Below, piece by piece: positions 1-64,000 of a stretch of 64,000 nt of DNA. The stretch is taken from positions 40,523 to 104,522 of the forward strand of contig RHPI01000733.1 in the NCBI GenBank assembly GCA_009103225.1, in the 5' to 3' direction. How positions within the stretch are numbered: the first letter of the stretch is position 1; each line of letters begins with the position of its first letter. The notes below the pieces were generated by a model. The model had not been told where the DNA came from, made no database searches, and saw only the letters and a program-made list of their open reading frames with translations. The DNA is from Chlorokybus atmophyticus (taxonomy: Eukaryota; Plantae; Mesostigma and Chlorokybus algae). The position numbers and the translations under genes were made by a program.

Positions 1-1280
1 CCCCTACCCCTTCCAGGGCGCCACCTACGACGTCCACCAGGACTTAAGGAAAGACCCCATCTCCATGTCCGTCTGAGAGCACGCCGAAGTCTTCAACTAG
101 AAGACTGACAGACTCTTCCGCTACCTCCAAGTCTTTTCTGCCATGGTGATGTCTTTTGCTCACGGCTCCAACGACGTGGTCAACGCTGTTGGACCCTACA
201 CTGCAATCTACCACATCTGGCGCACGGGTTCTGTTAGTTCGAAATTCAGAGTTCCCACATGGATCTTAGCCATGGGCGGTGCGGGTATATGTGTCGGACT
301 TGCTACTTATGGTCATAAGATCATGGTCATATTGAGGGTGAGGACGTCCAATTTGTCCAACATGAGGGGGTTTGTGGTGGAGTTGTCCACAGCAACCGCG
401 GTCGTGTTGGCGTCGAGGTACGGGCTGCCCGTGTCGACAACGCAGACGATCACGGGAGCTATACTGGCCATGGGAATGTTTGAAGGGTGCAAAGGGATCA
501 ACTGGAGGGTCACCCTCCGCATCCTCTTTGGCTGGGTAAGTGACACACGCACAAACTCTTGTTGCCATTGGTCAGGACACCCCCCACCCAACCCAACTCA
601 CCAACCCACCTGTTCTTGTTGTTGTCATTAGCGCTGTTGCTGTTGTAGGACGTGGGCCAAGATGTGTCTGCGCGCGTGTGCGTACACTTGCATGCGCATG
701 CGTGTTTACGTGTGGGCATGCATTTGGCTGTACGCGTATGTGTGTTTTAGGGCTCTGCACGAGTGTGGCACACTCTCCTAACTACTACTGTGTATACAAC
801 ACGTGGCAGGTTCTGACCATTGTCGTCGCCGGCTTTGTAGCTGCCGGATTCACTGCTTGGGTAAGGCAGCCAGGCAGCCAGGCAGGCACACTGCGTGTGT
901 GAGTTGAGTTGACAACTCACACACGCACACCTTGCCAACACACTGAATTGTAAGCCACACGCCATGCACACACGCGCGCACAACTATACTCTCTTTGTGT
1001 CTCTCTCCCACAGGGCGTCTATTCCCCCAGCAAGCTCCAGTCCGACGACCTCTTCTTCACCACTTCCTTCCTCACCGTTGGCGCCACCAATCTCCTCAAG
1101 GCAGCCAACGCATCCGGCCACGCCAACACGACAGCGCTAACCCTCGCGGCATCTACGCTCAAAGCGCTCGGGCCGCCCGCTGTTGCCTCGCAGGCGCCGC
1201 GACTTACTGTTGGAGCGTTCAACACAAGCTTTGAGTTGTATGCGAATGCATCATATGTGCACCCCGTGCCCGGGATGTGA
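1..1280 (+). pseudogene. PiT/PHO4-family (PTB-like) phosphate transporter, 3' part; probably a pseudogene
   Basis: Second PHO4 motif LFRYLQVFSAMVMSFAHGSNDVVNAVGP and LPVSTTQTITGA. Exons <1-535, 810-860 and 1014-1280 join in phase 0 with GT-AG sites. Two in-frame stops lie in the coding frame (TGA 74-76, TAG 98-100). Confidence 0.8.
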
Positions 1281-1577
1281 GCGCGTGTACATACAACGTG
1301 CGTGTGCGTGGTTGTTAGTGTGAGTGTGGCTTGAATGTTGACCAAACTTGTTCGTGTTGCGGTAAGTGTTTGTGTGAACCTGTTTTGTACATATTATGCA
1401 GTACGGTGTTGCAGCAGTCTGCAGTATGTTGCGGGACGTAGTGACCCGTCATGTATGCTTGGGGTGGCGTAGCTATAGCATTGCTTGTGCTGCCTTGTGT
1501 TGATACCGAGTGACGTGTAGCATGTTGCTGACATGCGACAGGACATGCGTATTTCACAACAACACGCACAAGCCCCC

Positions 1578-1911
1578 NNNNNNNNNNNNNNNNNNNNNNN
1601 NNNNNNNNNNNNNNNNNNNNNNNNNNNNNNNNNNNNNNNNNNNNNNNNNNNNNNNNNNNNNNNNNNNNNNNNNNNNNNNNNNNNNNNNNNNNNNNNNNNN
1701 NNNNNNNNNNNNNNNNNNNNNNNNNNNNNNNNNNNNNNNNNNNNNNNNNNNNNNNNNNNNNNNNNNNNNNNNNNNNNNNNNNNNNNNNNNNNNNNNNNNN
1801 NNNNNNNNNNNNNNNNNNNNNNNNNNNNNNNNNNNNNNNNNNNNNNNNNNNNNNNNNNNNNNNNNNNNNNNNNNNNNNNNNNNNNNNNNNNNNNNNNNNN
1901 NNNNNNNNNNN
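1578..1911. other. Assembly gap (334 N) flanked by poly-C
   Basis: Run of N in the sequence. Confidence 0.99.
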
Positions 1912-2339
1912 CCCCCCCCCCCCCCCCCCCCCGCCCCCCGCCGTGCTGCACGCATGCAACTTGAATGCCAACTCTCTGAACACAGATGGTCACTATAACT
2001 CACGTACACTACACCAAGAGTTCTTATCCACCGCAATCAGCCCAAGGATGTTAGCTATACTTTGAGTTGATTACAGGACACCACACAACCATGATCATGT
2101 TGACCATGTTGCCACAGCTACAATATAGGCTTGTACGCTGTAAAAGCAGCACGCTACCACATAGCCAGAAGGTAAAGCCAGCACAAGTGCACCTTACAGA
2201 TAGGGTACAAGTAGAGTTGTGCCGATGTCAATAAGTCCGTTGCTGCTGGAGTTGTCGTGTTCGCAATGCAAGAAAGCACAACGTGGTTGGCTCCCACATT
2301 GGATACACACAAGATCACCTTCACAAGACAGGCTGATGC

Positions 2340-2830
2340 ATTCAACGTGCATGTAACACGTATGGCAGCAACTTTGTCCATAATGATGATAATGGCCCCA
2401 GCTTCCTTGGGATGCCATTATCCACGATTGCCGAAGTGGCCTCGACAAGCTTCCAACTCATTGAGGCTAACGTTGGTCACGGCTTAAACCTCCTCTTGCA
2501 AGCAATGGGCTAAGTGCAAAATTCACGATGCAAACGGTTGCATAGTGAACTCGCTTGAGCATGCTTCAGAATGGCGATGCACTGTTGAGCAAAGCAGACA
2601 GCATGCGTGCTGGCGTGAGCTTGCTTGCCTTTGATTCTGGTGGCAGTGTCGAACTTCCAGCTTGACAATGTTAAACTCTGTCTTCGCCTTGACAGGCTTT
2701 CCGACAGCTGCGTCCTTCACGGCTCCTGCCACTGCGCCTCCACCAAGTGAAGAGACATACCCGCCTGCAACTGGGATTGAGTTATTACTTCTCAATGGTC
2801 CTTTCTTAGAGTCGATGTTCCGACGCCCAG
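2340..2830 (-). pseudogene. Degraded organellar-type ribosomal protein L7/L12 C-terminal-domain relic
   Basis: Fragments in different frames: AVAGAVKDAAVGKPVKAKTEFNIVKLE, EV*AVTNVSLNE, KLVEATSAIVDNGI, PKEAGAIIIIMDKVAA. They recall the L12 consensus KTEFDVKL...KEVRAITGLGLKEAKELVE.AP..VKEGVSKEEA. Stop and frameshifts present. Confidence 0.4.
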
Positions 2831-4636
2831 GACCTGCACACGCGCATGATGCACCATTGTGTTGCTCAAAGTGTTGGCACATTCAATATGGCTAAAGCTG
2901 AGCGTAAGCATTGAGTAATTGTTGACCATTGCAATGGCGCCCCCACAAACTGTGACGATTGCAAATAAACAAAATCAGAAAGGTCGATCAGGTTGGGTAC
3001 TGTGAATGGTGGTTGGCGTGGGGCTGCTGTGAAGTGAGCTGTTGAGGGAGATGGCATTGTTTGGGACATCGGTCCAACGTATGTCACAGACAAAGCTTAC
3101 AGAACAGCGGAGTAGACTCGAGTCTGCTGAGAGGGTAGTGCGTGCGCGTGTGCGTGCCTGGGTGTAGGTGTGGTGAGTGTAGTGAGTGGCATGCGGGTGA
3201 AATACGTCTGCGTAATGTGTATGCGTGTAAGCGTTCCGTGATTATAGGACAACATCTGCACCAAGTTGGCCTGCGGCATGCAAAGCAGCAGCACTCACGC
3301 ACACATACTTGCGTGAGCTTGACGACTGCCAGCAAGGACAGGACAGGGCGCACACTAAGTAGGCGATGGCCTCCATCCTGGTCAGCCTTTCCGGCGTGGC
3401 ATCTCAATTGCCCTCAGAAGGAGGTGGCGGCGACCCCTGCTGCTGCTACTCATCCAGCTGAGCAGGCTTCCCGCCCTCCAACCCTGCCTGAGCGTAGCTG
3501 TGCCATGCAAGCCTGCTACGCTTATGAACGGCACGACATGTGCAGAGAAAGCAGAATGCAGGCAAACAGCAGGGGACCGGATGATCGAGAAAACTCAACA
3601 TACACTCGATACACCGTCCATATCAAACAAAGCTAGAGTGGCCTCCTTGGCCAACCAGTCAACCTGGGTCGTTGATCTGTCAGTAGTCCGTTCACATGGC
3701 AACAACACAACACAACACAACACAACACGCAGAAAGCTGTGCATTTGCGTTTATAGCAGCTGGGGTGTTCAACATACATGCGCATGGAGATACGCTCGTG
3801 CATGCATGTGTGCGCGCCCACACACGCACACGCACATGCCGGCACGCATGTATGTTTGCGTCCTTGCGTGTGTGCACACAATTGCAATAGTCTGAAATTA
3901 TGACTGGTGCACGCTGAACCGTTATACTCCCTTGGTACAATATATCTCTGCAAGCGCCCACGCCCATGCTAGTATATGCGCACACACAATGCTAAGGTGC
4001 AACATCACGTGTATGGCCACTTTGGCTCAGTAACTGGCTGTTCAGCTCAGCGCACATGCACTACCACATGTTGAGCTGTCAGTAGCCATTCATGTGCATG
4101 TGTGCGCACACGCACATGTATTGACATCAAGTTCAATTGCACATGGGTGCGTGCGCACAAAGCTGTCAAGGTGCGTGTTGTGTGTGCACACTGGTTGGCT
4201 TAATCCCTGACAAATCAGCTTATACACACATGTATGCATCTCATGTCAACTGCGTCAGTAATAATGACGAAGACAACAACTGCCGAGACGCCAGTAACGG
4301 CTTTTTCTCAGGCTCCTGCGCAGCCAAACACCAAACAGCACACGCACGCAGAGCAAGCTGAAGAGTGTGGGATTGCGCACAACATGTCAAGGCTGCAGCG
4401 AGCAAAACTGTAGCTAAGAATGCAAACAAAGCAGTCCATCAAAACACTGCTTACCTGTCGTTGCATGCACAAGGCGGTGAAGAACATACAACACACCCCT
4501 CCTCCGCCTCCTCCTCCGCGTTCCTCTTTTCTTCCTCCGCCACCACGTTCCGAGCCACGTCCTCCGCCACCACCTTCTCGCCCGCCTCCACCACCGCCGC
4601 CGCCTGATCGCTGAAGCAATACCTGCATAGCCAACA

Positions 4637-5659
4637 ATGTGCATGACGCTGGCGATGTCGCCGGTGTGGGCGGCGCCAGGGGCGGCGGCGGCTGCTTCGT
4701 GGGTGACAGCGTTGCGGCCGGGAAGCAGGAGCTTGATAAGGAAGACGCCAGGGAGGAGGACGGCGACAACCATGGCTACGGCGGCGGCGGCGCAGACAAC
4801 GGGCCGGAAGACCAGGAGCATGCCGCAGGAGATGATCTACGGGACGGCCTGGAAGAAGGAGGCGACGGAGGAGCTGGTTGTCCAGGCTGTGGCCGCCGGC
4901 TTCAGGGGTGTTGACACTGCTTGCCAGCCGAAGCACTACCGTGAAGACCTGGTTGGGGCGGCCGTGGCCAGGCTGGTCTCCATGAGCAAGGAGGAGGGCG
5001 GCGTCCCCAGGGAGGAGCTGTACCTCCAGACGAAGTTCACGTCTTTGGATGGGCAGGACGTCCGCAAGCCTATCCCTTATGACGCCGCCGCCCCAGTGCA
5101 GGAGCAGGTGCGTCAGTCCATCGCCGCCTCCCTGGCCAACCTGCGCACAGACTACCTGGACGCCGTGCTGCTGCACAGCCCCCTGCGCACGGAGGCGGCG
5201 ACTGTGGCCGCCTGGGCCGCCCTGGAGGAGGAGGTCGCCGCCGGGAGGATCCTCCGCCTGGGCATCAGCAACATCTACGACGTCCGCCTCCTCCGCCGCC
5301 TCCACGACAGCGCCGCCCGGGTCAAGCCCAGCCTGGTTCAGAACCGCTTCTACCAGGCCACGGCCTGGGACAAGGACGTCCGCCAATTCTGCGCCGACCA
5401 CGGCATGGCCTACCAGAGCTTCTGGACGCTCACGGGCAACCCGGACATCCTCGCCAGCCGTGCCCTCAACCAGGCCGCCGCCGCCAGGGGATGGACGCCA
5501 GCCCAGGCCATGTACAAGTTCGTTCAGCAGCTGGGCGTCACACCGCTCAATGGCACCACCAACAAGGCCCACATGGCTCAGGACCTCGCTGTTGCTGCCG
5601 GCTCGGACCTCACGCAGGAGGAGCTTGCTGCCCTCAAAGCCCTTATCAACGAGCAGTGA
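4637..5659 (+). CDS. Aldo-keto reductase (single exon)
   Basis: Open 340-codon GC3-rich ORF with AKR motifs MIYGTAWKK, GFRGVDTACQPKHYRE, REELYLQTKF, LRTDYLDAVLLHSP, LGISNIY, VQNRFY. The start codon is uncertain (4637 or a downstream ATG). Confidence 0.9.
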   Translation: MCMTLAMSPVWAAPGAAAAASWVTALRPGSRSLIRKTPGRRTATTMATAAAAQTTGRKTRSMPQEMIYGTAWKKEATEELVVQAVAAGFRGVDTACQPKHYREDLVGAAVARLVSMSKEEGGVPREELYLQTKFTSLDGQDVRKPIPYDAAAPVQEQVRQSIAASLANLRTDYLDAVLLHSPLRTEAATVAAWAALEEEVAAGRILRLGISNIYDVRLLRRLHDSAARVKPSLVQNRFYQATAWDKDVRQFCADHGMAYQSFWTLTGNPDILASRALNQAAAARGWTPAQAMYKFVQQLGVTPLNGTTNKAHMAQDLAVAAGSDLTQEELAALKALINEQ

Positions 5660-7481
5660 GACGATGACGAGGAGGATGTTATCACGAAGAATAACAACAA
5701 TGAGGCTGGAAGGACAACAACAGCAACAAGGAGGAGGCTTCTTTGTACGTCATGGTGCACCTGGTGAGTGATGGTTATGTGTCACGGGCAAGTGTTTGCG
5801 CGCATGCATGGCACAGCTCATCAACTAGATGCATGGCTGGATGACTTGCATGCTCGCATGTATACGCATAAGCACGCTCACTTGCTTGGAAGTGTATATA
5901 AGGGGTATGGTACGGTGTGCCTGCCCACTGGCTTGTTTACTCCTTGTTGCATGCGGGCATCTATGTGTCTGTGATACTGCTTATGCTGGTGCATGTGACA
6001 CATACGGGCTGTGTTTCACTACTGGCTCCGTTTGTCCGTGGTTGCTGATTATTGCTGTTGTTGACAGTGTGCCGGTAGGGGAGGCATCCAAGCAGTAGTG
6101 TACACTAGGAGGTTTAGATGCGCAGTTGTTTTGGATAGAAGATCATGATGTGTACATGTGTGTCTGCATGCGCGGACGTGTTGGGGATCAAAGACAGTTG
6201 TGTACATGAGCGGTGCATCAGCGATCAGTAGGAGTGAAGAGGGCCCGTTGGGCTGCTGTTGAAACAACCAGTGTTATAAAACTTCATGACTGTGTGTTTG
6301 GCAGTTGCTGCATGATTTCAGACTTCTGCTTGCAACCTTGGAGTATGGTAGTCACAGACATTAAGTAGTCTTCTCCCCATCAGCTACCGGTTGTTTGGTT
6401 GTGGTAAATTGTGTTGTTGTTGCAAGCATGTGTTGCATATGACAGCGTCAATTATGCATGCGCTACCGGGCTGTGGCTCCATGCAATGATTCTTAACACT
6501 AACATTTATACAGAAAACAGACGCACAACATTTTTATATAAACCCCAACAAGTGTCCCAAGTTACCGGCGTGTCTGCCACAACGCTACACGCGCAGCACA
6601 GGTCACTACTAACACTGGGTTAATTGTGAACAAGAAGCAGTGACCTGAAAAGCAGTGCCTTGCAAACATCCTCAAAACAGAACAAAGCTCCTGACGGAGA
6701 ACGTTGGATTGGATGCCCGTGCTGACATAAACTTATGGAATGACACAGAGCAGAAATGGTTAACACAGCTGCGTCATGAGACCGCAGCTGGGACCAAAGC
6801 CTTGACAGAGAGCAGGGATGCCTGTGCTAAAATATACAGTTTACGACACAAATCTGATACAGAACTGGCTGACATACTTGCGTCATGAGATTGCAGCTGT
6901 GTTTACGTTCCATGTGTGTACACAAGTCATAGTGTTCCTGACTTATTCTCAAAGAAGGCTTGGATGAACTGCTTCCACAGTAACTTGTGAGCAGCCAGCT
7001 GGAACCCACGATTGGTGACAAAGCAATGATTAGGTAGCATGAATGTAGGCATGCTTGAAAACGAACTAACTGTTCCCTGTGCATGAGTATGCACAACAAC
7101 CAAACGCCAAACAGCACATCAACCAAACACAAGCCGTAAAGCTTTTGTAACTTTTACACAAAAGGTTCTTAGCTGGAGTCTACCTTACACAGGCACAACG
7201 CAAACAGCCACCACTGACTCCGCCTCCCTTACCGCCGCCGCCGCCCCCAAGCTTACGGCTAAGCCACCACCTCCAAGCCTGATGCAAGCTTGATGTCATG
7301 GCCAATATGGCCAAGCATTCAGTGCAGGCTTGCGCACTGCGCGGCACTGCTGAACGCCGCGGCAGGGCATCGCTAGCTTAATGGATAACGCTGAGTTTGA
7401 AGGAGTGTGTGCATGCTTAATCCTGCCGCCAGTGGTGTTGTCGTCGTCGTCGGCGGCGGTGTTCTTGTCGGAGGCGGAGTC

Positions 7482-10400
7482 ATGGCTGAAGCGGGAGGAG
7501 GAGACATCGTCACCGTCGCGCTGGACTGGACGCCCAACACCAACCATACTGGCTTCTTCGTGGCGCAGGTGAGGGCGAGTGAAGAGGGGAAGAGAGAGGT
7601 GTCGGCAATGCAAACAGCTGCCACCAGCATGCTCAATTACCTGTTGTAGTCTTCTTCCACATTTGTAGTCCAGACATCCGTGTCTCTTGCAACTTCACAA
7701 CTTTACTTGCATATAATTGAGGTGCAGTACACAAGCATGATTGGACATGCAGGCCAAGGGGTTGTATGAGAGGGAGGGGCTGAGGGTGCAGCTAATAAGC
7801 CCGCACGAGGACGAGTACAAGGCGACGCCTGCTTCGAGAGTCGACACAGGCCAAGCACGTGAGTGTTTGTATTTACATTATGCGTGTGAATTGCACAATG
7901 AATGAAAATGTACCATTACATGCATGCATGCATGTGCATTGTTTGATGTGTTGATTGTGCAGAGAATATACGCGCACACATAGGTTTTGCACGTTGCTGC
8001 ATATATGCATGCTTGTGGTATAGTGCAATGAATATTGTGTGTATACGCAATGCGTGCCAATTGCAAAATCTACCTCAGCTCACATCATGCAAGTATGCTA
8101 GCGTCAGTTTGCATGCATGTATGCTTGCATAAGTATCCACCGCTACACTTTGTCCGCTTGCCCATACTTGTCGAGCATGCCGTTATGGATCCCAGTGAAA
8201 CAAAACGAAGAACACATGTGGTTAGTCATCAGCTCAGTGACATGTTGTGGTTTTATCAAGTCCAGTTGTGGTCCAGAGAGTCTCTCAATCATATATGATG
8301 CTTAGACGCTGATGCTCGATCGCTGCACCTTCCTCCAGCACAACAAGCTATACTCTGATTCATAATTATAAGCCCACTTTTGTACACCCACACGAAATGA
8401 GCGGGGGCACACGCTCGCGCGTAGGCGTGCGCGCGTGCAAATACGCGAACGCCGCTTCATGAACTAATATACACACCTGTGCGTGCATATCCTTGTATAT
8501 GTTGCATTGTGATTCTGAAACCGTACTCGTTGCTTGCAGATTTTGCCATCTCTCCGTCTGAGACGGTCATCAGCTACCGCACGCAGCCAAAAGACTCGTC
8601 CAAGTCACCTCTCATTGCCGTCGCGGCCATCCTGCAGACAGACACATCCGCGATCGGTATGTCATCAATACTGTCTTGTGTGCACACGCACACAAAACAT
8701 ACGCACATCCTTGTGCGTATGCGTATGCGTATGCGTGTGTGTCCATGGTGTGTGTCATCTTTGTCTAAAGCATGTGTGGCTGTCTTTGTTGTATGTTGAC
8801 AGTGACTCTCAAGTCTTCTGGAAAGTCAAGACCGCGTGACTTGGACGGTGCAAAGTACGCTTCATATGGCGCACGATTTGAGGGCCGCATTGTACAGGTA
8901 CTATACAGTGGTTACTGTACGCGCCTATTGCGATAGTCACCGTGAGTACTATAGTGCCATGAATTGTCTGGTTTGTATGATTTATGCGTCCTGTTGTTTA
9001 ACATATAGACTATGTCCTTATCAAGATAACCCTCTTTGAAACACAATGTCATGCACTGCACATGCGCTTTGTTCTGCACAACAAGTTGTTCTCATGTGCG
9101 CACAATACACGGCACAACAACACTCTACTTGTTGCTGTATATGTACATACACGCTTTCACATGAGCCTGTTGTACTGCACCTTTCCGAGCTGTGTGGTGT
9201 GTGTGTGATGATGATGACCAGTTTGATTATGTATCAATCTTTGGCTGAAGTAGGAGTTGATACGGGCGGACGGGGGCAAGGGCGAGTATGAGGAGGTGGC
9301 GCTGCCGATGCTGGGCATCTGGAACACCGCTCTCAAGGGGCGGGCTGATGCCACATGGTAATGGCGACTGTCATAGATAAGCAATGCATGTGAATGAATG
9401 CTGGTTGTTACGATTTATGGTTACCATATGACAGTCAGATTGTGTACGTGAATGCACGTATACATGCATGTACATATACACACGTGGGAACACGCACACA
9501 GGCCAGCGCGCGCATGCTCACATGAGTTACTTACACGTGCACGCACGCAGGCGCGTGAGTGTGTGTGCTGATCAGCGTACATATGGACATATGTGTGTGC
9601 GTGTATCCAAAGCATGCATACACACATGCACGTGCATGTAGACGCACACATGTATGCATCCACGTGTATACGTACATGTGTATACAAGTTTGCGTATGCT
9701 GACCACAGACAACTGTTTTCCGTCTGTGCATACTCATGCACAGACTCTGACCTGCACACTGGACCACTCATGTGTACTCTCATCAGACTTACACAAAGTC
9801 GTGGATGTACTTTGCACGCATACCGGTATAATAGCACACGCATACATACATGATAGTTTAGTAGTTTGCACCCATGTACTTGGACGTATACATACGTGTT
9901 ACAGACATGTCAGTGCATGTTCACATGCATCCATTCCATCACGTGCACATACCACGTGTACACGCATCAACACCTTTTTATGCAGGGTGTTTGAGGGTTG
10001 GGAAGGAATTGAGGCGAGGCGTGCCGGCGTGGAGCTGAATTACTTTAGACTAGGAGAATACAAGTAAGTGTCGTGTTGCATAGCGTGGTGTGCTCGGCGG
10101 GAATGTATAACGTGTGTGTCACGTTGTGTTTGCAGCATTCCATATGGATATTCCCCGGTCCTTGTGGCCAAATCCACCTTGCTCAGGTACACACACTCAT
10201 GTATGCGCACATGCACACGCGCGCACGCACGCACACGCTTGCACGCGCACCTTTGCAAGCCGATGCACACATACGCACACATGCAGTGCACACGCGCACA
10301 CATGCATGTGCAGAAGGGTGGACTGTACGCACACGCCCACAGACATGCACGCATGCGATGTGACTCAAATTCTGTTCAACAGCTTTGAATTGATGGGGTA

Positions 10401-10723
10401 AAGGCCTCTTGACATCATACTTGCTTGTATTCTCCATTTGCCAATCGCATCAACATTTCATGCGTAGTGATAAGCCAGACTTGGTGAAGCGGTTCCTGAA
10501 GGCCACTGCTGAAGGCTTCCAGTTCGCTGCGTCAAACCCCTCAGAAGCTGCCAGCATACTTGTGGTAAGTGTCATGAAACTAAGCCTACAAGCAAGTTCG
10601 CATTATAGACATATACATACATGTACACGTGTATACGCACATACAAATGCATGAACATATAGAGTATCCAGTACATGCACGCACGTGCAGCGGTTGTTTA
10701 TCTGATTGTAGTATCAGTATGTG

Positions 10724-10755
<32 letters not shown>

Positions 10756-11538
10756 TGTGCGTGTGCGTGTGCGTGTGCGCGCGCGCGCGCGTGTGTATGC
10801 ACACACGCATACACGTGTACATGTATGATAATCGCATACACGCTCGTGTTGTAGGTTGTACACGTAGACATATACGTACATGCTGCATTCATGCGTTGCT
10901 TATGTAATATGCATATGCAGAGTGGCGCAGCAGAGCAGTTCGAGTCTTCATCAGCGCCGCTCGCTCCGTTGGATTTGAACCTTGTAAGGGAGTCGCAGGA
11001 GTTTCTGGCGAAGCATATGCTGAATGGTCAGGGCAAGTGGGGCCTCATGAACAAAGACAGGTAAGAGAGTTGTTGATGATGATTCCGTTGTCCTCATTAT
11101 AAGGTTGTTCTTCAATGCGTCTGTGGACTAGAAAGGTTTGTACTCTGTGTTTGTGTTGTTGTGTGATGCAGATGGGATGCGTACCTAGATTGGCTGTCAG
11201 ACCACAAGTTGTTAACGACTTACATTCAGGTACGCTCATCATTGATGCGCATACGCTCGTACACACACGCACATGCACAGGCACATGCGCACGCACACGT
11301 ACGTATGAGGCAAGCGATGTGCATCTACTTTTGCTCCATGTGTATGCGCGAATAACGTTGTCTATTGCTGTGCTTAACTCCTGATGTTTGGGCTTCATCC
11401 TCGGTGCAGTCTCGCAATCCTGTTGACGGAGTCAGTGCCTCACTTGACGAATTGCGCCGCGGTGTCGCCGGTGATATCATCCCAAGGAGTGATATGAACT
11501 CAACCGACCTGTTTACCAGCGACTTTCTGCCACAATAA
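7482..11538 (+). CDS. NMT1/THI5-like (periplasmic-binding-fold, thiamine-related) protein, 11 exons
   Basis: VALDWTPNTNHTGFFVAQ, YASYGARFEGRIVQ, ADATWVFEGWEG, YGYSPVL, FLKATAEGF. Phase-consistent exons: 7482-7568, 7753-7858, 8540-8656, 8803-8897, 9254-9357, 9986-10063, 10136-10186, 10468-10564, 10921-11060, 11172-11229, 11410-11538 (TAA). Confidence 0.88.
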
Positions 11539-13310
11539 GAAAGGGAATGCGGCTCGCTTAGTTGATTACTTCTTTGGGGCACTTGATTAGTTGTGACGGT
11601 TGTACGTTATAGCGTAGCATGCCACAATTTTTGGCAACAACCGTTGCACTGACGAGGAGGCCTTCCGGTTGATGAGTTTGCTATAATGGCTCTTTTCTCA
11701 GATGGCTCAGGTGTTTTGTCAAGCCAACGTGAAGTGAAGGTGTGTGTAGCTACTGATGTTGGTTACTGCGTGCATGTGCTTATCCCAATCTTTGTACAAA
11801 GTTATGCGCGGTCATAAGGACACATGACAGCTGTGTATGGTATTCTTGCTACGAGCACATCCTACCATATTGTGATGATGCACTTCTACCTGACCATGTA
11901 CATGCTACTAGGTGCCTAAATAACAACTATTGTTGTATGGGTTTGTTGTTGTGAGTGACATCTTGTCATGGAGTGCGCAAGTCTCACAACGTGGTGTTCA
12001 GCTCCAGAAGGGCGATTCGCTATATGTCATTGAAGTAAATACATCAATGGCAAGGCTGTGCTTGTCACGAGCACACGGTGTACATGCACATGCACATGTG
12101 CAAGCACGAAGACATGCACAAGCAGGTGCATCATGTTGTGTTGTTCTCATTTTGCTCAGCTAAGCACGGACGCGAGCAGGGTCTATTTTGCGCTTACCAA
12201 GGCCTCTTGTCCTTGTGTCTCTGCACAATGGCAATCGCATTGAAAAATAGTGTTTGACAGTCTGAGTGTGTGTGCGCCTTGGTCTGGTACATCTCATGCT
12301 TGCTATACACAACTTGTGTAGCAAGCATGAGATGCACACGCACACGCACATTTGCGCGAGATAGCGCAGCTAGAGACGTGCGCACGCACGCATAACTCTT
12401 TCTGCATTGCGCGCGTGCATACGCACACGCAAACGCACACGCGCACGTATCTGGTGCTGCTGCCGACACTTATCAGTGCCAGCAGGGCGAGGAGGGACCA
12501 CATGTGTGGCGTACCCATTGTGTACATACCTTCCCACGCAGCTTGGCTGAGATGAAAGGCACAATTGGGAGCGTCAAAGCTGGGAACAGCTGTCCGCATA
12601 TACACCGCTGCTGCAGACACCAGCCAACTATGAAGCTTATGCATGGCTCCCCCCTTTCTCAGCACGGTTTTGTAGAAGAGGAACACTTACTGCATAACAT
12701 GGACAGAGAAGACTGATGTCTGATCTGGCATGCAAGTGAAGCCAAGCACCAATACCAAGCCAACCATGCACGCAGGACAGACCGATCTGGCAAGCATGCA
12801 AGCAGCTGTCCCGACCGCTTCATTGCTTGCTCTCGCCAACTCACAAGATGCAAGAGGCAAGCAAGTTAAGCAACACGCAGCTTGCTAGGTGTGCTGCGTG
12901 TGTTGTTCTATGATGCATGTGCAGACACATGCATCAGTTGTGCGTACACAGCAGCATTACTAAACACGCATCCGTGTGACTTTGTGCATTGTGCAGCGTG
13001 CACACAAACTACATACCCGCTGCACATACAAGATGCTTCGTGCTGTTACAGTCAAACGCAGAAGTGGATTGGCTGGACACAGAGTTCTGAGTACAATGTT
13101 TACCAAAAGAGTCACAGAACTATGCTTTGTTGTGCAGTGTTCGAGACTGATACCATGCCACTCACAAACAGTGGACTCATTGCCCTACAGGGTGAGCCCT
13201 TTTCAACTACTATTGCTTGTTTGTCCAAAGCCAAAGTCCACAAGGACAAGACAGCTGCGACATGCTTGTGTACCGGCCAGCACACGGCAGCCATTGTGCT
13301 GGGAATGCTC

Positions 13311-13775
13311 TCACACTGCATTGTCGCAATAGACAAACGAAACGCCCACGGTGACAGGCGCGGACCACAGGTTGTTGTTGGACCAGGTGCATACGGCAGC
13401 TTCGTAGAAGTTGGAGATCAAAGATTCAAGCAGAGCAACGCCCGGTGGTGCCGATGAAGCTTTGTTGCATGTGACCTGCACGGCCTTTCCGGAGCTCTTA
13501 TCGCTAGGCTTGGCCAGAATGATGTTGGCTGTGCTTCCGTTGAAGCTATAGGCAGCCTCAAAGTAGTAGCTGGAACATCCTTCTGCCGCCAGTGACTGAG
13601 GCACTGGAATACACGATGGGGAGCTGCCTGCTGCGGAGCATGGATCGGCGAGGACGTCGAAATAGATGTCCGTCAACGTGGTCGCTGGCCTGCAGGTGCT
13701 CGTGGTGGTGGCATGAACACCCGCAAGTCCTGTTGTCAGCATAATGGCAGCTGCCAGCAGCAGCGCCGTCTTCAT
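13311..13775 (-). CDS. Small secreted protein of unknown function (154 aa, 7 Cys)
   Basis: Open ORF starting with the signal-peptide-like MKTALLLAAAIMLTTGLAGVHA; non-repetitive composition, unlike the surrounding intron-like DNA. Confidence 0.5.
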   Translation of the reverse strand: MKTALLLAAAIMLTTGLAGVHATTTSTCRPATTLTDIYFDVLADPCSAAGSSPSCIPVPQSLAAEGCSSYYFEAAYSFNGSTANIILAKPSDKSSGKAVQVTCNKASSAPPGVALLESLISNFYEAAVCTWSNNNLWSAPVTVGVSFVYCDNAV

Positions 13776-15447
13776 TGCCTTCTGCATCAAGAGCAGGAAA
13801 CCACAAATGATCAAGTGCATGCAAGCCGAAGGCCAAGCAGTCACAATGTCCACATGCTGATGAGAGAGAGACGCATGCCAGATTGTTATCTACCAGTAGT
13901 GACAATGTGCAGTGCGAGACTTACAGGTGCTGGAGAGGGAGCCTGCTGAGTGGAGGACGCAGACCGCCAGGTTGTCGACGGCTGTGTCTTATAGCTCGCC
14001 GTCTGCACTCCCCGGAGCTCTTGCTTTATTTGGAATTCGCAAAAATTCTTTGCATCGGCCGACCGACCATGAATTTGCCCAAAACAATGAATACCATACT
14101 TGTTTCCCGGCCCCGGCCATCGACCGACCCTTCTCGACGGTGTCAGGACCGATAGGACAGCCGACAAGCCTCCGACAACTTGTCCACCACCAGCTGGGAG
14201 GACGCAGGGCCTAGGCCTACAGCTGCACACGGTGTCGTCTAGTAAAGCCGACATCGCGGAGTGGTGTGCAGCACACCACTCCGCGGTGTCTGCTTTTGTC
14301 GATGGAAAGGCACACACCAACACTAGCTGTCGAAGAGAAGGCGAACATGATCCGTCGACCAATCGACCGGTGATTTTAATCGGCCGACGCAAAAGATTGT
14401 TATGGCCTGACTGCTGACTACTGATTGGCTTTGAGCGCCCAGCCATTGGGAGGCTACCCTTAAGCGCACCGCATCTTCTGTTTTGCAGCACCGGGGCCAT
14501 GCTGAGATTTCTTTGAAGGGGGGAAGTGTGGCGGTCGTACGACGCCGCCGTATTTAACGTTCTAGTATAGCGCTGCCTGCTTGGCAGCGACGTACATTGT
14601 AGTGTACTGCCGCCATGCCTGAGCGACTAGGCGGTCAGTCAGTTTCACATTTTCTCAACTTTCGAGAACATTTTGCTACCACAACTCACATCTGTACAAG
14701 CTTTGTCCTTGCATCAAGCAGTAACTTGTTAGTAGTGAAGCCATTCATCGTTATATATACAATTTGGCGATTGATCTCAACCAATTGATGTGCACGCTTG
14801 TCGTGCATCGACATAGTTCAACGTATTCACAATAATGCACTGCATCAACTTTACCCCCCCCAACAGGATGGTAACCACTATATCCGGTTGTGCACACACG
14901 TCACGACATCCGCGGGATTGAGTGGCTATCTATTAGTTCAGCTGTGCATTGTTGTCGATATCCGCAAGCTCGCCGGGGCACCGCATACCATTTGATGGGC
15001 GCATACCGCACATCAATGGGTGGAACAGGATCTCACAGTTAAGCGAGTCCTGCACCCGCGGCAAAGCCACCCACACGCCCAGCCACACTGCTGGACATAT
15101 ACGCAGTGCTCTCGTTGCCCGTGGCGGTTAAGTTATTACTTGACACATCGGCATACACGAGCCTCGTGGCTCTTCGGCGCCGATCCATATACGTCAACAT
15201 TAAATGGGGTCAGCATAGCCGCACGCTGTGCTGGCCCAATCCATGAGCGACTGCTTATCCATGCTTGCTATACATCGCATGCTTGCTATGCAATGCATAA
15301 GTGATGTGCACAATGCATGCGTGTGCACAGCAGCACGTCATACATCCTGTACAGTTGTCACAGACGTGTTGGTCACAGATGCGCAGTACATTCAGCATAT
15401 GCAAACATTGGCATGTCTGTCGACTGCGCGCGTGTGCATGTGCGTGT

Positions 15448-16047
15448 TGTCATGCCTATTGCCCGCGCATACCAGCCTTCATCGCGCATGCCTACATTGA
15501 AACCATCGCCCAGCCTACCAGCATACCAACGCGCGCGCGTCACTGACCAGTAGCTAGGTCATGACTCTAAAGTAGTTCACGACCATATCCTACCCAGACA
15601 CCGCGCGTAGCTGTTCAATTGTGAGTTCAGTTATATAAGTTGCATTCTATATTGAGTGGTGATTGCTGTGAAAATAGCCTCGTATATGACCGTTAGCTTA
15701 TGCTCTGAACAGTCATAATTTGACTTGTATAAGTGGTCACAGTGTTCACCGAATCAGCTGGTGACATTGTGAGTGAGAAAGCTAAGAGCTTGTGAAACGA
15801 CTTGAACTACGAAAATGTCATCCCGGTTACCAAGAACCCCCTCACTATGTGAGTGCCTGTGCATGCTCGTGTGCATCGTGCTTGTCATTGCTGTGAGCTT
15901 GGTGTGCTTGGTTGCAGTGTTTGTTGGCATCGGTTAGGGCATGGTACTCACGTATTGCTTGCTCATTCACCTCACTTAACAGTGTAACACATTTTTCGCT
16001 CATGCAAAAAACTGTGTAAACAGCACTATAGTAGTGGCTTGTTGACT
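15448..16047 (+). repeat. About 600-bp direct repeat, copy 1 (probable remnant of the 5' LTR)
   Basis: Aligns by eye with 38577-39161 from TGTCATGCCTATTGCCCGCG to GCTTGTTGACT, with scattered substitutions and small indels. Confidence 0.8.
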
Positions 16048-16464
16048 CACATTGTCACCCTTTTTGCTCAAGTGAGTGCGTTGCATTCTGCATCAGATAG
16101 TGCAGTCTGTATTTGGGGACACATCCCTGTGCATTTGTTATCACTGTCATTACATAGTGCACACAAGCACTAGTGTGGTGAGTGGTAGCGGCATCGAGAC
16201 TGACAGTAGAGCACAAACACTCTACCCTGCATACACTTTCACCTGTGGACTAGCTATATGAGCAAGCCCACCCCGTTCTCTCCAATAGACGAGGGTGACC
16301 TCAGCAGCTTAAGCCCAACCTCCAATCTCACCTACGAGTGAACCAGCAACGGGAGCAGCGATTGTAGCAGCAGAGGCTCGCGTTCTGTCTCCGACTTTAC
16401 TCCGTTCTTATTTACTCCTCGGCATCGGGTTTCCCCACTCTAGTCCGACAGTGACGACTACAAA

Positions 16465-18216
16465 ATGGAGTCTTTCATCTCAACCACGTCCCTGCGCTTT
16501 TTCGGACGTGCTGGCACTACCTCGCTGGACGAATTTATCATTAAATTCTACTCCAATATGCGACAGTAGGCTCTGAAGAACAAAGACTGGTCGAAGGAGA
16601 TTTCTTTTCACATTGCTACTCGGTGTCTGGACCATGAAGCACATGATGTCTGGAAGTCTGTTGCTGAACTGCATCGAGTTGATGGCTATGGCGAGCTCGC
16701 CATTATCATAGCATCTGCGTCACTGCATAGTCCAGTAGCCGTCTTTCCACCTGCTACTCTCGCTGCAGTCACCGGGTTGTCCATAGCGGCAGCCATTGAC
16801 AGAGCAGAGGAGGAGTAATCTAAGTTGGTGATCATCAACCTGACCCCTGCAGAAATTGAGTTCAAGATGGCCGCACAACGGGCCCGGATCCCAGACCGTT
16901 CTGCTGCCATCCTTGAAGAATAACGAACTGCCGTTGAGGTGGGCACACCCCTGCCTTTGGCAACACCCGGCTTTCATGCGAGAGGCAGTGCTTTCACCCT
17001 CAGGTCAGTCGCACTGCGCGCAGTAGCTATCCTTGTAGGTGCTGCCATCTCTGACCCTCCCCTGAAAGATCTATACGCTGCACTTCGTCGCACCTTCCCA
17101 CCGCAGACCACTAGCAAAGTGGAGGAGTTGAGGCGGTTCCGACGCAAGCCCAACGAGGACCCTCTACGCCTGTACTCCGGACTGGAAGGGCTGTTAAAGG
17201 ACACTGACTACAAGATCTTTAATGATGAGGCTGCTGCAGTGGTATATGTCAATGAGTTGAATGCCACCCTGAGCGAGTCGACGCGCCAGACCCTGAACTA
17301 CAGCAGGCTCTTTGGCTACACGCTCAAAGAAGCTTTTGAGACTGCACAAGCCATCCAAGCGCTTGGTGTATGAGAAGGTAGTGCTGGACCAACCCCAGCG
17401 CCTCGCGGTTTGCAGCCAGCACAACTGTTGAGCCTCCTCGCCGCGAACATGGCCGGACGCTCCACCAGCAGGCGACAAAGGGAAACAGTCAGCGCATACT
17501 GCTTTGCCTGCCCCTATAGCCATGCTCTTCCTTGCGAGCGTTGGCGTAGTTGTTGGTGTTGTTATGGCCTCCGGTATGGTTGCTGTTGTAGCCACCAAAG
17601 TTGTTGCCGTTGTGGCCTTCAGTGTTGTTGCTGTTGTAGCCACCAAAGTTGTTGCCGTTGTAGCTGTTGGCGGGTCTCAACTCAGGGAACTTGAGCCAGC
17701 AAACTAACTCCAAATGGCCTCATGGCGCGTATGGCGCGCTTGAAGGAAGACAAGGAGCAGGACTACCGCGCCTGCTACTCTGCCCGATGGGCATTGATGA
17801 CTCCGAAGCACACGAGAGACACCGGCACTCCGTCACGTATTCAACCATCCCGACGAGTTCGAGGGGAAGCCGCAACATCGTCAGCAGCTACCTCCACTTA
17901 AGCCACCAGTGGTGCTGCACCAGCAGCAACAGTTACACCAGCTATGACGTCAACTCCGTCAACATCAGCAACTACTCTAGTTGCACCACAATTTGGTACA
18001 TCGTAAGCATCGTGACGCCAACACTGATGCGCACGCTGGCAACAGCCACTGCTGTCACCAACCCTGCGGTCGTAAGTCGCACAGGTCCCGCTCCAACTTC
18101 AAGACCACCTGTGTCAGCGAGCGTTGAGACCACTCTCGCGCCACTGAGCGGCACTCTCGCCACCACCGGCAATGCCATCGTGGAGCCCGCTGCCACTGCA
18201 GCGACCCGCGCAGCTA
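16465..18216 (+). pseudogene. Retrotransposon gag, 5' part
   Basis: ATG 16465 is in frame with ORF 16939-17373 (LRRTFPPQTTSKVEELRRFRRKPNEDP, gag-like). In-frame stops at 16567, 16816, 16921 and 17371. Interrupted at the TA at 18215-18216. Confidence 0.65.
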
Positions 18217-18769
18217 CGTCGCAAATTTTACATGGTGACTGACTAAGGACTGAGGGACTTATTGGTGCCTGAGCCTGCCTGTTGCTGCCTGAAATATTAC
18301 TTTTGGACTATTGGGTTTGCCGTTGGCTTAAGTGGACTGACGCAGACGGCCGCGGGCCGAAAGTGGTTGTCAGTGGCACTAACCGGCCGAGAGTTGTCAA
18401 CCAGTTACCCTTTGGTCGATGTGCACAGACGGCCGTTGACCGCTAGTTACGGACAGCTGACAGCAATAGCCGGCAATTTCTTTGCCGTTACACTGCTGTT
18501 AATATGTGACCCTTGCCATTTGACAAAAGTTGGCAATTCTTGCCGTAAGCCAACACTAACATGCCATGCAGCTTGTACAAACCTTGGACTGATTGTTTGG
18601 TCTTGCACCTAAAAGCCCACAATATATACAATGTACGGGCAGTGGTGAGAGTATGTCCACTTACAACTGAGCAGCCGACTTGCGCATGAAACTATCCTAT
18701 AACATTGAGTCTAGCTGTCGGACTCATGCGCAGCTTGTCAACCCGTGGTGCCTGCCTCAGAACTCCTCC

Positions 18770-19630
18770 TCAAACCCCCTCCTCCTGTTCCTCCTCCGAC
18801 GAGTCTTCTGCTTCAACGCCAGAGTCATCCACTGCCTCGCTCGCTGACAGTACAGCGGCTACTTCGTCCTTCAGCTTGAATGTCAGCGCCTCGCCGTGCA
18901 CGCGCATGCGCTTGATGGTCGCTTTGAGAGTGACCACCTGCATTTGGTAATGCTGTAAGAGTGGCGTGCTGCCAGAGGACTAGCCCATCAGCATACACAC
19001 GCTTACCTCGTCTTCCGCTTTGTTGCACTCCGCCAGGCAGACAGTCAGCCTGCCGCGCTGCTCTTGGTTCACTCTGACCAACATGGCAATCTGCAAGCAT
19101 ACTGCTTAATTACCGCTGGAAACATTAAACTAGGTCATAGATTACCCGTTCGTTTGACTCCGCAGCTTCTCTTTTGCGACTTGTGAGCTCCCGCAAGTAG
19201 AAATAGGCTGTGCATTTGCGAGATTGGTCATGCTGTTCATGTGCATGACACTGGAGGTTGTGCATGAGGGTGTGCATGTCGTATTGACAATGTATGTCAA
19301 GTGCAAGATACTTGAGGCTGTGCATGTGCAAGATAAAAGAACCCTAGCATGTGGCATTGACAGTGCATCGTAACCCACCTTGGTTATGCCAGTCTTGTTT
19401 GGTCCCTTCAATCATGTCGCCGTGGTCGCAGCTGCTGGTGGGTCGGATTTTCTTAGAGGCAGTATTGTGGTGTGCCTTTGCCCACTCGGAGGGGGAGCCC
19501 TGTAAGATATCGCCCGAGTCACTGTTGTCATTGGATGTGCCCTTGGTAGTCTTGGTGGGGTTTGACACCGAGGACACCCCTCCGGCACCCTGCCCGCCCT
19601 GTGCGAACATGGAATTCATCCTGGACCTCG
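18770..19630 (-). CDS. Transposon cargo ORF-A, multi-exon, unknown function, acidic tail
   Basis: Phase-0 spliced exons ending at 19146, 19090-19007 (IAMLVRVNQEQRGRLTVCLAECNKAEDE) and 18937-18770 (VVTLKATIKRMRVHGEALTFKLKDE...DSSEEEQEEGV*). The 5' end is unresolved. Confidence 0.45.
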
Positions 19631-20041
19631 ACCACAATGCCCACTATGCCCCTGGCAGCTCCGTCAACGATCTTCCAAACGCCACATACCCTCGGCATCA
19701 CGCCCCTGTAAGGGCATAGCTTGGCGGAGCTATCAATGGTGTTTTCATGCGCAGGGGGACTGACATTGCCAGAGTTGTCAATGGTACGAACTGCCATTGC
19801 CATTGTACAAAGGTACCATTTCAATGGTACCTTTGTATAATGCCTATACCTTGGGGCAAAGGCATCTTCGTACCATTGAAACGGTTCAATCAGAATATAT
19901 ATGTATATATATATATATCCAGACTCACCCTGGACGTTCAATGGCTCGATCGTACTATTATAATGGTGCGACGGAGCCAGTGACTGGCGGCCAAGTTTCC
20001 CGCCTCTGGCATGCAAGGGTAGCGGTAGCGGTGGCGGTGGC

Positions 20042-20073
<32 letters not shown>

Positions 20074-20140
20074 GTGTGCGTGTTGCTGGATATGATGCAG
20101 GTTACATTGGCGACACCTGTGTCGACGTTAGTAGTGAGAT

Positions 20141-23100
20141 ATGGGAGTCCTTTGTCCGTATTGCCACATGCGCTTCGCCACACGCAGCTCGGTCTACATG
20201 CACATTATTAGCAGCAGGGTGTGCAAGCAGATCAAGCTGTATGTCGGCCAGCGTCCATTACAGTACGATGCGGGTCATGTTGAACCGGGGAGTTCGATCC
20301 AGGATGCTCACATGCTTGTTGCTGAAGGATTCCTCCAGAAGACACACAGCAGCAACAGGAGGAGGAGGAAGTGAACGAGGGCTTTCGATGTGTGCGTGTG
20401 CCTGAGAAACCTGTGGCACGCCAACATGGAAGTGGAGGCGTCCCTTCGCAAGCGTCGGAATCCAGGTGGTATGGCTCGGAGCATGCTCTTGCAGTGGCAT
20501 TCGTGCAGTGCAACAACGGCCAAGGCCTGTCGGCCTCCGACATGGGGCGGATCATCAAGTGCATCCGAAATGCACACTTCCTGACGGAAGAGCTCCAGTN
20601 CCTAACGGAAGAGCTCCAGTGGGAGACCGGTGTGCATGCTGCCAACTACCTCCGGACCACGATCGCTTTCTCTCAGTTTGAGGTGTGTTCACGGTGTGCG
20701 GTGCATGTGCTTCAACCATCAGAGCCATGTCACATATGCACATGCGAGTGTGCTGCCGTATCAGAACTACGTGACGGCTGACCTGCGCAAGCCTGGAGAC
20801 CCTGAGGATCAGGACATCTGCGTCACATATATGCCGGCCAAGGTCTGTGAAATGCAGTACCTAATGCAGTATCGATGCAGTATCTATTCTGAGGCCAGCA
20901 TAGTAAGTAATGCTCTTGGTCGGAGCAGGTATGGCTCGCGCGGTTGTATGGCAATCCACATGCCGCCAATGGCTTCAATCTCCAGTACACTGGTGACGAG
21001 CACAGCTTTGGCCATCCTTCCACGGGCGATTGGTGGAAGGATGTGGAGGTGCATTTGAGGAGAGAGGTGGGGGAAGCGTCCTACTTGGCGCCTGCCATTC
21101 TGTACAGTGACAAGACCACGCTGGACAGCGCGGGCAAGCGCTCTGGCTACCCTCTGATGGCATCGCTTGCCAACTACAGTTGGGACATGTATGCTAGCAA
21201 CATGAGGGTTGTTATGATAGCGCTTCTGCCGGTGGTTCACGCAGTGGCCGGGCATCCCACCTGGGCGCAGGGCAAGGAATCGTTCTCCCTTCGAAAACGT
21301 GAGATTTTTCATGACGCTTTGAATATAGTGTTAGGGGATGTGAAGCGGGCGAGTTGGGAAGGTCTGCAGCTCATCGACCCAAATGGCATCGAGCGTCGTG
21401 TGTTTCTCGCGCTTGCCAACTACATCAGCGATTTGCAGGTAGTGGGCATGAATGGTTGTAACCGGATGCAGCCTGCCAGCAAATAGTGCATGGAGGATGT
21501 TGTCAGTAGAACATCTGAGTTTGTCGTGTTTTAGGAGACTGCCACACTTGCACGCACTGTGTCGGGCAACCAAACACGACATCCTTGCGATGTTTGTCTC
21601 GTCACCAAATCAGATCTGTTGTAGACGGATGAGGACTGGGAATTGAGAACCGAGGCCTTCTACACACCAGCACTACGTCAGCTGCGGGCGGACCTGCATA
21701 GCGGTGTTAGGAATGCACGCCAGCCAGCCAAGGCTTTTAAAGAGCAGCACTCCATGCATGTCGAGGAGGTAATGGTCAAATTACCGGCATTCGTGAGGAT
21801 GAATGGCTTTCCGTGAAACCAGGCAATGTGGTTTGGCAACAGAATGCACTGTGGGGTTGGCGACAGTCGCGGGTGCCGGGAGCTGACTGCTACTCTCGTC
21901 TTGCCCCTGACGCAATGCATGTGCTGGGAGGCATCATTGACCACCTGCTTGCTGCTGTGCAAGACGCCGCAAAGGAACGAATGCGTCCATCCACGAGACA
22001 AATTCTGCAGGCCAGGCACGTCTTTTGTGTTGCTTTTGTGTTGAACACTCAAGCCAACAACACGTGCTCACGAGCAGATGTGCACAGGCTGAATGCATGC
22101 AAGGCGACTCTGCGGGTTTCGCACTGCAAGGCACCCACAAGCACAGTAGATATCTTCCTGTCCGACCACTCCTTTCAGATGGTGGAGAAAGTGGCGGTGC
22201 TGCAGCTGCTGCCGGTCCTCGCAGACGGTTTGCTGCTCGACAGTGAGGGCAACGATTTCTTCACCATTGCTGCCGCATCGCTTGCCCAGTGGAACAAGAA
22301 GTTGCTGAAGGCGCATGAACACACAAGAGAGACCCTGACCACAGCCGACAACGAGCTGGCTGCCTTCAAAGCTGCAGTGTTGCATCCGCTACTGTCGTCA
22401 TATTCTGCACAGAAGTCAGGTTGGAAGATTGAGAAGATGCATCAGCTCACTCATTTTGGGCCGGCAATTGTCAGCAGTGGACACCCAGATTGGTTCAGCG
22501 CCAACCGCATGGAGCAGACGCACGCTCAAAATATTAAACGGTGGGCGCGTGGTGGCAACAACCGGGACTACCAGGCACGTATCTTGAAGGCATGGAGCTT
22601 TGCGGAATATGTGAGAGAGGATGGCATGGTCGTGGATCCCGAGATGCGCTCGGTCATGGCACAGGCGCGGCAGCAGTGCTGTAATGTCATGGAGAAGACG
22701 GACAAGTTGCTACAGATGGATGTGCTGACAAAGAGGGAGTCCAGCCCGTACTGGGACGGATCTGCGCGTAGCCGCCAAGTCGCCTTGAAGACTCCATTTG
22801 CCGACAAGCTGCCTGCCACCCTGAACAGGTGGTTGAGGAGGGAACAACTGGAGTTGGCCGACGGGTGGCGTGCTGTTCGCGTGGTGAACGGAGGCGCAGC
22901 GGTGTACATGACATTAGGAGTCAGCATGGCGCGCGCAACTGGGATGTTCCATGGGCGGCCTTGGTTCTCTACACTTGAGTTGGAAGGTGATGAGGACGGT
23001 GTGAACGTGACGTGGTGGGCTCAGGCACTCCTTTTTCTGCGCGTGGTGGTGTGGGGTGGTAGCGGCGAGCGCGTGTGGAAGGAGGTCGTGTTTGTCCGCT

Positions 23101-23300
23101 GGTACACGAAGCTGGATGTGACGAGCGACACAAAGTGCATCGCTCTGGAATGGGAAAAGCGTCGAGGCGGTCCACATCTCGATGTCGTGACTCTGGAGCA
23201 AGTAAAAGGCATTGTCCAGCTGCTCCCCATGTTTGACAAGGACAGCGCCCGTGTACAAGAGGGCAAGTATTGGATGAACGTTCATCGCACTTCCACGTGA
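20141..23300 (+). pseudogene. Plavaka-family transposase (N-terminal C2H2-like finger), disrupted
   Basis: Motifs PSTGDWWK, ILYSDKT, GYPLMASLAN, FHDALNIVL, LANYISDLQE, PCDVCLV, PDAMHVLGG, KMHQLTHF...G...SANRMEQTH, ARATGMFHGRPWF, VFVRWY. Exons 20141-20682, 20765-20842, 20929-21438, 21535-21768, 21843-23300. Frameshift near 20340 and TAG at 21622-21624. Confidence 0.85.
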
Positions 23301-23503
23301 CACATGTACTTGTCTCGCTACTCTGAGTTTGGAGCATATCAGTCAGTTAGGCATTGCTAATCGTATGCTAAGACTTTTGCATGTGGACGTGTACAATACC
23401 GGGCAGCTGTCACTGCACAACTGTCACCACAATCGAATGATCCATGCAACATTCAACAATCAGTCCGCCGTGTGGCATTAAGCATCAATACAGTGCACCA
23501 CAC

Positions 23504-25228
23504 TCAAGCCTCATAGTTCCATGACACAGGAGGGTAGTCACAGCGCATATCCATTGTTTCAAGCATGAGACGCCCTATGCACTCCGCCATTGCGGGAGGA
23601 ACTGCATTCGCTATGGAAACGGCCGAGGTCATCCATGGCACTCCCAGCGCTGTTTGCCACGCAGCAATGCCGCCCCTGGTGCTTGGAAGGCCATAGACCG
23701 GGTACATCTGCTGTGGCGCGTTTGATGTCACGATTGTCTTCTTCGCGCTAGCGGACAGGTGCGGCGATAGTAGTCCAACTGCCTTGCCCGCGTGCGAGAA
23801 GCGTGCTGGTGGGGTAGCTACCATTGGCTATGTCTCAAACAGACGGTGTCGGAAAGTTGATAGGCCAAACATTGTGCCATAAAGGGACAGATTGGGTCTG
23901 AATGAGGAAGCTGCTCCTGGCACATTCTCAATCACAAACTTGCCCTGGCTTGCAAGTAGCAGACGTCGGACGAGCGGTATCATATCTTGGTGTCTCCAGG
24001 ATGTGCCATGTGCCGCCCGTTGAGGTGCCGGGATAGCACCTGAATAGGCCTGGCATGGTGGACTGGCCCAGATGAGCTCGTACTCGCTCAGCTCTCCTGC
24101 ACTCAGGGTGCATCGCGGTGTATGAATGGCAGCGGGTACTCAGAAGAGGGACTTATGTCCATCCCGGTCACGTCAAAGCCTGCGTAGTATAGACCGACAC
24201 TGGCACCGCCACCGCCGCAGAATAGGTCGAGTGCCCTTGGTCTGCGTGTGCGTCCCAGCTTGTTGTCAAATGGCGTGTATGTGGTCAAGGCTGGCCGTGG
24301 TGCTGGCCAGGGACTAACAATGATGCCGTCCGGGCTTACTTTGCGACTGACGTTCTCCCCTCCGGCGCGCAGAACATGGCGTGCCCCGTCAACTGATGTG
24401 TACGCGAATACGTTGTGCCCTTGAAAGTTTTTGGTTTGTGGTCGATCACCGTCATTGAATACTATACGGTGCTGCCCTGCAAAGACATTTTCCATTGCAC
24501 CATGCATATATGATGCGTCCTCAATCTCGCACGCCACGAAGCGATGCTGACCTGACGCTTGCTTGAATGATTCCACAACGCCCGCATACCATTCCCCATC
24601 CAGCGGCCAATGCACCATGACACTCACACCGATCAGCTGCTCGCATCCCAACTTAACTGCGTTCCGCAGCCGATGCAGTGCGCTGTCCAACGGTCGATGG
24701 TCTGCCTCCTCTACAGCGGCCAGGGGATGGAACTGCCCACGCCCACACCGTGCAAGACTGCTCTGAATGCGACAACAGCTTCAACATGCATGAAATAAGC
24801 ATACGCCCAACATAACATGCAGTGATACGTCGCGGTCCACTCTTGTGGATTACCTCCACAGCATCCACCACCTGTCCACTAACCACATGTCCCGGTGTTG
24901 TCCATGTGAAGAAGCGCATGGGTTCCCCTCGCCACTCGAAGCATGAGCGCGAGCACGATTCGCACACGCACTGCACGCAATGGAAAAACTCGGGTTCCTT
25001 GCACAGCACTTGGCCGAGGCGGCAGCCAAACACGTCGACATTGTGTGTGGTGTGATGCCAGCAAGCAGCACTAAAACCGTGGCACACTGTCTGCACTCGC
25101 TGGCATTCGGTCAAGTGTGCTCGCATTTGCTGCCTACGGCCATTGGCACATACGTACGCATTGCATTGTGGGCACACCAAGCATGGTCTCCTAGGTGAGG
25201 GTGATTCAACTGCTGCCGCCGACATCAT
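23504..25228 (-). pseudogene. Cys-rich / Tudor / C5-cytosine DNA methyltransferase fusion (about 520 aa when repaired)
   Basis: Exons 25228-24854, 24762-24552 and 24476-23504 splice in frame. Tudor-like LIGVSVMVHWPLDGEWYAGVVESFKQASGQHRIVFNDGD. MTase motifs: I RALDLFCGGGG, IV IWASPPCQAYS (24050-24061), VI FVIENVPG (23921-23929), VIII GTMFGL..RHRLFE, X IANAVPPAMAECIG. One frameshift at about 24105-24112 and a TAG at 23828-23830. Confidence 0.85.
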
Positions 25229-25800
25229 GCAAAATAGGAATCGGCACGGCTGCCCACAAACTGAGCGAGACTTTAGGGTATGGGCATCAATTTAGGGTTG
25301 CCAGCTTACGAACCCTAAATGGGTCAAACTTCAAGTGAAGCACGACTGTACCTTATACGCTATTGCAGTACCATGCATGGTACTACATCAACATGAATGG
25401 TACTCNTACAGTACAAGGATACTCGCAGGCACGATCGTGGAGTAATACTGTGCTGTTATGCCATGGAACCCAAAGCGCTGTCCGAGTTTGTTGCTGTCAA
25501 CCACGCTTTAAACCAGCGAGGTATGCAAGCCATGCACTGACTCATGCGCCGGGCAGTCATCATACACATGTACAGCCAATGCTTCTAAAACAGCAGATAT
25601 CTGGTGCACCATGCACCATGCTGCAACTATACATGTACCTACATGGTTCACAGGAAGCCAACACAAAACTACAATACATGCACAATTGGCATCAAGGCGG
25701 GGGCCAAATCACCGCCGACACGTTGGCGTCTTGCATCAGGCGTGGCGACCAAAACGGGTGAGGTTGCTTGCAGAATGGACACGCTTGTAGATTCTTTGAT

Positions 25801-26727
25801 TTATTTGCCACAGTCTTCTGATGTGCTATGATGCAGACATGGCACATCGCTTTCTTGCAACAGGGTGTCTCCCCATCCGCTGGGGGGGGGTGGCTCTTCG
25901 ATGCGACAAATTAGCACACATGGTGCACGCGGGTGTGCAAGCTGCCTCTGCCACCAAACTCTCTTATTGCGTCGCAGGCGTAGCGACTCCCATCTGAATG
26001 GCGCAGCATAACGCTCCACTGCCTGCACGATCACCTGACGCCCATCTGCCGCCATACACCACCTGCTGGTCTTGGTGGTCTCGTCTAGCATGCGTTCATC
26101 CAGGCCCTTGACATGGCTGTCGTCACTCGTGTACTCCCCCGCATCGTCATTTTCTTCGAGCTTCCACAGAATCAGCTCGACGTGCCGTATGACATACAGC
26201 CACTGCCAGCCAAAGCATGCCAAGTACAGCTCGAATGGTTTTACTTGCCACCCAGTATGTTTGCTCAGGTAGTGGCACACATCTCGACCCGCATTAGTCG
26301 ACATCGACAGGTACATCTGCTGCAGCAGGTCGAAGTTCTGCTCCGCAGATAGCTCTTGCACATTGCCGGGGTGCTGCGTCAGCAACAACACCATCATATC
26401 GAGGACGGCGAGGGGCAACAACGTACTACGGATGGCCATTTCGTGTATGGGTTCCAACCACGGCCAATCCCCAGAAGTCTGTTTAGACCGCATTCTCCGC
26501 GTTTGCTCCCACTTATTGCAAACTTTCGTCACCCACCTCGAGGCATGCCGCATGCGGTGATGCAGCGCGTCTTGGGCGTACTGTAGGGTGATCAACTCCT
26601 TTGCACTACGAGTTAGCCCCCCAAAGCGTCTGCGCGTCGGTGCTTTGAGCTTAGGCAGCTCGTGCCGCACCGGCTGTCTCTCTGGACGATGCTGAGCAGC
26701 CACTAGCCTTTGGCCGTGACGTGGCAA
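25801..26727 (-). CDS. Transposon cargo ORF-B, unknown function (up to 308 aa)
   Basis: Long open non-repetitive ORF with protein-like composition; no family recognised; start uncertain. Confidence 0.5.
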   Translation of the reverse strand: MPRHGQRLVAAQHRPERQPVRHELPKLKAPTRRRFGGLTRSAKELITLQYAQDALHHRMRHASRWVTKVCNKWEQTRRMRSKQTSGDWPWLEPIHEMAIRSTLLPLAVLDMMVLLLTQHPGNVQELSAEQNFDLLQQMYLSMSTNAGRDVCHYLSKHTGWQVKPFELYLACFGWQWLYVIRHVELILWKLEENDDAGEYTSDDSHVKGLDERMLDETTKTSRWCMAADGRQVIVQAVERYAAPFRWESLRLRRNKRVWWQRQLAHPRAPCVLICRIEEPPPPSGWGDTLLQESDVPCLHHSTSEDCGK

Positions 26728-26740
26728 CCTCGGCCGTCAG

Positions 26741-28011
26741 CAACCCTTCCCCAAGCAAGTGGAAGATTGGCAACGAGGTAAGCACTGTGTGACACTGTGA
26801 CACTGTGTGTATGTGTGTAACGGATTGTTCTTCTGTCAAATCATAAATGGCCACTGGGTAGAGAGCCACATTTATCCCAAGGAGGACACTATTCGTAACG
26901 TCATGTGTCAGGTGCTGTGAATGCTTCATGACCGCACTGCACCGTGACACTGACCAACCTGCCCGTGACAGGTAGTTGGCTTCGACCATGACGACGAGGC
27001 CGATGCGGCCAAGTTCTATGAGGTGTACTGGACTCCCAAGGAGTGCCCCTTCCACTGGAGTGTCGCCCTGAAGAAAGCTACGCAGGTCCGGTCTGAGAAC
27101 GCTACCAAGATCAAGCATGTCCTTGAGAAGGAGTACAAGTGGACACTGTTTAACAGCAACAAGCGCAAGTGAGTTGGGTCCCTCACCACCATGTCTGCTA
27201 TGCAACACCGCCTTCTTACTTAGCCTCCATACACACGTACTCATCTCGCCTATTGTAACCGATTCAATCAGGCACATCGATGCCCTAATGGACCCCGAGA
27301 CCCAAAAAGCCCAGATGCGCAACGCGCTCCAAAGTAAGTCACATGCACTATTCTAGCCTGGTGCAGGCTCAACTTGAACTATCTATTTCGTGACTAATGC
27401 CTTGTCGGTATGACTGTCGCAGACAAGTCATGGCGGAGATTTGAGGTGACCGACACTGCAGACCCGGAGCGGAGGAGATACATCCATGAATGGGGCAATC
27501 CCATAATCTGGCAAATGATCGTGCAATGCTGGTCTTACGCCGTCACTACACCTGGTCGCCGGCAGCTGACAGTCAACCACCTCGCACACCTGTTGCTTAC
27601 GGTGAGCACTCTGAACTCCATCATTAGCAATTCAGGAATGCTGTAGCCCCAAACTTCAGGCTTGCATACGCGTTGCAGTGAATAGTGGCTTTCGATGCCA
27701 CTAAGACATGCCTGTAAACTGCGCAGGTGGAGCGCATCCTAAAGGGCAAGGATGGAGACCCTCTCCTAGCTGCCAGCATAAACACACATGAAGAGTACCT
27801 CAGCGAAATCAACACCATGATCATGTCAATGAAGCGGGAGATGAGGCAACGGTACGCAGCCCTCCAGCCATTCACCCTTGTGAAACGCCGCACTGCATCT
27901 TGTGTCGAATACCTGAAAGAGTCCAATCGGCGCCGGCCGCAAGAGAAAGCAGCTCGTGACCCGCTCGCTGAGGCAGAAGCGGCATTTGATTGGCTGGCAC
28001 AACCGTTTTAG
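26741..28011 (+). CDS. Transposon cargo ORF-C, multi-exon, unknown function
   Basis: Phase-consistent GT-AG exons ..-26777, 26862-26911, 26972-27168, 27272-27333, 27423-27601 and 27727-28011 give an open protein (ESHIYPKEDTIRNVMCQVVGFDHDDEADAAKFYEVYW...EWGNPIIWQMIVQCW...AFDWLAQPF*). The 5' end is unresolved. Confidence 0.6.
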
Positions 28012-28494
28012 GAGGAAGAGCAAGCTCCGGCGTCTCCTCCACAGGCCCCAGCGCGTGGTGCTTTGTTTCGTAATGACGAGACCAGCGATGATGGAGAGGA
28101 GCTGTAGCGCAGTTGGTAGTCCGTTTATCTGGTAGTGTACATAGCTACAAGGCTCTTGTGACTGAGTGTTGTGCATCTTAAACCAGCTCAGTCAATCGTC
28201 ATTATGCTCATGCACATCAATACTTGCATCCCTATGATATACAACAGAACTGCATTCGAGTCACATAATCGACCTACAAGCCTTGGCAAGTGACTGAGAG
28301 ACACTGTACACATTTCAGGTACATGTACACAGCACAGGCACATAGCAATGCTGGACGTCAGTGACAGTCGCGTGTAGTCAAGCTATGCAAATACATATGA
28401 CGACAGTTAGGCATTGGTCACCTTCAGTTGTTAAAGAATGCCTTATTTTGTCGATAATTACCTAGTTGGTGCTTGTGAATTAGGCTTAGTCGCC

Positions 28495-28790
28495 TGCGCT
28501 GGACTGGTGTGTAACCTGCAGGTGCCTGTCACATAGGCTGAGTCACCTAAGTAAGACTGATGTGTAGCTTACAGGTGCCCGTTGGTTAGTTGTAGTCACC
28601 TAATAAGGCCTGATGTGTAACTAACAGTTGCCTGTAAATTACATAAAGTCATTTGTTAAGGCCTGGTGTGTGACTAACAGGTGCCTGTTAATTATATAAA
28701 GTCACCTGTTAAGGCCTGATAGGTAACTATCAGGCGCCTGTTAGTTAGGCATAGTCAACTGTTAAAGACTAGATTGTAACAAAAAAGGCC
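28495..28790 (+). repeat. Subterminal tandem array, 53-bp period, about 5.5 diverged copies
   Basis: CAGGTGCC-like core recurs at 28519, 28572, 28625, 28678 and 28731. Confidence 0.85.
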
Positions 28791-28930
28791 TTACAGTAAC
28801 GAAAGTTACTATTAGGTCCCTGTATCAAGATTACAGGTGGCCTGAGCCACGACAGTCTCAATTAGCGTCCTCAGGTGCACGGCCGTTGCCAATATTTAGT
28901 CGGCCGGCAGGGAAAACATATTGCGACGTA

Positions 28931-31470
28931 CATTGCCCGCCCTCGACGTCATTCAAGCTGTCCCGCGAGATTAGCAAGCTGAGCGCGCATGGGAGACCAT
29001 CATGCGTGGAGTAGATCCCACTACCATTGCTGTTGGGCGCGTAAGAGAGCGCACAATACGCGTTGAACGCAGTGACCGAGTCTTTCCTCTACCTGAATAT
29101 CACACCCTGCCAAAACAGACTCAGCGGCAACTGGAGGCTGAAATCCTCGCCGGCACGGCGCCTCCCATGCGAGACCGCGTCTGTATGGTCAGAACACCTA
29201 TTGTACTGAAGTTTGCACTACAGCTGTTCTGAACTCTACATAACAACATACAGACTGCGCCACGCCAGCCCGCATCAGTCCGCCATGAACCTTTTTAGTC
29301 GAGCTCGCCGGACACGTATTGGGACCGGCAACCAAACGCACAGCAGCACATCGCTGATACAGCCAACATGCCTATCGGTGACAATGAAGCACTACGACCC
29401 CTCAGTACCGTTCGGCTTCATGAGCGATACACCGCTCTAGAACAGGCGTTCACCTGGCGACAGGACCAAGCGGCAGCAAGTAATGCAAGATCGCAAGCCC
29501 TTGCCGATGCTCGCGCTGGTGTTCTTTAGTCAATAGACGCTGGCCCATCATTCAGCACGACACCTCTCGTCGGTGAGCCCGACATTGACCAGGCGCGGGC
29601 GCGGGCCTAGCAAACCAGGGGTTTTACCGCCCCGCTGCTACCCGCCTTGTTGGAAGACTTGCCTACCGATCAACGGGATCTAGGGAGAGGCTACTCCACA
29701 CCACAAGGGTGTACACGACGGGATGGAGCAGGCTCAATTGGAGAATAGCAACTTCGCACAGCCCTGTTGCGACAAGCAACCATGCTACATCGATAAGAAG
29801 GCATCGGCCAGAGACGGATGATGGGGATGCGAGAAGGTGGCAATGCAGCTCGAGCAAGACTAGTGACTTGGCTAGTCACCACTCACCCCGCAGTGCCTCT
29901 GTTCGCCTTCGCTACCAGGTTGTTATGGTTGAACGCCTTTTTTCGCTCGCTACGGCAAGCCTATGACGAGGTTGCCTCGGCAGCCACTGACACCTGAGAA
30001 GGAGCTTAAGAGGCCATACTGAGGTTGCCCGGGGTGGAAGCAGCGCAGTAACGCAGACGCATCGCAGCTGCTTATGAGCAGCATGTCCGACAGCCAGAAA
30101 TTAACCTCACTGTGCGGGCACGAGCAACAACGGTGCTAGAAGTGGGGGTGATCAATGGCAGATGGGATGCCTACATTGTAGGGATCCTAAGGGTTCCCAC
30201 CATCACCCATGACATAAGAGCGCGGCTTCTGCGCGCAGTGTATCTCCAACCCATGCCTCAGAATCACCGCTGAAGTGATGTGGTCAATAATCCAACATCC
30301 ACATGGGAAGGTACACTGGTCAGGGATGCAGCTCATGCGGTACGCTGGACTTATGTGGAAAAACAGGCTGCACGAGAGGCGGGCCCACCAACACCCGGTC
30401 CTCCAGGGTTTCCGCAACAGCCGCTGGCTATGCCGCCAGGTATGACCCCGGCCACACAGAGGCGCAATCCCCCTGCGCCACAACCAGGGCAACCACAGGC
30501 AGCACCGCCAGCACCCAGGCCGCAGCGCATATACCAACAGCCAACACAAGGACGGTTCGGGCCAGGCCGCGGTCAAGGAGGTTGTCAAGACCCAGCTGAT
30601 CGAGGGGCGCTTGCCGCACTGCGCTCGACACCATTGGAGGAGACTGCAGCAGCAGTCACCCCACGCACACGCTACCGACGATTCAGGCGGCTGCGCATCC
30701 ACGCCAATGCAGCCATAATCGCCAACCAAGGCAAGCATGTCACTATCAATGGACGAGCACCCAAGCGTGTGATGCTGGACTCTGGAGCTGAGCCTGTCAT
30801 CATCGGACATTACCTCGCACGTGACCTTGGCAGCATGGCACCAGCGCTGAGCTGATGCCATGCTCATACGTGCTCGACACAACAACCGGCAGCCGTGACA
30901 AGGTGATTGGCATCACCAAGCAAGCCCTCTGTATTCGCTTGATTGGGGTGGACCCTTCCCACAGCACCGAGGTCATACAGAAGTGTGTGGTCACCGATGC
31001 AAGATCCATTGACCTGTTGCTGGGACAGGACTTCAACTTCCCTGATGGCATGGGGCTGTACTGAGAAGGCATGGTTTCGTCCTCATTAAGATGAGGAGGA
31101 TGGAGAGGTTCAAGGATATCTGCCTCTCGAGCTGGTGGCTCGCACTCGCTCTCACCGAAGGTCAGCTGCAACAGCCATCTACAGGTCGATGTCGACAACC
31201 ACTGATAGGTCAGCTGCAACAGCCACCCACAGGTGGGTTTCAACAGCCACTAACAGATCAGTTGCGGTGGTCACCCACAACTCGGACCAAGACTCTCCAA
31301 TCCCATACGACGAATCTCAGAAAGATGCCACTGAAGACGTGGCCCACCAGAAACCAGCGGAACGCCGCTGGTGCGCACAGGTGGTCGCACATCTACTATT
31401 GATCAGACTACGGCTCACTTCACGGTTCCCTCTCTACAGGGACCAAGCTGCGGTCCAGGAGCAACACCAG
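28931..31470 (+). pseudogene. Retrotransposon gag 3' part and aspartic protease, degraded
   Basis: Continues the gag frame after the insertion. GKHVTINGRAPKRVMLDSGAEPVIIG and VTDARSIDLLLGQDF are retropepsin-like. Confidence 0.7.
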
Positions 31471-31909
31471 CACACGGATTGACGTTCAAGGACCATGAAT
31501 GGTCGGTGACGCAGGACCGGGATTTCCCCCTGCTAAATGAAATCGGGGGGCCTTGCATGGTCTGTTTTTCATCGACAGTCGGACCATTCATGGTCCGAAT
31601 TTCACGTGAATGGTACCATTGTCCCTTGGTACGCACCACTTAAGGTCCGGCCGATTACTGTTGCGTCAGGACCAGATATGGTCCGGCCATCGGACCAGGG
31701 ACTAAATCATATCATTACAAAACTTCAATCATAACTGGTCCGGCCAGCGGACCATGGACCGAAATTTATTATGGACCAATGTAAATATGAGTGCAAATGC
31801 AGTAAAAGTTGACACATCTTTGTCGGCGGCACCGGCCACGCCCAACCTGCGGCGCACGAGGCCGCGGCCAGCTCCGCGGCGTTAGTGGAATGATTAGTCA
31901 AGAACACAC

Positions 31910-31981
31910 GCATCGGCCGGATTCGAACCCAGCGCCTTTAGCATATCAAAGACGACGCCCTAACCACTAAGCTACAAGTGC
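31910..31981 (-). ncRNA. tRNA-derived sequence (A and B boxes), not a canonical tRNA
   Basis: Minus strand TAGCTTAGTGGTTAGGGCG...GGTTCGAATCC; the anticodon stem does not pair. Confidence 0.4.
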
Positions 31982-32859
31982 ACGTACCGGTAGGGTCGCA
32001 TGGCAACCTACATCATGTAATTTATTGCATGCGCCGACAGCCGCTTGGCGACTGTCGGCCGGCGGCAGTAATTGCCGATGGACAGTCGGAGATTGTGTGT
32101 CGCTTTGATAGGCCCACAGGCTGAGCCTATGCAATTGTAGCATTTATAGGCTGTACCAGTTACATGGACGGTGGTAAACTACATACCGGTAGCCGCGAAC
32201 TCGGCGGTTGTCAATACGCCAGTACAATTTGTAGACTTGTTAGGGGCTGTCATTGTGACAATGCTTAGTGATAGTAGCCAAATTGCGACTGTCAATGCAG
32301 CCAGTGTACCTTATCGGGCTGTCGATGATTCTGTGGTCGCATGAGGCTTTTATAGGCCATTTATGAGGTTATACAAGTAAGGCTATAAGTCATAACATCT
32401 GACATTGCTTGCGCTTTCGTTTCATACACAGTATTAAAACCAATCATACCATAAACTACGCCTAGCAATGCAACATGCGAACAGCATCAACATATGTATT
32501 CATGGTATGATGTTAACGGTTGTGAACATTATGATAATGTAATAACCAACGAACTATATGAAATGCAATTAACACGCGCAATGCATGGATGTAAATTTGA
32601 TATAGTTATTATTTTAGACTATGTAATTGTACAGTAATCATAACACTTTGTACAATCATATTTTTATACATTATTTAAGATGTATATAATTTTACATATG
32701 AAAGGTCTAATGCACATGTGTACGCGCATCAATATACTTACAACAATGTATGTACATGAAATGATAGATATGAAGTAATTGCACGGATGCAAATTGCGGC
32801 CGCAATACGTCAACAATTTTTGCTTGTATACCTTAAGCCTATTCCTACATGCACACACA

Positions 32860-33022
32860 AACACACGTATATTTGTCAACATATATATACATATGCATGT
32901 ATACATATATATATGTATATATATATATGTGTGTGTGTATATATATATATGTATATATATATGTGTGTGTGTATATATACACATATATTTATATGTATAC
33001 ACATATCCATTTATACATATAT
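32860..33022. repeat. (TA)n/(TG)n microsatellite
   Basis: Imperfect TATA/TGTG run inside the CACAC element. Confidence 0.9.
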
Positions 33023-33595
33023 AGGCCACAAGTGGACAGCCGCAACTGGTCGGCGGCTGTCAAGTTAAAATGTACATGGACAGCCGGCTGTCAATATACA
33101 TTGACAGCCGCCGACCATTTGCGACTGTCCACTTTATGGTAAGCGGCGACAGTCGGTGCGGCCTGTCATTTATTAAATGATACACACAATGTACCTATGT
33201 ACTCGTACATGCAATAACGATACTTCAGTCATGGTACACGTGTAGCGCGCCCTGCAGGGCCGCCAACCAGCAACATTGCTGGTCCATGCCGCCCCATACA
33301 TGGTGCGGCACGGACCATGTACGGTGCGCGGCTGCCGGGCCGCTGAGCCGCGGGCCCACTCCTGGTCCGCATCCAGGAACCAGCGTAGAGTACTGGTCCG
33401 TGCCGCACCATACAAGGTGCGGCACGGACCATATGTGGTGCGCGACTGCGCGCCAGGTGTTGGGGCCCCAAAAGGACCATGGACGGTCCGTCCCTCGCGG
33501 ACCAGACACTCGTGGTCCGCGGGGACGGACCATGTATGGCCCGCGGGGTCCGTGGAAGGACCATGCATGGTCCCCGAACGTCAATCCGTGTGCAG

Positions 33596-35060
33596 GTGGC
33601 CACTGGAGTTTCACGTATTCCGTCAACAACAAGGCATCACCGTGTTGAAATCATTTGGAGGTATAGGTAGTGGCCTCGCTGCTGTCCTCAACACCGGCGC
33701 GACGGTCACCAAGTACTTCTACTTCTGTGACCCTGATCCACATGCACAGCTTGCCCTAAGCCACCACCTGCGCCACTGCAAGGCGATTTGAAGGCACTGT
33801 CACAACATCCGTTTAATCACTACGGATCACCTCCTGGCGGTGGGCAACATCGATCTGCTGATAGTAGGATGGGAGTGTCAAGAACACTCCAGAGCAGGCA
33901 GACGTCAAGGACTCGCTGATTCTAGCTCGCGACTACTCTGAGAATTGATGCGTATCATTGAAATTGTCATGGCCCACTCGACCACAAAAGACTTGGTGAT
34001 GTAACGGGAAGGTACATTGAAATTACCACCACTCGACCACAAAAGACTTGGTGCTTTTATGGTCGATTTGTGGTAATTTCAATGTACCTTCCCGTTACAT
34101 TCCCCCCACTTAAGAACGCTGACGTCCCCGGCAGCTGGCGCCCCATCAGCTGGGGAATCATCCCAGGGGTCCAATTTAGGGTCCGTCACCGGCCCCACCA
34201 CCCAAGGACCGGCCAATTTAGGCCCATACCGGTCAACGCGCGCATAGCGCACCGCTGCCGGCCCCACAGGTCACGTCGCCGCGATAGGCAGGTCGCGCTC
34301 TACCGCGCCGTTTCAACTGGTCAGTTCGGCGCGACTGTCATTAGGCAAGTCGCGACCCATCGATGATGGCACTTATACAGTGACCATTTACGATGATTAT
34401 GGGATCGCGAAACAGCGACCACGGAATTCGTGTGCAAGGCAGGAATCGAATCCGGGTCTCAAGCTCCAATGACCAATGTCATGGCCCAGTCGACCACAAA
34501 AGACTTCGTGCTTTTATGGTCGATTTGTGGTAATTTTAATGTACCTTCCCGTTACAACAATTTTGCAGAGCAACCAACTGTGCAGGCCTCCAGGATATAT
34601 CATCGAGAATGTGCACTTCGAGAACGATAAGCGCCATCACGTGTCCAACAACTTTCGACAGGTGTGTTCTTTACTGAAGCACCCTTCCAAAATCAACGCA
34701 GCGCGTCAAAACTCCCGTGCTCATCGCGTTCGCACCAAGTGGACCAACCTGGCTGCCGTTGAGGATCTCTTTGCTGCTGAATATCTGCACAGCAATTGTC
34801 CACGCGATCTCACCGTCGACGCTCCCCACTCTGATGTCTTACCCATAATCATGCGCCTTCCGCAAGCAAGGCGAAGGCATGGTGTTGGATCCCAACACAG
34901 GCCAACTGGAGGAACCCAACGGACGTGAGCGCGAACGCGCCATGGGATTTTCTTCAGGCAGTATCACAAGTTCCACGCTGACCGACAATCAACAATGTCA
35001 ATTCTTGAGATGCGCCATGGACCAGAATAGCATGGTGTGGTTATTGAAAGTATGCTTTGC
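33596..35060 (+). pseudogene. Retrotransposon-borne C5 cytosine methyltransferase domain, split by a TRIM
   Basis: GITVLKSFGGIGSGLAAVL (motif I), IDLLIVGWECQEHSRAG (motif IV), GYIIENV (motif VI), NAARQNSRAHRVRTKWTNL (motif VIII). TGA stops at 33789 and 33939. The 3' end is approximate. Confidence 0.8.
33965..34556 (-). mobile_element. TRIM-like mini LTR element (about 80-bp TG...CA LTRs)
   Basis: LTR 34477-34556 and a rearranged copy at 33965-34099. On the minus strand a PBS-like TTGGTCATTGGAGC follows one LTR and a PPT AGTGGGGGGAA precedes the other. No coding capacity. Confidence 0.7.
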
Positions 35061-35299
35061 TCTCCAGGACCGCCATGTGTTCTTTTAGGAGCTCGAACAC
35101 GTGGCCGGGGGGTGGGCCAATCGCGTGCGAGAGACCAAAGCGGCACACACCACCCTCGAAATCGCCCATATGGAGGAACAGGCAGCAGTCACTGTAGAAG
35201 ACATCCCAGTATTCGCCAACGCTACCTCTTGGTCCCATGCGATTGCACCACTGGCTACAGGCCAGACTCGAAAACAACTTGAGGCTCTCCTCAACAAGT

Positions 35300-38295
35300 A
35301 GAGGAGGCAGTTCAGCTTCAACGTGAAGGAACTGGGCGTTTGCTCAATTTATCAGATGGACATCGAGTTGGTGGACACCGAACCGGTGTTTGGACCACAA
35401 TATCGACTCTTCAAATTCAGGCCTGATTCACGAGTTCGCATCGGACTTTGCGGCCGCAACCATCATGCCCTTGAAGAAGGATTCAGCAGGCAACTGGACA
35501 GACCGGCGTATGTGCGGCGACTAGCGCCCCCTCAACAACAAGACCAAACAAGACAGGTATTCAATGCCTACTGCAGAGGGTATCTTTAATGATGTAGGTG
35601 ACGGTATCGTCTGCGGCATCCTGGACATGCGACAAGGGTACCACCAAATTGCCATCAAGGAGGAGGACAAGCACAAGACCTCTTTTTGGGGCAACCGGCA
35701 GCTGTACCAGTAGAAGGTCATGCCCTTGGGACTGCTAAATGCTCCTGCCAAGTTTCAATGCGTCATGGATAAAACCTTGAAGGGGCTGGACTTCGCGCGA
35801 TGCTACATTGACGACATTCTCATCTTCAGCCGTAGCAACGAGGAGCACCTACAGCACATCGAGGAGGTGCTGGAGACTCAAAAGGGTGGGGATGACGGAC
35901 CCCGACAAGTGCACCTTCTTCACTCGCAAGGTACCCTACCTAGGGCACATGATTGTGATCCACGGTGTGTAAGTACAGCAGGTGAAGGTGGAGGCCTTGG
36001 CAGCTATCCCTGCTCCAACGGACCTTGCGCGCCTTTTTGGGCCTGGCCAACTACTATCGCCGGTTTGTGAAGGACTTCGCAAAGATCGCGCGACCCCTCA
36101 ACGAGCTTCTGAAGAAGGAAGTGGAGTTTGCGTGGAAGGAGCCACAACAGCAGGCGTTTGAGGAGCTAAAGAGCAGGCTCACCACCGCTCCCATCCTGCA
36201 ACGCCCTGACTACACCAAGCCCTTCATCCTCGACACCGACTGGAGCAAGCTTGGGATGGGGACTGTGATGGTGCAGCACGATGAGAACAAGAAGGAGCGG
36301 TTGGTATCGTACGCCAGCCGAAGCAACAACAGCGCTGAGGCCAACTACAGCAGCTACGAGGGGGAGTGCCTCGCTGCATGTGTGGCCATCTCCTTCTTCA
36401 GACCTTTCCTTTTTGGTCAACAATTCCAGCTGATCACCGATTATTAGCCACTCAAGTGGTTGATGACCAACCAACATCTGATAGGGTAACTTGCTCGCTG
36501 TTATTGCAGGAGTATGACTCCGACATCGACCACCGCGCCGGCCTCACCAACCAAGACGCCGATGGCGTTAGTCGTAACCCTCACCTCAACACCAACGATG
36601 CAACCGGAGCTCGACATGGGCTCGGCCCTGTAGCAGCAGCTCCCACCGTGGCGGCCATGTTTGTTGTTGCCGCGTTATGTTCAGGGCGCCATATCAACCA
36701 CCGCCACCTCAACCGCATAGGAGATTCCTGCCCTGAAGTCCACCGGCCCCACAATGACCGCACCCCTAGGGGACGCCCACGCAGTCGATAATAAAGTCGA
36801 CGATGCCGAGCTGGCACCCACCGACACCAGGCAGGACATATGGCTGGACAAGCCCATCACTCTCCTTCCTTCAAAGTGGCCAGCTTCCCTCCAACATGAG
36901 TGCGCGAGAGAAAGATCGTGTCAGTTAACGCACCCGCCACTATCGGTGGGCGGATGACAAGCTTTATCGCCGCGTCCATGACGAAGACAAGGAGTTGCCG
37001 ACATCAGCCACCCGCGAGGGCATCATCACTGCCCTCCATACGGAGCTTGGATACTTTGGTGTCAAGCGTACAGTTACCCTGGTAAGGGCGCAATATTGGT
37101 GGTATGGGCTGTCCAAACAGGTGCAGGGGTTTGTCAGTCGCTGCCAACAGTGTGACATGGTACGCGCCAGCCTCAACACACGCAGCGCCACCTTGCACCC
37201 TCTCCCCATTTCCGGTCTTTTCGATCGCTGGCCACTCGACATCTTGAGAGACTTGGCACCCTCGGCACGTGGCAACCGTTACATCCTGGTTATGATCGAG
37301 CACTTCTTCAAATGGGTGGAGCTGGTGCCATTACCCGACAAGAGCAGCGGGGGGGTGTCTTAAGCCTTCCTCTCCCATGTTCTTAGCCGGTTCGGCAGCT
37401 GCGCTGAGGTCATCACCGACTAAGGCACTGAGTTCAGGGGGGAGTTTTACGCCCTGTTAGACAGATGCTACATCGATCATCGCCGCACTTCATGTGACCA
37501 CCCCCAAGCCGACGGTCTCGCCGAACGGACTGTACAGACCATCAAGAAGGCACTCCGCAAGTACGTGCTGGAAGATGAGAAGAACACCTGGGATGACCAC
37601 CTTCCGTGGGTGGCCCTTGAATACCCATTGTCAAAGCAGGCGGCTCTGCACGAGTACAGCCCATACTACCTACTGTTCGGGCGTCCGCAATTGCTTCCTT
37701 TCCGTGCACAGCAAGAAGTAAATCGTGTGGTAAACAACCCCGACGATCCCGACTGGATGCACCACGACATTACCACACGCGCCGCGCTGTTCAAGCACAC
37801 CGTCCTGATGGCCTTCAACATCCTACGTATCGCACAGCAGCGCGACACCCTGCGCTATGAGCGCGTGCGGAGCGGCTTCTACCAGGAGCGCCGACGGCGG
37901 TTTCGAGCAGGGGACTTTGCCTACCGCATGGCAGCCACCAAGGACACGCTCGACACCTGCGTGGGCCGCACCGTCTACAAGGTACTCAAGGTGTACCCCA
38001 CAGGGGTGCTGGACATCCTCAATCAAAACGGCGAGAGGGTGAAAGACAACATGGTGATCTGCGCGCCATGTCACCTTCCTTACATAGCTGGCTTTGCGCG
38101 CATCCAGCACCCTCGCTCCGCCGCAGCACATGCTGTGAACGCTGCGGCAGCACCGGCGACGATGCACTTATGATGCTCTGCAATGGCTGTAATAAGGGCC
38201 TGTACTGCTATTGTCTGGAGCCCCCATTTGATGCAATACCCATGAAGGAATACCGGTGCGACGATTGCCGCACCAACGGTCCTCACCTGCGTTAA
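35300..38295 (+). pseudogene. Ty3/gypsy pol: RT, RNase H, integrase, C-terminal PHD finger
   Basis: GNWTDRRMCGD*RPLN, LDMRQGYHQI, MPLGLLNAP, YIDDILIFS; FILDTDWS, YSSYEGECLA, ITDY*PLKWL; HTELGYFG, CQQC, RWPLDIL, ITD*GTEF, ADGLAERTVQTIK; CERCGS...LCNGCNKGLYCYCL...CDDC. Multiple stops and frameshifts. Confidence 0.9.
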
Positions 38296-38345
38296 CAACT
38301 AAGCTCTGGCGCTGGAACCTCCCCAGAAGCTCAGGGGGGGTGGCT

Positions 38346-39383
38346 TGTTAACTGTGTGTCCTACAGCATGTACACTAAGGAGGACACCGCCTCCACATGT
38401 CCGTGTGATTCAGCAACAGCGAAGCAGCTCCACCAAGCACTCCTCGCCATACAAGCTGGGTTATCTTTTACTTGTGCTACATGTTACAACATGTTGCAGC
38501 AACATGGCTAGCAAGCATGTCTTTCCCTGCAGCGGCCCGAGACAGTGTGGCCCTCGAGTCTCCTCGACCCAACAGCTGTCATGCCTATTGCCCGCGCATA
38601 CCAGCCTTCATCGCGCATGCCTACATCAAAACCATCGCCCAGCCTACCAGCATACCAACGCGCGCGCGTCACTGACCTGTAGCTAGGGCATGACTCTAAA
38701 GTAGCTCACGACCATAGCTTACATAGGCACCGCGCGTAGCTGTTCAGTTATGAGTTATGTTCTATATCAAGTGGTAATTGCTGTGAAAATAGCCTCGATA
38801 TGACCGTTAGCTTATGTTCTGAACAGTCATGATTTGACTTGTATAAGCAGTCACAATGTTCACCGGATCAGCTAATGACACTGTGAGTGAGAAAGCTAAG
38901 AGCTTGTGAAACGACTTCAACCGCGAACACGTCATCCCGGTTACCAAGAACCCCCTCACTGTGTGAGAGCCTGCGCATGCTCGTAGGCATCATGCTTGTC
39001 ATTGCTGTGAGCTTGGTGTGCCTGGTTGCAGTGTGTTTGTTGGCATCGGTTAGGGCATGGTATTCACGTATTGCTTGCTCATTCACCTCACTTAACAGTG
39101 TAACACATTTTCCGCTCATGCAAAGAACTGTGTAAACAGCACTACGTATAGCTTGTTGACTGTGTGTCCTACAGCACAGCATGTACACTAAGGAGGACAC
39201 CGCCTCCACATGTCCGTGTGATTCAGCGACAGCGGAGCAGCTCCACCAAGCACTCCTCACCATACGAGCTGGGTTATCTTTTACTTGTGCTACATGTTAC
39301 AACATGTTGCAGCAACAGGGCTAGCAAGCATGTCTTTCCCTGCAGCGGCCCGAGACAGTGTGGCCCTCAAGTCTCCTCGACCC
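38346..39383 (+). repeat. 3' LTR region with A-B-A' structure
   Basis: A = 38346-38570 is repeated as A' = 39154-39383; B = 38577-39161 matches 15448-16047. Starts with TG directly after the PPT. Confidence 0.7.
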
Positions 39384-41585
39384 GATAGTGTGCATGCGCG
39401 TGCGCGTGCGCGTGCGCGTGCACGTGCGTGTATGTGGGGTGTGTGTGTGGGTGGGTTTGGGTGTATCTGTAAACGTTCGTTTACATGTGTGTGTGCATGC
39501 GTGTGTGTGCTGAGGGTTTTGTAAGAGTAGGTTCAGGCGCACATAGCTCAAGAGCGCGCACGCTATGACGCGTGGATGGCCGACACCATCCCACTGCAGC
39601 AAAGGTAAGGTTGGTCAATTCCACTACACGCATTGTGAGTCCGGCCCATACGAGTACACACGCACACGTATGCGCACATGTAGGCGCGCACTTATGCACT
39701 CACACATGCGTGTGCACACGCGTGCAGACACATGCTCGTGCACATACTTGTGCGCACGCGCATACGCATGCATACACAATCCCATGCGCATCNTAAGTGA
39801 ACAAACCCATTTAGTGAACAAACCCAGCACACCTGCACACTCGTGACAACCATATGGTACATGGTATACATGCATCTATACCAAGTACATAGGCAAGACC
39901 ATGGTATCATTTTCAGCAAGGCTTAAATCGAGCACACGTTGGTTTGCGTCTACTGTACCAAGGCACAGCATGATAGTGGTTGGGCAGTAGCAAGCAGCAG
40001 GTGAGTGGTTAACCACTCAAACTAACTAGTCAATCACCTACAGGCAGTAACAGGCAAGGCAGCAGCATGCAACTAACTCAAACTGATGTGCTGGCTCCTT
40101 CAGCAACATGCAGCATACAATGTTAGGCAGGCAGAGCGGCCTCACCTACCCACAGTTATATAAGGTAATTGTCATCACTCCATGCACACACACTCACTCA
40201 GCATAGGCAGTACACAGCACTGCTGCAGGACACGATAGGGGAAGCCATGACACCATGAGCATCTGCTAGATTCTACTCTATGTGCTCTATGTGCATTGCG
40301 ATGCGGCATTGCATTGCACACAGAGCTCGTAGAGTACTACTTTAGTTATTATTTGCTATGCGGGTCAAGGCAGATAGCAGGCAGCAGGCTCTGCAAGCGT
40401 TTGCCAGCTGTTAACCCAACCAAGCAACCTGAACGTCACAGCTGTATAGTCAGGGCGAAGAAGAAGTTGTAGTGGTAGTAGTAGTTGCATGGCAACCAGC
40501 ATGATGGGCAGTAATGAGAAGTGGTCCCCGCGATGCCCTCCGCCAACTTCATGTATGGCCATTTTCATTTGCTTTTGCTGGGGGCCTGCGTGTCTGTGCG
40601 TGCGCATGTTATGCACGAGTCAAGTATCCTAATGAGTATGTCACCATGAAAACGCATGTTCAGAGTGTGCATGCAGCCTGCATGCATGCACGCCTGCATG
40701 CATGCACGCATGTACGCACATGCACCCGTGCTCTCACACACAAACACAACATAGCATTAAGACATATATCGCAAGTGGCCATCGCCTGATGCGACTTTTG
40801 TACACTCTATGCAATACAGAGTTTTTTTACACCAACAGGTGTAATACACAATACACGCTACACAGACAACCTACAAACGCACTGATCCAACCCTACATAA
40901 TGTCAAAACCACTACGCACAGACACTACGCACCAACTAACACCAAACGCACAACTAGCAGACACAGTGATGAGGGGTCACCTGCCTACTAAGCCAATACA
41001 AATGCAAATACACAAACACAAGGTATCAATCTAGTCCAACGCCACAACTACGACAGAGAAATAATGTTGGGTTTCGGGTGGGGGGCCACAGCCTAATACA
41101 CAGACACAACACTTACATATGCCCACACGAGTGTTGTCTTCGACCGTGTGATGATGGCCCACGTAAAGCCCCTCTGAGGTAGGCATCTGTCGCACAAAAA
41201 TGCTTGTGTACACACGTGTGTGTGTGTCGTCCGCCACACACACCTATGTTACATATGTCGTTTGTTTGGCCCCCCGTACATGCCCGGCCGTACCTGGCTG
41301 ATAAACGATTGTGTTAGGAGTTCATGCATGTGCATGCATTTGTATGTGTGACGTGCGGGTACGGGTACGCGAGCATGCGTGCGTGAGCATGCGAGTGTGC
41401 ATGTGTATGCAATTGCATGTGCGTGTATGTGCAAACACGTGCTCATGCACACGTGCACGTGTACATGTACGCTCGTGTACACATGTGCACGTGCGTGCTC
41501 GTGTGCGTGTGGGCCTTCGTGCATGCACGCATGTTCAAGTGCGCATGTGTCTGTGGAGAAAGGCACACTGCCACTCACACTCACC

Positions 41586-44500
41586 TGTCACTCGCGGGCC
41601 CGTTTGCACGCCGTCCCCTTGCCCCCCTCTTCCTCTCCACTCTCATCACTGATCACCTCCACGTCTTTGTCATCCGCCACACCCTCCTCCTTGTTCTCCT
41701 TGCTACTCTTCTCAGCCTCCCCGTTAGGGAAATAGGAAGTCAGCTCGAAGTTGGTGATCGCCGCGTTGCCCCGGAACTTGATGGCCGCCAGGTCGTACGC
41801 GCGGGCGGCGTCCTCCTCGGTGGCTGCGTGTGTGTGTGTGTGTGTGTGTGTGAGGCAACTGGACAGACCGGCGTATGTGCGGCGACTAGCGCCCCCTCAA
41901 CAACAAGACCAAACAAGACAGGTATTCAATGCCTACTGCAGAGGGTATCTTTAATGATGTAGGTGACGGTATCGTCTGCGGCATCCTGGACATGCGACAA
42001 GGGTACCACCAAATTGCCATCAAGGAGGAGGACAAGCACAAGACCTCTTTTTGGGGCAACCGGCAGCTGTACCAGTAGAAGGTCATGCCCTTGGGACTGC
42101 TAAATGCTCCTGCCAANCGTGACACACCATACGCACATGCACACAGCATTGCGTGAGCTAACAGATGCACATACCGTTACACCTGCATGCATAAGTGGAC
42201 AGCATTATAATAATACGCATGCACACAGCATGCATATACGCATGCACATGCACTTACACGCATGCGCATGCAACGAATGATGAGAGCACGCACACGTGCA
42301 GCACTCAATGTGCACAAGAGACATCCTCCTCTGTTTTCTTATATAGCTTACAAACTCTCCTAACCTGGTGACGCCACGGTAGCGGGAGGCCCCGCGTGAA
42401 AACCCACTGCTCTTCCTGCCGCCAACAATCAACACATCCTGTCAGTGTGTGCACCGTTCTGCTGTCACTGGTTGGTTACAGTGGCACATACACACGTACC
42501 TGCGCAGCGATGCGATCAGCTCCTCCTTGCTTGTGGACTCGATGGCCGCGAGCTCCTCGTCATACTCTTCAATCTGTGCGCCATCGTTCATGCGTGCGCA
42601 TTGTTGTTACTTGCTATGATGTATCACGCACGTGTGCACGTGCACGTGTGCAAATATACATGCAGACAACGGCGCATGCATACACCTGCATGCATGCACA
42701 CACACTGATGCACCCGCATGCACATGCACATGGACACGCACGCACGCGCACACACACACACACATACACTCATAACCAGGAGGAACCTTCATGGGTACAC
42801 AACAACTCCTCACCGGAAAGTTGGTCACGGCATCGCGTCCCCAATACCGTATGGCCGCGCGGTCGTACGTTCTCGCCGCCTGCTCCTCATCTTCATAACC
42901 ACCTGCAAAACACACACAAGCACACGTTCATACCACGTCAACATGCACAAGACTGATCAGATGCTAAAATGCGTACCGAGATAGACTGTTGAGGTCAACC
43001 GTCCGCAACAAACGAAGAAGAAGTTATAAAAAAGCCATAGTTAGCAAGTTGTCTTGCAACCTCGTTCGAGTTCATTGCATATGGGAACATTCTGTGTCTC
43101 ATTCATGCGCAAGGCATTCGTTCATTCCAAGCTTCATGAATCACAGAGAGATGGCCTTCCTTGCCTTGCTTCCCTTTCTTGCTGTTGCAGCGGCGACGGC
43201 TGTCCCACAGATGAGCCTCGTAGCGGCCAGTCCAGCGGTGCCTGCGTGCACACACACAAACTCTGTTGGCCCGAATGACAATAATTATAACACACGCAGA
43301 CAGTGTGTGTTTGTGTGAGTGTGTGTGTGTGCGTGCGTGCGCGTGAGACGTGCCCAGACCGTCTGTGGCACATCACAAGTTCGCCTTGTGTGTGCCACAG
43401 ATGTGCGTACATGCTTGCGCATGGATGCGTGTGCATGTGTGCGTATGCACGCAAGTGTGCGTGAGGTTATGCGTGTGCACACACATGGGCATGCGCGTGA
43501 GCGTGTGTGCGCAAGATGTGCGCAGACACATCACAAGTTCACCTTGTCACGCCGCGGTAGTTGCTGCTTCGCGTGCTGGGTCCCGTATCCCTCGGCCTCT
43601 GTTTACGCGCTCCAGGCCTCGTCGCCCTGCCCACACAACCACCCACACAAGTTGTATCATCCTATACAACCCAACATCATGGGAGCGCATCACACCTCAC
43701 CTTGACTTGTTGCACGGGGATTGGGTGGGACTGCAGCTGTCGTTGGTGTTGTCGCTGTTGACGGGGCTGCCGATAGGGCTGTCGATGATGTTGTGGTTTG
43801 TTGGAGGCGTAATTGTTGTCGGGTGGGTCATCGAGCGGGTGCGTATGGACATGGAGGACGAGGGCGCAAAGAGCTCCTGTAATAGCTGATTGAGACACTG
43901 GTGACACACACACACACACACACACACACGCGACACATGCGTGCAGACGCACGTGTGAGCATATACGTGCGCGTGTGTGTTTGTGTGTTCATGCGTATGT
44001 GCATGTGAGAGTGAGAATGCGCGCACACACATGCCCACAGCTACACGCAGACACAGGCACCCACAGTTGCAGATACGCACGCGCATAGCTATGTTGTAAA
44101 CAGTGTAGCCTACCTTTGCCGTGCGTACGCGCATTGTTGTCATACTCATTGGAGGCAGGCTAGCAGGAGGAGGAGGAGGAGGCTCGTTAACCATTAACGC
44201 CGCTGGCAACCCTGGCAACAAATCCAACAATGAGTCTCCTTCAACCAATCTCTGCACCACATTACAACGACATGCCAACAAGAGGTGCAGCACATGTGTG
44301 CACGCGTGCATGTGCGCGCGTGCACACATGCACTTGTGCGCATGCACACATGCGCCCAAGTGCACATGTGTGCATGCGTGCGTGCAACCACACAACAGCG
44401 AGTGTCTGCTGAACTTGAGCACCTGGCTGAATGTTGTGACCAGCGATGCACATGTCCCCATCCGCCTCTTCGCGCGCCACAGCCGCACTCGTCATTGCCA

Positions 44501-44780
44501 AACTGTTGTCGTTGGATGCCAGTAGCAAGCAGCTTGGCGGAGACGGCGTGCGTGTTGGCGTGGACGCGTGCTGCCGGAGTGCTGTCCTCGTTGTTGTTCT
44601 TGCTGTTGTTCTTGTTGTTGGTGTTGTGGTGGGGGTTAGCGCCCTGCTGCTCAGCACCTGATGAGGACCCGCGAGTGTTGTGGTTGTGGTAGTTGTTGGG
44701 GATGGCGTTGGTGTGGGTGTAGGTGTGGGTGGCGGCCTCCATATAGATGACATACCCTCTGTGCTGATCTGCGCAGCACA

Positions 44781-44829
<49 letters not shown>

Positions 44830-46801
44830 CGTGCGTGCACGTGTGTGGGACTGCCATGTCACACATAGTGTTCAGGTTTGCTTACTTGGATTGGGGAGAA
44901 GCATGTCGTTGGCATGAACATATTGTTGTTGCTGTTGTTGTAGTTGTTCAAGCAGGCAAAATGCGATGGGGCCGATGATGATGTTGATGTTGTTGGGATA
45001 AATGCATCATTGCAAAAATGCGATCCCGGTTGAATCAACTGAAGCGCCTGCCAGATTTCTGGTATACTGGAAGACATCAGCTCCATAAAACTGGTGTTGT
45101 TGCCCGTCAATGCGCTTGCCTCACCTGGCACACACATGTACATATATGCACATGTGCATATGCTGTTTGCAGAGCAGTGTTGGTGACACACACAATCACA
45201 CACATGCACACGCACGCACACACACATACATGCGCACACGCATCGACGCATAAAATTATGTCTGCACACACGCGGACACATCCTGTCTCTTGCACGCACG
45301 CGCACACACACCCACATACAATAACCTTACCCAATCATGCGGATGTTGAGTTGACACATACACACTGTTCAGCCACTGGTCTGCCACCCACCACATGTCA
45401 TACAGCACACAATGTGCAATATATACAATGCCCATCATGTCAATGACTCAGTCATACAAACACCAATGGAGACTTGTGTATGTATCCAACCAAGGACCCT
45501 TACCCGAACGTGTCATGCTTGTTGTTGTCGTCATCAAGCAACTGCATGTGGGGTTGTTGTTGGTGTCCATCTGAGCCAAGCAGGTGGTGTGGTCTTCAAA
45601 TGGGAAGAGAGAGATGAAATCCACGCCAGAGGGCAGCTGACTGCTGCTGGTTGCCTCTCCAAAGGTGACCATGTTGTTGCCCCTTTCCAACTGGACAACA
45701 AACTGATGTGGTTCAACAATCCTCCTCTGATGCACTGACTGCTGGCCTCCTCAAGCCAGCAGCCAACCTGAGAGACACATACAGTTGTGTTGGCGTTGTT
45801 TGTAGGTGTGTTTGTGTAGTCGTAGACAGAAGGTGTCAAAGCACAAATCAACGGAACAGACATCTTACTCATACACACACATACGCACATACACACATGC
45901 ATGAGCCTTGAGATGAACGCCCCCATTACCTGTCTGATCAGAGCTGACAACACTTGTGTGTATGTGTGTTTGTGTATTCGTAGATAGAAGGTGTTAAGCA
46001 TGAATGAGCAACTGACCATACAGACATGCACATACACACACAATTGCATACTTTCCACACATGTACACACACATGCATGAGCCTTGATAGGAACGCCGCC
46101 TTGCCTGTCTGATCAGAGGTGACAGCACAATCTTGACAGAAAGAAAAAACCTCAGAGGCACTGTCAACAGACTGACACAAAACAACTCTGTAACGCATCT
46201 TTGCAGCGCTGTGTTACTTACAATGACCTAGGCCCGCCCAACTGCTACCATCTGTCTGAGCGGGCGAGAGAGAGTGTGTGTGTATCTGTCGTGTGCGTAA
46301 GAGAGTGTGTGTACGTGTGGTGTTGCTGTCAGTGTGGATGGTGGAGGGTTGGTACACTGGCCAGCGGGTATTGTTGGTACAGGTGGTGCGTACCATGTGT
46401 GTACCAAGCAGTCAGTGTCATGTACATGTACCAGGTGTTGGTGACATGACACCGTGCGTACAGAGACGTAAATGCACGTCGCTCGTCCTGTCTTGCCTTT
46501 GAGGACGCACATAGAGAAGCGACGTGACAGCCACGCACGTCCTTGTGGCTGTCACGTCACCATGCCCTGCGCTTGGCGGTGGTGACATGACAGGTGCCGC
46601 CGCTGCCAGCTGGGCTGTCCGGTCTACTGAGCGGCGCCCAGAGGCCGACCAGCTGGCAACCCCCCTCACCAGGTTTGGCAAGGTCGCCTGTACATGTGCT
46701 GCTGCAGTTGTCGGCATTGGCGCTGCGGCTGGCGGCGCCAACATCAACAATGCTCTTGAGGGCGCTGAGGGCCGGTCATGACGTCCATAAGCGCCGGCCA
46801 C
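41586..46801 (-). CDS. Double-AP2-domain transcription factor (ANT/WRINKLED-like)
   Basis: Exons 43626-43543 (RSSNYRGVTR), 43241-43165 (HRWTGRYEAHLWD...KGKQ), microexon 42985-42977 (VYL), GGYEDEEQAARTYDRAAIRYWGRDAVTNFP, linker ELIASLRRKSSGFSRGASRYRGVTR, and EEDAARAYDLAAIKFRGNAAITNF. The low-complexity N-terminal exons and both gene ends are approximate; one expected exon is missing at the N join (42117). Confidence 0.85.
41853..42116 (+). other. 264-bp copy of RT segment 35488-35751, likely an assembly artefact
   Basis: Appears identical, including the same stop codons; bounded by a (TG)n run and a single N. Confidence 0.75.
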
Positions 46802-48889
46802 GTGACTACTAGCTAGTACTACTGTGGTAGCTTAGGTGGTCGCACGCGCACTCTCAGCCGTTCGATGCGCATTCAGCAGCAAGCACAATGTGCTTAGCAC
46901 AGCCTTAATCAGGATTCTCAGCAGCTGAGCCTCATTGCCAGAATTCGATCTAGTCGAGAGGGATATGATGATGATCAATACAATGCACGATTGATCTGTC
47001 ATCTTGCTCAACTCCAGAAACGCCTGAGGGTTACCTACGGGATTGCACATGAGGTGATGTATGTTTGTATCATATTCTGATCACGTAAGCATGTAAAATA
47101 CATGAGTTTATACATGCATGCGTTGGGGAGAGAGGAAGAGAGAGAGAGAGAGAGACCATGCTGTTGAGCATGTTTTTCAATATATGCATACAACGAAACA
47201 ATGATTGGTGACCACCCTCAGTATTGTATAAGTTAGCGGTTGTACATGATAGTATCGCATGCACGACAAGTTTTCCTTACATATGCCATGTGCATGGGCA
47301 AGGTTTCATGGACTCCAAACTTGAGGCTCGAAGCCTTAAGCTTGTTTCATGTGTGGCATATGACTCTCTCTTTATCACAGCAATGCAATTCGTTCGATGT
47401 GTACAACAATGCATGGCGTATGATTGGTGTCCACTGATGATTGCTGGACTGACAATTTGTATGGTGTCTGTAGAGCTGCCAGCCAAAGTATCTTTGATGG
47501 CGATGGGCGGTGCACATATGTAAAGTTCCGTTACGACTATTTGAGGCTGCATGCTCATTGGTACGTGTGTACACATAGTGCTTCACCTGCGCTGATGTCA
47601 TGCACGGCTGGTACACCACTCAAGCTTCCCGCTTTTACACAAAACTTTGTCGTTGGTCTTCAGGCGCCCATGCATACTACGACACGCAGGCACTTGCAGA
47701 CAGCGCGCTGAATGCAGATAGCAATAGCACGGCGGTGGAGTTGTTGTCATATGAGTGATGGCGGCTTTTGGTATGCGCGGGTAGCTTTTACACCATGCAT
47801 GTGATATCTACCATATCCTTCCTCATACACTGCCATGTTCCGATTGTACAAAAGGGGTATGCTGCTGCGCCAGCATGCATGGTGTATAGGATATGTGAAG
47901 TGCTGTGTGGCACACGCATGCAACAACATTAATGCACAACCGCACTACATTATTCTCTCTATACAAAGGTTTACACTGTTACCACCGGGCTAATCTCTAC
48001 TACACTATCACTATTGCCTAGCCCCGTTTGATATGCATGTAGCAGTCACAGTCACCTGCACAACGACCGTTTGTCATCTGCCCTTCTCCTCGGCGAGGCA
48101 GCAGCAGCAGCAGCAGCAGACCCAATGGACTCCCCCTCCTCCTGCACCCACATCACCGCCGCCACTGACAACTACATCATCCACTTTGCTACGACTGCGC
48201 CGTTAGGGTTTGCACCTATTAATGCGCAGCATGCATGCGCACAACACGCCACACTCCCTTTGGCAGTACCGTCGCTGCGTACATTAATCTCTAGTCTGCT
48301 ATGCACATGCTAGATATTGCATGGTCACACGTTACATCATGCACACATCCAATTAGCCACATGAGCATACGCCCATGACTATATGCCAGTACCAAGTGCT
48401 ATCACATACTACTACCCACCCCGCTAGACATGGCAGTAAACATGCAGTCCATGTATACCTGCAACACGCCAAGATGTGTGTGTGTTGTTGATCAAAGATT
48501 CACACAACATGATTGTGCTGCTTAAGCAAAAATAGTATATATGCCCTGATGCAGCTTGAGCGGCATGGGTGGGTTAGTTGCCTTGGAATAGTGAACATGA
48601 CCTCACCAACTTGATTAAACACATGCCCTTATTTGCGGTACACATGCACGTACTTCAATCTCATTGGTTGGGCTGCGCAACTGGGACCTACTAAGGTAGG
48701 TACCTTGAACCAGGTTGGGACGCACGTGTATACACGTGCGTCCCAACCTGGTTTAATGTGACGCATTGTAGCACAAGACCTTTTCAACTGTGCGTACTTG
48801 TGTACTGTAGTGGTGGAGACCATGGTTATGAGATACAGTGTATGAATGCTTTGTCTAAGCTACAGCCTCCCATGAGTTTGTATGACAGT

Positions 48890-51000
48890 TCTTACCTTGA
48901 CGTAATGCATGGGGGCTGCAGCTGTCATTCGTGTTGTTGACAGGCAGCCGATAGGGCTCGTGGCAGCGCTTTGGTAGCTGTGCGAGACTGCCGGCCGGTG
49001 TGTCATCGAGTGCATACGGATCGACACTGATGACGCCAGCAGCTCCTGTGGTAGCTGATATGAATACGGTTGCACTAGGCAGTGCACGCACACGTGCAAG
49101 CTCGCACACACATCCATACACACCGTGTACGTGTGACATGTATATGCATGCACATGAAGTCATGTATGGACGCATGCAGGCACAAGCGCACACACGTATG
49201 CAACCACTCAAGTACGCACACATTCACACATCACACGCAGACGCACACGTACTTGCAATTATACATGCGCGCGCACGCACGCACGCAGACATAAACAACC
49301 ACAAGCACATGGCTATCAATCAAACAGTGTAGTTTACCTTTACCGTGCGCACGTGCGTTGTCGTAGTTGTCGTAGTCGTTTGCGGCCTGGAAGGAGGCTC
49401 GTCGACCATCGCCGTCAGCAACTCTGGCAACTTGTGACAAATCCCACAATGGGTCTCCTTTATCCAACCAAAACACGACATCAAATCACATGCAAACGAG
49501 ACGGGCAATGCGCGGGTGCATGGATGCGCGTGTGTATGTGTGCGTATGCGTAGCATGAGTATCTGCTGACGCACCTGGCTGAATGTCGTTACCAGCAATT
49601 ATGCACAGGTCCCCTTCCGCAGCTTGGCGTGCCACAGCAGCACTCGTCATCGCCGTGCTATGCTATTGGCCTGAGCGCTGCGAGATGGAATCCTCATGCA
49701 GCCAGCAGCTGGGCGGTCAAGGCGCGCGGGACAGCGTGGACGTGTGCCGGGTGTTGTTCTTGTTGGTGGTGTTGGCGCCCTGCTTAGCACCTGATGATGT
49801 CCCGCAAGCGTTGCTATGATTGTTGGGCATGGCGTCGATGTTGACGTTGACTTTGTCGCTATCGTTGGCCTGCATATGGAAGGCAATCCCTCCATCCTGA
49901 ACTGATGAATGAATAAAGCGTTCTTGCATGTGTGCGTGTGTTGCATCACGTGTTGCACATAAGCTTGAGGGATACTCACTTGGGTTAAGGAGAAGCGTGT
50001 CGCTGGCATGAATGTGTTGTTGCAGTTATTGTTGGCCAACCACGGGGAATGCGACGGTGCCAATAATGCTGGGATTAGTATTATTTCCGCGGGCAGCTCC
50101 CGGCTGAAGCACCTGAAAGCGCCTGCCAGGTCTTGTATATGCTTGTATATGCTTGTATAAGACATCAGAATTGACTGGCAACAACACTGACTGGTGTTGC
50201 CACCCCTGCTTGGCGGAACACACGACATTCTCTGTCGCACACACCAAGCGCACGCGTTTGCATGTATATGCGGGCGATATTACACATGATGCGTCTATGA
50301 TGCAGCAAGAAAAGGTCAAGACATGTGTACCAAATTGCACTGCGCACGCGCGCACACATGCACACCCACACTCACTGGCTCTCATTCACTCAATCTCATA
50401 TTGGCACCAATTTCGTGGCGCTGAGTTGACAACATACACACTGTTAAGCCACTGGTTCGGCACCCACAACTGGTCACATACAACGCAACGAAGATTGATG
50501 TATGTATGTACTCAGCAGGAACCTTACCCGAGCGCGAGCGTAACATGTTTGCCGTTGTCATGAAACAACTGCAGGTATTGTTTGTGTCCATTTGGGCCAA
50601 GCATCCACACCAGCTGGCAGCTGGTTGCTGGCTGCCTCCAAATGTTGGCATGTTGCCCCTTTGCTGGTATAATCACACACGTTGCGACAACTCCTCTGCT
50701 GCACCGATCTCAGCCTCCTCAAGCCAGCAGCCAACCTTTGAGACACAAGTACACTTGTTGGTGTGTATGTTTGTGCAGTTGTGGACAAGTAGTGTCGGCG
50801 CTGAATGGACAACTAAACACAGATACTCACAAAAACATATTCACACATACACACACTCACACACGAGCGTGAAGTGAAGTCAACGGCCCCTCACTTATCT
50901 GGTCAGAGGTGACAGACCTTAACAGCAAGCAATATAGCAGACGCACTGTCAACTGACAAACACACACGACCGTAACACATGCCACATTTGTGCAGAGCGC
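48890..51000 (-). pseudogene. Diverged partial duplicate of the N-terminal exons/introns of the AP2 gene (43690-46200)
   Basis: Collinear exon pairs, e.g. LLQELFAPSSSMSIRTRSMTH / LPQELLASSVSIRMHSMTH; MTTMRVRTAK / TTTHVRTVK; NNMFMPTTCFSPIQ / NNTFMPATRFSLTQ. No AP2 exons follow. Confidence 0.6.
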
Positions 51001-53533
51001 AGAACCCATATAACTGTCCACAACACGATCACACATCTACACCCAGCGACAACATACGCACACTGATGCTGCGTGCACAGTTTGTGATCTGGCCGCCAGA
51101 TCAACGCCCATAAACAGGATCGTGCTGGCAACACAATCCTGTTTATGGGCGTTGTAACTGACGGTGACCAAGACAATCTAAGCATTAGAGTATTGTGTGT
51201 GAGTGAAGGACCTTGTGCTTTGTGTATGTGCGTGTGTTGCTGTCAGCATCAGTGTGAACTCCTCCTCCTTGTGTTTCCCTCGACTTGTCATTGTTGTGGA
51301 GTAATGGTTGGGTGAGGAGGGATAAGGACAGCCTGTGGGCTGAGCCTCTTCAAGCAATGCATTCATGAATGGCTGGTAGCGCATGATTGGGCTGACAGGA
51401 CCATTGCGGCGCCTGCTGCGCATTGCAGCAAAGTTACTAAACCAAACATACGAAGATCATCACGCGAAACAAGAATGCGGTGGAGGTGCCTATATCAGGG
51501 CAAAGGTCGTGTCACTATCTCATGATTATACAGACCTGTAGAAGCGGAAACCAAAGGTAAGGGTGGCGTGTGGCAAAATTGCTGTATCTGCCTGCAAAGT
51601 GTGTATGAGGAGAAAAGATAAGCACTAGCACCCATCATGCACCGCTGGATTCTAATCATCAACAACATCAGTCGCATGACAACACTGGCAGTATCTTTGC
51701 CTGCATGAATCTTGTTGATATAGTGTGTACATGCTTGCTTTCTCGTACCTCGTATGCAACTGCAAGCCACAAAACTGAGCTATGTATGGTGGTGGTCTCC
51801 ACTGCAGTACACTGCAGCAGACACACAAATATGTACAATTTGTCACATCACACAACTGCTTGGTTGCGACAAAGCATGTGCGAGTCCCTTGATGTGTGAC
51901 AGCAAATTGGGACCCACGTGTAGGTCCCAACTTGGTGTCACATCCCAAGTTAGGACAGCCAATGAGAGTGAGTATACACACATGTCCAATTTAGACGCAA
52001 AGCATATAGCATCTCCACACGAATACTGAACCTGACTCATGCTTTCCATCCAAGCAACGTATGGTTCACTGTGATACTATTATAGCAGTGCTGCACGAGG
52101 AAATATATACCAAAGTTGCACACGGTTTGTGTGCTTATGTCACATCACCAACACCTGTCAAGACATACGATGTCATGTCTTATGTAGACGTGACAGTGTA
52201 TGTGGTAGTATGCAATGCAGTGAAATATTGATATTAACGGTAGAGCGTTGTGTGCCAGCTGGCAGTTTGAGTGGTACAGCTTACCTAAAGACAGCAGCCA
52301 TGCACGAAATGATACCTGAGCAGGTAAGGTACAATTTGTTGACAATTACCGTACCGTTATGTGTACAGCCTCGGTTAGCCTTTGATTTCGCACAGGTGCA
52401 GGGCCCAACGCCACCTGCAGGTACCCGGTACCTGCAGAGGGCCTCTCGCAGCCACCATCTGAGCCCCTGAACAGCAACACCACAAGTGACTTGTTGGCAT
52501 GCCGCCTGCCTCTCAGTCCTACACCAGTCCTGTTTTGATGGTGGCATCACAGCGCTCGCCTTTTCATCAGGCCAGATGGAAGCCTTCCACTGAGCGTCAG
52601 AGTACAAGCATGCAAGCCTGGCCAGCCCTGAACGCACCAGCTGTCATTACAGCTGCTTCCAAAGTTGACAGCTGGTCTGCTAACTGCAGCAAACGAGTGA
52701 CCTTCTTCGCCCTCCCGAAGCCTCAGGCTGCGCGGCTGTCAAGTGTGCCAGTAACAGGGCCTGTGGGGACTTGCTTGCTTCAACAAGCAAGCATCGTGCA
52801 CGCATGCATAGAGCTTCTACGCGCAACGCATGCATATGTGTTGCGCGTAGATCAACCACTACATGGAGCTAATCAAAAAGCATGCAAGCAGGCAACTGCG
52901 AAGGAAGCAGGCATGCAAGCTGCCTATTCCTGCGGAAGCCTTCAAAGTTCGGTGGAGGGTGCAGTACTCATACCAGACATATACTGTTGCGAAAACAAGC
53001 GCTGAAGATGATAACATCGGCATCCCAAAGTGTGACCAGCTTAAGCGCAACCAATTAAAACAAGTGTTGCCTGCACACGGCAACCAAGCAGCTGGTGTCA
53101 ACCGCTGTGCAGCTGTGGACATGCGGCAGTTCAGCTTACTGAACCCAGCAGGAAAAGCCATCGTTACCAACAACCACATCCATGACATCTTGTCGTGGCC
53201 ATGACAAGAACCGCATCAACAGTAACGGTGGCAACAACAACGACAACATCTACTGTCACCGTGGCTCCGTCGCCGCTGGCAGCTAAGCTGCTTAGCGCAT
53301 GCGCAACTACAAGAGCAGCGGCGTACGGGGCTATGCGGTCATTCACACTAGCCAGGCAGCGGCATACAACGGGTTGCAAACTTCCCGCAAACCCTAACTT
53401 TGGGCCAGGCCGGTCTAGTCTAGGCCAGGCCAGGCCAGGCCACAGGCGACCAGGCCAAGGGGCGGCGAAACTAGGCAGAGCCAGGCCTGGGAGGGCAGGT
53501 TCGGGGCGGGAGGTTGGGGGCGGTGCCGGCATT

Positions 53534-56500
53534 ATGGAGGTGATAGATCTGAGTCCGGAGGGGCCCGGCGTGTCGCAGGGATCGTCCGGGCAGCCATCCC
53601 CGACCGCGGCGGCGGTGGTGGGGAGCAAGCAAGCGCCCAACGCCAATGCTAATGCCGCTGCCGCAGCAGCCGCAGCGTCAGCCTCCCCCATCGCCGTCGT
53701 CCTGCAGTACTGGAAGGTAACGAGGTGGCCTGGTCTGGTTGTTGTGGTATGCTCCCGCATGTGATCGCAACTGTTTATGTGTGTGTGATTGCAGGAGTTT
53801 GATCTGGAGCGCACTCGTAGCAAGCTGGACGAGCAGGGGTTGAAAATTGCCGACAACCAGGAGACCAGTCTGAAGAACAGGCGCAAGCTTGCGGAGGTCA
53901 CCAGGGATTTCAAGAAGAATCCTGGCGAGGTAATGTGACTGCGATTGTCATGTTGGGGCACTCAACCCGTGCATTGCGTGTGCATCTGTGGATATGAGTA
54001 GGTCTTGTTGCGCATGGATCACACCTTTGTATTGGTATGTGTTGCATTGTTCACATACACATACGCTCGCATGCGCACACACGCATGCGCACCTATACAC
54101 GTCAAGGCATGCATGCACAGGCATACATGTGTACACATATATACAAATGCGTAGAGTGGCATTTCACACGTCCTGAAGTTTGTCTTGCGTGGATGCACCC
54201 GCACGTGCGGGCACACCCTTAATTGCATGCACTTAGACACATGTGCACGCCTGCATACACAGAGACACACGTGACAACACGAGCACGTACCAATACACAC
54301 AAAGGATTTTCTGCATGCAACACAACACAGTACTGTATTGCATGCGGAGAGCATGCAACACCTTTCTGAGCGGCAGTTTTCTCATGCACCTTCCATGCAT
54401 GAAACCCACTCTCTGGAGTCATACACGCACCCATAACGTGCATCATATTCTTCCTCACTCTGCTCCACACTGCCACTTACGGTTCAAACATGTACTGAAC
54501 CTTCCAACATCAGGACAAGTCCAAGTCTTTTGGTCCCCTGCTCAAGTCCTACCAAGAGGAGATCGACGTTTTGACCAAGCGTTCCAAGTTCGCCGAGAAC
54601 GCCTTTCTTTCAGTCTACCAGTTGCTTTACGAGGCTCCCGACCCCGCTCCTGCCCTCGCGACGGCCTCGGAAGAGTGCGCGAGGACCGGCGAGCTCGAGC
54701 GAGAGAACCACCGCATGCGCATGGAGCTGGAGGAGTACAGGGCCGAGAGCGCCAACCTCAAGAACCAGCAAGTGAGGGCGTTTGAGTTGGGGTTGGGTTG
54801 GGCGTTGATTGTGGTATTGGCTCACAATCAACATGTCGGCATATGCGCATGCGCATATGCACATATGCACGCACGCATGTGTGTGCTTGTGTGCGCGCAC
54901 ACATACATGCACACACGTGCATGTATGTAGATATTTAGATATTTTTTATACAAGTGCATATGGAGGCACGGGTTTCAGAGGTATTTCATTACATGTACTC
55001 ACGTCACGTCAAAGTGCACTGCGCACTGTCACAGACGTACACACGCATAGATACTCTTATACACCCAAAATCTAAGTCTTTGTGCATGTATGTGTGTTTG
55101 TACGCACACGTGTACAGGCAGTCTGGTGAGCTGCACGCATCGTTGACATGTATTCCCTGGAGTCTCACGCCAAGCCTCCCAAAAACTCTCGTGGTGTTGT
55201 ACGCACAATTGTGAACGCTGCACATTGTTGTTGTGAGTGTCTTTACTATTGTTGCGTTTCGGTTTGACAAGGTCACAACTGATGATGGCATGCGCTGCTG
55301 TCAGGTCACCATAAGACGGCTTGAAGAGCGCAACCGACTGCTTGAAGCTCAGATGGAGGACAAGGTGCGTACTATGGTTTGTTGATCTGATGAATGCCGA
55401 TTAATGCATTGGTGGTTCTAGTGCACATTCTGTTCTGCTGGCCTTAGGTCCGTGAGATGGTTGAGATGAGGCAGCGCACGATGGAGGCCGACAGCCAAAA
55501 ACAGGTACAGTTAACAACAAACATGTTCGACTGTGTGACTGTTGGGGTGCAGTGTTGGGTTGGTGAAACCTATCGAGCAGGTGGATGCGGTGCGCGAGCG
55601 CGAGGCACAGCTGCAGCGCCAGGTGGAGGAGGCCAAGGACATGCTTGCGGCCATGCAGGTGCTGTGAGACACGCGCACACGCGCACAGACAAACATGCAC
55701 ACGCGCGCTATGAACACAAGCATGCGCGCGCGTGCACATATGCACACACACGAGCACATGTGAGTGTGTGCACACGCCCGCATGCACGCGTCCTCACATG
55801 TAGGTGTGCATAACATTTGCTTCGTGTCATGCTCTTGCCAATCAATGTTTTTTTCTCGGCGCAGAGACTGCATGATGTAGGTCAGAGCCAGCTGTTTGAA
55901 CTGAAGACTCAGAGCGATGAGGAGCGGGCGGCACGCCAGGCTGAGCTTGATATGGTGCTGGCAGAAGTTGACCGTGCACAGGTGCAGCTCATGCTTGTGT
56001 TGCATGTGTTGGTTGTGTCTGCGTATGAGCGCACACTTGTGCGTGTGCGTGTGCGTGTTTCTGTTTCAGTGTGTACCATATATTCTTTTTCGGCATTGCT
56101 GCTGGTATTTCTTCTTCAGCATTGCTGCTGGTATCTCTTGATTAGCCTCCAGTAGCCACTACTGAATTGTCATGTGTTTGTTGCTGCAAACAGCAAGTGT
56201 TGGAACGTATATATGTATGTTCATTTGGGTTTACTATCATTGGTTGCTATGCAGGCGCGCATGCTGGCCATGGAGAGAGAAAAGCTGGAGTTGAAGTCAA
56301 AACTTGATCAGACGCAGCTCGGGGACACATCACAGGTAGATGTTGTGTGAGCATGTTGGGTTTGTCGTGTCTGACACCACATCTCAACATCGTGGCTTAG
56401 ATGGCACCCAAGAGCGATTGGGAGTCGGACAGAGACTCTCTCGAGGCGGATGCTGCAGCCAAGGAGAGGACGATATCGCAGCTGCACCAGCAGATATCGG

Positions 56501-56735
56501 AGCTCGAGGAGAGCATTCTGGTGGAGCGTGAAGCTCATAAGCAGGCTCTGCAGGTGAGAGCAGGAGTTAATACCAACATACACAAGGAGTTGTTTGCATT
56601 CCATGTGTGATTCTGGGATTTATGTGGGTCGTATTGTATATCATGTCTGCCAGGATTTGCACCAAGAAGTTACCAGCAAAGATAGGCGGCTGCAACGCCT
56701 GCAAGCTGAGCTCGTGGAAAGGCCGACGGCAAAAG

Positions 56736-56788
<53 letters not shown>

Positions 56789-59718
56789 GTGTGCATGTTC
56801 GTGCGTGTCTGCGCGCATGTGCGCGTGCGCGTGTACATATAAACATGTTTGCGTGCATGCGTGCGTGCGCGCGTACACATGTAATATCAGGATTGAGTTG
56901 AAAGCCTATGATGCCAGTTTCAAGCCATTCCACACAAACATCTTGTAAATGTTGTGCCTTCAGCTTCGTGCTATATTCATGACGTCATGGCCTGAGCACT
57001 GGTCAGTTCTGGCTGGAGGGCCATTTATGCACATCCAAACTGTGTGCAGCATGGACGAAAACGCACACGCACACACGCACACGCACACACACACGCACAG
57101 TGCGCGCGTGACTCTGTTCTCTTGCAGGTCTCAGAGCTGCGAAGGCAAGTGAAGCTGCTGCAAGCCGTGGGTTACAACAGCATCGAGGAGGACTGGGCGC
57201 TTGGTTTGCGTGGCAGCGGGGGAGGGGACGGCAGCAGCGACGCCGACGCTGCCGCCAGCCAGCTCGAGAGTCTACTTTTGGATAAGAACCGCAAGATGGA
57301 CCACGAGCTCACGATAACGCGTGTGCAGGTGAGACGTGCACAGGGGTGTCGGCAATACACAGCACACATACACACGAATGTATGCATGCAGGAACACGTG
57401 CATGTGCACACATGCACACAAATGTGCGCACCTGTACGCGCGTGCGTGTTTGCAAGTATAGGTCCACACAATATTGAAGCCATATCAGGACAGGGACGCG
57501 TGCACTTTGTATGAGTGCATGGTTTGTGTGTGTGGCTTGTCCATGCGATGATTCCTGTGGGTGTTGTTGGCTGCATCATTGCTCACTCTCGTTGACTCAC
57601 TCCTCGCATGCGTGTTTGATTTCACTCAGTTGGCCGAGAAGGAGAAAGAGCTGGCGCACACGCTGCAGCGCGTGTCCAATCTACAATCAGAGGCGGCGCG
57701 GCAGACGGAGCTGATATCGAAGCTCGAGGAGGACATCCGCACGGGTGTCGGCGGCGGCGGCCGTGCGGGTGCCAATGGCGATGATGAGTGGGAGAGCAAT
57801 GTTGTTGATCGCGGCGCGGCCCAGCTCGTGCAGGTATCTTATGAACGAAGTCAAGTTCATGTTGGATTGCTTAATCGAGTTGGTATGCACAGCATTGCTA
57901 AGCTATCTCCTGCTCAACGACCTGTGGTTGTCGTTATTGTTGGGTCATGCTTGTCACACAGATACTGCACTTGACTTCTGGCACAATGACGCTGGTGTTG
58001 TTTCAGATTGTAATAGCTTGTGTCTACAGGACACAACACAGCTTGGCACAACAAGTCATTGCTCAACTTGGTTTCCTACAACACCAACACCTGTTAGCTC
58101 AGTGGCGTGTAGTATTACAGAAAATTAACATTTGAGTTGTCACTAGTTGTTGCAGCAACAACTGAAGTGTCACTTGTCGGTTTTTCCGGTGTCACTCAAC
58201 TATTCGTTAAATCTACGAAGTCACCTATCCATTAATCAATGACACGTGCGTGACGTCTTTCGTCACGCATACCCACAACTCGTTGCGCCCAGGGCGCCGC
58301 CTCCTCCTCCAAGCTCAACAACGGCAGCGACGAGTCCGAGCCCTCGATGCTCTCAATGGTGTGCGGCCAGCGCGACCGCTTCCGCGCGCGCGTGCTGGAG
58401 CTAGAGGAGGCCGCCAACGCGCTCATCGCGCGGGTCGGGGCGGTGACGGCGGAGCTGGAGGCGTGCAAGGTGAGAGTGGGGAGGTGTGGGGGGGAGAGGT
58501 GGGGGGGAGGTGGGGCTGGGGCTGGGGCTGGGGCTGGGGCTGGGGCTGGGTTGCTGTTGGTCAGCGAGGATTGATATGCATGCCTGCATGCATGGGTGAG
58601 CATGTACGCCCACGTACGGAAGAATGGCGGTAAGGGTAGTTGGCGCTTGGGCGGGGTTGCTTTGGGTCAGGGAGGCACGCAGGCACGCACGCGCGCGCGA
58701 GTGCATGCACACATGTGCACCTCATTCATTGCTACTTAAGTACATGGGTGCATTCCTGTATGTGCAAGGCGGATGGCTCATGTCACGTTTTTGGCTCGCC
58801 GCAGCATGCGTGTGCACTCGTGTGTGAGTTACCACCGTTAGCTGTTGTCATGACAAGTACACAACACAATATCAGTCGCCATCAGAAGTTTTCCCAACGG
58901 TTGTACTTGGGCCAGGCGGACAATGTGAGTCTATACGAGAAGCTTCGCTATGTGCAAGGCTACCAAAACCGTGCTCGCAAGCCGGCCGGTAAGGTTTTTA
59001 CTCATGTAACCATTCAAATGCGACCATGTGACATTGTGTGCACAATCCACAAAACATGACTTGCTTTTGCATGCGTGTACAGGCGATATTGAGCAAGGGA
59101 ATGAAGAAGTGGAAGGGCGCTATCGTAAGCTTTATGAAGACACCGTCAACCCCTTTTCAGAGTTTAGCAAGCAGGTGAGAACAGGTTTGTTGTGGGGCCT
59201 TACTAAGTCATTTCCAACACTGTGATAGCTGTTGATACAAAGCAGCACTGACATGCAAGGTTTAAACTGGAAACCTCCTTCCAAGCGGTCATTGTGTGCA
59301 TTGTACTGGTGTTGTATAGTTACAAGAGTTGGGGGAGTATGCAAGTGGAATAACCAGCTGATACGTGACATGCTAGTGTATCAGTAACAAGCGTTTTTCA
59401 TCAAGCACTCTGATATCTGATGTCACCAATAAAAGCGTGTTAGTGTTGTACTCCTTCCTTCCTCCATTCATTTTGTACGTGTCGCAGGAGCGTGACAAGA
59501 GGCGCAAGGACCTGCGTTTCCACGACAGGATAGCCTACAGCCTTCTTGGCAACAAGTTTGCGCGTGCCTTTATATTTGTGTACTTCGTGTGCCTCCATTT
59601 CCTCATCTTCGTCATACTCTACCGCCAGACCGTTCACCGCCTTCAGCACCTCGACATCATCGCCGACGAACTGCCGTCAAAACAACAGCTGCTGGCGTCC
59701 AATCTCCAGCTGTTGTGA
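53534..59718 (+). CDS. CASP: CASP (CUX1-related Golgi coiled-coil membrane protein), about 16 exons
   Basis: VVLQYWKEFDLE...LDEQGLKIADNQE...RRKLAEVTRDFKK, LLKSYQEEIDVLTKRSKFAENAFL, MVCGQRDRFRARVLELE, ADNVSLYEKLRYVQGY, RYRKLYEDTVNPFSEF, and TM segment FARAFIFVYFVCLHFLIFVILY. GT-AG exons from 53534-53716 to 59488-59718. Confidence 0.9.
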
Positions 59719-60531
59719 TGATGATGTCGCATAGTGGACGCCCCTGATTCGTGTCAACATAGGAAGCACACTCGTGCGCGTAAGTGTATGCGTGTGTGTG
59801 TGTGTGTGTGTGGCAAAAGTGGCCTGGGAGCTGTGGCGCGGGACAGCGACATTTGTACATTGGGTGTGTAGCATGTGTATGTGTACATTTCTGCTAGTTC
59901 TCCTGCTGAACAGTATCAGCTGTACAGCAATATCTGGTGATGTTGAATATTCAATGGTTGGTTGAAATATGCAAGGCTCCATTGGAAGGCACAGTCATCT
60001 GCATCTGCAGCACAACCGCTCAGCACATGGGTGGTCTGTAGTTCATGTAGGTGAATGCACTTCAGTCATGCGAGCAAACCCCGAAAGGCAGTCTTGTAGA
60101 GGCATTCCCAAGGCCCTGATGAACATAAAGTTATGAGTATGCCGCCTGCTGCAGCATGAGGTGATTCATGCGTGTGCGCACATTCACATAAGAGTTGCAA
60201 AAAGCAAATGATTCAGAGATGTGCATCTAGCGCGCATGTGCGTATAGCGGTGCCTTCTGTTGAGCAAAATCATAAATATGACCAATGAATGATGCATGCA
60301 CTAATGACCGCAAGGCCACAACTCTACATGTCAAGGCACACAAGTGGAATATAGAGAGCCATAAATGAACAAAGGAATGTCACCTGCAGGAAAGACTACA
60401 CTGCAAGTGCTTCCTATTTTTAAGTGTTTCAACAAAGCACAACTATAAAGATGTACACATACACACATGTACATGAATGTACAAAGGAGGAGATAACCCT
60501 GGAGTATTAGGTGAGAAGCGCGGGAACATCA

Positions 60532-64000
<3,469 letters not shown>

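Follow-up and report, generated by a model that had tools for sequence, protein, structure and literature searches.

Plavaka elements have been described with 5′-TGT..ACA-3′ termini (A type) or 5′-CATCA..TGATG-3′ termini (B type), creating target duplications of 2 bp in the A type and 2-3 bp in the B type (PMC12730594), and in the published tree, as outlined in that paper, the TGT type branches from within the CATCA type, leaving the latter paraphyletic (PMC12730594). The PlavakaB elements of Agaricomycetes (PlavakaB-1_SLL, Plavaka-11_AB; Kojima 2025, PMC12730594) have short termini followed by an A/T-rich run and 2-3 bp target duplications, reach 6-9 kb and more, and in some cases carry a DNA-modification gene (PMC12730594). 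Larger elements are known from red algae, where giant Plavaka of 17-19 kb carry three accessory genes (Bostrychia, Chondrus; bioRxiv 10.1101/2025.02.11.637652), and from Amoebidium, where Plavaka-flanked gene clusters extend up to 50 kb (10.1101/2024.01.08.574619). Mobile elements carry demethylation enzymes (TET/JBP) and retrotransposons carry DNMTs (PMC5890265), with retrotransposons encoding cytosine methyltransferases reported from dinoflagellates and charophytes (de Mendoza 2018, PMC5890265), and DNMTs gained by lateral transfer and termed ‘orphan’ have also been described (PMC12344493).

In the window analysed here, meaning the whole 64,000-nucleotide stretch of DNA, the region from about 18217 to 28928 is rather likely to be one old, inactivated insertion of the Plavaka lineage, with a TA duplication and a methyltransferase gene as cargo. 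By homology of its transposase, the element is a member of Plavaka, a lineage of DDE cut-and-paste transposons in the EnSpm/CACTA-Mirage-Chapaev clade. The transposase gene, which is disabled, was placed at 19348-23297 on the + strand using PF18759, tblastn, and splice sites. The PF18759 match (E 2.5e-20) reached 73.4 bits against a cut-off of 26.3 over profile positions 76-228, and about 650 amino acids, in three homology-supported exon blocks, are collinear with full-length relatives, the 840-864 aa Plavaka-domain proteins that include P0006 and P0032; in P0006 the tblastn alignments cover residues 186-385 and 419-838. An exhaustive search returned 223 transposase relatives at E<=1e-3. The N-terminal exon lies within 19348-19716, of which 19587-19712 has a tblastx match to the upstream exon of a JGI metagenome family, and a C2H2-like finger was recognized in the ORF at 20138-20371 by a weak C2H2 match (E 0.008). 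The DDE core exon (20911-21438) is followed by two GT..AG introns (21439-21534 and 21760-21842), removal of which restores the alignment and the frame, and by the C-terminal exon (21843-23297), all on the + strand. Alignment to relatives and direct reading located, on the same strand, the D in ILYSDKT (21097-21120), the D in ANYISD (21415-21432), the H(3)H motif HQLTH (within 22434-22457), and the E region with the E in NRMEQTH (22503-22523), while the C(2)C motif HPCDVC (21580-21597) is found in the exon after the first intron; a catalytic role for the DDE, C(2)C, and H(3)H residues is predicted by homology. These motifs, together with the Pfam score and the collinearity, confirm that the sequence-only reading was right to call the element Plavaka-type. 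The gene is broken by one in-frame TAG (21622-21624, +). The assembly has a join inside this gene, marked by an N at 20600 that separates the two members of a 20-nt near-duplication.

Tail to tail with the transposase gene, with 210 bp between them and similarly slight decay, is a gene for a Tudor-C5 DNA methyltransferase (23507-25228 on the - strand, possible start codon at 25228 in MMSAAAV), also disabled. The Tudor domain (about 24636-24440, -) is interrupted by a 75-nt GT..AG intron (24551-24477, -). Its match to PDB 7de9, in which the PDS5C Tudor domain of Arabidopsis is in complex with H3K4me1, had an E value of 0.008 before removal of the intron and 6e-9 afterwards (7de9_A, 45 residues, E 6.3e-9), compared to E 0.004-0.09 for the 53BP1 Tudor domains, and aromatics are retained in the alignment at the W, W/Y, and F positions of the aromatic cage; PF21743 matched at E 3e-4, under its cut-off. 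The C5 methyltransferase motifs I (FCGGGG, 24231-24205), IV (PPCQ, 24067-24050), VI (ENV, 23938-23915), VIII (23854-23831), and X (NAVPP, 23611-23594) are read in order on the - strand, where the frame is broken twice, by a 1-nt frameshift within 24139-24106 and an in-frame TAG at 23830-23828, and PF00145 on the joined exons scored 23.6 bits against a cut-off of 22. An assembly chimera is excluded by the position of motif I in the same ORF as the Tudor domain.

The methyltransferase matched 388 loci in IMG/VR and 310 GenBank phage records annotated as DNA methyltransferase, the latter aligning across 98-100% of the catalytic domain with 38-40% identity (E about 1e-38). The enzymes of actinobacteriophages (Mycobacterium, Streptomyces, Gordonia, and Arthrobacter phages) are collinear over the full length of the ~230-aa catalytic domain at 38-40% identity and, as here, have motifs I, IV, VI, VIII, and X and a short target-recognition region; they are stand-alone prokaryotic proteins, whereas the domain here is fused downstream of intron-containing eukaryotic Tudor exons. 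The gene, as its alignments indicate, joins a PDS5C-type Tudor domain with a spliceosomal intron inside to an intronless C5 methyltransferase of phage or bacterial type, for which the enzymatic activity, the sequence targeted, and the ligand of the Tudor domain are predictions from homology. The only cellular-type relative found was the N-terminal methyltransferase of a reverse transcriptase polyprotein (P0151, locus L001), with 28% identity over the whole catalytic domain (pairwise E 1e-20), and the catalytic domain here is closer to the actinophage enzymes (38-40%) than to this protein. Like the element described here, the DNMT-encoding retrotransposons are mobile elements with a C5 methyltransferase, although in those the enzyme is contained within a polyprotein, while here it is a separate gene with a Tudor companion and its probable carrier a cut-and-paste DNA transposon.

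All transposase and methyltransferase coding sequence falls inside the proposed ends, 18217-28928, and the element is correctly called multigene insofar as a second real gene sits between them. An earlier count of five genes in alternating orientation is reduced to the two that could be verified, the transposase (+) and the Tudor-methyltransferase (-), the other ORFs being unsupported. Two long overlapping ORFs of 233 and 311 aa from the ORF lists (25804-27352, -) are a possible third gene, as they look coding and the GC skew agrees with coding on the - strand; searches with them gave no Pfam match, PDB match, or database homologue, and a single-sequence AlphaFold model was unusable (pLDDT 40). 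The short ORFs of 82-127 aa listed on both strands at 27398-28191, for which neither a family nor a homologue was found, are not counted as genes. A repeat search identified a tandem array of six 53-nt units (28468-28785, +; TRF period 53) located 143-460 bp from the proposed right end, i.e., subterminally, in which each unit junction forms a near-palindrome, about AACTAACAGGYGCCTGTTAGTT. The repeat family was not found elsewhere in the window, and the left end, which scored 19 in comparison with the 53-nt unit where the background is 21-24, was rejected as a further copy. The red algal and Amoebidium Plavaka likewise have non-fungal hosts, several accessory genes including DNA or chromatin modifiers, internal tandem arrays of inverted repeats, and mostly degenerate copies. 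Their cargo consists of PAG1-3 (an N6-adenine methylase with a SET domain, a ParB-like 2OG oxygenase) or tyrosine recombinases in 17-50 kb, in contrast to the C5 methyltransferase in an element of ~10.7 kb, in which no homologues of these genes were detected.

The proposed left terminus is 5′-CGTCGCAA (18217-18224, +), continuing AATTTTACATGG, and the proposed right terminus is TTGCGACG-3′ (28921-28928, -), reverse complement CGTCGCAATATGTTTTCCC. Direct reading confirmed the reported perfect 8-bp inverted terminus and the TA on both sides (18215-18216 and 28929-28930), which in a single copy is a putative target-site duplication; each terminal octamer has one occurrence within the window. Searching about 5 kb at each end for perfect 8-bp inverted repeats with a 2-3 bp flanking duplication yielded 40 pairs, 32 of them with a 2-bp duplication, and since block shuffles gave a mean of 32 pairs compared to the 40 observed, the TIR plus TA is not above chance by itself. 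The weaker subterminal similarity that had been claimed amounts to 16/30 matches ungapped or ~16/21 with two gaps, and 35% of shuffles score as high in local alignment. Neither extended or gapped TIRs nor subterminal motifs common to both ends exceeded the shuffles, and no step in CpG o/e, TG/CA o/e, or GC was seen at the element borders.

Circumstantial support for ends at 18217 and 28928 comes from their likeness to known Plavaka termini, from the inclusion of both verified genes between them with the 53-nt array in a subterminal position, and from the stop-free 184-codon ORF that leads up to the left end. The terminal pentamer CGTCG fits C-R-T-C-R, the pattern common to the PlavakaB CATCA and the CATCG of the JGI metagenome family, and 9% of shuffles yield such a pair by chance. 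In 5′-CGTCG..CGACG-3′, three of the five positions match the B type and the other two are A/G transitions, position 2 being G here and A in every described Plavaka B-type terminus. The short termini are followed, as in PlavakaB, by an A/T-rich run, with CATCAGAAATTTGG in PlavakaB and CGTCGCAAATTTT here identical at 9/13 positions and two of the four mismatches being A/G transitions. The PlavakaB elements differ in their fungal host (here an apparent green alga), their CA start (here CG), and their cargo, a TET/JBP dioxygenase in place of the cytosine methyltransferase with a Tudor domain, and DDE core identity to them is only about 30% or less. Elements of EnSpm/CACTA proper have 5′-CAC(TA)..GTG-3′ termini and 3-bp duplications; the termini proposed here, which begin CGTCG and have a 2-bp flanking repeat, are not of that kind.

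Among the relatives, the JGI metagenome family, which ranks in the top three for the transposase in the exhaustive search (33% identity), has the left terminus CATCGGAGG (CATCG) at three independent insertions; the left end alone is fixed in this family, the right end lying past the fetched DNA and one locus (L094) being rearranged. The Closterium loci L003 and L004 proved to be the same locus in two assemblies, in which an internal repeat was not found, and L002, a single copy with only chance TIR candidates, was set aside for termini. Self-BLASTN found no second copy within the window, and neither a second copy nor an empty site was found in the public data searched. Protein searches for close relatives of the DDE exon yielded only a 552-bp contig with 70% identity, no homologue of the 519-aa C-terminal transposase ORF was found in the public data searched, and two metagenome scans gave no close relatives. 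The exact ends are plausible and, in one copy, unproven: a precise delimitation is not shown, given one copy with no empty site found, a TIR plus TA at chance level, a second terminal pair that is statistically equally good, and a host ORF that is not demonstrably a gypsy gag.

A somewhat unlikely reading, though one that carries weight, is that no intact ends exist, both terminal pairs being chance and the Plavaka part being a remnant, truncated or rearranged, next to an unrelated gene or a different mobile element to which the Tudor-methyltransferase belongs, in which case the 10.7-kb multigene element would be a composite of neighbours. This would fit the ~32 such pairs that arise by chance, the decay of both genes, and the setting, a draft assembly of nested degenerate repeats that was joined at two points within the region, 20600 and 25406; in addition, the sole cellular-type relative of the methyltransferase is within a retrotransposon polyprotein rather than a DNA transposon, and no methyltransferase-like gene was found in the fetched related Plavaka loci. 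However, there is neither a reverse transcriptase nor a second transposase between 23.4 and 28.9 kb, the two genes lie close together, tail to tail, and are decayed to a similarly slight degree, chance is an unlikely source for one of the two motif-bearing pairs (5-9% each), and epigenetic accessory genes recur in Plavaka elements.

Other ends for the same Plavaka element, 18716-30092, are improbable. This pair, 5′-TGTCGGAC..GTCCGACA-3′ with a GC duplication at 18714-15/30093-94, would be of the PlavakaA type (TGT..ACA) and also combines a perfect 8-bp inverted repeat, reaching 12 matches with one 2-nt gap, with a 2-bp duplication. It has the heptamer TGTCGGA, found unchanged at the right end of PlavakaA families from fungi, whose duplications are of 2 bp, and such an A-like pair was seen in only 5% of shuffles. 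Against it, PlavakaA is a derived clade within fungal Plavaka in the published tree, as that source outlines it, and the JGI family, the closest delimited relative of the transposase, has a CATCG terminus. Moreover, the right end would fall inside the stop-free 30052-30270, in frame with a protease-like ORF (30274-30852), the 53-nt array would be 1.3-1.6 kb away from that end, and no alignment between the two ends continues past the repeat. Assignment to ESTA, an EnSpm-like lineage defined by TA duplications, TA being the flanking dinucleotide here, is extremely improbable, as the Plavaka Pfam model is passed at three times its cut-off with end-to-end alignment to Plavaka-domain proteins, ESTA transposases (compared by description) were recognized only via RAG1-like remote similarity, and a single TA is uninformative on target specificity when Plavaka 2-bp duplications take any sequence.

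For the favored reading, a Plavaka insertion with most likely extent 18217-28928 and short termini, the following course is proposed. The element would have entered a eukaryotic, probably green-algal genome, landing in older repeats that lie upstream of a gypsy-type pol, itself degenerate, and would have duplicated a 2-bp target (TA) in the manner of other Plavaka elements. The transposase may have bound the termini, and perhaps also the 53-nt subterminal array, and would then have excised and reinserted the whole unit, including the methyltransferase gene as cargo. The Tudor-methyltransferase gene adjoins the transposase gene and is probably carried by the same element; that the two travelled together we infer only from their location between the proposed ends. 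In an intact copy, the Tudor-methyltransferase would be expected to write 5-methylcytosine at chromatin recognized by its Tudor domain; the nearest Tudor domain of solved structure binds H3K4me1. Such a gene would be an epigenetic modifier borne by a transposon, a counterpart to the TET/JBP genes for demethylation in fungal Plavaka and other transposons. The present copy is worn out, with disabling lesions in both genes, and would now be incapable of transposition or methylation.

The ends and the size of the cargo add little: Plavaka termini and 2-3 bp duplications, which had been called poorly documented, were published in 2025 (PMC12730594), and bigger multigene elements than the supposed five-gene cargo are known, at 17-19 kb with three accessory genes and in clusters to 50 kb. 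The new point is the cargo, a Tudor domain fused to a C5 methyltransferase, as no DNA transposon with a Tudor-guided, phage-derived C5 methyltransferase was found in the literature searched. Tentatively, a green-lineage Plavaka family could mobilize a chimeric 5-methylcytosine ‘writer’ composed of a phage-origin methyltransferase and a eukaryotic Tudor domain of the H3K4me1-binding kind. If so, a cut-and-paste transposon would add cytosine methylation at sites defined by chromatin instead of removing it, the mirror image of fungal transposons carrying the TET/JBP demethylation genes, and would offer a possible route for ‘orphan’ DNMTs to enter or spread in eukaryotic genomes. Intact copies, if they exist, would allow direct tests of how DNMTs that arrived by lateral transfer come to have chromatin-reader domains, whether transposon DNA methylation serves self-control or host manipulation, and whether such elements seed lineage-specific algal DNMT families.

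The insertion had also been described as interrupting a gypsy gag whose reading frame is restored when the element is removed. The ORF at 17664-18242 (+) reaches the proposed left end after 184 codons free of stops and terminates 8 codons into the element, and removal of 18217-28930 does join it in phase with the ATG at 29002, with one TAG on the way (28972-28974). This part of the claim stands, although it is weak, since an in-phase junction is a 1-in-3 chance and rejoining lengthens the ORF by only 13 codons; over the following 223 codons there are 4 stops in the in-phase frame, compared to 5 and 14 in the other two. The gag itself was not upheld, as Pfam recognizes it in neither flank and no homologue matches either, and the gag-like look of segments at 16.4-17.4 kb and 29.9-30.3 kb was set aside as without Pfam support. 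When flanks and cargo were combined into one protein query, the sole match was P0151, through the methyltransferase; this search scored only the 8000 candidates that had most words in common with the query, and the lack of other homologues is therefore weak evidence. That the flanks are one interrupted gene is not demonstrable. Beyond the proposed element, a weak aspartic protease match is present near 30.77 kb and pol domains are clear at 35.7-38.3 kb.

The window holds a genuine remnant of a Plavaka-lineage DNA transposon, and the assignment of the element to the Plavaka type in the sequence-only reading was borne out by a plus-strand ORF at 20911-21483 that matches the Pfam Plavaka family (PF18759) with an E value of 2.5e-20. 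An exhaustive HMMER search with the DDE exon returned 223 relatives, the closest 70% identical and located on a 552-bp metagenome contig, the remainder at most 38% identical. Two full-length relatives with Plavaka domains, P0006 (840 aa, GCA_965154635.1) and P0032 (864 aa, Closterium), are collinear with 20935-21654 and 21843-23156, and alignment and reading frame are both restored once two GT..AG introns (21439-21534 and 21760-21842) are removed. The D residues (ILYSDKT and ANYISD), C(2)C (HPCDVC), H(3)H (HQLTH) and E (NRMEQTH) of the transposase, all encoded on the plus strand, agree with the published Plavaka description (PMC12730594). Upstream, an ORF at 20138-20371 carries a weak C2H2-like finger and the upstream exon of a metagenomic Plavaka family (the JGI family) has a match at 19587-19712, which together place the transposase gene at about 19.35-23.3 kb. 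An in-frame TAG (21622-21624) aligns gap-free to the relatives and, barring an error of the draft assembly at the TAG base, makes this copy a pseudogene. In Closterium, a Plavaka gene model (L003:11808-13978, and L004, which is the same locus in a second assembly) has an intron-like part containing about 2 kb of tandemly arrayed copies that are 86-92% alike.

A second gene lies on the minus strand at 25228-23507, tail to tail with the transposase gene and 210 bp from it, and consists of exon ORFs of a C5 cytosine methyltransferase with motifs I (FCGGGG), IV (PPCQ), VI (ENV), VIII, and X (NAVPP) in order. The joined exons score 23.6 bits against PF00145, where the cut-off is 22. The relatives of the enzyme were unexpected. 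It matches 310 GenBank phage records annotated as DNA methyltransferase, mostly from phages of Mycobacterium, Streptomyces, Arthrobacter, Gordonia, and Paenibacillus, at 38-40% identity over 98-100% of the domain (E about 1e-38), and 388 loci in IMG/VR match likewise. The only cellular-type relative found was the N-terminal domain of P0151, a reverse transcriptase polyprotein (28% identity, pairwise E 1e-20), and a PDB sequence search detected no DNMT1/3-like or M.HhaI-like methyltransferase. P0151 itself (2592 aa; L001:1727-9505 on an ENA metagenome contig) carries a reverse transcriptase besides the N-terminal same-clade C5 methyltransferase and also gives a weak NUDIX match; it is therefore a DNMT-bearing retroelement. 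Alignment of the window's catalytic domain with the phage proteins stays collinear through a 1-nt frameshift (within 24139-24106) and an in-frame TAG (23830-23828), both of which are lesions and not introns. Upstream of motif I, in the same ORF, is a Tudor domain. With a canonical 75-nt intron (24551-24477) spliced out, the E value of its match to PDB 7de9 falls from 0.008 to 6e-9; that structure is the PDS5C Tudor domain of Arabidopsis with H3K4me1 bound, and the 53BP1 Tudor domains are the next-ranked PDB matches. The second gene thus joins an intron-bearing eukaryotic reader domain to an intronless enzyme of phage or bacterial type. An assembly artefact is excluded as the source of the fusion, because a single ORF contains both motif I and the Tudor domain, and membership of the methyltransferase in the element depends on the unverified ends.

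Five genes in alternating orientation had been proposed for the element. Two were verified and these are convergent, whereas one to three ORF sets are unverified. Minus-strand ORFs of 233 and 311 aa (25804-27352) look coding and had no database match; the ORFs at 18247-18609 and 27398-28191 are short and were unsupported as genes. The element had been rated of high interest for its poorly documented kind of ends and its large cargo, grounds that no longer hold as Plavaka termini and target duplications have been published and giant multigene elements described (17-19 kb with PAG1-3, and gene clusters of up to 50 kb). Reports of Plavaka elements cover fungi, red algae, chlorophytes, streptophyte algae, and Amoebidium; the accessory genes known from them encode TET/JBP dioxygenases, a SET-domain N6-adenine methylase, a ParB-like 2OG oxygenase, and tyrosine recombinases. 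C5 methyltransferases are known within retrotransposons, DNMT-encoding DNA transposons being mentioned only in marine viruses (PMC5890265), and laterally acquired "orphan" DNMTs are also known (PMC12344493). The open-access literature yielded no description of a Tudor-C5-methyltransferase gene in a Plavaka element or in any other cellular cut-and-paste transposon, and the interest of the present element lies in its cargo.

The exact ends of the Plavaka remnant are plausible, though unverified. The octamers on which a precise delimitation had been based are present, CGTCGCAA at 18217-18224 and TTGCGACG at 28921-28928, each occurring once in the window and with TA directly outside, but the terminal signal is at chance level. 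When 5.1 kb around each end was searched for perfect 8-bp inverted repeats with a 2- or 3-bp direct repeat outside, 40 pairs were found, 32 of them with 2 bp, and the block-shuffled mean was 32; the 8-bp repeat with TA is by itself not above chance. Beyond the octamer, the ends match at 16/30 positions without gaps and at about 16/21 when two gaps are allowed. When the terminal 150 nt of both ends were aligned locally, the score was no higher than in shuffles, and no compositional step was found at either border of 18217-28928.

Published Plavaka termini are of an A type (TGT..ACA, 2-bp duplications) and a B type (CATCA..TGATG, 2-3 bp duplications), the A type being nested in a paraphyletic B type (PMC12730594), so that a CATCA-like terminus is expected for a non-fungal element. 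The left terminus CGTCGCAAATTTT fits the series CATCA / CATCG / CGTCG and is identical at 9/13 positions to the PlavakaB-1_SLL terminus CATCAGAAATTTGG. In JGI metagenome 3300060284, three independent insertions of the JGI family (L005, L011, and L013), whose DDE exon is 33% identical to that of the window and ranks third among the relatives, all start with 5'-CATCGGAGGTTCC, and their upstream DNA is unrelated. Shuffled sequence yields a C-R-T-C-R pair in 9% of cases, and the terminal-motif resemblance that would speak for 18217/28928 is circumstantial. The JGI family is multicopy in metagenomes 3300060284/85, with the left terminus 5'-CATCGGAGGTTCCGAGCCCC at L005:4304, L011:4290, and L013:about 4315, several minus-strand ORFs between terminus and transposase, and common sequence reaching >16 kb; L094 is rearranged, its downstream 5.9 kb having been inverted and placed beside the DDE exon.

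We consider it somewhat probable that the ends are at 18217/28928. An alternative pair, TGTCGGAC with GC flanks at 18716/30092, delimits an interval that overlaps 18217-28928 in a staggered manner, so at most one of the two is real, and there is a smaller but appreciable chance that neither is. The pair at 18716/30092 has the sequence of the PlavakaA right-end heptamer, and 5% of shuffles produce a pair of its type by chance, but the right end of this pair lies within a stretch that has no stops and shares the frame of a protease-like ORF, and we regard this placement as improbable. Besides this position of the competing right end, ends at 18217/28928 are favoured by the phylogenetic expectation of a CATCA-like terminus, by a 184-codon open frame that ends at the left border, and by a tandem array (28468-28785) of six 53-nt units with palindromic junctions, an array that is subterminal if the right end is 28928.

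The sequence-only reading also held that removal of the element restores an interrupted gypsy gag ORF; the phase is kept, but the gag ORF is unsupported. Without 18217-28930, the frame 17664-18216 runs on to a TAG at 28972-28974, in phase with an ATG at 29002, and the rejoined flanks read CGCGCAGCTACATTGCCCGCC. This carries little weight because phase agreement is expected by chance in one case of three, the next 223 codons in phase contain 4 stops versus 5 and 14 in the other frames, and neither flank matched gag, another family, or any protein in the database searched. The stop-free ORF next to the proposed left end (17664-18242) matched no protein family; immediately before it, at 17561-17664, is a 24/48-nt tandem repeat (GTTGCCGTTGTAGCCACCAAAGTT). 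A gypsy-type pol with RVT_1, RNase H, an integrase zinc domain, and a PHD finger is found 7 kb downstream (35.7-38.3 kb), and LTR-like repeats at 15448-16047 and 38577-39161 are 89.7% identical and 23 kb apart; the insertion therefore lies within old repeat DNA. A weak aspartic-protease match lies near 30.77 kb. The degenerate pol (35525-38292, plus strand) terminates in the PHD finger, and to its right 38343-38584 recurs at 39151-39397, flanking the LTR-like block in an A-B-A layout. A further insertion may occupy the interval 32000-34600, separating the protease-like part of the gypsy element from its RT part. Within this interval, 32.4-33.2 kb is microsatellite-rich with 32-37% GC, and a 65% GC block (33176-33790), with ORFs of 130-180 aa open in five of six frames, is followed by short direct and inverted repeats (34029-34099 versus 34486-34556).

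The window, from a draft eukaryotic assembly, is roughly 52% GC and rich in GT/CA microsatellites, a composition that gives the impression of a chlorophyte, perhaps volvocine, genome, and contains a 334-N gap (1578-1911) and four single-N joins (20600, 25406, 39793, and 42117), the first two within the region of interest. At 20600, inside the transposase gene, a 20-nt near-duplicate with one mismatch stands on either side of the N. The 264 bp preceding 42117 repeat 35488-35751, where the gypsy RT region begins, with 100% identity, pointing to a contig end or a mis-join. Apparent host genes, recognized by eye only, are a PiT-type phosphate transporter fragment (101-628), an intronless aldo/keto-reductase-like ORF of 342 aa (4631-5656), for which a search by exact sequence gave no match, and a papain-like cysteine protease fragment (63086-64000).

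Follow-up and report, generated by a model that had tools for sequence, protein, structure and literature searches.

The Plavaka-type element and its insertion site

The 64-kb window (the whole stretch of DNA analyzed here) contains a decayed Plavaka-type DNA transposon inserted into an older Ty3/Gypsy retrotransposon. Besides its transposase, the element carries a minus-strand gene predicted to encode a Tudor domain joined to a C5 methyltransferase, and at least one further open frame. The element and its surroundings comprise the following features.

15448..39397, plus strand: older Ty3/Gypsy LTR retrotransposon with PHD finger, host site of the Plavaka-type insertion
18215..18216, unstranded: left copy of the TA target site duplication (empty-site contig and end sequences)
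18217..28928, unstranded: decayed copy of a Plavaka-type DNA transposon of the EnSpm/CACTA group, 10,712 bp (empty-site contig)
18217..18224, plus strand: left terminal inverted repeat, 8 bp, perfect, CGTCGCAA (8-mer search of the window)
20326..23300, plus strand: multi-exon Plavaka transposase gene whose start is not fixed, broken in the window copy (PF18759 and coding frames)
25801..26703, minus strand: additional cargo frame within a 311-codon open frame
26704..26709, unstranded: point at which the window copy lacks a block found in other copies (contig loose ends)
26969..28011, plus strand: probable further multi-exon cargo gene (coding-like frames; weak Pfam rows only)
28921..28928, minus strand: right terminal inverted repeat (8-mer search of the window)
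28929..28930, unstranded: right copy of the TA target site duplication (empty-site contig and end sequences)

The ends of the element are directly observed. More specifically, a contig from run X3 represents the empty site and joins 18214 to 28929, skipping 10,714 nt, which equals the element plus one TA. The terminal 8-mer is found once per strand across the 64 kb, each time at an element end; a whole-window repeat search was dominated by (CA)n-type repeats and did not pick up these 8-bp termini. Readings of the duplication as 4-bp ACGT or 3-bp TAC were dropped because only the 2-bp reading registers both inverted ends and fits the 10,714-nt skip. The 8-bp inverted repeats, the 2-bp TA duplication and the empty site agree with what is expected of Plavaka elements, for which duplications of 2 or 3 bp are described (PMC12730594).

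The transposase contains a PF18759 match at 20911-21483 (E 1.6e-21; 77.3 bits against a curated cut-off of 26.3), found in one of the 13 frames scanned. Its YSD, SD, DAMH and SANRMEQTH stretches presumably form the DDE/DxxH core. Comparison with contigs of other copies revealed a 4-nt indel at 20344 and a 21-nt indel at 20584, and the 519-aa transposase frame found no relatives among 8000 candidates or 15 metagenome stretches. The preliminary description had called the element Plavaka/KDZ-type, which needs correcting: Plavaka is reported to be unrelated to KDZ (Kyakuja-Dileera-Zisupton) and to belong with EnSpm/CACTA (PMC12730594), Pfam gives Plavaka only, and the duplication measures 2 bp compared to 8 bp for Zisupton. 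Within Plavaka, the PlavakaA lineage requires 5'-TGT..ACA-3' termini, whereas the element has CGT..ACG, one transition off per end, although the 2-bp duplication agrees, and it was not classed as PlavakaA; the 5'-CATCA..TGATG-3' termini of PlavakaB are absent from the element ends.

The same loose contig ends recur at 26704..26709, on both sides in runs X1 and X3 and on one side in X4. Other copies therefore hold an extra block at this point, and the full element is longer than 10,712 bp. The 311-codon frame next to it matches no family in Pfam, PHROG and further profile and sequence searches. The surrounding Ty3/Gypsy element is delimited by a repeat pair (15448-16047 and 38577-39161, 89.7% identical) and matches protease, RNase H, integrase zinc finger and PHD; its frame, broken by the transposon, continues across the empty site. 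CG is depleted throughout the window (0.76-0.81), alike inside and outside the element.

The cargo gene and its predicted product

The cargo gene lies inside the element, which places it between the termini at 18217 and 28928. It converges tail-to-tail with the transposase, and 203 nt separate the end of the last transposase frame (23300) from the cargo stop.

24854..25228, minus strand: cargo exon 1, 375 nt, start codon and Cys/His-rich region
24552..24762, minus strand: cargo exon 2, 211 nt, linker and first half of the Tudor barrel with cage Trp (24609-24607) and cage Tyr (7DE9 match)
24477..24551, minus strand: predicted 75-nt GT..AG intron, in frame and stop-free
23504..24476, minus strand: cargo exon 3, second half of the Tudor domain (F-x-D-x-D), linker and phage-type C5 methyltransferase
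Near 24228, minus strand: motif I, in exon 3
24110..24111, minus strand: frameshift, four bases fewer than in the X1 and X3 contigs (contig comparison)
24055-24053, minus strand: catalytic Cys, in exon 3
23828..23830, minus strand: in-frame TAG after motif VIII (translation)

The three exons join in frame via predicted GT..AG introns of 91 and 75 nt. Translation yields the Cys-rich region, followed by a barrel with WPLDGEWY and by motif I (DLFCGGGG). Past a change of frame near 24110 come motif IV (SPPCQ), motif VI (ENV), motif VIII (RHR), the TAG and motif X (ANAVPP). The preliminary description had proposed a Cys-rich region, a Tudor-like barrel and a C5 methyltransferase in three in-frame minus-strand exons, tail-to-tail with the transposase, inside the termini, and damaged by one frameshift and one stop. 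All of this reappears here, with the splices being predicted. The window copy is dead: besides the frameshift and the stop in the cargo, it has a broken transposase. The Cys/His-rich region of exon 1 has no PDB or PHROG match, its Pfam rows are weak and its atlas matches are all below 0.9. Ahead of the Tudor domain, the downstream frame offers no Met, which calls for an upstream exon.

In the predicted 75-nt intron, the 75 coding bases that follow are repeated as a decayed tandem copy (33/75 identical, shuffle p 1.4e-4), and the length of the intron equals a 25-residue gap against seven Tudor domains. Tudor domain and motif I share one open frame even unspliced.

Other copies carry the same gene. 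A 2521-nt contig from run X1 covers 22341-24857, from the 3' part of the transposase through the methyltransferase and Tudor domain, and differs from the window by 34 letters and one 4-nt gap that coincides with the frameshift site; run X3 covers 30 of 30 bins of the region. The four bases are present in X1 at 7.22 of 7.22 depth and in X3 at 133.9 of 284.8. At the TAG, no differing letter appears among the 40 listed of 413 contig differences, and other copies may share it. Because these contigs link transposase and methyltransferase, the cargo belongs to the family and is not a one-off host insertion missing from other members, the case that the preliminary description had named as speaking against it.

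The Tudor domain was assigned by several comparisons. Its best PDB sequence match is 7DE9 (Arabidopsis RDM15, H3K4me1-bound; E 3.2e-5), which also ranks first for the fold predicted from an alignment seeded with Tudors (E 2.3e-3; rmsd 0.7 across 37 columns). Pfam returns no Tudor row on the unspliced cargo pieces. All seven Tudor-region matches among the 150 listed of 1502 carry PF21743, and a profile of 17 PF21743-type repeats scores the spliced form at 51.9 bits in one piece, compared to 39.9 + 3.8 bits unspliced. By these matches the domain is of the plant PDS5/RDM15/MSH6 type (PF21743). The H3K4me1 pocket of RDM15 is formed by Trp616, Tyr623, Tyr641, Asp643 and Asp645 (PMC8184781). Assuming the predicted splice and counting from the aligned Trp, the cargo model has W, Y, F, D and D at these spacings: four of the five residues are identical and one Tyr is replaced by Phe. 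The H3R2 contacts Glu647 and Gln654 are not kept, with Pro and Gly there by count, so the mark specificity may differ from RDM15. The pocket is predicted to bind methyl-lysine histones, most likely H3K4me1, a mark that covers gene bodies both in land plants and in Chlamydomonas (10.1101/2025.06.06.658275). The Tudor-like barrel of the preliminary description, there a putative methyl-Lys/Arg reader, can thus be placed more exactly. With the Pfam profiles suggested there, the pieces from the window score below the thresholds: PF00145 gives 16.9 bits on the broken pieces against a cut-off of 22, and the unspliced pieces match no Tudor family.

The methyltransferase contains motifs I (FxGxG), IV (PC), VI (ENV), VIII (RxR) and X in order. 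Its motif IV-VIII frame has 2636 matches among 3445 candidates, the listed ones mostly of 190-250 aa. All 129 family rows have S, E-N-V and the second R of R-x-R, and 128 of the 129 have the Cys; the window keeps all of them. PHROG 363 (phrog_363) is matched at E 1e-9 and 3.3e-7, and of 252 matching phage records, the 25 listed are all annotated as DNA methyltransferase. The intact relatives P0002 and P0015 pass the PF00145 cut-off, while P0140 and P0192 show no PF00145 row. Eukaryotic companion domains (BAH, PWWP, SNF2, chromo) occur in none of 120 listed matches, nor in the cargo model. Eukaryotic DNMT1/3/5, CMT and, less firmly, ChloroDNMT were rejected as its family, the 120 listed matches being nearly all short. 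Judged by sequence, the enzyme belongs to the phage-type C5 methyltransferases of about 210 aa (PHROG 363) and is not a eukaryotic DNMT. Our literature search found no biochemical test of this family; a structure model of relative P0192 has DNMT1 and M.HaeIII as top matches.

The nearest relatives of the enzyme, 40-55% identical to it, carry an MBD (PF01429, E 2.8e-8 and 2.3e-6). BLAST bit ranking places short phage-type proteins first; trees were used instead, because the relatives' insert splits the alignment. In a quick tree of 40 of 130 rows (8 chosen, 32 random), built without eukaryotic DNMT references, the enzyme groups with the MBD-carrying relatives with moderate support. These relatives (P0140, P0192, P0002, P0015 and L103) belong to the same catalytic family as the short actinophage-type PHROG 363 enzymes and share a C-terminal signature with the window enzyme. 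They have an MBD or MBD-like insert after motif VIII; the window enzyme lacks the insert and has an N-terminal Tudor domain instead, whereas the phage members of PHROG 363 have no reader. L103 alone among 166 loci has the long insert, in scans with generic patterns that covered 11/64 parts of the viral contigs and 10/64 of the metagenomes. P0002, P0015 and an alignment (A3) found no match in viral contigs, and A3 retrieved two ordinary Streptomyces members without the insert from prokaryotic genomes. The match P0218 was discarded as a spurious repeat match. An MBD in the target-recognition slot of virus-like relatives and an H3K4me1-type Tudor domain in a transposon suggest reader swapping.

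A protein combining Tudor domain and methyltransferase was found neither among the 150 listed of 1502 matches nor among 289 proteins and 166 loci compared, and the Tudor-plus-motif-I frame matched none of 1554 candidates among longer proteins. The predicted fusion is consequently known from close relatives only.

Comparison with known systems

Our literature search found no Tudor domain and DNMT encoded by an algal transposon; Repbase, subscription journals and bioRxiv supplements lay outside this search and may hold such elements. The novelty claimed in the preliminary description is smaller than stated, since Plavaka elements with a PF01555 methylase joined to SET and retrotransposons with a DNMT and chromodomain have already been described. 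The former are giant Plavaka elements of the red alga Bostrychia, which carry PAG2, a DNA methylase (PF01555) joined with SET (10.1101/2025.02.11.637652). They share with the window element a Plavaka transposase, several accessory genes and the pairing of a DNA methylase with a chromatin domain. PAG2 combines an amino-methylase with a SET writer, in contrast to the C5 enzyme and Tudor reader found here, and the elements measure 17-19 kb compared to 10.7 kb plus the missing block. Fungal TET/JBP-carrying DNA transposons, including PlavakaB, likewise bear DNA-modifying cargo in complete cut-and-paste elements, with different termini and with erasers rather than a writer (PMC12730594).

EpiLTRs of Cymbomonas and Euglena also unite a cytosine methyltransferase and a histone reader in a transposon; they are retrotransposons with a chromodomain and a DNMT4-related enzyme within pol (10.64898/2026.05.21.726589). 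The window, by contrast, has a separate predicted spliced gene in a cut-and-paste element, a Tudor domain and a phage-type enzyme. Another element to consider is Mariner-1_OLpv, whose virus we take to be Organic Lake phycodnavirus. It is similarly a DNA transposon with a C5 methylase, but a viral one with a restriction-type endonuclease partner and, in its published description, no chromatin reader (PMC3627910). SymbioLINE-Dnmt, SymbioDIRS-Dnmt3 and KnitGypsy-Dnmt3 are transposon-borne C5 methyltransferases for which self-methylation has been proposed; unlike the window element they are retrotransposons, mostly DNMT3-derived, and their report notes no Tudor domain in what it describes (PMC5890265).

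Two host systems are also comparable to the cargo protein. The bdelloid rotifer N4CMT pairs a bacterial-type DNA methyltransferase with a histone reader ('histone-read-DNA-write'), but is a host gene that marks transposons with 4mC and uses a chromodomain for silent marks (PMC8885841); the window gene is transposon-owned, with 5mC predicted and a Tudor reader. Arabidopsis RDM15/PDS5C and plant MSH6 have the same single-Tudor type with the H3K4me1 pocket positions (PMC8184781, 10.1101/2024.10.15.618488), and RDM15 connects H3K4me1 to DNA methylation (PMC8184781). They are described as host cohesin-related or repair proteins without a methyltransferase domain, whereas the window protein lacks the H3R2-binding residues.

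Proposed function and alternatives

We propose, with a probability of roughly 0.55, that the gene is a family cargo whose intact copies encode a histone-reading, DNA-writing enzyme: the Tudor domain would dock on histones and the methyltransferase would add 5-methylcytosine nearby. This presumes that both predicted introns are spliced, that the pocket binds H3K4me1 as in RDM15, and that the short region between motifs VIII and IX (only about 60 residues) leaves little built-in sequence reading, so that the Tudor domain would supply the targeting. Together, we rate these three steps at slightly better than even odds. The element might then benefit by methylating its own body in transcribed, H3K4me1-marked chromatin, which would tune its expression or make it resemble ordinary methylated host chromatin; this is the weakest step and less likely than not. 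Two published classes of retrotransposon DNMT showed no methylation when tested in yeast (PMC5890265).

These results bear on the question of why transposons carry DNA methyltransferases. They make it accessible to experiment: the enzyme is compact, its reader most resembles, among solved structures, a protein that binds a mark found on transcribed gene bodies and not on heterochromatin, and the element has related copies as well as proven ends. An active protein would mirror N4CMT, except that the read-write enzyme would belong to the parasite and not to the host, and would illustrate the route by which an enzyme of phage origin comes to be targeted to chromatin. The relatives with an MBD suggest that there is a so far undescribed group of mini methyltransferases fused to readers, which might be useful as small epigenome editors. 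A bolder version, in which a phage-derived mini-methyltransferase lineage swaps readers and the element is an active mobile writer of 5mC on H3K4me1-marked transcribed chromatin, is speculative and improbable at present; it would mean that a transposon can bring about gene-body-like methylation without DNMT1/DNMT3, and that a scaffold of 250 residues could serve as a programmable methyltransferase.

Several alternatives were weighed. The fusion could be passive cargo in which a methyltransferase of viral origin and a Tudor exon of the host hitchhike, with no benefit and perhaps no product, as would suit a fusion found in close relatives only, a broken window copy and the silence that viral-origin orphan DNMTs can show in eukaryotic genomes (PMC12344493). 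We consider this unlikely, given that the enzyme retains its catalytic motifs, and the Tudor domain all five pocket positions, despite 40-55% identity of the enzyme to its nearest relatives, that one of the two predicted introns removes exactly the duplicated decayed piece, and that the main contigs lack the frameshift. The protein might instead be a binder, its Tudor domain and DNA-binding methyltransferase fold tethering the element or transposase to chromatin or shielding it from silencing, with methyl transfer being minor or directed at another substrate. Chromodomains do guide retrotransposon insertion (10.64898/2026.05.21.726589), and activity in the short family is assigned by annotation; the catalytic Cys, ENV, RxR and SAM-binding motif, dispensable for a pure binder, are nonetheless intact, and the P0192 model matches DNMT1 and M.HaeIII first, which makes a pure binder quite improbable.

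The gene model itself could be wrong, with the 75-nt segment unspliced or exon 1 not joined, leaving a distorted barrel or separate reader and enzyme proteins. The segment is indeed in frame and stop-free, and a structure prediction of the unspliced form folds only three strands with the decayed duplicate and leaves out F-x-D-x-D of the pocket. The canonical GT..AG ends, the exact 25-residue gap and the open frame shared by Tudor domain and motif I even without splicing render such an error very unlikely. Instead of being the self-directed enzyme that we favor, the methyltransferase could act mainly in trans: guided by the Tudor domain, it would modify host gene bodies that bear H3K4me1, or rival elements, and so alter the methylome of the host. 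The protein has no recognized binder of the element's own DNA, H3K4me1 lies genome-wide over gene bodies and the CG depletion is alike on both sides of the element boundary, all of which would fit. Accessory genes of elements, however, are usually read as self-serving (PMC12730594, 10.1101/2025.02.11.637652), and we assign action in trans a low probability; host DNMTs explain the window-wide CG depletion equally well.

The transposon and its cargo gene

The cargo gene is a real feature of a decayed Plavaka-type transposon, laid out as follows:

18217-28928, the decayed transposon
25228-23504, minus strand, cargo gene, three segments that join in frame once two predicted introns (91 nt and 75 nt, both GT..AG) are removed
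Near 24110, frame change in the cargo gene
23828-23830, TAG in the cargo gene

Re-reading this gene bore out the preliminary description, both in its three in-frame exons encoding a Cys-rich region, a Tudor-like barrel and C5-methyltransferase motifs, and in its one frameshift and one stop. The product begins with a Cys/His-rich N-terminus, followed by the barrel (WPLDGEWY) and then by motifs I, IV (SPPCQ), VI (ENV), VIII (RHR) and X. Exon 1 and the element's other cargo frames received no family assignment in Pfam, PHROG, PDB and atlas searches. A possible further cargo gene, made of short frames, lies near the left end of the element (18770-19650, minus strand).

The transposase gene lies on the plus strand and ends at 23300; its match to the Plavaka profile scores 77.3 bits (cut-off 26.3; E 1.6e-21). 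Five public sequencing runs from three studies contain the stretch, whole or partial, and four were compared over 17600-29600; the window's own source may be among them. In a contig from one run (X3), 18214 is joined to 28929 and 10,714 nt are skipped, leaving an empty site. The ends of the element carry TA, an 8-bp inverted repeat and TA again, with the 8-mer present once per strand in the window. Taken together, the skip and these ends give the element a length of 10,712 bp and a TA duplication of 2 bp. The interrupted gene, part of a surrounding Gypsy element, has a continuous frame across the empty site. A 2-bp target duplication agrees with Plavaka (PMC12730594); the element has CGT..ACG termini, which a single transition separates from the TGT..ACA of PlavakaA and which differ from those of PlavakaB. 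The earlier label ‘Plavaka/KDZ-type’ is not retained, since that source groups Plavaka with EnSpm/CACTA, apart from KDZ.

A one-off insertion of the methyltransferase, absent from other family members, is contradicted by a contig from a second run (X1) that spans 22341-24857 unbroken, joining transposase and cargo in another copy. Depth in X1 is about 5-11 across most of the element versus 0-3 in flanking bins, and 979 X3 contigs align to 17600-29600, 199 of them less than 90% alike; such a picture would be expected of a multi-copy family, though depth itself is no copy number. The frameshift is peculiar to the window copy rather than shared by the family, given that the four bases it lacks at 24110 occur in X1 (7.22 of 7.22) and in some of X3 (133.9 of 284.8). 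The TAG has no entry among the 40 differences listed out of 413 (373 others lie outside the list). Of the 147 X1 differences, 73 set a G or C in the contigs against an A or T in the window, a pattern suggestive of decay by cytosine deamination. Because contigs from three runs have loose ends at 26704/26709, full copies hold a further block. Within the transposase, a 21-nt tandem duplication (20584-20625; LTEELQ twice, with an N) does not occur in the X1 and X3 contigs. Towards its right end the element has subterminal tandem-like repeats (28501-28783, about 69% over 177 nt), possible binding sites for the transposase or an accessory protein.

The Tudor domain and the methyltransferase

The barrel scores as a Tudor, as initially read. 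Its top solved-structure match is 7DE9 (E 3.2e-5; following rows 0.3 or worse), the Tudor of Arabidopsis RDM15 with H3K4me1 bound (PMC8184781). In a search of 1.84 billion representatives, the barrel region was matched by 7 of the best 150 of 1502 hits, all seven with PF21743, and the named Tudor-region matches among those listed belong to flowering plants and to Cymbomonas, a green alga; Pfam on the window's unspliced pieces gave no Tudor row. Judging from these relatives and from the style of genes and repeats, the host is probably a green alga. In RDM15, Trp616, Tyr623 and Tyr641 grip the methyl group and Asp643 and Asp645 two ammonium protons. With the aligned Trp taken as zero, residues W, Y, F, D and D of the spliced model fall at +0, +7, +25, +27 and +29, gapless, whereas the H3R2-holding Glu647 and Gln654 have no match (residue roles from PMC8184781).

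The predicted 75-nt intron (24477-24551, minus strand) corresponds to a 25-residue gap relative to seven Tudors. With a profile of 17 Tudor repeats, the spliced form scored 51.9 bits and the unspliced form 39.9 + 3.8, of which the comparison alone counts, the seeds coming from the same query. AlphaFold folded three strands of the unspliced stretch and left the remainder uncertain (mean pLDDT 55.9); 7DE9 was again the best fold match (E 2.3e-3, none below 1e-3). Aligned with the 75 coding bases that come after it, the intron proves to be their decayed tandem copy (33/75 identical, shuffle p 1.4e-4), with GQHR...NVFA as the in-frame unit; out of 10,562 windows across the element, only 7 reached such identity, every one at the intron start. 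This suggests duplication within the Tudor, rescued by splicing, and makes the segment a candidate intron gain.

The motif IV-VIII frame gave 2636 hits among 3445 candidates, the best 120 being 41-55% identical and mostly 190-250 aa. Phage records matching the enzyme numbered 252, with DNA methyltransferase annotation in 25 of 25 matches listed; the top profile is PHROG 363, a short phage C5-methyltransferase family, and the catalytic positions, nearly invariant over 129 family rows, are retained. On these grounds the enzyme is of the short phage/bacterial type, not DNMT1/3/5; the trees were built without eukaryotic DNMTs.

Five relatives stand apart: the proteins P0140, P0192, P0002 and P0015 and a gene on the metagenome contig L103 (9881-11017). 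In P0140 and P0192 a methyl-CpG-binding domain (MBD; PF01429, E 2.8e-8 and 2.3e-6) sits as an insert behind motif VIII, and the other three have an insert alignable with it; in all five, the MBD or a degenerate form occupies the target-recognition region site. A P0192 model (pLDDT 54.5) first matches DNMT1 and M.HaeIII, and its insert MBD2. The window's enzyme clusters with P0140 and P0192 (FastTree 0.89, 129 rows; SH-aLRT 81 in a quick 40-row tree, 87 for all six), moderate support on long branches. A C-terminal signature is confined to 4 of 129 rows (window, P0002, P0015, P0192) and a YPP tail to three (window, P0140, P0192). The MBD-type insert is absent from the window's gene and the X1 contig. 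Likely, though on unrooted trees, a phage-type enzyme passed into eukaryote-associated DNA and acquired an MBD, which in this element gave way to a host Tudor.

L103 (CENJ01001511.1, 1-16963) is gene-dense and intron-free, with eukaryote-like RING, cold-shock, trypsin-PDZ, DUF3431, YHS and GT47-like genes; it may be a giant-virus fragment, with no viral hallmark found among 19 frames scanned. Other metagenome contigs encode tandem double-domain short C5-methyltransferases of about 410-450 aa (P0001, P0003, P0135, P0241).

Proposed reader-directed writing, its rivals and its precedents

An intact copy would encode a protein of roughly 520 aa. Its Tudor would anchor it to nucleosomes bearing methylated lysine, with H3K4me1 the likeliest mark; in Chlamydomonas, as in land plants, H3K4me1 covers the bodies of genes (10.1101/2025.06.06.658275). 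The enzyme, with little target-recognition sequence itself, would methylate neighbouring cytosines. We put such reader-directed writing by intact copies, judged from sequence, at slightly better than even (about 0.55). Most economically, the benefit would go to the element, whose transcribed copies would be adjusted in expression or disguised; the enzyme may instead act on host genes or rival elements. The protein may also tether without catalysis, or the fusion may be carried passively. Counted against reader-directed writing are the inactivity of some published transposon DNMTs in yeast (PMC5890265), the lack of any biochemical test of PHROG 363-type enzymes in the literature found, and the failure to find a second lineage with the same fusion (0 of the best 150 of 1502 hits, 0 of 1554 candidates, 0 of 289 proteins and 166 loci).

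Transposon-borne DNA-modifying cargo is an established theme, with C5-methyltransferases in retrotransposons (PMC5890265) and a viral Mariner (PMC3627910). The nearest systems differ: EpiLTRs join DNMT and chromodomain (10.64898/2026.05.21.726589), red-algal Plavaka elements a PF01555 methylase and a SET domain (10.1101/2025.02.11.637652), fungal Plavaka elements carry TET/JBP (PMC12730594), and rotifer N4CMT, a reader-writer of bacterial origin, is owned by the host (PMC8885841); orphan eukaryotic DNMTs are said to be generally without companion domains (PMC12344493). Neither a Tudor-fused methyltransferase in a transposon nor the MBD-inserted group was found in the open-access literature. 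The combination appears new and is open to direct testing: a cut-and-paste element whose cargo pairs a plant Tudor of the H3K4me1 type with a mini C5 enzyme of phage type that has MBD-bearing sisters.

Other features of the window

Three host-like genes were recognized:

101-628, PHO4 phosphate transporter, with upstream stops
4631-5659, aldo-keto reductase
58640-59059, CASP C-terminal exon

A decayed Ty3/Gypsy element (15448-39397; repeats about 90% alike) bears a PHD finger behind its integrase and is the window's second reader-bearing transposon. Inside it, a palindromic and inverted-repeat block (33000-34560; 47-49-nt arms, 90-94% complementary) is probably a small nested non-autonomous element. 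A 264-nt repeat at 35488-35751 and 41853-42116 (100% identity, adjoining N at 42117) is either a recent duplication or an assembly artefact.

What the first reader, a model, noticed from the sequence alone, without database searches (positions are those of the whole stretch)
23504..24250. The transposon MTase is compact and looks bacterial/phage-derived, not DNMT1/3/CMT-like
Seen: about 245 aa, with motif I followed by GFDVTGMDISP...YPLPFIHRDA, then GTMFGL.TFRHRLFE and a short variable region ending ALGVPWMT...IANAVPPAMAECIG. From recall this matches small orphan C5-MTases of actinobacterial phages/prophages rather than eukaryotic families, and it is clearly unlike the gypsy-borne DNMT 10 kb away. 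Inference: independent horizontal acquisition followed by fusion to a eukaryotic reader and gain of introns upstream of the catalytic domain.
Basis: inference. Interest (0 to 1): 0.7.

Follow-up and report, generated by a model that had tools for sequence, protein, structure and literature searches.

The report
Virus-type DNA methylase in algal transposon
A broken gene next to a Plavaka transposase encodes a small cytosine DNA methyltransferase of the phage and giant-virus kind, fused to a plant-type Tudor chromatin-reader domain, so this mobile block picked up a methylase separately from the DNMT3 carried by the gypsy retrotransposon 10 kb away.

Summary
On the minus strand, 24250-23504 encodes about 249 codons of a C5 cytosine methyltransferase with motifs I, IV (PCQ), VI (ENV), VIII (RHR) and X (ANAVPP). 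This copy is therefore a pseudogene, or the assembly is wrong there.

It belongs to a very large family of 205-250 aa phage, prophage and bacterial methylases (35-47% identity over about 90% of the length; phrog_363 E=9e-24). It has no specific affinity to DNMT1, DNMT3, DNMT2 or M.HhaI, and no detectable similarity to the neighbouring gypsy methylase, which is DNMT3-like.

Actinophages are not its nearest relatives. It groups with giant-virus methylases and three unplaced metagenomic proteins (bootstrap 55-88%, exclusive motifs, best viral fold match a Pithovirus methylase).

Upstream, in the same exon, is a Tudor-like domain with plant and green-algal homologues, interrupted by a 75-nt intron. 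The gene lies tail-to-tail with a Plavaka transposase, in a roughly 12.6-kb block that interrupts a KnitGypsy-Dnmt3-like retrotransposon. Transposon ends were not found.

Verdict: real, a new variant of a known kind (transposon-borne or orphan DNMT gained by lateral transfer).

The parts
23504..24250 (-). Compact C5 cytosine methyltransferase domain (about 249 codons) with motifs I, IV, VI, VIII and X. It is intron-free but broken in this copy.
   Evidence: AlphaFold2 model has pLDDT 89.2. Foldseek returns only C5-MTases.
24104..24109 (-). Frameshift inside the methylase, between RDA(P) and LSAGE. It is a 1-nt deletion in a C run or a 2-nt insertion.
   Evidence: Three-frame translation and alignment to homologues. 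There is no GT..AG at the site.
23828..23830 (-). In-frame TAG stop directly after motif VIII (RHRLFET*).
   Evidence: Homologues read through this position.
24445..24636 (-). Tudor-like (Royal family) reader domain, LIGVSVMVHWPLDGEWYAGVVESFKQAS|GQHRIVFNDGD. Its second half lies in the same exon and frame as the methylase.
   Evidence: PF21743 E=5.6e-4 after splicing. phmmer against 1.84 billion representatives gives 247 hits, best 1.9e-31. The named hits are plant and green-algal Tudor or bromodomain proteins carrying PF21743.
24477..24551 (-). Candidate 75-nt in-frame intron (CAG|GTCAGC...TTTGCAG|G) that splits the Tudor domain.
   Evidence: Removing it raises the summed phmmer score against 34 Tudor homologues from 1428 to 2567 bits. 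Unspliced alignments stop at the donor site. The Pfam Tudor hit appears only after removal.
24763..24853 (-). Candidate 91-nt intron (GAG|GTAATC...ATTCAG|AGC) that joins the Cys-rich upstream exon (frame 0) to the Tudor exon (frame 1).
   Evidence: Read from the sequence only. This is inference, with no homology or RNA support.
24854..25228 (-). Candidate first exon. It starts with ATG and is Cys/His-rich (CLVCPQC...H....C; FHCVQCVCESCSRSC).
   Evidence: No Pfam hit. This is inference.
20944..23300 (+). Plavaka-type (CACTA/EnSpm-related) transposase gene. The Pfam-matching core is 20944-21486 and a 495-aa ORF spans 21813-23300. It is convergent with the methylase gene, with 203 bases between the two stop codons.
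   Evidence: PF18759 E=2e-21. The 495-aa ORF has no Pfam hit and no homologue at E<=1e-5.
17600..30270 (.). Approximate extent of the block that interrupts the gypsy element between gag and protease. It contains the Plavaka transposase and the Tudor-methylase gene. Its ends are not defined.
   Evidence: A gag-like ORF with a zinc-knuckle-like motif runs to about 17.56 kb, and an ORF leading into the DSGA protease motif starts at 30274. No terminal inverted repeats or target-site duplication were found.
15448..39397 (+). Host gypsy retrotransposon that carries its own DNMT3-like methylase. Its parts are repeat B (15448-16047), gag-like region, protease (about 30.75 kb), DNMT3-like region (about 33.6-35.2 kb), RT, RNase H, integrase (35.3-38.2 kb) and repeats A-B-A (38343-39397).
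   Evidence: The layout matches KnitGypsy-Dnmt3 as described in PMC5890265.

Best explanation
The locus is a decayed copy of a eukaryotic gene built from three parts. The first is a candidate Cys-rich N-terminal exon. The second is a Tudor-like histone-reader domain of the plant/green-algal PTM/DIR17 type. The third is a minimal C5 cytosine DNA methyltransferase.

The catalytic domain belongs to the large family of 205-250 aa orphan methylases of phages, prophages and bacteria. Within that family it sits on the branch found in giant viruses of eukaryotes. It was therefore acquired laterally, most likely through a giant virus or a shared eukaryote-associated ancestor. This acquisition was independent of the host-derived DNMT3 in the neighbouring gypsy element.

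The gene lies tail-to-tail with a Plavaka transposase, inside a block of about 12.6 kb that interrupts a gypsy retrotransposon. It most likely arrived there as transposon cargo.

Inferred mechanism when intact: the Tudor domain docks the enzyme on modified histone tails. The methylase, whose target-recognition region is very short, then methylates cytosines de novo at a short sequence context. It uses the standard Cys (PCQ) / Glu (ENV) / Arg (RHR) chemistry with S-adenosylmethionine. This could mark the element's own DNA or the surrounding chromatin.

In this copy a frameshift and a stop codon make the product non-functional.

Shown: family membership, fold, motifs, lesions, the in-frame Tudor fusion, one intron, and the adjacent Plavaka transposase. 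Inferred: the giant-virus route, cargo status, the upstream exon, and all biochemical activity and biological role.
For: Family:
- 4585 homologues. The best 120 are mostly 205-250 aa proteins, 37-48% identical by BLASTP, most over 85-95% of the query; identity in the MAFFT alignments is 35-49%.
- 329 phage records match.
- At least 536 bacterial loci across many phyla and 498 IMG/VR loci match.
- phrog_363 gives E=8.8e-24.

Not a canonical DNMT:
- phmmer of the protein against the PDB gives no C5-MTase hit.
- The family profile against the PDB reaches only 1e-7 to 1e-4 for a prophage MTase, DNMT2, HaeIII and HhaI. DNMT1 matches at motif I only, and DNMT3 is not among the 60 matches shown.
- Foldseek finds the C5-MTase fold but at TM 0.4-0.6 and 12-20% identity to all families alike.

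The gypsy DNMT is different:
- It matches DNMT3A at 1.5e-8.
- BLASTP against the window methylase gives E=0.18.

Giant-virus branch:
- The motifs 'IIPxxxR..W' after motif IV and 'QMYPVYG' occur only in WINDOW, P0001-3 and members of the long giant-virus-type group, out of 236 non-redundant sequences; that 9-sequence group also has the longest IV-VI spacing, 44-48 against mostly 37-41 (up to 47) elsewhere.
- A neighbour-joining tree gives a clade of 17 with bootstrap 55% (Kimura) and 88.5% (Scoredist).
- Five of the 13 long members were checked for context. Their contigs carry RNA polymerase Rpb1 with an intein plus PolB, an mRNA capping enzyme, a cap N7-methyltransferase, SET, RING, kinases and a rhodopsin.
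- The best viral fold match is a Pithovirus LCPAC201 methylase: E=5e-19, 34% identity, nine orders of magnitude better than the next match.

Reader, intron and context:
- Reader and intron.
- Plavaka transposase.
- Nesting in the gypsy element.
- Base composition is like the neighbouring transposon genes.
Against: - The tree is neighbour-joining only, and its support depends on the distance measure (55% against 88%).
- The window protein lacks the 40-110 aa insert in the variable region that P0001-3 and all giant-virus members have. It could therefore branch at the base of that clade, or have lost the insert.
- The three closest proteins (P0001-3) come from contigs of unknown origin.
- No other giant-virus gene is present in the window.
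- No transposon termini, target-site duplication or second copy were found.
- No closer relative exists in any collection searched. Cargo status and former activity therefore rest on a single degraded locus.
- The Pfam Tudor score is below the gathering threshold (20.1 against 27.2).
- Canonical DNMT families were compared only through PDB entries, not in a joint tree.
- ChloroDNMTs and the six Klebsormidium 'orphan' DNMTs listed in PMC12344493 could not be obtained for comparison.
Confidence: 0.7

Rival explanations
1. A compact methylase passed straight from an (actino)bacteriophage, prophage or bacterium into the alga or its transposon, with no giant-virus intermediate.
For: The family is overwhelmingly bacterial and phage. 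The window protein has the compact architecture: its VIII-to-X spacing of 83 lies within the bacterial range of 50-119 (mostly 60-89), and it lacks the giant-virus insert. Some compact metagenomic proteins are as close by raw distance as the giant-virus ones.
Against: The exclusive shared motifs and the NJ clade with the giant-virus group argue against it, as does the Pithovirus methylase being by far the best viral fold match. The five actinophage and Paenibacillus phage sequences in the tree are not among the nearest neighbours.
Confidence: 0.2
2. The Tudor-methylase gene is, or was, a host 'orphan DNMT' gene rather than transposon cargo. On this view it sits beside the Plavaka transposase only because of transposon pile-up and rearrangement.
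For: The gene has introns and a plant-type reader domain. No terminal repeats or target-site duplication tie it to the transposase. Orphan DNMTs gained by lateral transfer are reported in many eukaryotes, including six in Klebsormidium nitens (PMC12344493).
Against: It lies inside a block that splits a gypsy element between gag and protease, which calls for insertion by a mobile element. It is 203 bases from the transposase stop codon. It is a pseudogene, as expected for a decaying transposon copy.
Confidence: 0.2
3. The methylase is what remains of an integrated giant-virus genome, later overrun by transposons.
For: The nearest relatives are giant-virus methylases. Endogenised giant-virus DNMTs are known in Amoebidium and Acanthamoeba (PMC11244446, PMC12344493).
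Against: Apart from the methylase, ORFs from eight relative-bearing contigs (six giant-virus-like, two of unknown origin) gave only four weak chance-level matches to the window. The domain is fused in frame to an intron-bearing Tudor exon. Its composition equals that of the neighbouring transposon genes.
Confidence: 0.07
4. The methylase sequence is bacterial or phage contamination, or was joined to algal DNA by misassembly.
For: The window contains N runs and one perfect 264-bp duplicate next to an N. No identical protein is on record anywhere.
Against: There is a continuous open frame from the Tudor domain into motif I, with no gap. Eukaryotic transposon genes lie on both sides within 300 bp. 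GC and GC3 match the neighbours. The nearest N is 1.1 kb away, at 25406.
Confidence: 0.03

Closest known systems
Compact orphan C5-MTases of phages and prophages (PHROG phrog_363; for example Mycobacterium phage Pukovnik gp82, Gordonia phage Yakult gp45)
   Same: Alignable over the full length at 35-43% identity, with a similar catalytic-domain length (about 249 codons against 205-250 aa) and the same motif set. This includes RHRLFE in place of the classical QxRxR and a very short target-recognition region.
   Different: The window gene is in a eukaryotic transposon context, fused to a Tudor-like domain, with introns upstream. It has VPPAM instead of the family's IPPAY, and it carries the giant-virus-branch motifs and a 'DYPP' tail that phage members lack.
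Giant-virus (NCLDV) C5-MTases of the same family (P0007/8/9/22/43, P0124-P0193; Pithovirus LCPAC201 A0A481Z4Z4)
   Same: Shared exclusive motifs (IIPxxxR..W, QMYPVYG), a longer IV-VI spacing, an NJ clade, and the best viral fold match.
   Different: The viral proteins are 337-438 aa (642 aa for the Pithovirus match), with an insert of about 100 aa in the variable region and no Tudor domain. They sit among viral genes, and the window shares no other gene with them.
P0001-P0003, unplaced metagenomic proteins; two carry an MBD inside the methylase
   Same: They are the closest sequences found (40-49% identity by BLASTP, about 45% in the MAFFT alignment) and the only ones that share the C-terminal DYPP tail.
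   Different: They have 40-110 aa inserts in the variable region. In P0002 and P0003 the insert contains a methyl-CpG-binding domain. Motif IV is PCF, QCH or PCL rather than PCQ. They have no Tudor domain, and their genomic origin is unknown.
KnitGypsy-Dnmt3 and SymbioLINE/SymbioDIRS DNMTs (de Mendoza et al. 2018, PMC5890265)
   Same: The concept is the same: a transposable element carries its own cytosine methyltransferase. One such gypsy element is the host of this insertion.
   Different: Those are retrotransposons, with the DNMT inside the Pol or ORF1 polyprotein. The Klebsormidium ones are DNMT3-derived. Here the vehicle is a DNA-transposon block, the methylase is a separate intron-bearing gene, and the enzyme is of phage/giant-virus type.
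TET/JBP-carrying Plavaka and KDZ DNA transposons of fungi (PMC12730594)
   Same: The transposase family (Plavaka) is the same, as is the theme of a DNA transposon linked to a 5mC-pathway enzyme.
   Different: The cargo here is a 5mC writer, not an oxidase. The host is an alga rather than a basidiomycete. The published Plavaka termini (CATCA..TGATG or TGT..ACA, with a 2-3 bp duplication) were not found.
'Orphan' eukaryotic DNMTs gained by lateral transfer (PMC12344493)
   Same: It is a lineage-restricted DNMT outside DNMT1/2/3/5/6, with viral or bacterial affinities.
   Different: That paper describes orphans as generally lacking companion domains. This one has a Tudor-like reader and a transposase neighbour.

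Membership tests
C5 cytosine DNA methyltransferase superfamily (PF00145) | Motif I FxGxG (AdoMet binding) | tested here: met
   LDLFCGGGGAS at about 24225. The residues are invariant in alignments A1 and A3.
C5 cytosine DNA methyltransferase superfamily (PF00145) | Motif IV PCQ with the catalytic cysteine, and motif VI ENV | tested here: met
   SPPCQ (Cys codon 24055-24053) and FVIENV.
C5 cytosine DNA methyltransferase superfamily (PF00145) | Motif VIII RxR and motif X (G/A)N(A/S)VPP | tested here: met
   FRHRLFE and IANAVPP.
C5 cytosine DNA methyltransferase superfamily (PF00145) | Score above Pfam's gathering threshold | tested here: met
   25.6 bits against 22, E=1e-5. The match covers motifs I-VI only.
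C5 cytosine DNA methyltransferase superfamily (PF00145) | C5-MTase fold | tested here: met
   AlphaFold2 model with pLDDT 89.2 and pTM 0.88. All 50 matches listed in the PDB fold search are C5-MTases.
C5 cytosine DNA methyltransferase superfamily (PF00145) | Methyl transfer to cytosine C5 in DNA | not testable with these tools
   This needs expression of an intact copy. This copy has a frameshift and a stop codon.
Compact phage/prophage orphan C5-MTase family (phrog_363 type) | Full-length homology to members of 205-250 aa | tested here: met
   37-48% identity by BLASTP, most over 85-95% of the query. phrog_363 E=8.8e-24.
Compact phage/prophage orphan C5-MTase family (phrog_363 type) | Very short variable region (VIII-to-X spacing mostly 60-89 residues) | tested here: met
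   83 residues.
Compact phage/prophage orphan C5-MTase family (phrog_363 type) | Encoded in a phage, prophage or bacterial genome | tested here: not met
   It is embedded among eukaryotic transposon genes and fused to an intron-bearing Tudor exon.
Giant-virus branch of that family | Signature motifs IIPxxxR..W and QMYPVYG, and IV-VI spacing of 44-48 | tested here: met
   The motifs occur only in members of the 9-sequence group among 236 non-redundant sequences, and the group's IV-VI spacing of 44-48 is at the top of the family range. Clade bootstrap is 55-88%.
Giant-virus branch of that family | Insert of about 100 aa in the variable region | tested here: not met
   The window's spacing is 83, against about 170 in the viral members.
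Giant-virus branch of that family | Giant-virus genomic context | tested here: not met
   Apart from the methylase, ORFs from the eight relative-bearing contigs gave only weak chance-level matches to the window.
DNMT1/MET1/CMT, DNMT3/DRM, DNMT2 | Specific sequence similarity of the catalytic domain to the family | tested here: not met
   No PDB hit by phmmer. With the family profile, DNMT1 matches at motif I only, DNMT3 is not among the 60 matches shown, and DNMT2 reaches 1e-6 over the N-terminal half only.
DNMT1/MET1/CMT, DNMT3/DRM, DNMT2 | Family-typical accessory domains (RFTS/BAH, chromodomain within the catalytic domain, PWWP/ADD, UBA) | tested here: not met
   Pfam finds only a weak Tudor match upstream.
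KnitGypsy-Dnmt3 (retrotransposon DNMT3) | DNMT3-type catalytic domain inside a gypsy Pol ORF | tested here: not met
   BLASTP against the gypsy DNMT gives E=0.18. The gypsy DNMT matches DNMT3A at 1.5e-8. The gene is on the opposite strand from the gypsy ORFs.
ChloroDNMT and Klebsormidium 'orphan' DNMTs (PMC12344493) | Phylogenetic grouping with those sequences | not tested
   The sequences were not obtainable here. No chlorophyte or charophyte protein appears among the listed best hits.
Plavaka DNA transposon (cargo gene) | Plavaka transposase present | tested here: met
   PF18759 E=2e-21 at 20944-21486.
Plavaka DNA transposon (cargo gene) | Terminal inverted repeats (CATCA..TGATG or TGT..ACA) and a 2-3 bp target-site duplication enclosing both genes | tested here: inconclusive
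   No convincing pair was found. The element is degraded and only one copy is available.
Plavaka DNA transposon (cargo gene) | The same gene arrangement in several copies | not testable with these tools
   The host genome is not available, and no close relatives were found in any collection.
Tudor / Royal-family reader (PF21743 PTM/DIR17-like) | Domain match and homology to Tudor proteins | tested here: met
   phmmer E=1.9e-31 to a six-repeat Papaver Tudor protein, with 247 hits in all. The Pfam score of 20.1 is below the gathering threshold of 27.2.
Tudor / Royal-family reader (PF21743 PTM/DIR17-like) | Binding of methylated histone tails | not testable with these tools
   Requires peptide-binding assays.

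The most novel reading that the evidence does not exclude
A Plavaka-type DNA transposon family in a streptophyte alga carries, as its own cargo, a de novo cytosine methyltransferase of giant-virus/phage ancestry coupled to a chromatin reader. This would be the 5mC 'writer' counterpart of the TET/JBP 'eraser' genes carried by Plavaka and KDZ transposons in fungi. It would mean that CACTA-related transposons repeatedly capture enzymes of the 5mC pathway to manage their own epigenetic state. It would also mean that two unrelated transposon-borne methylases (this one and the gypsy DNMT3) coexist and may compete in one genome.
Probability: 0.3. Interest if true: 0.75.

Novelty: new variant of a known kind. 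Interest (0 to 1): 0.55.

Why it matters
Cytosine methyltransferases carried by transposable elements are so far documented mainly in retrotransposons, where they derive from host DNMT3 or from uncertain sources. DNA transposons are known to carry the opposing enzyme, TET/JBP.

This locus adds a different combination: a DNA-transposon block, a methylase from the phage/giant-virus gene pool, and a plant-type histone reader. It lies 10 kb from, and nested inside, a retrotransposon that carries an unrelated DNMT3. If intact copies exist, three questions become testable:
- whether transposons use their own methylases to mark themselves or their competitors;
- how a minimal phage-type enzyme is re-targeted by fusion to a chromatin reader;
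- whether giant viruses act as a conduit for bacterial DNA-modification enzymes into eukaryotic chromatin.

The relatives with an MBD inserted into the methylase point to a possible self-templating (maintenance-like) design that would be worth testing on its own.

Tried and rejected
- Introns as the cause of the two frame breaks. Rejected: there are no GT..AG boundaries, and homologues align straight across both sites.
- The CACTG...CAGTG pair at 17012 and 30240 as CACTA-type termini. Rejected: it is the same 12-14-nt palindrome occurring twice, it lies inside a gag-like ORF, and it has no target-site duplication.
- Systematic searches for terminal repeats, including the published Plavaka termini. 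Nothing convincing was found.
- P0121 and P0122 as extra members of the closest subclade. Rejected: they score highly only because they are tandem double methylases in phages.
- Shared neighbours between the window and the contigs carrying P0001-3 or the giant-virus methylases. Only the methylase is shared, apart from weak chance-level matches.
- Search with the 495-aa transposase-adjacent ORF. No homologue at E<=1e-5, so it gave neither the host's identity nor further copies.
- Exact look-up of the aldo/keto reductase ORF to name the organism. Not on record.
- A metagenome scan for closer relatives. Nothing above 41% identity over most of the length (one partial match reached 50% over 138 residues), and the top hit L176 is an ordinary compact member.
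- NCBIfam gave no hit for the window protein.
- Pfam gave no hit for the gypsy DNMT pieces, the gag-like ORFs, or the minus-strand ORFs at 25.8-27.3 kb.
- A link to the phage C5-MT/TET hypermodification clusters (bioRxiv 10.1101/2023.12.21.572611) was considered but could not be tested.
Full report
**What is at the coordinates.** The feature lies on the minus strand. Reading from 24250 down to 23504 gives about 249 codons that carry the whole motif set of a C5 cytosine methyltransferase:
- LDLFCGGGGAS (motif I);
- IWASPPCQ (motif IV, catalytic Cys codon 24055-24053);
- FVIENV (motif VI);
- GTMFGLSTFRHRLFE (motif VIII);
- IANAVPPAMAECIG (motif X);
- stop codon TGA at 23506-23504.

There is a frameshift at 24109-24104, between ...FIHRDA and LSAGELSEYELIW, caused by a 1-nt loss in a C run or a 2-nt gain. 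There is also an in-frame TAG at 23830-23828, immediately after RHRLFET. Neither site has intron boundaries, and homologues align straight across both. This copy is therefore a pseudogene, unless the assembly is wrong at those two points. All positions that are invariant in the family are still intact, so the decay is recent relative to the age of the domain.

**Is it more than chance, and what family is it?** Pfam's general DNA_methylase model just passes its threshold (25.6 bits against 22, E=1e-5, motifs I-VI only). Specific comparisons are far stronger:
- The 5.8-billion-protein search returns 4585 proteins at E<=1e-3. The best 120 are nearly all 205-250 aa long, 37-48% identical, most of them over 85-95% of the query.
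- The phage-protein library gives phrog_363 'DNA methyltransferase' at E=8.8e-24.
- tblastn against GenBank phages finds 329 records. These are 190 Mycobacterium, 52 Streptomyces, 28 Paenibacillus, 22 Arthrobacter and 19 Gordonia phages plus 18 others, at 32-40% identity and about 90% coverage. The genes are annotated as 'DNA methyltransferase' and are about 650-700 bases long.
- A scan of one genome per prokaryotic species finds at least 536 loci in Actinomycetota, Acidobacteriota, Chloroflexota, Proteobacteria, Verrucomicrobiota, Planctomycetota and others.
- IMG/VR adds 498 loci, many on contigs of 30-60 kb, a typical phage genome size.

The emphasis on actinobacteria mostly reflects which phages have been sequenced.

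**Not a canonical eukaryotic DNMT, and not the gypsy DNMT.** Several tests agree:
- phmmer of the protein against all PDB chains finds no C5-MTase at E<=1.
- A profile of the family reaches only 1e-7 to 1e-4 against a prophage methylase (3g7u), DNMT2, M.HaeIII and M.HhaI, over the N-terminal half. It matches DNMT1 at motif I alone, and DNMT3 is not among the 60 matches shown.
- An AlphaFold2 model built on 87 aligned sequences is confident (pLDDT 89.2, pTM 0.88). Foldseek against the PDB returns only C5-MTases, which confirms the fold. The matches have TM-scores of 0.4-0.6 and 12-20% identity, with no preference among DNMT1, DNMT3, MET1, DNMT2, DIM-2 and bacterial enzymes.
- The methylase-like reading frames of the gypsy element at about 33.6-35.2 kb (FGGIGSG, GWECQEHS, YIIENV, ERERAMGF) match DNMT3A, 3B and 3C at 1.5e-8 to 3e-5. 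They give only E=0.18 in a direct BLASTP against the window methylase.

**Who the nearest relatives really are.** The three best hits (P0001-P0003; 344, 340 and 389 aa) share a C-terminal '...DYPP...' tail with the window protein. No other sequence has this tail. The next group is a set of longer proteins (337-438 aa) that carry an insert of about 100 aa in the variable region. Five of these were checked for genomic context:
- P0022: RNA polymerase Rpb1 with an intein, and PolB, on a 245-kb contig;
- P0043: mRNA capping enzyme, RING finger, kinase;
- P0009: SNF2, RING finger, kinase;
- P0142: SET domain, DUF7197;
- P0193: cap N7-methyltransferase, kinase, rhodopsin.

Each contig is densely packed with genes and carries genes typical of giant viruses.

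Among 236 non-redundant family members, the motifs 'IIPxxxR....W' after motif IV and 'Q(M/F)(Y/F)PVYG' occur only in the window protein, P0001-3 and members of this viral group. That group also has the longest IV-to-VI spacing, 44-48 residues against mostly 37-41 elsewhere. Neighbour-joining trees of 252 sequences and 222 columns recover a 17-member clade: window + P0001-3 + 13 long viral-type proteins. Bootstrap support is 55% with Kimura distances and 88.5% with Scoredist. Window + P0001-3 has 35% and 66% (a smaller set is).

An independent library agrees. The best match in BFVD is the C5 methylase of Pithovirus LCPAC201 (E=5e-19, 34% identity, TM 0.70), nine orders of magnitude better than the next match.

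The immediate affinity is therefore with methylases of giant viruses of eukaryotes, themselves a branch of the phage/bacterial compact family. Three caveats apply. The trees are distance-based. P0001-3 come from contigs of unknown origin. The window protein lacks the insert of the viral members: its VIII-to-X spacing is 83, against 117-196.

**The reader domain and the introns.** The open frame that contains motif I continues upstream without a stop to about 24840. It encodes LIGVSVMVHWPLDGEWYAGVVESFKQAS...IVFNDGD, which is the pattern of a Tudor/Royal-family domain. The pattern is interrupted by 25 codons bounded by CAG|GTCAGC and TTTGCAG|G (24551-24477, 75 nt). Three results support this stretch being an intron:
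- With it removed, Pfam reports PTM/DIR17-like Tudor (PF21743, E=5.6e-4, 20.1 bits, below the 27.2 threshold). With it left in, there is no hit.
- A full HMMER search of 1.84 billion representatives with the spliced 148-aa segment finds 247 proteins at E<=1e-3, the best at 1.9e-31. All align to residues about 40-83, usually several times per protein. The named ones are Tudor-domain proteins of Papaver and Tetracentron and bromodomain proteins of Chloropicon and Cymbomonas. They carry PF21743 repeats well above threshold.
- Removing the 75 nt raises the summed score against 34 of these homologues from 1428 to 2567 bits. Unspliced alignments end exactly at the donor site.

This is good evidence for a spliceosomal intron and for a reader domain of Viridiplantae type fused in the same exon as the methylase.

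A second candidate intron (24853-24763, 91 nt, GAG|GTAATC...ATTCAG|AGC) would join a Cys/His-rich ATG-initiated exon (25228-24854) to the Tudor exon. This rests on the sequence alone. Whether the introns were 'gained' or came with captured host exons cannot be decided.

**Genomic setting.** On the plus strand, 20944-21486 matches the Plavaka transposase model (PF18759, E=2e-21). A 495-aa ORF follows at 21813-23300. It has no Pfam match and no homologue at E<=1e-5. Its stop codon is 203 bases from the methylase stop codon, so the two genes converge.

Around them lies a gypsy retrotransposon on the plus strand:
- a gag-like ORF with a zinc-knuckle-like motif, up to about 17.56 kb;
- a DSGA aspartic protease at about 30.75 kb (weak Pfam match);
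- the DNMT3-like region;
- RT, RNase H and the integrase zinc finger at 35.7-37.4 kb;
- repeats in the order B (15448-16047) ... A-B-A (38343-39397).

That DIRS-like repeat layout combined with gypsy domains and a DNMT3 is what de Mendoza et al. describe for KnitGypsy-Dnmt3 of Klebsormidium nitens (PMC5890265). The host is therefore probably Klebsormidium or a relative. This is an inference: exact look-ups did not find the genome.

The block from about 17.6 to 30.3 kb interrupts the gypsy coding region. The simplest reading is a nested insertion of a Plavaka element that carried the Tudor-methylase gene. I could not find terminal inverted repeats or a target-site duplication, including the termini published for Plavaka in PMC12730594. 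No second copy exists in the window, and no close relative exists in any collection. GC and GC3 of the methylase match the neighbouring transposon genes, which argues against contamination or a very recent transfer. Apart from the methylase, ORFs from the eight relative-bearing contigs gave only weak chance-level matches to the window, which argues against a remnant of an integrated giant virus.

**How it most likely worked.** When intact, the product would be a chromatin-targeted de novo methylase. The Tudor-like domain would bind a modified histone tail. The minimal catalytic domain would flip out and methylate cytosine through the PCQ cysteine, the ENV glutamate and the RHR arginines. Its very short target-recognition region implies a short recognition context.

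For a transposon, plausible uses are marking its own DNA or neighbouring chromatin, as proposed for retrotransposon DNMTs (PMC5890265). This would mirror the TET/JBP genes of fungal Plavaka and KDZ elements (PMC12730594). These functional steps are inference. Nothing here tests activity, specificity or histone binding, and this copy cannot make the protein.

**Comparison with what is known, and novelty.** Several things are already known:
- retrotransposon-borne DNMTs (PMC5890265);
- DNA transposons with TET/JBP (PMC12730594);
- giant-virus DNMTs and their endogenised copies (PMC11244446);
- 'orphan' eukaryotic DNMTs acquired laterally, described as generally lacking companion domains (PMC12344493). 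That paper lists six orphans and one ChloroDNMT for K. nitens, which I could not retrieve for comparison.

I did not find a description of a Plavaka-linked, Tudor-fused methylase of the phage/giant-virus family. I therefore rate it a new variant of a known kind. Interest is moderate, because it rests on one degraded locus and unresolved element boundaries.

**Verdict.** 'Bacterial/phage-type, not DNMT1/3/CMT, independent of the gypsy DNMT, fused to a eukaryotic reader with intron(s) upstream' stands. 'Actinophage-derived' should be replaced by 'giant-virus branch of a phage/bacterial family'. 'Transposon cargo' remains a positional inference.

Noticed in passing
window 15448-16047, 38343-39397 and 30.3-38.2 kb: A gypsy retrotransposon carries its own DNMT3-like domain and has a DIRS-like repeat layout (B ... 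A-B-A). This matches the published description of KnitGypsy-Dnmt3 of Klebsormidium nitens. It appears to be split by the roughly 12.6-kb Plavaka/methylase block and is full of stops and frameshifts.
   Followed up: partly
window about 33950-34520 (+): The gypsy DNMT3-like region seems to contain an internal duplication. Peptide stretches such as STTKDLV/PLDHKRLG and RPQKT(W/S)CFYGRFVVI(S/L)MYLPVT recur in different frames about 500 bases apart, between motif IV and motif VI.
   Followed up: no
window 35488-35751 and 41853-42116: A 264-bp stretch of the gypsy RT region is repeated with 100% identity and ends exactly at a single N (42117). This looks like an assembly artefact at a gap edge.
   Followed up: no
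P0002 residues 199-239 and P0003 residues 214-260 (loci L002 and the P0003 contig): Two of the three closest relatives have a methyl-CpG-binding domain (PF01429) inserted into the variable region of the methylase. A writer with a built-in 5mC reader suggests a self-templating, maintenance-like enzyme. Their motif IV is QCH or PCL rather than PCQ.
   Followed up: partly
L001:3-1439: The gene directly upstream of P0001 encodes a PLOD-like glycosyltransferase fused to a 2OG-Fe(II) oxygenase (phrog_61, E=3e-15). The arrangement is reminiscent of DNA-hypermodification clusters, or of giant-virus collagen-modifying enzymes.
   Followed up: no
P0121 (L173) and P0122 (L172): Phage contigs encode tandem fusions of two compact methylase domains in one protein of about 450 aa. 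One lies next to ThyX, the other in a contig with a terminase.
   Followed up: partly
window 21813-23300 (+): The 495-aa ORF that continues from the Plavaka transposase core has no Pfam match. It also has no homologue at E<=1e-5 among 5.8 billion proteins.
   Followed up: partly
window 25801-27322 (-): Two long overlapping minus-strand ORFs (308 and 223 aa) lie upstream of the Tudor-methylase gene and have no Pfam match. They could be further exons or another cargo gene of the block.
   Followed up: no
window 4637-5659 (+) and 63083-63985 (-): These are apparent host genes: an intact 340-aa aldo/keto reductase ORF (PF00248, E=1.5e-26, GC3 0.87) and a papain-family cysteine protease fragment (PF00112, E=2.5e-18).
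   Followed up: partly
window 44098-46128 and 49322-50914: A further diverged repeat pair (68-80% identity) of unknown nature. There is also a 177-bp tandem-like repeat at 28501-28783 and a TA/CA-rich low-complexity tract at about 32.7-33.1 kb.
   Followed up: no
window 17012-17027 and 30225-30240: The palindrome CACTGCGCGCAG(TG) occurs only at these two places in the window. They are 13.2 kb apart and roughly bracket the inserted block. There is no target-site duplication, and the left copy lies inside a gag-like ORF.
   Followed up: yes
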